Of a stretch of 30,563 bases of DNA, positions 1 through 30,563 are shown in pieces. The translations under genes were made by a program, and so were the position numbers. The DNA is from Pseudomonadota bacterium. Its GTDB lineage: Bacteria; Pseudomonadota; Gammaproteobacteria; Steroidobacterales; Rariloculaceae. The DNA lies in the NCBI GenBank assembly GCA_009843005.1, contig VYEH01000327.1, positions 4,369 through 34,931 on the forward strand, written 5' to 3'. The notes beneath the pieces are model-generated. The model was not told the origin of the DNA. It saw only the letters and a list, made by a program, of their open reading frames with translations, and searched no databases. The number at the start of each line of letters is the position of its first letter. Position 1 is the first letter of the stretch.

Positions 1-69
1 ATATTCGGTTGGATGCTCGGGATTTGCGGTTCGTTTATTTGCCGATCCGAATCGTCAGATCCGTATTCT

Positions 70-1134
70 TCACGCCTCGATACGCAGCAACTCCATCAGG
101 TTGCCGCCAACGATGGCGATTTTCTCTTCGTCGCTCAGGTAGGACGCCTCCAGGATCAGGTCCAGCGTATCCGGCCAGTTGAAGGGCGCGTCCGTGCCGT
201 AGACGATCTGGCTTGTGCCGACCTCCGCTGCCAGGTGCCGCAGGCCCTCGTGCGAAAACACCATACTGTCCACGAGTATCTGGTCCCTCAGGTACTCGCT
301 CGGCGCCCGTGTGCTGAGGCACTCGGCGTTGGCGCGGACCTCGCAGGCCACTTCGAACCGCATCAGGTAGGACGGCAGGTACCCGCCGCCGTGCGCTCCG
401 ACCACCTTGAGCCCCGGGAACTTGTCCAGCGTGCCGTCGAACATCAACCGCGCCAGGAAATGGGCGGTCTCCAGCGGGTTGCCGATGATGTTGCCGAGAT
501 CGCCGCGGCCGTCGAAAGCGCCTTCTCGAATCAGGTTGGCGGCGTTGCTGGGATGCATGAACACCGGTGCGCCGAGTTCTTCCGCCTTGGCCCAGAACGG
601 GTCGAACCGGGGATCGGAGAGGTTTTCGCCGTTGCACGATCCGCCGACGGAAGCGCCCCTGTGGCCGAGTTCGTTCACGGCGTACTCCAATTGCTCCGCG
701 GCCAGGTCCGGGAACTGCAGGGCGGGCGAAGTCAGGGCGACGAACCGGTCGGGATGTTCACCCACCCACGCCGTCAGGCCTTCGTCGTGGACCCTGACGA
801 TTTCCGCTGCCAGATCCCGGTCGGCTCCATACCACCAATAGCGGTTGATGCTCAAAGCCTGGTAGTCGATGCCGCGTTCGTTCATGACCTCCAGGCGATC
901 GGGCCCTAGAGCCTGCCAGGCTGCAAAGCCCACGTCCGCAAAATCGGTCTCCCGCAGTATGTCCGCGACCTCGGGAAAGACACAGTGTGCATGAATGTCC
1001 ACTGTGGTGGCCCGCCGGGAGCCGATGTGGACCTCGCGTCGCGCGGTCTGAGCGAGGGATCTTGCAAAGGGCGAGAGGAAAATGGCGCCGGCCGTTCCGC
1101 TTGCTGCCTTCAGGAACGCTCTGCGATCTGTCAT
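70..1134 (-). CDS. Tat-exported amidohydrolase_2 family protein (ACMSD/LigW-like decarboxylase/hydratase family)
   Basis: Start moved to ATG 1134 behind an AAGGAG RBS. Twin-arginine signal TDRRAFLK. Metal and catalytic motifs DIHAH, FMHP, AHGGG and YGTDAPF. Confidence 0.85.
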   Translation of the reverse strand: MTDRRAFLKAASGTAGAIFLSPFARSLAQTARREVHIGSRRATTVDIHAHCVFPEVADILRETDFADVGFAAWQALGPDRLEVMNERGIDYQALSINRYWWYGADRDLAAEIVRVHDEGLTAWVGEHPDRFVALTSPALQFPDLAAEQLEYAVNELGHRGASVGGSCNGENLSDPRFDPFWAKAEELGAPVFMHPSNAANLIREGAFDGRGDLGNIIGNPLETAHFLARLMFDGTLDKFPGLKVVGAHGGGYLPSYLMRFEVACEVRANAECLSTRAPSEYLRDQILVDSMVFSHEGLRHLAAEVGTSQIVYGTDAPFNWPDTLDLILEASYLSDEEKIAIVGGNLMELLRIEA

Positions 1135-1277
1135 GGTGAACTCCTTTTCGGGTTTCATTGCGGCCAACGGTTGCCGCGCGCGGCTACCGCGGTTCTTGTT
1201 CGTATCCAAGCGTACGACGAAAGTATACAGCCTCAATTACGCTCGCGAGCATGCCGCCGCAGGTCGCAGGGCAAACT

Positions 1278-1297
1278 TAACTTCTTGTAATGTCTTG
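1278..1297. promoter_or_regulatory. Possible OmpR-family tandem direct-repeat binding site
   Basis: TAACTTCTTG-TAATGTCTTG: two 10-nt units, 8/10 identical, in the AT-richer divergent spacer about 90 nt upstream of the response regulator. Confidence 0.3.
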
Positions 1298-1386
1298 GGG
1301 TTTCGCTGGCGCAGCCACACAGTTTTCTCTAGTGTTGAGGGCTGTTGGCCAGCCGGGCCGGTGTCCATGGAATCCGGAGAGCCTGA

Positions 1387-2061
1387 ATGCATATCCTGGT
1401 AGTCGAAGACGATTCGACCATGGCTCAGCACATCGTGCATGGCCTTACCGAGGCCGGCCATGATGTCAACCATGTCTGTGATGGCCGGGACATGCTGCGG
1501 GCCGCAGCCGACGATTCCCTCGACCTGTTCATTGTGGACCGCATGTTGCCGGGCATGGACGGCCTGAGCGCCATTCAGGCGGTTCGTGCCGCGGGAAACC
1601 AGACACCCGTGTTGATCCTGAGTGCCCTGGGCGAAGTGGACGATCGCGTTCACGGATTGAAGGCGGGCGGCGACGACTACCTGGTCAAACCGTTCGCGTT
1701 TTCGGAGCTGATCGCCCGGATAGAGGCACTGGCGCGGCGCGCGGCGAGTCGCGAGGTCAACACGTCGCTGCAGGTGGACGGGCTGACCATGGATCTTCTG
1801 GGAAGACAGGTCTTTCGCGAGGATATCGAGATCGATCTCAAGCCCCGGGAGTTTCAGCTTCTCGAGTACCTGATGCGCAATGCGGGTCACGTGGTTACAC
1901 GCGCGATGCTTCTGGAGGCCGTCTGGCACTATCACTTCGACCCACAGACCAATGTGATCGAAGTCCATATCCGCCGGCTGCGCCAGAAGATCGACAAGGG
2001 ATTCGAGCAGCCGTTGATTCACACGGTACGCGGAATCGGCTATGTACTGGGAACATCTTAG
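1387..2061 (+). CDS. OmpR/PhoB-family response regulator
   Basis: Receiver motifs ILVVEDD, IVDRMLPGMDG and DDYLVKPF; winged-helix C-terminus TNVIEVHIRRLRQKID...IHTVRGIGY. Confidence 0.95.
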   Translation: MHILVVEDDSTMAQHIVHGLTEAGHDVNHVCDGRDMLRAAADDSLDLFIVDRMLPGMDGLSAIQAVRAAGNQTPVLILSALGEVDDRVHGLKAGGDDYLVKPFAFSELIARIEALARRAASREVNTSLQVDGLTMDLLGRQVFREDIEIDLKPREFQLLEYLMRNAGHVVTRAMLLEAVWHYHFDPQTNVIEVHIRRLRQKIDKGFEQPLIHTVRGIGYVLGTS

Positions 2062-3463
2062 AAACGTCTGGCGCAGCACCACCTTCCACCTGGGCCTGTT
2101 GTTCATGGTGCTGTTTGCGGCGTCCTTCCTGATCATCGGCGGATTCGTATACCGGCAGACGATGGTGTTCCTGGAACAGGAAATGCGCGCCACGATTGAC
2201 GTGGAACTGAACCAGTCGCGGCAGTTCTATCTGGAACGCGGCGAAGAGATTTTCCTCGCCGAAATCGAGGGTCTGGCGGAACTGGACCCGTCTGGAATCT
2301 ATATCATCCTCGACGACGCTTGCCAGGCGCTGGCAGGTGGGTACAAGCGTCTGGATGACGACGAATCGATCCAGGAGATTTGTACCAACGCTCCTGATAC
2401 GGACGGCTGGGTGCTTTTCGAATTGGATATCCCGCGCGGGTTCCGGGCCCAGATTCCCGAATGGGACGACAACGTATACGCGCGAATCATTCCCATTGCT
2501 CCCAATCGTCAACTGCTGTACGGCCGCATGGGCGGCAATATCGATTCGGCGCGCGAGGTGGTGCAATCCGCCCTGGCCTGGGGACTGGCCGCCATGGGCG
2601 TGCTCGCCGTGCTTGGCAGCTATTTGATGGCCGGCAGCATCGCGGGTCGATTGGAGCAGATCAACCGGATCAGCCAGGAAATTCGTCACGGCGACCTTTC
2701 AAGGCGCATGCCTCTGCGTCGTGGGAGCGACGAGTTCGATCGCCTCTCGGGGAACCTGAACCGAATGCTGGATCAGATCCAGACCCTCATGGAAGGGGTG
2801 CGCTCGGTATCGGACGCCATCGCCCACGATCTGCGCACGCCCCTGGCACGGTTGAGGACGCGATTGGAGCGGCTGCGCCATGCGCCGCCGGGCGAAGTGG
2901 AATCAGGCGTCGAACAATCCATTCAGGAGACCGACAGCATGCTGGCCACGTTCAACGCGTTGTTGAGCATTGCCCAACTGGAAGCCGGCAGCCGGCGTAC
3001 CGAGTTTGCGGATGTCGACATGCAGGCCCTGATGGTGGACATCGTTGACCTGTACGAACCCGTCGCCAGTGAGAAAGACATCGACTTGCGATTGGAACAG
3101 CACACCGCGGTCAGTTTGCATGGCGACCGCAATCTGTTGTTCCAGGCGATATCCAACCTGGTCGACAATGCCGTGAAGTACACACCGGAGGGAGGTCGGG
3201 TGCAGCTCGAACTGCTGCGGCGCGGCCAGGGCCTCCGATTGATGGTGAGCGATTCGGGCCCTGGGATACCGTCTGAAGAGCGAGACCGTGTGTTCGAACG
3301 CTTTTATCGCTTGGATGCCCATCGCGACCTGGCAGGGAACGGACTGGGACTGACCCTGGTGGCGGCGGTGGCGAAGCTTCACGATTCACGGGTGGAGTTG
3401 CAGGACAATGACCCGGGGCTCCGGGTGGTCTGGAACCTGCCGCGTGGCGGAAGTCGTTCATGA
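2042..3463 (+). CDS. Membrane sensor histidine kinase (HAMP-HisKA-HATPase)
   Basis: Two hydrophobic segments, HAMP region, H-box AIAHDLRTPL, N-box NLVDNAVKY, G boxes DSGPGI and GNGLGL. Overlaps the regulator stop. Confidence 0.95.
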   Translation: MYWEHLRNVWRSTTFHLGLLFMVLFAASFLIIGGFVYRQTMVFLEQEMRATIDVELNQSRQFYLERGEEIFLAEIEGLAELDPSGIYIILDDACQALAGGYKRLDDDESIQEICTNAPDTDGWVLFELDIPRGFRAQIPEWDDNVYARIIPIAPNRQLLYGRMGGNIDSAREVVQSALAWGLAAMGVLAVLGSYLMAGSIAGRLEQINRISQEIRHGDLSRRMPLRRGSDEFDRLSGNLNRMLDQIQTLMEGVRSVSDAIAHDLRTPLARLRTRLERLRHAPPGEVESGVEQSIQETDSMLATFNALLSIAQLEAGSRRTEFADVDMQALMVDIVDLYEPVASEKDIDLRLEQHTAVSLHGDRNLLFQAISNLVDNAVKYTPEGGRVQLELLRRGQGLRLMVSDSGPGIPSEERDRVFERFYRLDAHRDLAGNGLGLTLVAAVAKLHDSRVELQDNDPGLRVVWNLPRGGSRS

Positions 3464-3543
3464 CTTGAATTTAACGCTTTGTGCGACCGAAAATCGGGCT
3501 AGACTCCGGTTCAGATTGTTTGACGACAAGGGAGACAAGGCAG

Positions 3544-4179
3544 ATGAGAAGAACAATCTACGCTCTGGCGGCGACTCTTCTGGCGCTTGCGGGCACCCAG
3601 GGGGCGCTGGCGCAGGACATGACTTTCTTCATTACCAGTGTGGGACTCGGTAACGGCGGCGACCTCGGTGGCCTTGAAGGCGCGGACGCCCACTGTCAGG
3701 CGCTGGCGGAATCCGCCGGTGAGGGCGACAAGACCTGGCGCGCGTACCTCGGCACGGAACGGGAAGGCGGCCGCGGCATCGATGCCCGCAGCCGCATCGG
3801 CGAGGGTCCCTGGCACAACGCCGACGGTGACCTGATCGCGGAGAACCTGGACCAGTTGCACGTCAGCCCCAACATGTTCGCGAGCACCGGACTCGACGAG
3901 AACGGCAACCGCGTCAACGCACGCGGCGACCAGCCGAACAAGCACGATATTCTCACCGGCTCCATGGCCGATGGCACCGCATTTTTCCCCGATGATGCGG
4001 ACCATACTTGCAACAATTGGACCAGCAGCAGTGATGGCAGCGCCCAGGTGGGGCATCACGACCGGCACGGCGGCGGCAATACTTCGTGGAATTCGGCGCA
4101 TGCCTCCAGGAGCTGCTCCCAGGAGGACCTGCAGGCCACCGGCGGGGACGGGTTGTTCTACTGTTTCGCGGCCGACTAG
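3544..4179 (+). CDS. Secreted endostatin/C-type-lectin-like protein (bacterial 'lectin' family)
   Basis: Signal peptide MRRTIYALAATLLALA behind a GGAG RBS. Family motifs FFITS, GGLEGADAHCQALA, TCNNWTS and GLFYCFA, with 4 Cys. Confidence 0.7.
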   Translation: MRRTIYALAATLLALAGTQGALAQDMTFFITSVGLGNGGDLGGLEGADAHCQALAESAGEGDKTWRAYLGTEREGGRGIDARSRIGEGPWHNADGDLIAENLDQLHVSPNMFASTGLDENGNRVNARGDQPNKHDILTGSMADGTAFFPDDADHTCNNWTSSSDGSAQVGHHDRHGGGNTSWNSAHASRSCSQEDLQATGGDGLFYCFAAD

Positions 4180-4272
4180 CAGCCCGTGGCAACAGTCGCG
4201 CGAGCACCGAGACCCGCAAGCGTTTGACGCCTGTCACCGTTCAGGGTCGGCTACCGCCCGAGGTCGTTGGGA

Positions 4273-5247
4273 TCAGTTGAAACGATCCCGATCATGGGGC
4301 GCCCCGTAGTCGATTTCAGGGCCCTTTGGCACGATGCGCGTGGGGTTTATCGATTCATGACTGGTGTAGTAGTGCGCCTTGATGTGATCAAGGCGCACGG
4401 TTTCCGCGATGCCCGGCTGCTGATACAGGTCCCGGGTATAGGCGGATAAATTGGGGTAGTCCGCGATTCGCCTGAGGTTGCACTTGAAGTGCCCGACGTA
4501 GACGGGATCGAAACGGAACAGCGTCGTCACCAGGCGCCAGTCTGCTTCGGTGATCGTGCTGCCCGTGAGGTAACGCTGTCCTGAAAGGCGGTCCTCAAGC
4601 CAATCGAGCGATTCGAACAGCGGACCGACGGCTTCTTCGTAAGCTTCCTGGGTGGTGGCAAATCCGGATCGGTAAACGCCGTTGTTCACGGTGTGGTATA
4701 CGCGGTCGTTGATCGTGTCGATCTCCTCGCGCAGTGCCTCCGGATAGTAGTCGCCAGGGGTGGCGCCGACGCCGTCGAATGCGCTGTTGAACATGCGGAT
4801 GATCTCCGAGGACTCGTTGGAAACGATCGTCCCCAGGCGCTTGTCCCACAATACCGGCACGGTGACCCGGCCCGTGTAATCGTGTTTGGCCGCGGTATAG
4901 ACCTGGTGCATGAACTGCGCCTGGTTCACTGAATCCGGAATCTCCGCATCCTCGAACGTCCAGCCTGACTCGCCCATGAACCAGTGAACGGCGGACAGTG
5001 AGATCATCTCCTCGAGGCCCTTGATCGCGCGGAATATGAGTGTCCGGTGAGCCCACGGGCAGGCATGGGACACGTAGAGGTGGTAGCGTCCTGCCTCGGC
5101 CTTGAAACCGCCTGTACCGTTGGGGCCGGGCGAACCGTCCGCCGTCACCCAGTTCCGGAATTGCGATTCCTTGCGAACGAAACGCCCTCTGGAGATTCGT
5201 GTGTCGTACCAGCGGTCCTGCCACTGCCCGTCGACCAGAAGTCCCAT
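4273..5247 (-). CDS. yqjG: Glutathionyl-hydroquinone reductase (omega/Xi-class GST, YqjG/PcpF family)
   Basis: Start MGLLVDGQW at 5247 behind GGAG. Motifs RYHLYVSHACPWAHR, RVTVPVLWD, IVSNESSEIIRM, INDRVYHTVNNGVY and IKAHYYTSH. Confidence 0.93.
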   Translation of the reverse strand: MGLLVDGQWQDRWYDTRISRGRFVRKESQFRNWVTADGSPGPNGTGGFKAEAGRYHLYVSHACPWAHRTLIFRAIKGLEEMISLSAVHWFMGESGWTFEDAEIPDSVNQAQFMHQVYTAAKHDYTGRVTVPVLWDKRLGTIVSNESSEIIRMFNSAFDGVGATPGDYYPEALREEIDTINDRVYHTVNNGVYRSGFATTQEAYEEAVGPLFESLDWLEDRLSGQRYLTGSTITEADWRLVTTLFRFDPVYVGHFKCNLRRIADYPNLSAYTRDLYQQPGIAETVRLDHIKAHYYTSHESINPTRIVPKGPEIDYGAPHDRDRFN

Positions 5248-5368
5248 GTCTGCTCCGCATTGCCTGCCGTATGCTGCCGGCCATGATAGCGGCCGCATCG
5301 GCGCTGGCAACTCGAGTTGTACAATGTGGCCGGAATACAGTCGGCCGCATTGCCGCAGGAGAAGAACG

Positions 5369-6000
5369 ATGTCCGGACGCGGATCCTCAAGCGGTGGGCG
5401 GCTCGCCGCACGTCGGGCATTCCTGCGTTACCTGGCCGGTGGTTTCGCCATCGTCGACACGCCTGTCCAGCGCGACGCGGGTTTCGAGGACTCGGCCGAG
5501 AAGGCTTACGCGGACTGGATGGATTGGACCGAAGACGGCGATCCGGCGCGGACGCGTTACTACGCCGAAAACTCCCGGGCGAAATTGTTCCGGGGCTTTA
5601 CGCCGTGGGCGAACTCACCGGCAGTGTCGGGATCAACGGCACCCACGGGATGGATGGCATGTTTCTCGGTCCGGCGCTGGTCACGGGGCGCATCGCAGGC
5701 CGCACCGTAGCGGATGTTGTCTCGACAGACGTTTCACGGAAACCCGTCGCGGTTGTCCCGCCGCTGCCGGTGTCCGACGCCGGCTCGTGGGAACCGGCAT
5801 TGACAGCGGACGATCTCGAAGGGTTGATGGCCCTGAAGCGCGACGGTTACTGGCACTTCGAAAGATCACACGATCTCGCCCTGGAGAGAGGCTACGAGTG
5901 CGAATTCTGCCACTCGGCACAGGTGCCCTTCGCGGCGGTGAACGACAGGCAAGGCCTCCTGGCCCAGAGTCAGGTCTGCGGAAACTGTCACGGAAGGTAG
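5369..6000 (+). pseudogene. Internally deleted, frameshifted FAD-dependent dehydrogenase (fumarate reductase/3-ketosteroid dehydrogenase-like) with a C-terminal diheme c domain
   Basis: Frame A: Tat-like RRAFL, then directly GGFAIVDTP...YYAENSR. The frame changes at about 5577 to GEIVPGLYAVGELTG...GMFLGPALVTGRIAG, followed by two CxxCH motifs (CEFCH, CGNCH). The GxGxxG motif and most of the FAD domain are missing. Confidence 0.7.
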
Positions 6001-6192
6001 CTCCGCAGGGAGCGTGAATCTTCTCGACGGTGCGTGCGCCACGAGCCAAGGGCGCGCTTCGAACCAGTGCTGCTGATTGAACTGCAGCCGTTGGATTTCT
6101 CCAGACTCCCATTCTCACCATGGCAACCGGGGCGATCTGATATTCTTTCAACGAACGAAACCACAACCCCCATGAAAGCCAAGGAATGAGTT

Positions 6193-7311
6193 GTGATGGA
6201 CTACTCGATCGCAATTTCCCGAAGAAGGGATAGCGGCCGCTGTGTAGTGGCACTGGTGCTGATCGCCTGGACGGCTGCAGGGCCGGTCCGCGCCCATCAT
6301 TCGTTCGCGGCGGAATACGATGCCGATCTGCATGGCACGCTGCGGGGCGAAATCGTCGATGTGCAGTTCGTCAATCCCCACGTTCGCTATCGCATACAAG
6401 CGGAGCTGGACGGCGGGTCCCTTGAAGAATGGGAGCTGCAAACCCACAATGTCCGGACCATGGTGCGCATGGGCTGGACCGCCGAGACGATCGAGGTCGG
6501 TGACCGAATCGAAGTCTCCGGCGCGCTGGGTCGAAACGGCGTCAGGAAACTCTCGATGGATTCGGTCGTACTGGCCGATGGCACGCGATTCGAGCCGCGC
6601 GGCGGAGAGGTTGCCGACGCCTATACGACGAGTGAGATCAACGCCGATCCGAACCGGTCATACGGGGTCGTTACCAACTCGTATCCGGTCGATATTACCG
6701 GGCTCTGGGACAACACCTATCGATTCAGGTTGACGGTAGACGACCTGGAACCCAAGCCGACGCCTTTCACCCCGGAGGGCAGGGCCGCGTTCGAGGCCAA
6801 CGATAACTGGCGCGATCCCAGCAAGAGTTGCCGCTCGGGCGGGTTGCCGAGACTGTTCGGATCGCCGACGAACATGGAAATCCTCGACGTCGGCGAGTAC
6901 TACCTGATTACCCAGGCCAACCGGCCCCGAAGAATCTGGATGGATGGACGCACGGCGCCGCCGCCCGGTTCCGCCCCCAGTCCCACGGGGTTTTCCATCG
7001 GGCGCTGGGAAGGTGAGGTCTTCGTCATCGAGACCACTCATCTTGAGCCCGGCTGGCTGGATGGGTCCGGACTGCCGATGGCAGGTGAAGGCACCCGGCT
7101 CGTGGAGACCTATACCATCAGCGAGGATCGGCTGAGCATGGAACGAAGGATGACCATCCACGATCCCTATTACACCGAACCGCTGGTGCGTGTACGAGGC
7201 TCTGCCCGCAACGACGACCTGCAATTCGTGCTGGACCCCGGATGCGACCCCCGGGGCTACTATCGGGATTTGCAACAGCAGGATCTGATCGAAGCGCTCT
7301 GGGAGAATTGA
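6193..7311 (+). CDS. Secreted fusion protein: N-terminal DUF6152-like domain plus C-terminal TTHL-motif domain of unknown function
   Basis: Signal peptide ending VRA, then HHSFAAEYD...NPH. The C-terminal half has RRIWMDGR, GFSIGRWEG and IETTHL, shared with the genes at 20912 and 23131. Confidence 0.75.
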   Translation: MMDYSIAISRRRDSGRCVVALVLIAWTAAGPVRAHHSFAAEYDADLHGTLRGEIVDVQFVNPHVRYRIQAELDGGSLEEWELQTHNVRTMVRMGWTAETIEVGDRIEVSGALGRNGVRKLSMDSVVLADGTRFEPRGGEVADAYTTSEINADPNRSYGVVTNSYPVDITGLWDNTYRFRLTVDDLEPKPTPFTPEGRAAFEANDNWRDPSKSCRSGGLPRLFGSPTNMEILDVGEYYLITQANRPRRIWMDGRTAPPPGSAPSPTGFSIGRWEGEVFVIETTHLEPGWLDGSGLPMAGEGTRLVETYTISEDRLSMERRMTIHDPYYTEPLVRVRGSARNDDLQFVLDPGCDPRGYYRDLQQQDLIEALWEN

Positions 7312-8292
7312 TTGCGCGTTTCAGTTCATCCCCGGGTGGCTTTGGCAGGAGTCTCGGCGGCTGTCGCCGCAAGCGGGTTCGTGTCGCTTGCGGTGGGTCA
7401 GACTGTCAGCGATGTTCACGCGGGCCTTCGTGCGGCTGCTGATTCGGATAGCGCGAACTGGCCCGCGGCAGTCCATGATCTCTACCGGGATTTGCACGAA
7501 CAGGCCGATCTGAGCGGTGTCGAGATCGTACGCGACGTTCGCTACGGTGTCTTTCCGGCCCAGACAATGGATCTTTATCTGCCAGAGGACCGGGGCAGCG
7601 AATTGCTGCCCGTGGTCGTCTTCGTTCACGGCGGAAACCTGGATGACGGCGACAAGTCGGCGCCGGGCGCGGAGGCGTTCCTGTTCGGCAACGTCGCGAC
7701 GTTCTTTGCCCGCCACGGGTTCATGGCGGTCAATGCCAACTACCGCCTGGCGCCCGATATCGTGTGGCCGCAGGGGTCGGAAGACATGCGCGAGATCATG
7801 GGTTGGCTGAGAACGGAGAATGCCGAATCTTATGGCGGCGATCCCGAGCAGATGTTCATGGTCGCTGTCTCCGGAGGCGCCCGACACCTGGCTTCCTACC
7901 TCTTTCACCGGCTCTCCCAGATGGTCCGCTCAAGGACGGGACTGAATGGAGCCGTGCTGATTTCGCCGTGGCTTGCGACCGGGCCGGAAGAGGTCTTGAG
8001 ACAGTATTACGCCGATGAGCAAGACCGTCACTCGCCGTTCGAACTGTTGCGCGCGTTCGACCCGGACGAGCCCAGGGTGCCGGTGCTATTGTTGAGCGGA
8101 GAATTCGATCCGCCGCAAAGGCAGGATTCGGCGGCACAAATGTACGATGCCCTGTGCGGGAAGTACGGGGATTGTCCCCGATTCGAACAGCTGAACAACC
8201 ATGACGGTTATTCTGCGGTGGCCAGCTTCAATACGGCGGACGAGTCCGTGAGCAGCATCGTGCTGGAATTCATACGCGCGCAGATTCCTTAG
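7312..8292 (+). CDS. Secreted alpha/beta hydrolase (HGG-type carboxylesterase family)
   Basis: TTG start abutting the upstream stop. VFVHGG oxyanion motif, NANYRLAP, variant nucleophile elbow AVSGGA, then GEFDP and NNHD. Confidence 0.85.
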   Translation: MRVSVHPRVALAGVSAAVAASGFVSLAVGQTVSDVHAGLRAAADSDSANWPAAVHDLYRDLHEQADLSGVEIVRDVRYGVFPAQTMDLYLPEDRGSELLPVVVFVHGGNLDDGDKSAPGAEAFLFGNVATFFARHGFMAVNANYRLAPDIVWPQGSEDMREIMGWLRTENAESYGGDPEQMFMVAVSGGARHLASYLFHRLSQMVRSRTGLNGAVLISPWLATGPEEVLRQYYADEQDRHSPFELLRAFDPDEPRVPVLLLSGEFDPPQRQDSAAQMYDALCGKYGDCPRFEQLNNHDGYSAVASFNTADESVSSIVLEFIRAQIP

Positions 8293-8319
8293 GCTGCGAG
8301 TCGATCAACGCAACAGGAG

Positions 8320-8757
8320 ATGGCGGCAATGTATCGGAAGGATGGATTGAGTTTTTGCAGTTTGGCAGTGGTGGCGTTGGTTGCTGCACTTTTCGGTGTC
8401 TCCGCGGCCGCACACCATGGGTTTGCGTCCTATTCGGAAGAGGAGCATGTAGTCTCAGGCACCGTGGTGGACATGTACTTCGGGTTCCCACACCCTCGTC
8501 TGCTGGTGGAGGTCGACGGGGAGCGCTGGGACGTGTGGCTCGCCGCATTCGGCCGGGTGCGTTATTCGTGCTTCAATGAAGCCCTGGTGGAGGGCGACGT
8601 GATCACTGCGACGGGTCACCGGGTGCCAGACACGAGCCGGCTCGAAATGAAGGCCATGACCGTACTGCTGGGCGATGAGCTGTACGATTTCTATCCGCCC
8701 TGGAACCCGCTGGGGGGCAACGCCAATCCCAAGCGCACCGAACCCTGTCCCACCTGA
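8320..8757 (+). CDS. Secreted DUF6152-like protein
   Basis: AGGAG RBS. Signal peptide ending AAA, then HHGF...GTVVDMYFGFPHP...GDVITATGH. Confidence 0.75.
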   Translation: MAAMYRKDGLSFCSLAVVALVAALFGVSAAAHHGFASYSEEEHVVSGTVVDMYFGFPHPRLLVEVDGERWDVWLAAFGRVRYSCFNEALVEGDVITATGHRVPDTSRLEMKAMTVLLGDELYDFYPPWNPLGGNANPKRTEPCPT

Positions 8758-8776
8758 AACTTCCGCGGAGAATTCA

Positions 8777-10522
8777 ATGAGGCGTCCGATGCGCGGGACC
8801 GCGCTACTGATCCTTGCCTGTTCCATCCTGCCCGCGCTTGCGCAAGTGCGACCGACAACTCCCGTTACGGATGCAATGCTGCAGGACCCAGATCCTGACG
8901 ACTGGCTGATGTGGCGCCGGACGCTCAACCAGTGGGGACACAGTCCGCTGGATCAGATCGATACGGACAATGCCGGCGAACTGGAACTTGTCTGGTCGCG
9001 GCCGCTGCATTCCGGCGTCCAGGAAGGCACGCCGCTCGTATACGACGGGGTCATGTTCTTCCCGAACCCCAGTGACGGTATTCACGCCATGGACGCGGCC
9101 ACGGGTGGTCTGGTCTGGGAGTGCGCCCGTGGCCTGGCGACGGGCCTGAGCGGGGTCTTTCCCGTGCCGGGCATCGACAGGAACCTGGCGATCTACGAGA
9201 ACAAGATCATCAATACCAGCGCGGATGACTATCTTTTCGCGCTGGACATGGCAACGGGCGTGCTGGTCTGGGAACACCTGATCATGGATTACCGGGCCGG
9301 CGCCCAGCACACCTCCGGCCCGATCATCGGTGACGGCAAGATTATTTCCGGGAGAGGGTGCGAGCCCGAGGGCGGTCCCGATGCCTGCGTCATCATGGCG
9401 CACGATGGTTCAAGCGGCGAAGAACTCTGGCGCACACGGACCATTCCCGCCCCCGGCGAGCCCGGTGGGGACTCATGGGGCGATGTCCCCTACGGGGCGC
9501 GCTGGCACGTCGGTACGTGGATGGTGCCGAGCTACGACCCGGAACTGCAGCGCGTGTTTATCGGCACATCCGTCACTTCGCCGGCGCCCAAGTTCATGCT
9601 CGGAGGCAACGATTTCCAGTACCTCTATCACAATTCCACCCTGTCGCTGGACGCCATCACCGGCGAAATCGTCTGGTTCTACCAGCACCTCGTGGATCAC
9701 TGGGACCTGGACCATCCGTTCGAGCGGTTGCTGGTGGACACCGTGGTAGCGCCGGACCCCGACGCGGTCTCCTGGATAAATCCGAATCTGCAGTCCGGCG
9801 AGATTCGCAAGGTAGTCACCGGTATTCCCGGCAAGACCGGCATCGTGTACACGCTCGATCGGGAAACCGGTGAGTTTCTCTGGGCAACTCCGACGGTCGC
9901 ACAGACCGTCGTCGAAAACATCGACGGCGCAACCGGCGCCGTCCGGGTCGCCCCGGACATGCTCTTTACCGGAGCAGAGCAGACACTCTACGTCTGCCCG
10001 ACGCCCAGCGGCGGAAAGAACTGGCCGGCCGGCGCGTACAGCCCGTCCGCAAATACGATGTACATGCCGTTACAGAATACGTGCATGAGCATCCGGTCCA
10101 CGGCCGAAGAACCCAGCCTGGACGAACTCTACGCGATCGACACCATCCGGGAGATCACGCCAGGCGAGGAGAACGTCGGCACGATTCGCGCCATTTCCGC
10201 GGAGACCGGCGTGACGTCCTGGACCTACGACCAACCCGCCGGAGTAGCCTCGCTGATCGTCACGGACGGTGGGCTGGTATTCGCCGGCGACGCGGCCGGC
10301 TGGTTCCGGGCACTGGACCAGATGACGGGCGAGGTGTTGTGGGAGACGGATCTCGGTGCGCAGGTGACAGGCTATCCCGTGACCTATGCCGTGGATGGAA
10401 AGCAGTACGTTGCCGTCAGCACCGGCGGCTCCCTTACTCTGCTGCAGCTCAACCAGCTGGTTTCCGAGGAATTGCGGACGGGCACGGATACCAACCTGTT
10501 TGTCTTCGCGTTACCGGACTGA
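8777..10522 (+). CDS. Periplasmic PQQ-dependent dehydrogenase (alcohol dehydrogenase-like beta-propeller)
   Basis: ATG 8777 behind GGAG. Signal peptide, DWLMWRRT..QWGHSPLDQI, EGTPLVYDGVMF, HWDLDH, GGKNW and PVTYAVDGKQYVAV. No CxxCH domain and no vicinal CC. Confidence 0.9.
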   Translation: MRRPMRGTALLILACSILPALAQVRPTTPVTDAMLQDPDPDDWLMWRRTLNQWGHSPLDQIDTDNAGELELVWSRPLHSGVQEGTPLVYDGVMFFPNPSDGIHAMDAATGGLVWECARGLATGLSGVFPVPGIDRNLAIYENKIINTSADDYLFALDMATGVLVWEHLIMDYRAGAQHTSGPIIGDGKIISGRGCEPEGGPDACVIMAHDGSSGEELWRTRTIPAPGEPGGDSWGDVPYGARWHVGTWMVPSYDPELQRVFIGTSVTSPAPKFMLGGNDFQYLYHNSTLSLDAITGEIVWFYQHLVDHWDLDHPFERLLVDTVVAPDPDAVSWINPNLQSGEIRKVVTGIPGKTGIVYTLDRETGEFLWATPTVAQTVVENIDGATGAVRVAPDMLFTGAEQTLYVCPTPSGGKNWPAGAYSPSANTMYMPLQNTCMSIRSTAEEPSLDELYAIDTIREITPGEENVGTIRAISAETGVTSWTYDQPAGVASLIVTDGGLVFAGDAAGWFRALDQMTGEVLWETDLGAQVTGYPVTYAVDGKQYVAVSTGGSLTLLQLNQLVSEELRTGTDTNLFVFALPD

Positions 10523-10567
10523 TCGAAGGATTGCGCACCACTGCCATCAACGAGCGGGAAACCGGCC

Positions 10568-11629
10568 GTGCTTGAATTCGTTTTCAGCATTTCGCCGATG
10601 CGGGTGTTGTTCGGCGCGGGAAGCCGGCATCGGCTCGAAGAGGAATTGAACAGTCTGGGCGTGGGTCGCGCGTTGCTTGTCGCGGATCCGGCGCACCAAC
10701 GATTGGCGCGGGAATTGGCCGCGCAACTGGGCGCGCGGTGCGTCGGGATCTTTGATGGCGTCGTTCAGCACGTTCCGATCGAGGTCGCCGAAGCGGGCAG
10801 GGCAAAGGTGCGGGAGTTGCAGGCGGACTGCTGCGTCACGATAGGCGGCGGATCGGCCACCGGCCTCGGCAAGGCCATCGCCATGGAGATTGCCCTGCCG
10901 CTTGTGGCCGTGCCCACTACCTATGCCGGCTCCGAAATGACGCCCATCTGGGGGCTCACCGAAGGTGGTCTCAAGCGCACCGGAAGGGATCCCCGGGTGC
11001 AGCCCAGGGTCACGCTCTACGACCCGGAACTGACGGTTACCCTGCCGCCCGCCGTGGCCGGACCCAGTGGCATGAATGCAATCGCACACTGCGTCGAGGC
11101 GCTTTATGCGCAAAACGCCAACCCGATCATGTCGCTGCTGGCAGAGGAGGGCGTGCGCGCGCTGGCCGAGGCGCTGCCGCAGGTCATGGCAGCGCCGGAC
11201 GATCTGGACAACCATGGCAAGGCGCTGTACGGCGCCTGGCTGGCAGGTGTCGTGCTGGGGTCGGTGGGCATGGCGTTGCACCACAAGTTGTGCCACGTGC
11301 TCGGGGGTACCTTCAATACGTCCCACGCGGATACCCACGCACTCATTCTTCCCTATGCCAGCGCCTACAACATGGAGGCAGCGCCGGATGCGAAACGACG
11401 GCTGACGGCGGCGTTGGGAACGTCGCAGGTCGCTCCTGCCCTGCGCGAGCTTTCGCTGTCGGTCGGGGCTCCGGCGACGCTGAAGGAACTGGGCTTGAGC
11501 ACTGCTGACTTGAAGACCGCTGCCGAACTGGCGACCCGGGCGCCCTACTACAATCCCCGGGAGGTGACGCGCGATGGCGTACATCAACTCCTTCTCGATG
11601 CTTACCACGGCGAGATGCCCGAGGCGTAG
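10568..11629 (+). CDS. hapF: Maleylacetate reductase (Fe-ADH superfamily)
   Basis: RVLFGAGS, GGGSATGLGKAIA, PTTYAGSEMTP, NAIAH and ALHHKLCHVLGG are typical of maleylacetate reductases. Sits next to a ring-cleavage dioxygenase. Confidence 0.9.
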   Translation: MLEFVFSISPMRVLFGAGSRHRLEEELNSLGVGRALLVADPAHQRLARELAAQLGARCVGIFDGVVQHVPIEVAEAGRAKVRELQADCCVTIGGGSATGLGKAIAMEIALPLVAVPTTYAGSEMTPIWGLTEGGLKRTGRDPRVQPRVTLYDPELTVTLPPAVAGPSGMNAIAHCVEALYAQNANPIMSLLAEEGVRALAEALPQVMAAPDDLDNHGKALYGAWLAGVVLGSVGMALHHKLCHVLGGTFNTSHADTHALILPYASAYNMEAAPDAKRRLTAALGTSQVAPALRELSLSVGAPATLKELGLSTADLKTAAELATRAPYYNPREVTRDGVHQLLLDAYHGEMPEA

Positions 11630-11702
11630 CCAACCGAAGGAACGGCGAACCGGTTCCGCTACGCGATACAATTTGACGACAACTCACAGGGAGTGATTTC
11701 CG

Positions 11703-12593
11703 ATGCAAGATTTCACCGAAGACAACCTTACTCAAGTCGTCTGCGAAGAATACGGATCCAAAACGACTGACGAACGCCTGCGCGTGGTCGTAACGAGCCT
11801 GATCCAGCACCTTCACGCCTTCATCAAGGACGTCGAGCTGACCGAGGCGGAGTGGTACAGGGCGGTGGAATTTCTTACGGCTACCGGCCAGGTATGCAAC
11901 GAAGAGCGCCAGGAATTCGTGTTGCTTTCGGACGTCCTGGGCGTCTCCATGCTGGTGGATGCGATCAACAACCGCCGTTCCGGTCTGGGCACGGAGAACA
12001 CCGTGCTCGGGCCGTTTCATGTATCCGGCGCGCCTGAGCTGCCCATGGGCGCCAACATCATGCTCAAGGACATCGGCGGCACGCCGGCCTTTGTGCAGGG
12101 GCGGATCACCGACCAGGACGGCACCCCGCTGGAGGGGGCCGTGCTGGATGTCTGGCAGGCCTCCCTGCGCGGTTTCTATGACGTGCAGGACCCTGAAGTG
12201 CCCCAGTGGAACCTGCGCGGCAAGTTCACCACCGGCGCCGATGGCCGGTACTGGTTCGCCACGGAACTGCCCGGGCCATACCCCATTCCCCCCGACGGTC
12301 GGGTTGGAGAACTGTTGCGGGCCTGCGGACGTCACCCGATGCGTCCCGGCCACCTGCATTTCATCATCACCGCAGAGGGCCACGACCGGCTGACGACCCA
12401 TATTTTCACGGCGGGTGACGAGTATCTGGAGTCCGACTCGGTCTTCGGTACCAAGAGTTCCCTGGTCGGGGAGTACGAAACCTGTCATGACGAGGAAATG
12501 GCAAGGAAATACGGGTTGAGCGTGCCGTTCCAGATGCTGGATTTCGATTTTGGCCTGATGCGTTCGGTGGCGGAGGAACCGGTAGCGGCCTGA
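11703..12593 (+). CDS. Intradiol ring-cleavage dioxygenase, hydroxyquinol 1,2-dioxygenase-like
   Basis: N-terminal dimerisation region LIQHLHAFIKDVELT, EFVLLSDVLG, GPFH, Fe(III) ligand motifs FYDVQ, PYPIP and RPGHLHF, and DSVFG. Confidence 0.9.
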   Translation: MQDFTEDNLTQVVCEEYGSKTTDERLRVVVTSLIQHLHAFIKDVELTEAEWYRAVEFLTATGQVCNEERQEFVLLSDVLGVSMLVDAINNRRSGLGTENTVLGPFHVSGAPELPMGANIMLKDIGGTPAFVQGRITDQDGTPLEGAVLDVWQASLRGFYDVQDPEVPQWNLRGKFTTGADGRYWFATELPGPYPIPPDGRVGELLRACGRHPMRPGHLHFIITAEGHDRLTTHIFTAGDEYLESDSVFGTKSSLVGEYETCHDEEMARKYGLSVPFQMLDFDFGLMRSVAEEPVAA

Positions 12594-12594
12594 C

Positions 12595-14352
12595 CTACGA
12601 CCGCTTGCGTGGCGTCCGTTCGGTTTCTTCCAGCACGGCCAGCAGCCGGCTGATCATCGTGCCGCCCAGGTCTTCGGGGCGTTGCAGCTCAATGGCCCTG
12701 CTGTAATAGCGCGTGACATCGTGGCCGATACCGATCGCCAGCAGTTGTACCGGAGAAGCAGCCTCGATCCAGTCGATCACCGCGTGCAGGTGCCGTTCCA
12801 GGTATTCGTTGTCATTGGCGGCCATGGTGGAATCGTCCACCGGCGCACCGTCGGAAATGACCATGAGTATGCGGCGCGGCTCCGGCCGCACCAGGAGCCG
12901 TTGATGGGCCCAGAGCAGCGCCTCGCCGTCGATATTCTCCTTCAGCAGGTCCTCGCCCAGCATCAGCCCAAGGTTCTGCCTGGCCCGGCGCCACGGGACC
13001 TCGGCGCGCTTGTAGATGATGTGGCGCAGTTCATTCAGGCGTCCCGGTTGCTCCGGCCGACCTGCCGCCAACCAGTTGTTTCGCGCCCGCCCGCCGCGCC
13101 ATTTCCGGGTCGTGAAACCGAGGATCTCCGACTTGACCCCGCAGCGTTCCAGCGTCTTGCCGAGAATTTCGGCGCACACCGCCGCCATGGTGATGGGTTC
13201 GCCGCGCATGGATCCGGAGTTGTCGATCAGCAGCGTCACTGCCGTATCGATGAACCGGGTTTCGGTCTCCTGTTTGTAGGCGAGTGATTCCAGCGGATTG
13301 ACGATGACCCGGGTCAGCCGGCTGGCATCCAGCAGGCCCTCCTCGAGATCGAACTGCCATTCGCGCGACTGGCGGGCCATCAGGTACCGTTGCAGGCGAT
13401 GTGCCTGACGGGTAACCGCATAGAGTTCGCCCGGGATGTTGGTATCCAGTTGCTGCCGCAGCATTGCCAGCCGCCCCGGATCGCACAGATCACCCGCGTC
13501 AACGACTTCATCGAATTCCGTGGTATGAATACGGTACCGCGCAGTATCGCCAGCTTCATCCGGCGGCAGGGATTTCTCAACCACCTGCCGTTTCTTTCGC
13601 ACGAGATCGCCGCGTGTCGGGTCCCACCGCGGTACGTCGTCCGCACGGATGCGCCTGGTTGCGGGGTCTTCGCTCGCCTGTTCAAGCCGGCTGGACTCTC
13701 CGCGACTGAATTGCGGTTCGCCGGTGGAGAGCTTGAGCGCTCCAATGAGTCCGGTGGCTCGAGCCGCGAAGGCCGCTTGATCGTGACGTACTGAGGCGAG
13801 CGCCTCGATGTGTTCGACGACATGCGGCTTCATCCAGTCCGGATAACCCTGTTCCAGTACGTTGGCTGCGGCGTGCGGCAAGGGTGCGCCGAGGCGGTGT
13901 CTGGCGACGAGTACAACAGCTTCGATACGGTTGTCGCGCAGCGATTCCTGGAGCCGGTGAATGCCCGCGTCGCGTATACGCCAGTCCTGCAGCGCACGAA
14001 TGTTTTCGGTAACGCCTGCCATATGCAGGCTGCCCTCAGCCTCCACCCGGCATTGCTCCAGCATGGAAAAGAGCTTGCCGGCCATTTTCCCGGCGGGCTT
14101 GGCGGATTCGTGAAGCAGGGCGTCGCTATGACCCGACCGAAGCGCCAGTGCGTCCAGACGGCCTCGGAACAGGCTGTAAGGCTCCTGAGGAGCCTCGTCG
14201 CCGGGCGCCGGCAAGCTGACTGTGGAGCCGCTGACGCGCAGCCGCTTGCCCCGGAGGACGACATGCATCGAGTAGTCCCTGCCCAGCGCCCGAAGCGCCG
14301 CCGCCGACACCTGTTCGACGAGGCTGTTGACTACAACGGACTGTTCAGTCAC
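12595..14352 (-). CDS. cobT: CobT-like vWA-domain protein (cobaltochelatase CobT family)
   Basis: GTG start overlapping the cobS stop. [20 protein letters not shown] motif [38 protein letters not shown] and [11 protein letters not shown]. Confidence 0.88.
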
Positions 14353-15349
14353 CGGGAGTGAGCAGGGCGACGGATGGGGCGAGCTCTACTCCGAAACAGC
14401 GCTGGTAATACTCAGCCACCGTGGGTTGTTCTGCCTCGTCGCACTTGTTCAGAAAGGTCAGGCAGAACGCGCGCTCGGTCTCCCTGAAGATTTCCGCATT
14501 TTCCGCCCAGTTGATGACGGTTCTCGGCGACATGACGGTGGACAGGTCGCCCGCGATGAATCCCTGGCGTGTAAGGTTTGCCAACGCCACCATCTGGCCC
14601 ACTGTTTGCTGCCTGTCCGCGCTGGCGTACGAAGGAACGCGAGCCGTAACAATGGCCGCCTCGGCATCGGAATCCAGGTAATTCAGGGTGACGACGATGT
14701 TCCAGCGGTCCAACTGCCCCTGATTGATCGGCTGTGTACCCTGATAGAGCCCGGTGGCATCACCCAAACCAATGGTGTTGGCCGTCGCAAACAGACGGAA
14801 CCACGGGTGTGGATGAATCACCCGGCTCTGGTCCAGCAGGGTGAGCTTGCCTTCCACTTCAAGGACCCGGTGGATGACGAACATGACATCGGGTCGTCCG
14901 GCGTCGTATTCGTCGAAAATCAGGGCCACGGGGCGCTGCAGCGCCCAGGGGACGATGCCTTCGCGAAATTCCGTCACCTGCTTGCCGTCCCTGATGGCGA
15001 TGGCGTCCTTGCCGATCAGGTCCAGGCGGCTGACGTGGCTGTCCAGGTTGACCCGCACGCAGGGCCAGTTCAGCCGTGCGGCCACCTGTTCCACGTGGGT
15101 GGATTTTCCTGTGCCGTGATAGCCCTGGACCAGCACCCGCCGGTTGTGAACGAATCCGGCCAGCAGGGCCAGGGTCGTATCCCGGTCGAAGCAGTAGGCG
15201 GTGTCCACATCCGGCACGTGTTCGTCGGCGCGGCTGAACGCGGGGACCTCAAGGTCGCTGTCGATCCCGAAGGTTTCGCGCACGGATACCGTGGTATCCG
15301 GCCGATCCGACAGCGGTACGACGGGGATTTGCGGCGCTTTCGAACTCAT
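14345..15349 (-). CDS. cobS: CobS-like AAA+ ATPase (cobaltochelatase CobS family)
   Basis: Walker [29 protein letters not shown], Walker [23 protein letters not shown] and [11 protein letters not shown]. Confidence 0.92.
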
Positions 15350-15738
15350 GGTTTCGTACTCGGCGAACCACCTATGATGACCGAATTGCCCGCGACTTCA
15401 ACCGGCACGGCGTCCAGATGGCCTCCCTTGACCGGTCCGTCGACGCAGAATCCGTCCTCAAAGCGGAATATCGCGCTGTGGTGGGAACACATGACCCGGC
15501 CCGGGCCGCTGATCAGGAACTTCTCCGGCAGGAAATTGAGCGGCAGCCAGAAATGGGGGCACACGTTGACGTAACCCCAGGCGTTCCGGCCTGTCCGGAA
15601 CACCACCATGCGAAATTGGTCCGGCCCCTCACCGAACTTGAATTCCTTTCCCGCACCGTCCTGGATCTGGTCGAGTCGGCACAAACGCGTTCCGGGTTCC
15701 GGAGCGTTCAAGTGCTCATGCCAATACCTGGGCTGCAT
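15346..15738 (-). CDS. Small Rieske [2Fe-2S] ferredoxin
   Basis: CPH and CSHH Rieske motifs, plus F..EDG.CVDGP. The stop overlaps the cobS start (ATGA). Confidence 0.9.
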
Positions 15739-15794
15739 GCCTTACTCGCAGTCGTGTGGCCCTGAACACGTGGCGGCCTGTATCGATCAGGCCA

Positions 15795-17264
15795 TTAACG
15801 CTCGTAGTAGGGGGGGATCTTCGCGTCGACGTTGACCCAGACGGATTTTGCGTCCGTGTACTCGTGCATGGCTTCGAAACCCATCTCGCGGCCGTAGCCG
15901 GAACTGCCGACACCGCCGAATGGTGAACCGGGATTCACCCGCTTGTAGCAATTGACCCAGACCATGCCCGAGCGCATCGCCCCCGCCACCTTGTGGGCCC
16001 GCGACAGGTCCCGGCTCCACAGGCCGCCGCCCAGGCCGTACTCCGTGGAGTTGGCCAGTTCGATGACCTCATCGTCGGATGAGAAAGTGTTCACCGAAAC
16101 GAATGGCCCGAAGACTTCTTCCTGGCAGACTCTGTCCTCGGGTTGTGCCTTTACGACCGTAGGTTCGACGTAGTTGCCCCTGGCGAGCTCGGGGTTGTCG
16201 GGACGCTTGCCGCCGATAAGAATCTCGCCACCCTCCTGATAGGTGATGTCGCAGTAGCTGAGGACGGCTTTCTGCTGTGTCGCGGACGTCAGCGGTCCCA
16301 TCTCGGTTGCCGGATCCAGCGGATTGCCCAGACGGATGGACTTCGCCAGAGCAAGGAAACCGTCGAGGAATTCATCCGCGATGCGCTCGTGCAGCAGCAA
16401 GCGCGAGCCGGCGATACAGGCCTGTCCCTGATTGTGGAAGATCGCGAAGGCACTCCCGTTGATCGCGGCCGGCAGGAAGGCATCTTCGAATACGATGTTC
16501 GCGCCCTTGCCGCCGAGTTCCAGTTGCACGCGTTTGAGGTTGCCGGCAGAGTAGTTGACGATCTGCCGCCCCACGCTGGTGGAGCCGGTAAACGCGATCT
16601 TCTGAACGTCGGGGTGCTCGGCGAGATGCTGGCCCGCCGTGCGTCCCGACGCGGGTACGATGTTCACGACCCCCGGCGGAAATCCAGCTTCCGCCATGAG
16701 TTCGCCGATCTTCAGTGCTGTCAGCGGCGTGACCTGCGCGGGCTTGATGACCACCGTGTTGCCCGCGGCGAGCGCCGGTCCCATCTTCCAGCTGGTGAAC
16801 ATGAGCGGAAAGTTCCAGGGAATGATCTGACCCACCACACCCACAGGCTCGCGCGTGACATAGTTCAGGAACCCGGGCTCCACCGGTACGACGCTGCCCC
16901 GGACCTTGTCTGCCATCCCCCCGAAGTAACGGTAAGTGAACGACGTTCGCGGAACGTCCAGACCCGTAGTGTCGCGGATCGGGTGGCCGGTATCGAGGGA
17001 TTCGATTTGAGCCAGTTCTTCGGCATTGTCCTCGACCAGATCGGCCAGTCTGAGCAGCAGCCGGCCTCGTTCGGCGGCCTGCATGTCCCGCCAGGCGGGA
17101 AAGGCGCGTTTCGCCGCGGCTACGGCCCTGTCGATATCCGCCACCTGGGCCATGGCCACTGGCGTGATTTCGGAGTTGTCGTGGGGATTGAGAACGGAGG
17201 AGGTGGACCCGTCTTCGGCGTCGACGAATTCACCGTCAATGAACAGTTTTGATTGAAGTGTCAT
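15795..17264 (-). CDS. hapE: 4-hydroxymuconic semialdehyde dehydrogenase (aldehyde dehydrogenase family)
   Basis: PWNFPL, FTGST, LELGGKG (catalytic Glu), FHNQGQACIAGSRL (catalytic Cys) and EEVFGP. Directly follows the hydroquinone dioxygenase genes. Start moved to 17264. Confidence 0.85.
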   Translation of the reverse strand: MTLQSKLFIDGEFVDAEDGSTSSVLNPHDNSEITPVAMAQVADIDRAVAAAKRAFPAWRDMQAAERGRLLLRLADLVEDNAEELAQIESLDTGHPIRDTTGLDVPRTSFTYRYFGGMADKVRGSVVPVEPGFLNYVTREPVGVVGQIIPWNFPLMFTSWKMGPALAAGNTVVIKPAQVTPLTALKIGELMAEAGFPPGVVNIVPASGRTAGQHLAEHPDVQKIAFTGSTSVGRQIVNYSAGNLKRVQLELGGKGANIVFEDAFLPAAINGSAFAIFHNQGQACIAGSRLLLHERIADEFLDGFLALAKSIRLGNPLDPATEMGPLTSATQQKAVLSYCDITYQEGGEILIGGKRPDNPELARGNYVEPTVVKAQPEDRVCQEEVFGPFVSVNTFSSDDEVIELANSTEYGLGGGLWSRDLSRAHKVAGAMRSGMVWVNCYKRVNPGSPFGGVGSSGYGREMGFEAMHEYTDAKSVWVNVDAKIPPYYER

Positions 17265-17342
17265 GCCCGAGTTTCGCTGTTTGCCCCGCAAAAATCGGCG
17301 GCAATTATACTGCGCGGGTCAGGTCGAAAAAGAAGTCAGGTA

Positions 17343-18347
17343 TCAGAACTCGCCGGACAGGTTGACCGGCAATTCGCCCCGCTCATACATGGCGGGCAGT
17401 TCAGGGTTGCCGTTTTCCCAGACCAGCAACATCGAGCGCTTCTTGGAGAAGCCCTGGTGACGGATGTCGGCGGGCATGATGGCGACGTCGCCCGCCTTCA
17501 TGATGACCTTGGCCCGCGGCCTGCCGGTTTCCTTGTCCTCGATCTCCCAATCGATCTGGTCGCTGAGCTGCACGAACCATTCCATGCGGTCGTTGCCGTG
17601 CTTGATCGGCAGGATGTACTCCTCGGTCGTCGGGCAGAAAAGGCTCTGCTTCACCACGGAACTTACCGAAGGGTTCCATGTGACATCGGAGCGCGAAAGG
17701 TAGCCGAACAGGTTGTGGGCATGCACTTCGTCTGCGAAGCCAGGTTCGGGGTAAACCTCGGGCTGGTCCGGGGGCGCCGCGGGAAAGGCGCGGTGGCCGG
17801 GCCGGCGATTGTCATCGGTGCGCAGCGGTGCATCGCCCGGCAGGCCCGGCATGCGACGGCAGACTTCCCGTTCCCGGTCGACAGCCTCATTGTTGTCACC
17901 GTTCTTCTTTCCGATCCACCCGGTGCCGGTCTCGTCAGGCGAGGCGAAGGGATCGTAGCCGTCATTGGTCCAGTCGCGCAGCAGTGTCCTGAATGTTTCC
18001 ATTGCCAGCGGAGTCTCGAAAATTTCTTCGTAGTCTAGGCCCTGATCGCGATAGGAGGGGTTGTAGCGCCCCGCAAAGAACTTGACGCGGCCGTAGAGTT
18101 GCTGCGTGCCGAACACTGCATCGAAGTTGATCCAGCCGTAGAAGAAGCCCCACGCCACGGCGCGCATCACCGCGCGCAGGAACGCGTCTGCCGACATGGT
18201 ATGCGAGAGTTTCTGACCTTTGGCAGTCCAGGTGATGTAGGCGAAGTACTCGTCGCGGGCGAAGGAAAAGCCGCCGATCTCAAAGCTTCTGTAGCCGGTT
18301 TCGTTGCTGGCGGGCGATGCGCCGATCTCGATTGCGGTAGCGGCCAT
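17343..18347 (-). CDS. hapD: Hydroquinone 1,2-dioxygenase large (catalytic cupin) subunit
   Basis: RDEYFA, VAWGFFYGW, YLSRSDVTWNPSV, LFCPTTEE, HGNDRMEWF and ADIRHQG (His/Glu/His Fe(II) ligands) match the HapD/PnpD/HqdB family. Confidence 0.93.
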   Translation of the reverse strand: MAATAIEIGASPASNETGYRSFEIGGFSFARDEYFAYITWTAKGQKLSHTMSADAFLRAVMRAVAWGFFYGWINFDAVFGTQQLYGRVKFFAGRYNPSYRDQGLDYEEIFETPLAMETFRTLLRDWTNDGYDPFASPDETGTGWIGKKNGDNNEAVDREREVCRRMPGLPGDAPLRTDDNRRPGHRAFPAAPPDQPEVYPEPGFADEVHAHNLFGYLSRSDVTWNPSVSSVVKQSLFCPTTEEYILPIKHGNDRMEWFVQLSDQIDWEIEDKETGRPRAKVIMKAGDVAIMPADIRHQGFSKKRSMLLVWENGNPELPAMYERGELPVNLSGEF

Positions 18348-18403
18348 TGTTCATGTTCTCCGAAAGTGTTTGTTCCTGATTGGCTTTCTATATGTGGTTC
18401 GGT

Positions 18404-18919
18404 TCAGGTGTAGCAAATTTCCGACCATTTCTCAACGGACTCGTCACCCAGAATGGTCTGCATCAGGATGACCCCGACAGCATCGGGATCGGGTGCCCTG
18501 AATCGATAGGCGGCGCCCGTGGGCAGCAATGCCTGGTGCCCGCGCCACATCCTGATCCTGCCCATCTTTCGGCCGACCGGTTCGCCGTCGAGTTTCACGG
18601 CGCCCTCCTTGTCGGGCGGTGCGATGCTGTGCGGATCGTCCAGCTTGACCAGGTCCAGTTCCACGGTGCCGTCCATGACCAGCGCGAACTCGTCATGGGC
18701 AGCGGTGTACCAGTCCGAAGTGCCCTCGGCGCGGATGGCCTCCAGGACGTATTCGACGTTCTTGCCGACCACCACCCGCTCGTATGGCGCTGACGTTGCA
18801 GCGACTTCGAACATGTTCGAGAACGCGTAGTTCTTGCGATCGTCGTTTATGATCTCGATCTCGCCCTTGGTGTAATCCTTGAGCGAGCCGAACACCGTTC
18901 GGAACTCCGTCATGGCCAT
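18404..18919 (-). CDS. hapC: Hydroquinone 1,2-dioxygenase small subunit
   Basis: ATG 18919 behind GGAGG. FRTVFGSL.DY.KG.IEIINDD, YAFSNMFEVA, AHDEF, GHQALLP and KWSEIC. Confidence 0.92.
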   Translation of the reverse strand: MAMTEFRTVFGSLKDYTKGEIEIINDDRKNYAFSNMFEVAATSAPYERVVVGKNVEYVLEAIRAEGTSDWYTAAHDEFALVMDGTVELDLVKLDDPHSIAPPDKEGAVKLDGEPVGRKMGRIRMWRGHQALLPTGAAYRFRAPDPDAVGVILMQTILGDESVEKWSEICYT

Positions 18920-19056
18920 AAGAGTTTTCCCTCCGGCTCGAGTTTCATAGATTCCCGGTCGCGCCGTCATCGGCCACTCCGGAATCGCCGATAATTGGTT
19001 TGCGGAGTCTATCCGCATGCCCTCCGGCGGGGCAATACGCACGGATTACTCCCGGT

Positions 19057-20694
19057 TCATTCGCACATGAAATTGCCCGCAACCCAATTCGCCGGGTCGT
19101 TCGGATCGCCATCGCCGACGTAGGCCGCCTGTTGGGGATGCGGACAAACAATCCGTTCGTTGTCCACGACGTCGGTCTGGCGCTGCACCCGCTGCACCGT
19201 CATGGAATCCGGCGCTACGCCGTTTTCCACCCAGTCCACCATGTGCTCCAGCCGGTCCCACCTGCTCGGACCGGGTCCGCCCCCGCAGTGGGCCATGCCG
19301 GGAATCATGAACAGCCGCACGGCATCGTCCGCGGTCGCGCGGTCGCCGTCGAAGGTGGCATCGACCACTTCGCTGTAATAGTCCACGATCGGCTCGGCGG
19401 GGATGATCGTGTCGGCCCAGCCATGGTAAATAAGCAACTTGCCCCCTTCCTGTATCAGGTAACGAGTCAGATTCGGATCGTCCGCATCGGTTATGTCGCG
19501 CATGGTGTCGCCGAGTCCGGCGGTGAAGTCGTCAAAGTCGAATTGCCACCAGGCAAACTCCGGCGGTTCCCGGGTAGGATCGGGCGCCAGCGAGAGGTCG
19601 GTCGGTCGCGTCGTGGGCACTCCCGGGTCGGTATCGTAGAAGAGAAAATTCACGTAGTCCGATGCCAGTCCCATCTGGCCGGGACGGTGGTTGTTGCCCT
19701 GGTGCGGGATCACGACCCTCGGCCAGAGCACCTCGGTCCCGAACGATTTGCCCTTGTAGATGGACTTGCCCCGGGAATCATAGGGGCCGCTGTAGATGTC
19801 CTTGATGGCCTGGAGCTGTGTGGTCGTGAAGCAGTCGTCCGCGTTCACGTCATTCGGGCACATGGCATGGGCGAGGTCCCGTTCCGGTGAAAAGTCGCAC
19901 GACAGGGGATCGTTGATCACCCGGTCCGTGATTCCGTCGTTGGCGTCGCATTGGGCGAGCACGGCTTCGGTCAGCATGTTGGCCTTGGTGAGGCTGTCGA
20001 GCTGGCCGTCGCCGGTGGTGTCGAAGGCGAGCGACGCGGCGTGGTTGTCCTTGAGCATGATCTGCATGTCCCAGTTGTGGGTGAGATTCAGTCGCTGCAG
20101 GAAGGAGGCCGGAGCGCCGGCGACGATGCCGTCGAAGGTTGCAGGCAGCCGCTGTGCAGCCATCAGCCCCTGGCGCCCGCCGGTGGAGCAGCCTTCGTGG
20201 TAGGCGTAGTCCGCCGGCCGGCCGTAGTAGGCTCTGATGGCCCGCTTGGCCGCCGCGGTCGTCACTTCAAGGTGGCGATAGCCGTAGACTATTTCGGCCT
20301 GGCGGTTGTTGAACGCCCACGTTGCCCCGGGCTGTGAACCGCTGTCGTGGCCCATGTTGCTGTTGGCAACTGCGTATCCCTGGGCAACTCTGTGGGGCGC
20401 GTAGTCCAGGTCGCCATCGTGTCCGCCATCGCCCCAGTGAAGGAATCGCCCGTTCCAGGCTTCCGGCGGCGGCAATTGCACGTACCAGGTGATGCCGGGA
20501 GCGATCAGGCCCTGTACGTGACAATGGGGGGGAAACCGCTCGTCGCCAGGGCGCCATTCCGCCCGGTACAGAGTCAGGTTGCGCGTATTGATCATGCTTT
20601 CGCAGTGTGCGGTCTGATCGTCCTGGCCGTAGCCGGGGGTGGCGCATGCCAGCCAACCGAGAACAGGCATGAGCGCCGCTGCCAGTGTTTTCAT
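19057..20694 (-). CDS. Secreted tannase/feruloyl esterase family hydrolase
   Basis: Signal peptide, EGCSTGGRQG, FDGIVAGAP, YHGWAD and PGMAHCGGG, i.e. the CS-D-HC disulfide motif. Start moved to 20694. Confidence 0.9.
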   Translation of the reverse strand: MKTLAAALMPVLGWLACATPGYGQDDQTAHCESMINTRNLTLYRAEWRPGDERFPPHCHVQGLIAPGITWYVQLPPPEAWNGRFLHWGDGGHDGDLDYAPHRVAQGYAVANSNMGHDSGSQPGATWAFNNRQAEIVYGYRHLEVTTAAAKRAIRAYYGRPADYAYHEGCSTGGRQGLMAAQRLPATFDGIVAGAPASFLQRLNLTHNWDMQIMLKDNHAASLAFDTTGDGQLDSLTKANMLTEAVLAQCDANDGITDRVINDPLSCDFSPERDLAHAMCPNDVNADDCFTTTQLQAIKDIYSGPYDSRGKSIYKGKSFGTEVLWPRVVIPHQGNNHRPGQMGLASDYVNFLFYDTDPGVPTTRPTDLSLAPDPTREPPEFAWWQFDFDDFTAGLGDTMRDITDADDPNLTRYLIQEGGKLLIYHGWADTIIPAEPIVDYYSEVVDATFDGDRATADDAVRLFMIPGMAHCGGGPGPSRWDRLEHMVDWVENGVAPDSMTVQRVQRQTDVVDNERIVCPHPQQAAYVGDGDPNDPANWVAGNFMCE

Positions 20695-20911
20695 TCTTCG
20701 CCTCCCGTCACGAAACAGCTGATGTGAAGTGCGCCAGAGATTACGCTGGCGGGCTTTGTTTGTCGATTTGGTGGCGGAACTGGAATTGAACCGCAAGTGC
20801 CGCCGAATCAGAGTTTTCCATATACAATGGTCGGCGCCGGACCGGGCAGATGCCGTCTCGATCTACAGGTCGGGAATGGGCAGGCGGTCAAGAACAACAG
20901 GTGAAAAACGG

Positions 20912-21733
20912 ATGAGGCGAATCACTTGCGGGCTCGTTGCGCTCGTTGCCGGTTTCATGTGTTTTCCCGCATTCGGTCAGTACGATCTCTCTGGCGAGTG
21001 GTCGCCGCGCTATCACGAAGACCAACCCGAGCGCATCCCGGGACCGGACATGGTGGAATTCCAGGGCATTCCCATCAACGAAGCCGGCCGACTGCGCGGC
21101 CTGAGCTGGAGCCCGTCCCTGCTGACGGTGCCCGAACACCAGTGCAAGCCGCATCCCTCCGACTATGCCCATCGCGGTCCCGGCCGCATGCGCATCTGGA
21201 ACGAATACGACTCCGCCAGCCAGCAATTGATCGCGATTCACACGCGGCTGAGGTGGCAGGCGCCGGAGCGCACCATCTGGATGGATGGCCGGGCGCATCC
21301 GCCGGAGTACGCCGCCCATACCTGGCAAGGGTTCTCCACGGGACGGTGGGACGGCGAAATGCTGACGGTGACGACCACCCATCTCAAACAGGGATGGTAT
21401 CGCCGCAACGGTCTGGCGCGAAGCGACCGGGCCCACGTCACCGAACATTTCATACGCCACGACAACTACCTCACGCAGATCGTGATCATCGACGATCCGG
21501 TGTACCTCACCGAGCCGTTCATCCGCACCAATAACTGGGTGCTGGACCCGCGCCAGCAGATCGCTCCCTATCTCTGCGATATCGTCGTGGAAGTGGACCG
21601 TCCGCAGGGAACCGTGCCGCACTACCTGCCCGGACAGAACCCGTTTCTGGAAGAACACGCCGATCGCTATCAACTGCCCCTGGAGGGTGTCCTGGGCGGC
21701 GCCGAGACGACCTATCCCGAATTCATCGAGTAA
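20912..21733 (+). CDS. Secreted TTHL-motif protein of unknown function (DUF6152-associated)
   Basis: Signal peptide MRRITCGL...PAFG, DLSGEW, RTIWMDGR, GFSTGRWDG and VTTTHL. Confidence 0.7.
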   Translation: MRRITCGLVALVAGFMCFPAFGQYDLSGEWSPRYHEDQPERIPGPDMVEFQGIPINEAGRLRGLSWSPSLLTVPEHQCKPHPSDYAHRGPGRMRIWNEYDSASQQLIAIHTRLRWQAPERTIWMDGRAHPPEYAAHTWQGFSTGRWDGEMLTVTTTHLKQGWYRRNGLARSDRAHVTEHFIRHDNYLTQIVIIDDPVYLTEPFIRTNNWVLDPRQQIAPYLCDIVVEVDRPQGTVPHYLPGQNPFLEEHADRYQLPLEGVLGGAETTYPEFIE

Positions 21734-22732
21734 TTGTTAGCCATGGACTGGTTAAACGTCCGGAACCAACGCAGGACAGTCGCGAATATTCAATCGTGTG
21801 CCTTGCTGGCCGTTTGCCTCTGGGGCGTCGGCGCCGTCGCCTACGACGGAGGCGCAGAGGCGCAGGCCGAGATCGGCGTGCTGCCCGTGCAGGGTAATGT
21901 CTACATGCTGGTCGGAGCCGACGGCAATGTGACCATTCAGGTGGGCGAGGAGGGCGTCCTCATCGTAGACACCCTGCGCGAAGAGTTGAGCGATCGGCTG
22001 CTGGCGACGATTCGGGAGCTGTCCGACGGGCCGATCCGCTATCTCATCAGCACGCATGCACACGCGGACAATACAGGGGGCAATGCAACCATCGCCCAGG
22101 CAGGCAGCAACATCGCCGGGGGGAATGTGCTGGGTGCGATTGCCGACGCCGGAGAAACCGCAAAGATCATCGCACACGAAAACGTGCTCATCTCGATGAG
22201 TGCCGCCGAGACACCGTTACCGTTCGCAGCCTGGCCAACGGATACGTACTTTACGGACCGCAAGGAAGTGTTCTTCAACGGGGAGGCCGTGCAGGTCCTG
22301 CACCAGCCCGCGGCGCATACGGACGGGGACAGCATCGTATTTTTCCGCCGCTCGGACGTCATCAGTACCGGAGACATTTTTCTCACTACCCACTACCCGT
22401 ACATCGACCGGGACAATGGCGGAACCTATCAGGGAATCATCGATGCGTTGAACCGCATCATCGACCTGACCGTGCCGGCTGACCGGCAGGAGGGCGGAAC
22501 CATGGTGATCCCGGGGCAGGGACGGCTGTGCGACGAAGCCGATGTGGTGGAGTATCGCGACATGCTGACCATCATTCGTGACCGGATTCGCTACCTGTTG
22601 GGGCAGGGTGCGTCCCTTCGGGAAGTTCTGGATGCCCGGCCGACGCTGGATTACGATGGCCGTTATGGCGCCGATTCGGGGTCTTGGACCACGGTGCAGT
22701 TCATCACGGCGATCTACGAGGAAATGAGTTAG
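21734..22732 (+). CDS. Secreted MBL-fold metallo-hydrolase (cyclase-like) with variant metal motifs
   Basis: GNVYMLVGA, THAHADNTGGN, AHTDGDS, TGDIF and IPGQG. The true start may be ATG 21743. Confidence 0.85.
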   Translation: MLAMDWLNVRNQRRTVANIQSCALLAVCLWGVGAVAYDGGAEAQAEIGVLPVQGNVYMLVGADGNVTIQVGEEGVLIVDTLREELSDRLLATIRELSDGPIRYLISTHAHADNTGGNATIAQAGSNIAGGNVLGAIADAGETAKIIAHENVLISMSAAETPLPFAAWPTDTYFTDRKEVFFNGEAVQVLHQPAAHTDGDSIVFFRRSDVISTGDIFLTTHYPYIDRDNGGTYQGIIDALNRIIDLTVPADRQEGGTMVIPGQGRLCDEADVVEYRDMLTIIRDRIRYLLGQGASLREVLDARPTLDYDGRYGADSGSWTTVQFITAIYEEMS

Positions 22733-22742
22733 AAGAGAGGGC

Positions 22743-23138
22743 TTGGTACGGATGAAACTACGACTCGCAGCGGCGCTCGCGGGCGTCGTGGTGACCTTGG
22801 GTTTGCAGGCAACGGCGCATCATTCGTTTTCCGCGACGTATCACATCGACGAGCAAATTATGATCGAGGGCCGGCTGGTGGCCTTCCTCTACCGTAATCC
22901 CCATGCCTTCCTGCACGTGAACGTGACCGACGAAGAAGGCGACACTGCGCGCTGGGCCATAGAGTGGGGCGGTGCGGCGGTGCTGACCTCCCAGAGCGTC
23001 ACCCGTGAGACCCTCAAGCCGGGAGACTTCGTTGTCGTCACCGGCAACCCGGGACGCAACCCGGAGGACCACCGCATGCGCATGCAGCACATCGAGCGGC
23101 CGTCGGACGGTTGGGCGTGGGGCGGTGAGTTTGACTGA
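22743..23138 (+). CDS. Secreted DUF6152-like protein
   Basis: Signal peptide ending ATA, then HHSFSATY...RNPH...WAIEWGG...LKPGDFVVVTGNP. Alternative start at ATG 22752. Confidence 0.8.
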   Translation: MVRMKLRLAAALAGVVVTLGLQATAHHSFSATYHIDEQIMIEGRLVAFLYRNPHAFLHVNVTDEEGDTARWAIEWGGAAVLTSQSVTRETLKPGDFVVVTGNPGRNPEDHRMRMQHIERPSDGWAWGGEFD

Positions 23139-23883
23139 ACCACTTCGGTTGCGCGCCCGGATACTCATTGCATGCGTCGCCCTGCCGGCGCTGGCTCACG
23201 ATGTTGCGGCGCAGGAATTGGTCACCGCGCGGGAAGTCGCACCGGTGGACCTGACCGGCTACTGGACGGCGGTGGTGACGGAAGACTGGCGCTGGCGAAT
23301 GGTGACGCCTCCAAAGGGCGATTACGCAAGCCTCCCGCTCAATGACGAGGGACGTCGAATTGCCGATGGCTGGGATCCGGAGGCGGAAGGCGACGCTTGC
23401 AAGGTATACGGCGCCGCCGGCGTGATGCGCATGCCGTTGCGGGTCCGTATCACCTGGGAAAACGACAATACGCTCCGCATCGATACCGATCACGGCATGC
23501 AGACACGCTTGCTGAATTTCGATCCTGCAGCGGCAGCTCCGGCCGAACACTCGCTTCAGGGTCACTCCGCGGCGCACTGGGGACGGGAGGATATCGGGTT
23601 CGACCGAGAGGACTGGCAGGAGTCCAATATCGGTACCATGTTGAAGGTGACCACCACCCACCTGAGCCCCGGATTCCTGCGCAGGAACGGCGTGCCGTAC
23701 GGCAGCGACACGGTCATGACGGAGTACTATGATCGCCATGCGGCATACGGCGAGGAGTGGTTTACCGTTACGACCATCGTCAGCGACCCGCAGCACCTGA
23801 CCCAGGAGTTCATCACCAGTTCCAGCTTCAAGCGATTGCCCGACGGTTCTTCCTGGAATCCGGTCCCGTGCGGTTCCTATTGA
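23131..23883 (+). CDS. Secreted TTHL-motif protein of unknown function (DUF6152-associated)
   Basis: Probable TTG start overlapping the upstream stop (TTGACTGA). DLTGYW, CKVYGAAG, VTTTHL, LRRNGVPY and terminal W.PVPC. Confidence 0.7.
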   Translation: MTEPLRLRARILIACVALPALAHDVAAQELVTAREVAPVDLTGYWTAVVTEDWRWRMVTPPKGDYASLPLNDEGRRIADGWDPEAEGDACKVYGAAGVMRMPLRVRITWENDNTLRIDTDHGMQTRLLNFDPAAAAPAEHSLQGHSAAHWGREDIGFDREDWQESNIGTMLKVTTTHLSPGFLRRNGVPYGSDTVMTEYYDRHAAYGEEWFTVTTIVSDPQHLTQEFITSSSFKRLPDGSSWNPVPCGSY

Positions 23884-23996
23884 AGCGGTCGCGGCCCATC
23901 AGGAGTCATTTCAATGAATATTTGCAGTAGATCCCAACCGCATACTGTCGCCGGGGCGGGCGGTGTCAGGCACATTCATTTCAGGGAGGAAAGAGC

Positions 23997-24341
23997 ATGA
24001 GCAAGATGGCGAGAGGTCTGGCGCCTGTCATGGTTGCGCTGATCTTCGGCACAGCGGCGATGTCCCAGGATCGGTTGCAGAGAGGCAAGGAAGTCTACGA
24101 CTATTGGTGCATCAACTGCCATGGGAGCTTTCCCGGTACGCCGGGGACACAGGCGCTTGAGGTGCTCTACAGGGGACTCAAGCCCGCCGACCTGGAAGAG
24201 CGAACCGATTTGCCGGCGGAACTGGTAAGACTCTACGTGCGTACCGGCGTGTCCATCATGCCGACTTTTCGCAAGACGGAAATCAGCGACGAGGACCTGG
24301 AGGCACTCGTGGCCTACCTGGCGTTCGACTACGAGCCCTAG
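23997..24341 (+). CDS. Monoheme class I cytochrome c (type usually partnered with flavoprotein hydroxylases)
   Basis: Signal peptide, CINCH heme motif, distal Met in GVSIMP, GGAGG RBS. Confidence 0.88.
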   Translation: MSKMARGLAPVMVALIFGTAAMSQDRLQRGKEVYDYWCINCHGSFPGTPGTQALEVLYRGLKPADLEERTDLPAELVRLYVRTGVSIMPTFRKTEISDEDLEALVAYLAFDYEP

Positions 24342-24405
24342 TGCTCCATCAACCTCATAACGCCGTATCGGTGGCCGCAGGGTTGACAGATCTCGACACG
24401 ACGAC

Positions 24406-25749
24406 ATGAAAACAGTACCGCTGATCTCGGCAGCAGAGGCTGCGCGCAAGGTCAAATCCGGCGACATACTGGTCGTTGGCGGATTTGGCATGACCGGTAC
24501 GCCGATTCACCTGCTGGATGCGATCGCCGAAACCGACGTCGGGGGCCTCACGATGATCGCCAACAACATCGGCGAGCCCGGTCTCGGGGGCGGCCGAATG
24601 CTGCGTAACGGGCAGATCAGCAAGGCGATCGGTTCCTATTTCACCACCAATCGCGAGGCCGTCGAGGCCTATCTGTCCGGGGATATCGACATTGAACTGC
24701 TGCCCCAGGGCAGCATGGCCGAGGCGATTCGCGCGGGAGGAGCCGGCCTCGGCGGGTTCTATACGCCCACTTCTGCCGGAACGCCGCTGGCAGAGGGGCG
24801 CGACACCCGCATCATCGGCGGCAAGGAGCATGTTTTCCAGCCGGCCCTGACTGCGGACGTGGCGCTGATACGCGCCTGGCAGGCCGATACCTCCGGCAAT
24901 CTCGTGTACCGCAGGACCGAGAACAACTTCAACCAGGCAGCGGCCACTGCCGGTAAACTGGTCATTGCCGAGGCGGAGACAGTCGTTCCCGTGGGGGAAC
25001 TGGACCCGGATCATATCCATACGCCCGGCTGTTTCGTCGACTACCTGGTCGAGGCGCATACCACACTTGAAGAGTTGGGCAGTTCCGCCTCGGTGTCCGG
25101 CAGTCTGAAGAAGGTGAGCGCGGCGCGCATGACCATGGCGCGGGCGGCGCTGGAGGAACTCGGTCCGGGCGATGTCGTCAATCTGGGCATCGGCATTCCC
25201 ACCCTCGTAGCTGATTTGATCACGCCCGGGCACGGCATCATCATGCACACCGAGAACGGTATGCTCGGCGTCGGTCCGGAACCGGAATCCGGCGGAGCCA
25301 TGGACTACCCGGTCAACGCAGGCAAGATCCCGGTGACCGCCTTGCCGGGCAGCAGCTAGTTCGACAGCGCAAGTTCCTTCGGCATGATCCGCGGCGGGCA
25401 CGTGGATGTGGCGATCATGGGCGGTTTGCAGGTGGATGAGAGCGCCAATCTTGCCAACTGGGCCATTCCCGGCAAGCCGCTTCTGGGGGTAGGGGGCGCG
25501 ATGGACCTCGCCTCGGGTGTTCGGAAGTTGATCGTGACGATGACGCACACAAGCCGGGACGGGGCCGCCAAGATCGTTCCGGAGTGCACGCTGCCGTTGA
25601 CCGCCGTCGGGGCGGTGAGCGTGATCGTCACGGAACTGGCCAAGTTCCGTTTCGTCGATGGGCGCCTGACTCTGGTCGAGGTCATGCCGGGAGCGACGCT
25701 TGACGATATCCGTGCCAGGACGACGGCGCAATTCGAGGTTCGGGTCTGA
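24406..25749 (+). pseudogene. Fused alpha/beta 3-oxoacid (3-oxoadipate-type) CoA-transferase interrupted by an in-frame TAG at 25357-25359
   Basis: Alpha motifs [19 protein letters not shown] and GFYTPT; beta motifs VNLGIGIPT and HTENG. Reads [18 protein letters not shown] and continues in the same frame to 25749. Could be a sequencing error. Confidence 0.8.
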
Positions 25750-25856
25750 AGCGCCGGGTCATCAATGCGAAATGGGCCGACGCAGGGGCACTTATCGGAT
25801 GGCGCAGATTCACATTGACCCGAATCGTATTAACCAAAACACGAGAAGTGACACAT

Positions 25857-27329
25857 ATGTTATTGAAAAGAAGGAACATATACTACGTGATTCACGCTGC
25901 GCTCGGCGTTTATCTACTGTCGTTGGGCGAATTTGCCGACGCCCAGTTACCGACCATGTCGCAGGACTCGCTGGACCAATATCCAACTTCCGAACATGAT
26001 CGGCGCGTCAGCGCGATCGAGTCCTTTGACGACGTGCTGGAAGGTTGGGAGCGCCGCGCCAGAACCGGCAACATCATGAGCACCTACGACGTGCAGGTGA
26101 TCGCGACCTACGATCCTGGCGAACCCAGGTTCGAACCGCAACCGGGGAAGACCTACTTCTACGAAAACCTGGGCACCTCGACGGCGTTCTATTCGGCCGG
26201 ACGCAGGGCGGCGGCAGTGGAGGGCAACCAGGTCGTGGTCGGGGACGCCGAGACCAAGGAAGTCATCGCATCCTACATGTTGGCGCCCGAATTGCGCAGC
26301 AGCATGCACACCACCTTCATGTCTCCCGACGGCCGGTATGTGTATATCATCGGTTCGCCGTCGGGAGAACCAACCGGATTGGTCGCACTCGCCGGGTCGG
26401 CATCCCTGGTCAAGGTCGACGCCCTCACGCTGCAGCCGGTCAAACAGATGAACGTCGGCGGGCGATTGCACCATGGGCAGATCTTTCGGGACGAGTACCT
26501 GTTGATAGACACCTTCGGGCGGGACGACGATGGGCTGGACCTGTTCCTGTTCGACCCGGAGACGGACCAGATCATCGGTGGGGTCCGCGACGAGGACCTG
26601 GGAGGCGCAACGTATACGGCGTATACGGACGACGAGTACATTTACGTGCTGATGGAACCCGTGGGTTACGGCCCCATGGCCTTGACCGGATACATTGGCG
26701 CAACCAATCTGGGACTGGGACGCATCACGGCGTTGCGGCCGTTCTGGGTCACGCAAATCGACCCGGATACCTGGGAAGTTGTGGGCGAATATCCATATCC
26801 GGGTTTTCGGGGCGACTGGATCCTGATCGACGACGCCAGCGAGTACATCTACGTGCCTGGCGGCGGTTCCCACAGCCTGTCCAAGATCGAGCTTGCGACC
26901 GGCGACATTGCATGGCACCGATCGACCGGAATCGGCCCCTACGGCGCTTCGTTCAATGCGGACCAGGCAGAAATCTGGGTGGCGGACAAGGGTGAGGCGA
27001 ACGGATTCTTCGGGCGCACGCTGACCGTCTTCGATACGGCTACCGGGCAACCACTGGAAACCCTGTTCTCCGGTTATGTCGTCGATCACGTGCTGCTGTC
27101 GCCCAACGGCAAGGAGATGTGGGCCACCGCTAACGGCGACGCACAGATATTCGTATACGACGCTACCACGCGGGAAGAGACCCACGTCATCGACATGCCC
27201 AATTGGGGCGAACCCCACGGTCTGGTCTGGGTGCATTATGATATGGATGGAAACGCGCGCGTGGTTCGGGACCAGGGCGGTTTCCGCGGCGGCATCGACC
27301 CGGTTGCGGGTGTCGTCCTGAATTACTGA
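25857..27329 (+). CDS. Secreted YncE/YVTN-like beta-propeller protein
   Basis: Hydrophobic N-terminus and repeats such as MSPDGRYVY, FNADQAEIWVAD, LSPNGKEMWAT and PHGL. No CxxCH. Confidence 0.7.
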   Translation: MLLKRRNIYYVIHAALGVYLLSLGEFADAQLPTMSQDSLDQYPTSEHDRRVSAIESFDDVLEGWERRARTGNIMSTYDVQVIATYDPGEPRFEPQPGKTYFYENLGTSTAFYSAGRRAAAVEGNQVVVGDAETKEVIASYMLAPELRSSMHTTFMSPDGRYVYIIGSPSGEPTGLVALAGSASLVKVDALTLQPVKQMNVGGRLHHGQIFRDEYLLIDTFGRDDDGLDLFLFDPETDQIIGGVRDEDLGGATYTAYTDDEYIYVLMEPVGYGPMALTGYIGATNLGLGRITALRPFWVTQIDPDTWEVVGEYPYPGFRGDWILIDDASEYIYVPGGGSHSLSKIELATGDIAWHRSTGIGPYGASFNADQAEIWVADKGEANGFFGRTLTVFDTATGQPLETLFSGYVVDHVLLSPNGKEMWATANGDAQIFVYDATTREETHVIDMPNWGEPHGLVWVHYDMDGNARVVRDQGGFRGGIDPVAGVVLNY

Positions 27330-27410
27330 TCGCATGGCGTCAGGGGTGGCTTTCCCAATTTCGGGACCATGCTGCCAGGCGGATAGATGCCAGGCAGGTG
27401 CAGGAGGATA

Positions 27411-28703
27411 ATGGCAATGAACATCAGTGTTGGATCACGCGGCATGTTGACGCTGGTTGTGGGCGCCGTGATGGCGGTCACCCTGGCAACCGATGACTTG
27501 ACGGCGCAAGAGGCGCCCGGCTTCCTGTTCGACCCCACCTGGCCAAAGCCGCTGCCCAACAACTGGAAGATCGGCGGCATCACCGGTCTTGCCGTGGATG
27601 CTGACGACAATGTCTGGGTACTGAACCGGCCGAACGACCTGACGGCCCTGGAACTGCGGGTCGAACCGTCGCCGCCGATCGCGCTGTGCTGCGCGCGCCC
27701 GCCGTCGATGATTCACTTCGACAGGAACGGCAATGTCATCGGATCGTTCGATGCGCCCCAGGGACACGGCATGGATGTGGACAACGAGGGATTCGTTTAC
27801 ATCGGCCAGGACACAGTCCGCAAATACGACCCGAACACCGGTCAGGTCGTCGCCGAAATCGCGCGCACGCCGGAGCGAGAGGGTGGCGCACGTGTCGGAC
27901 TCCCGCCGCCCACCGCTCGCGAGCCCGGACAGGGCGGCCGCGGTCCCGTCATCAATTTCATTACGCCCCGTCCGGCCCCCGAACCCGCCGTGCTTGCCCA
28001 GCGGCAGATGGCGGTTGCGGCGTTCCGCGAGCAGTATCCCCCGGAGACGCCCATGGTCGTGGGTGGGATCGAGGAGATCCGCATCATCGACGAGGACAAC
28101 GAGATTTACGTCGCCGACAATTACCTGGGCGGACGGATTCTGGTCTTCGATCTGGAGACACTGGAGTTCAAGCGTGGCTGGGGCGCCTATGGCAAGCCTC
28201 TCGCCGAGATCAGCGTTGACGATGCCGACCACGATTACACGCCCAATGGCCCGATGCCCCCGGACTTCGTCGGTCACCTGACCGTCAACGTCTCCCACGA
28301 CGGTTTGGTGTACGCGGCGGACCGCAACGGAAACCGCATTCACGTCACCACCAAAGAAGGGGAGTTCCTGCAGGAATTCGTTCTGGCGCCCCAGACCGGC
28401 GCCGGCGGTTCAACCGGGGGCGTGGCTTTCTCGCACGATCCCGAGCAGCGCTTTCTCTACATCTCCGATCTCACCAACAACAGGATCTGGTTCCTGAACC
28501 GCGAAGACGGAACCCTTGTTGGGGAGATGGGGACGATGGCCGACAACGGTGGTCAGTTCTTCGGGCTGCACATGATCGCCGTGGATTCCGACGGGAACAT
28601 CTACACGGGCGAAGTCTTTACCGGCCAGCGCGTCCAGAGGTTCGTCCCCGAGGACAGCGAGAGGGGCGAGCTGCTCACGCAACTGGCCGAAATGCAGTTC
28701 TAG
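27411..28703 (+). CDS. Secreted NHL-repeat beta-propeller (peptidyl-alpha-hydroxyglycine amidating lyase-like)
   Basis: AGGAGG RBS, signal peptide, DPTWPKPLP, GLAVDADDNVWV, DGLVYAADRNGNRI and HMIAVDSDGNIYTGEV. Confidence 0.8.
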   Translation: MAMNISVGSRGMLTLVVGAVMAVTLATDDLTAQEAPGFLFDPTWPKPLPNNWKIGGITGLAVDADDNVWVLNRPNDLTALELRVEPSPPIALCCARPPSMIHFDRNGNVIGSFDAPQGHGMDVDNEGFVYIGQDTVRKYDPNTGQVVAEIARTPEREGGARVGLPPPTAREPGQGGRGPVINFITPRPAPEPAVLAQRQMAVAAFREQYPPETPMVVGGIEEIRIIDEDNEIYVADNYLGGRILVFDLETLEFKRGWGAYGKPLAEISVDDADHDYTPNGPMPPDFVGHLTVNVSHDGLVYAADRNGNRIHVTTKEGEFLQEFVLAPQTGAGGSTGGVAFSHDPEQRFLYISDLTNNRIWFLNREDGTLVGEMGTMADNGGQFFGLHMIAVDSDGNIYTGEVFTGQRVQRFVPEDSERGELLTQLAEMQF

Positions 28704-28741
28704 GTCAGGGTGTGTCGGCGCCGGATCTCAGTGTAGCAATT

Positions 28742-28828
<87 letters not shown>

Positions 28829-28878
28829 CGGGGTAGGAAGGCGCCAGAATTTACTGGCTGTACCCATGAGTGTCAATC

Positions 28879-30563
28879 GTGAATAGCAGCCGGTATCGCC
28901 ATCCCATCCCGTCGCGCCCCGAGATCATCAATGCGATGGAGCGGGCAGGGCGTCCACTCACGCTTGTTTCCCTCGCGGGGCATTTGCGGCTCAAGGGCTC
29001 CAGGAATGAGGGGGCACTCAGGCGCCGGCTCAAGGCCATGGTCCGGGACGGGCAGCTCATTCGCAATCGCGCGCGAGAATACTGCCTGGCGCACCATCTG
29101 GATCTTGTCATTGGCCGGGTGCGCGCGCACAAGGACGGTTACGGCTTTCTCACGCCGGACAGTGGTGAAGAGGACATCTTCCTTTCTTCCAGGGAAATGG
29201 GCCGCCTGTGGGGCGGGGATCGAGTGGCCGCGCGCATCAGCGTCACTCATCGCGGCTCCGAGGGCCGCGTGGTCGAGATTCTTGAGCGTGCCGTCAGTGA
29301 GGTCGCCGGGCGCCTGGTGAGCGATCGGGGAATCGACTGGGTGGAAGTGGAAGGGCGTGAGCGGACACGGGTGCTCATTCCCGGGGGGCAGGGCCGGGGC
29401 GCCAAGGAGGACGACCTGGTTCGTGCCGAGATAACCGCGCATCCCACCAGACGAACCAATGCCATAGGGCGAGTCATTCACGTGCTTGGCGATTTCGACG
29501 ATCCGGGCGCGCAAACCCTGTCAGTTATCCTGTCGCACGGGATTCCGTACGAATTCTCTCTCCAGGTCGAGGCGGAGGCGGCAGAGATGCCCTCCGGCGT
29601 CACCCCCGACGCTCGGCGCGGGCGCAAGGACCTGCGCAAACTGCCCCTGGTCACTATCGACGGCGCGGATGCGAAGGACTTTGACGACGCGGTCTACTGC
29701 GAACCGAACGACAATGGCTGGCGGCTGATCGTGGCGATTGCCGATGTCGGCCAATACGTTCGCCCGGAGACCGGACTGGATGAAGCGGCCCGGGAGCGGG
29801 GAACCTCGGTTTATTTCCCGGACCGCGTTGTTCCCATGTTGCCCGAAACGCTTTCCAATGGGCTGTGCTCGTTACAACCCCGTCAGGACAGACTCTGCCT
29901 GTGCTGCGACATGACCGTTTCGCGGCAGGGCGAGGTAAGGCAGTCCCGGTTCTACGAGGCGGTCATGCGCTCGGTCCGGCGATTTACATACGGCGAAGCT
30001 GCCCGGGTGCTGTCCGGAGAGTCAGGCAATGACAACGTTCCTGCGGCGGATTCGGCCACGTTTCGCAGCCTGAAGGCACTGGCCGATGTGTATGCCGCGT
30101 TCCTGGCGCGTCGGTGCGATCGGGGCGGACTGGAATTCAATCCGAGTGAAGTCGTCCTCGAACTGGATGACCGGGGTCGGATTTCCAGCATTGCGCCCCG
30201 GCAGCGGCTCGTCACCCATCGCATCATCGAGGAGTGCATGATCGCCGCCAATGTGGAGGCCGCCAAGTGGCTCCGGAAAGCCCGTATCCCAAGCCTGTAC
30301 CGGGTGCATGAAGGACCGGGGCCGGAGCGTGTCGACGAGTTGATCCTGTTTCTGCGCACGCTGGGCATCACGTCAGTTTCGCCCGGTCGCCTGCAACCCG
30401 CCGACATGAACCGGATACTGAAGGCAACCGCATCGGGCCCGGAGGCCGAACTGGTGGAGACCATGTTGCTTCGCTGCATGGCCCGCGCGGAGTACAGGCC
30501 CAAGAACAACGGCCACTTCGGACTTGCGCTGCCCGCCTATGCGCATTTCACCTCGCCCATTCG
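28879..30563 (+). CDS. rnr: Ribonuclease R (runs off the window end)
   Basis: Manual translation: HPIPSR, HKDGYGF, LVTIDGADAKDFDDA, RGTSVYFPDRVVPMLP, HRIIEECMIAAN and YAHFTSPIR. No stop before the end. The start is GTG 28879 or 28870. Confidence 0.95.
   Translation, partial: MNSSRYRHPIPSRPEIINAMERAGRPLTLVSLAGHLRLKGSRNEGALRRRLKAMVRDGQLIRNRAREYCLAHHLDLVIGRVRAHKDGYGFLTPDSGEEDIFLSSREMGRLWGGDRVAARISVTHRGSEGRVVEILERAVSEVAGRLVSDRGIDWVEVEGRERTRVLIPGGQGRGAKEDDLVRAEITAHPTRRTNAIGRVIHVLGDFDDPGAQTLSVILSHGIPYEFSLQVEAEAAEMPSGVTPDARRGRKDLRKLPLVTIDGADAKDFDDAVYCEPNDNGWRLIVAIADVGQYVRPETGLDEAARERGTSVYFPDRVVPMLPETLSNGLCSLQPRQDRLCLCCDMTVSRQGEVRQSRFYEAVMRSVRRFTYGEAARVLSGESGNDNVPAADSATFRSLKALADVYAAFLARRCDRGGLEFNPSEVVLELDDRGRISSIAPRQRLVTHRIIEECMIAANVEAAKWLRKARIPSLYRVHEGPGPERVDELILFLRTLGITSVSPGRLQPADMNRILKATASGPEAELVETMLLRCMARAEYRPKNNGHFGLALPAYAHFTSPI

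Follow-up and report, generated by a model that had tools for sequence, protein, structure and literature searches.

A paralogue of the cobaltochelatase proteins CobS and CobT appears to have been recruited to a hydroquinone ring-cleavage gene cluster. This recruitment, the core of the original prediction, is well supported because the linkage is conserved, the linked copies lie outside the clade of ordinary CobS and CobT, and neither CobN, in six of 11 carriers, nor a corrin-pathway marker (CbiC), in the five carriers searched, was found. The coupling of the module to the hydroquinone pathway is also well supported. The clade with the module is gammaproteobacterial and includes Rariloculaceae-like and Steroidobacteraceae-like genomes as well as Povalibacter uvarum. 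Our working interpretation, held with moderate confidence, is that Rieske–CobS–CobT is a CobN-independent accessory module of the Fe(II) hydroquinone 1,2-dioxygenase (PnpCD/HapCD) which matures or reactivates the enzyme. We infer both the identity of PnpCD as the client and the iron chemistry.

Gene order and products of the cluster

Genes were called in the window (the whole stretch of DNA analysed, 30,563 nucleotides) from its open reading frames (ORFs) and their Pfam and NCBIfam matches (Table 1). As predicted, pnpC, pnpD, the aldehyde dehydrogenase gene, the Rieske gene, cobS and cobT follow each other in this order, all on the minus strand. The overlaps described before were also found: the stop of the Rieske gene and the start of cobS share an ATGA, and there is an 8-nt overlap between the end of cobS and the GTG start of cobT. 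The position of the tannase gene is conserved in relatives of family f1. At the other end of the run, a single nucleotide separates the end of the intradiol dioxygenase gene from the stop of cobT; the dioxygenase gene and the maleylacetate-reductase-like gene were both found in many PnpD loci.

Table 1. Features of the hydroquinone cluster and its neighbours in the window
Gene or product	Position	Strand	Family match and remarks
Maleylacetate-reductase-like gene	10568-11629	+	Fe-ADH families; convergent with cobT
Hydroxyquinol/catechol-type intradiol dioxygenase	11703-12593	+	Dioxygenase_N/C; convergent with cobT
cobT-like gene, 585 aa (N-terminal CobT domain, linker, VWA with MIDAS)	12595-14352	-	PF06213 and PF11775
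cobS-like AAA+ ATPase, 334 aa	14345-15349	-	PF12556 (64 bits) and PF07728 (AAA_5, 45 bits)
Rieske-type [2Fe-2S] ferredoxin-like protein, 130 aa	15346-15738	-	PF00355 (24.3 bits); CPH...CSHH
Aldehyde dehydrogenase (HapE/PnpE-like)	15795-17291	-	PF00171
pnpD, hydroquinone 1,2-dioxygenase large subunit (PnpD/HapD/HqdB-like)	17343-18347	-	PF18191
pnpC, hydroquinone 1,2-dioxygenase small subunit (PnpC/HapC-like)	18404-19042	-	204 bits to 5m21_A, residues 46-212
Tannase/feruloyl-esterase family gene	19057-20796	-	PF07519; head of the same-strand run

Both dioxygenase subunits are homologous to solved two-subunit hydroquinone 1,2-dioxygenases (PnpCD/HapCD/HqdAB), with PnpD reaching bit scores of 449 against 5m21_B and 447 against 4zxa_W. 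PnpD residues H250, N252, E256 and H297 were invariant in our alignment (A1); we take the four to be the iron ligands, following the PnpCD structure paper. The true pnpC start is probably downstream of the start of the longest ORF, and pnpC is called at 171 aa in relatives. From its position and family, the aldehyde dehydrogenase is predicted to be the 4-hydroxymuconic semialdehyde dehydrogenase. Its gene was syntenic with pnpCD in 54 of the 80 loci most similar to the window PnpD, which form the PnpD locus set used throughout.

The Rieske protein is a small soluble protein with the CxH...CxxH pattern, and its ligands (C60, H62, C84, H87) were invariant in 44 homologues. The spacer between the two ligand motifs is 21 residues, as against the usual 15-17. 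Solved structures gave no useful sequence match, and the fold was assigned from an AF2 model (pLDDT 90), whose best Foldseek matches were the Rieske ferredoxins CarAc, BphF and TmoC (TM 0.7-0.76 by target). Neither a Rieske oxygenase nor a ferredoxin reductase partner was present among the window ORFs. A word-based search returned close relatives alone, and an exhaustive HMMER search reached the distant homologues. The association of the Rieske gene with pnpCD in many clusters lacking cobST had been overlooked in the original prediction.

CobS consists of a CobS_N domain and an AAA_5 core with Walker A and B motifs. It scored 555.5 bits against TIGR01650, a near miss of about 3 bits from the equivalog cutoff (558.55), and 507 bits with ~75% identity against the solved CobS 9ujv_A. 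Solved CbbQ and NorQ were distant sequence matches. CobT has the N-terminal CobT domain and a C-terminal VWA domain with a MIDAS motif. It gave 582 bits to TIGR01651, far under the equivalog cutoff of 759, and 482 bits to the solved CobT 9uka_G, to which its VWA domain is ~70% identical. The alignment with the solved CobT takes in residues as early as 15-28, which speaks for the long cobT start.

The motifs were intact, as had been claimed (Walker A GTGKST, Walker B DEYD, MIDAS DNSGS/T/D). Alignment showed conservation of the CobS Walker A and B motifs, sensor and SPR arginine and of the CobT MIDAS (DNSGS/T/D). The absence of a long acidic tract from CobT was likewise borne out: of the 68 residues in the linker, 13 are acidic (D+E) and 14 basic, and it is some 30 aa shorter than the ordinary linker (median 99 aa, ~36 D+E). 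A short non-acidic linker is common to the linked copies. Comparison of identity by domain found that the linker alone diverges in a region-specific manner; otherwise the linked copies are more divergent throughout.

Conservation of the linkage and phylogeny

Of the 80 PnpD loci, 15 had Rieske–cobS–cobT behind pnpCD, without exception in the same orientation and with small gaps, and the cultured Povalibacter uvarum DSM 26723 was among the carriers. The other 65 loci, i.e. most PnpCD clusters, lacked cobST. The aldehyde dehydrogenase gene preceded the Rieske gene in some loci and came behind cobT in others; the trio thus remains a unit while the genes around it change place. In every linked locus cobS came directly behind the Rieske gene, with ATGA coupling in family f1. 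Among 401 genomes sampled from the order, CobS was present in 24, PnpD in 19 and both in 12, adjacent in nine of these 12. For one copy (P0354), the position in the CobT tree led us to predict linkage to pnpCD, and inspection of the gene context then confirmed it. By comparison, 18 CobS loci of other gammaproteobacterial families all lacked a PnpD or Rieske gene within ~8 kb. The linkage is therefore not unique to the window genome, one outcome that would have counted against the prediction; it is conserved in many genomes from at least two coded families. In its adjacent genes and its conserved linkage to a candidate client, the pair resembles an AAA+/VWA chaperone pair. All linked cases are from one bacterial order and so may trace to a single co-inherited recruitment event. 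The carriers belong to a single gammaproteobacterial group from soil and water.

The CobS phylogeny, suggested as a check, separated the linked copies from ordinary cobST. In the CobS and CobT trees every linked copy fell outside the ordinary clade (support 90, 99 and 100/99 across trees). Monophyly of the linked copies was not rejected (p-AU 0.52). When six distant CobT sequences from Gammaproteobacteria served as an outgroup-like clade in a CobT tree, a polytomy joined the linked lineages and the ordinary clade. The main groups of the PnpD tree matched those of the CobS and CobT trees. Omega values (0.04-0.09 for cobS, 0.13-0.25 for cobT) indicated purifying selection.

The window copy had at one stage been read as an ordinary, vertically inherited cobST. 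The grounds were the 72-79% identity of its CobS to alphaproteobacterial CobS and an 88%-identical relative in which RNase R is followed by cobST and then a PQQ gene, with hap genes absent. Wider sampling and the CobS and CobT trees overturned this reading.

B12 context and rival explanations

B12-family matches were absent from the other window ORFs, and a search for cobalamin riboswitches, which included the window, found none. The claim that the pair occurs without cobN was right for the window and wrong for the genome, where a different contig carries a CobN-family gene; this CobN-family protein is TonB-linked. The genome also has a second, divergent cobST pair besides the pnpCD-linked one. 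A CobN-family gene was present in five of 11 carriers (G000, the window genome, G001, G015, G405, G407) and was not found in the other six (G013, the closed G016, G021, the Povalibacter isolate G404, G406, G408). An ordinary cobST copy together with a cobN elsewhere had been named as a finding that would speak against recruitment. The second half holds for the window genome, but the linked copy does not group with ordinary ones, and CobN was not found in those six carriers. As a single marker of the corrin pathway we used PF02570 (CbiC/CobH), which was not found in any of five carriers (G000, G015, G016, G021, G404), two of them closed; the same search matched six control genomes. Five carriers (G404 to G408) have a single CobT each. 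A CobN in the same genome was thus not found throughout the carriers, and the five searched for the marker showed no sign of the corrin pathway that would supply a functional CobNST with hydrogenobyrinic acid a,c-diamide. Because the carrier genomes give no sign of making B12, the module probably services the dioxygenase instead.

It is very improbable that the pair is an ordinary B12 cobaltochelatase motor, or the partner of the TonB-linked CobN-family protein, that simply lies beside catabolic genes. The close identity to solved CobS and to the VWA domain of solved CobT, the CobS score just short of its cutoff and the CobN-family gene in five carriers agree with such a role. They are set against the searches that found no CbiC in five carriers, no CobN in six and no riboswitch, the low CobT score with no acidic linker, and the absence of CobS where a canonical CobN occurs in other genomes from the family or the order. 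A general cellular role without CobN, with the position at the hydroquinone locus reflecting co-inheritance in a catabolic island, is more probable than this, and we still regard it as unlikely. Orphan CobST does exist elsewhere: in the control search Caulobacter vibrioides matched CobS_N and CobT_C and not CobN. The ordinary alphaproteobacterial cobS lies behind bolA and a J-domain gene (two loci), in one case with the suf operon as neighbour; this context hints that the role may be a general one in iron or iron-sulfur metabolism. Moreover, cobST stays intact in relatives that have lost pnpCD, the aldehyde dehydrogenase gene and the Rieske gene or keep only remnants of them (G001, G016, L118, L119 and the P0006 genome), including several f1 genomes in which it is under purifying selection. 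The orphan pair L118/L119 has an omega of 0.085 at a dS of ~1.1, suggesting that it has a function besides PnpCD or that its client lies elsewhere. Nevertheless, cobST is absent from 377 of the 401 genomes of the order, unlike a housekeeping gene. Where the linked type occurs, cobST also keeps its position next after the Rieske gene although its neighbours are rearranged and CobT identity is 36-55%, and its distribution tracks the PnpD tree.

We judge it less likely still that the client is another protein of the island. Candidates would be the Rieske protein, whose cluster might be inserted or repaired, the aldehyde dehydrogenase, and the secreted DUF6152/MBL-fold cassette often present at these loci. 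The invariable position of cobS next after the Rieske gene, with its ATGA coupling in f1, would suit the Rieske protein as client; on the other hand, 18 PnpD loci have a Rieske homologue without cobST, so the motor is not a general requirement of the Rieske protein. The orf334-MBL-orf292 cassette is enriched in CobS-bearing PnpD loci (8/15, compared with one weak MBL match of 30% identity, at L035, in the 65 CobS-less loci), and DUF6152 genes recur near cobT. However, three loci (L028, L031, L033) keep pnpCD–Rieske–cobST contiguous, with the cassette and the aldehyde dehydrogenase gene missing or displaced. Secreted proteins are in any case unlikely clients for a cytoplasmic AAA+ motor, which counts against the cassette.

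Proposed mechanism and comparison with known systems

In the accessory-module reading, CobS would act as a hexameric AAA+ motor and CobT as its VWA/MIDAS adaptor, both without CobN and without a corrin substrate. In the likeliest mechanism, the MIDAS face of CobT would dock on the dioxygenase, and ATP hydrolysis by CobS would remodel the enzyme to allow insertion or exchange of the active-site iron, or its release from an inhibitory state. The Rieske ferredoxin, predicted to be co-translated, would donate an electron to reduce Fe(III) to Fe(II). More tentatively, this CobS/CobT branch may have left tetrapyrrole metal insertion altogether, to become an ATP-driven activase or iron chaperone of a non-heme Fe(II) ring-cleavage dioxygenase of aromatic compounds, with the Rieske protein as its built-in reductant. 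Burkholderia PnpCD made in E. coli was active with Fe2+ in the assay (PMC4879640), and the module is therefore not required by the enzyme family as a whole. This activity and the persistence of cobST in relatives without pnpCD both weaken the case for a role exclusive to PnpCD.

The aerobic cobaltochelatase CobNST has been solved from Rhodobacter capsulatus and Brucella melitensis (bioRxiv 10.64898/2026.10.09.757910; also 10.64898/2026.07.21.739949). The linked pair shares with its CobS and CobT the two-gene architecture with overlapping frames, the Pfam domains and the intact Walker A/B, sensor and MIDAS motifs. Unlike them, it often occurs without CobN, lacks the corrin marker in the genomes tested, lies outside the ordinary clade and under the equivalog cutoffs, has a short non-acidic CobT linker and is fixed behind the Rieske gene and pnpCD. 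Orphan alphaproteobacterial CobST (e.g. of Caulobacter vibrioides) is similar in having CobS and CobT without a CobN-family gene, but it belongs to the ordinary clade and has the bolA/J-domain context described above.

An AAA+ protein and a VWA/MIDAS adaptor encoded beside a client enzyme are also seen in the MoxR-type pairs NorQ/NorD, CbbQ/CbbO, CoxD/CoxE and RavA/ViaA, by which metalloenzymes or Rubisco are matured or reactivated. ATP-driven remodelling of the client active site is established for systems of this type. The linked pair differs from the NorQ/CbbQ branch in belonging to the CobS/CobT branch and in its candidate client, a cupin-type non-heme Fe(II) ring-cleavage dioxygenase. It further differs from the MoxR-type pairs in that its module includes a dedicated Rieske ferredoxin. 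For the Rieske protein the nearest parallel is the XylT/DmpQ ferredoxins, which restore the activity of catechol 2,3-dioxygenase through reduction of its Fe(III) to Fe(II): each is a small [2Fe-2S] protein in a ring-cleavage operon, and the operon of the Rieske protein encodes neither an oxygenase nor a reductase to partner it. XylT is a plant-type ferredoxin, in contrast to the Rieske fold of the window protein, which in the linked clade is, unlike XylT/DmpQ, joined to an ATPase/VWA pair.

We found no published description of CobS/CobT or cobaltochelatase together with a hydroquinone dioxygenase. If the proposal is right, aromatic catabolism would gain its first described AAA+/VWA maintenance system, which would add oxygen-sensitive ring-cleavage dioxygenases to the enzymes serviced in this way (nitric oxide reductase, Rubisco, CO dehydrogenase). 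It could explain differences in robustness among hydroquinone, nitrophenol or alkylphenol degraders and provide a co-expression partner for biocatalysis with hydroquinone dioxygenases. The function of CobST without CobN, of which we found no description, has a testable way in through the cultured Povalibacter uvarum DSM 26723. Genome pipelines label CobS and CobT as B12 biosynthesis, and in the carrier genomes this label is very likely wrong.

Gene order in the window

The genes from the tannase to cobT form a single same-strand run (table), with pnpC and pnpD (hapC and hapD) encoding the two subunits of the Fe(II) hydroquinone 1,2-dioxygenase. The overlaps noted in the original prediction could be read in the sequence: the stop codon of the Rieske gene and the start codon of cobS share ATGA, and cobT, which starts with GTG, overlaps cobS by 8 nt, all on one strand with the hap genes. 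Plus-strand genes for a maleylacetate-reductase-like protein and a hydroxyquinol-type dioxygenase converge toward cobT; the dioxygenase and cobT ends are 1 nt apart (12593-12595), leaving no room for separate terminators. Family scans found no B12-family match among the other window ORFs, and the Rfam scan of the window matched a tRNA alone.

Genes of the run containing pnpCD and the Rieske-cobS-cobT trio
Gene	Position	Strand	Basis
Tannase-family gene	19057-20796	minus	ORF listing, family scan
pnpC	18404-19042	minus	ORF, family scan; 204 bits to solved hydroquinone dioxygenase subunit
pnpD	17343-18347	minus	ORF, family scan; 449 bits to solved hydroquinone dioxygenase subunit
Aldehyde dehydrogenase	15795-17291	minus	ORF, family scan
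Rieske protein (130 aa)	15346-15738	minus	ORF, family scan
cobS	14345-15349	minus	ORF, family scan
cobT	12595-14352	minus	ORF, family scan

The Rieske family (about 120-135 aa) has invariant C60, H62, C84 and H87. A structure model (pLDDT 90) best matched Rieske ferredoxins from the carbazole, biphenyl and toluene oxygenase systems. Since homologues occur in pnpCD clusters without cobST (Burkholderiales and Pseudomonas nitroreducens are examples), the clusters form a nested set: pnpCD alone, pnpCD with Rieske, and pnpCD with Rieske and cobST.

Distribution and phylogeny of the linked copies

The linkage is not unique to one genome. Close relatives (CobS 93-96% identical) have the same whole arrangement, as does a second genus (identity to the window's CobS 80%, CobT 55%, Rieske 64%). 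A PnpD-alignment scan was run with one genome per species, and the best 80 PnpD loci by similarity to the window's PnpD were taken. CobS lay within 10 kb in 15 of these, always as Rieske-cobS-cobT on the same strand directly after pnpCD, with 58-80% (CobS) and 36-55% (CobT) identity to the window copies; among the hosts are Povalibacter uvarum DSM 26723, which is in culture, and several MAGs of Steroidobacteraceae. Aldehyde dehydrogenase precedes the Rieske gene in some linked loci and follows cobT in others, so the trio is intact while neighbours relocate. Among 401 genomes drawn evenly from the order, CobS was found in 24 and PnpD in 19; 12 genomes had both, nine of them with the two genes within 7 kb on one strand. 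A 400-genome class sample contained 20 genomes with CobS; in none of the 18 outside the order was PnpD or the Rieske gene within about 8 kb of it. Every linked case belongs to a single order, and a single recruitment event may lie behind them all.

An orf334/MBL-fold/DUF6152/orf292 secreted cassette (window 20729-23883; also loci L026, L027, L029, L033, L059, L102 and L117) was present in 8/15 cobST-bearing PnpD loci versus one weak MBL match among the 65 others. At the Povalibacter locus, cobT is followed 4 nt later by a gene for a 100-aa Dabb protein (stress-responsive A/B barrel; L023:15572-15874), with homologues in the same position at L028, L031 and L033.

In CobS and CobT trees, read as unrooted, linked cobST did not group with ordinary copies: all linked copies, and likewise those from loci with decayed hap genes, fell outside a clade of alphaproteobacterial sequences, unlinked copies of the same order, a second pair from the window genome (C164) and other gammaproteobacterial copies. 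Support for the split was 90 for CobS and 99 for CobT (100/99 in a careful search, 99 with wider sampling). Constraining linked copies to one clade gave a slightly better likelihood (p-AU 0.52). For one sequence, P0354, the CobT tree predicted the linkage: it fell with the linked copies, and its locus, examined afterwards, proved to be MBL-DUF6152-pnpCD-aldehyde dehydrogenase-Rieske-cobST. The PnpD tree needs just three changes of cobST-linked state and its groups agree with the groupings in the trees of CobS and CobT, which indicates that pnpD and linked cobST have long been inherited together.

No linked copy has lost Walker A or B, sensor-1, the SPR arginine or any of the three MIDAS elements, which extends what had been noted for the Walker and MIDAS motifs of the window pair. 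The missing acidic tract of CobT is likewise common to the linked copies, because the linked linker (median 70 aa, 13 acidic, 11 basic) differs in composition from the ordinary one (99 aa, 36 acidic, 4 basic). Omega was 0.04-0.09 for cobS and 0.13-0.25 for cobT.

B12 context

The pair was described as lacking cobN, which is true of the window and not of the genome. A search of the contigs of this MAG (G000; 463 contigs, 88.6% complete) revealed a CobN-family gene on contig C71, and a second cobST, the other item suggested for searching, lies on C164. The C164 pair (L006:92-2842) shares 59% (CobS) and 40% (CobT) identity with that of the window; a cobO/btuR adenosyltransferase gene lies 3.8 kb away, and in the trees the pair is a long branch within the ordinary clade. 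The 1462-aa CobN-family gene on C71 (L007:8306-15674) comes immediately after a TonB-dependent receptor and exbB; G001 and G015 have genes of this type too. A search for CbiC/CobH that matched six control genomes gave no match in G000, G015, G016, G021 or Povalibacter. The C71 gene product, in a genome with no CbiC match, looks like a CobN-like protein for uptake or another role rather than B12 synthesis.

A true chelatase role, the usual annotation of CobS and CobT, appears very improbable to us. Among 11 carriers searched, a CobN-family gene is present in G000, G001, G015, G405 and G407 and was not found in G013, G016, G021, G404 (Povalibacter), G406 and G408. Relatives with canonical CobN are without CobS, and in G404 to G408 the linked CobT is the sole CobT. 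Both window proteins score below NCBIfam equivalog cutoffs, and six loci searched (the window, C164, C71 and three others) gave no cobalamin riboswitch.

Possible clients of the module

Coupling of cobST to the hydroquinone pathway is well supported. Literature searches turned up no description of CobS/CobT or cobaltochelatase together with hydroquinone dioxygenase. We lean toward reading Rieske-cobST as an AAA+/VWA module that acts independently of CobN and was recruited to the ring-cleavage genes, most likely maturing or reactivating the Fe(II) dioxygenase. Its client, PnpCD, and the chemistry are what we infer: the CobS/CobT motor would mature or reactivate the enzyme, with the Rieske ferredoxin as putative reductant. 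For the motor, the parallels would be NorQD, CbbQO and CoxDE; for the redox partner, they would be XylT-type ferredoxins.

Intact cobST in genomes without working pnpCD counts against an exclusive link. In G001 a clean deletion puts tannase next to cobS; G016 (L015:9601-9810) retains a 49-aa PnpD remnant with TAG and a 70-aa Rieske remnant upstream of intact cobST; and L118, L119 and the P0006 genome have cobST and no hap genes, with a 75-aa Rieske remnant at L119:7747-7974. The cobST frames are open in all five (omega 0.085 at dS about 1.1 for L118 versus L119), except that on one P0006-lineage contig (XKoXDc2v) cobT is broken into ORFs of 282 and 310 aa. The remnants in G016 and L119 and this broken cobT make up a decay series. 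With Fe2+ added to the assay, Burkholderia PnpCD expressed in E. coli showed activity (PMC4879640), which also counts against exclusivity. A general CobN-less role of cobST, co-inherited in an island, is conceivable though unlikely, and a client elsewhere in the island somewhat less likely still; the recruited module acting on PnpCD remains our preferred reading.

RNase R and cobS are separated by about 500 bp in a relative that is 88% identical, and by about 13.5 kb in the window (15349-28870; hap genes, secreted cassette, other ORFs), where a tRNA (28745-28828) adjoins RNase R. This is consistent with an island gained or lost between the two genes.

In Azospirillum fermentarium and in an Alphaproteobacteria MAG (L120:4960-9013, L121:4987-7014), ordinary alphaproteobacterial cobS has bolA and a gene for a 194-aa J-domain protein upstream; cobS of the MAG abuts the suf iron-sulfur assembly operon. 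These neighbours are a hint that CobST of the ordinary, CobN-less kind may have a role in iron or iron-sulfur biology too. In family f18 (G111, L103:6308-16376; also L104-L107), unlinked ordinary-type cobST lies behind a betaine-aldehyde-dehydrogenase-like gene, near MttB-family methyltransferase, dimethylglycine-dehydrogenase-like and GFA genes.
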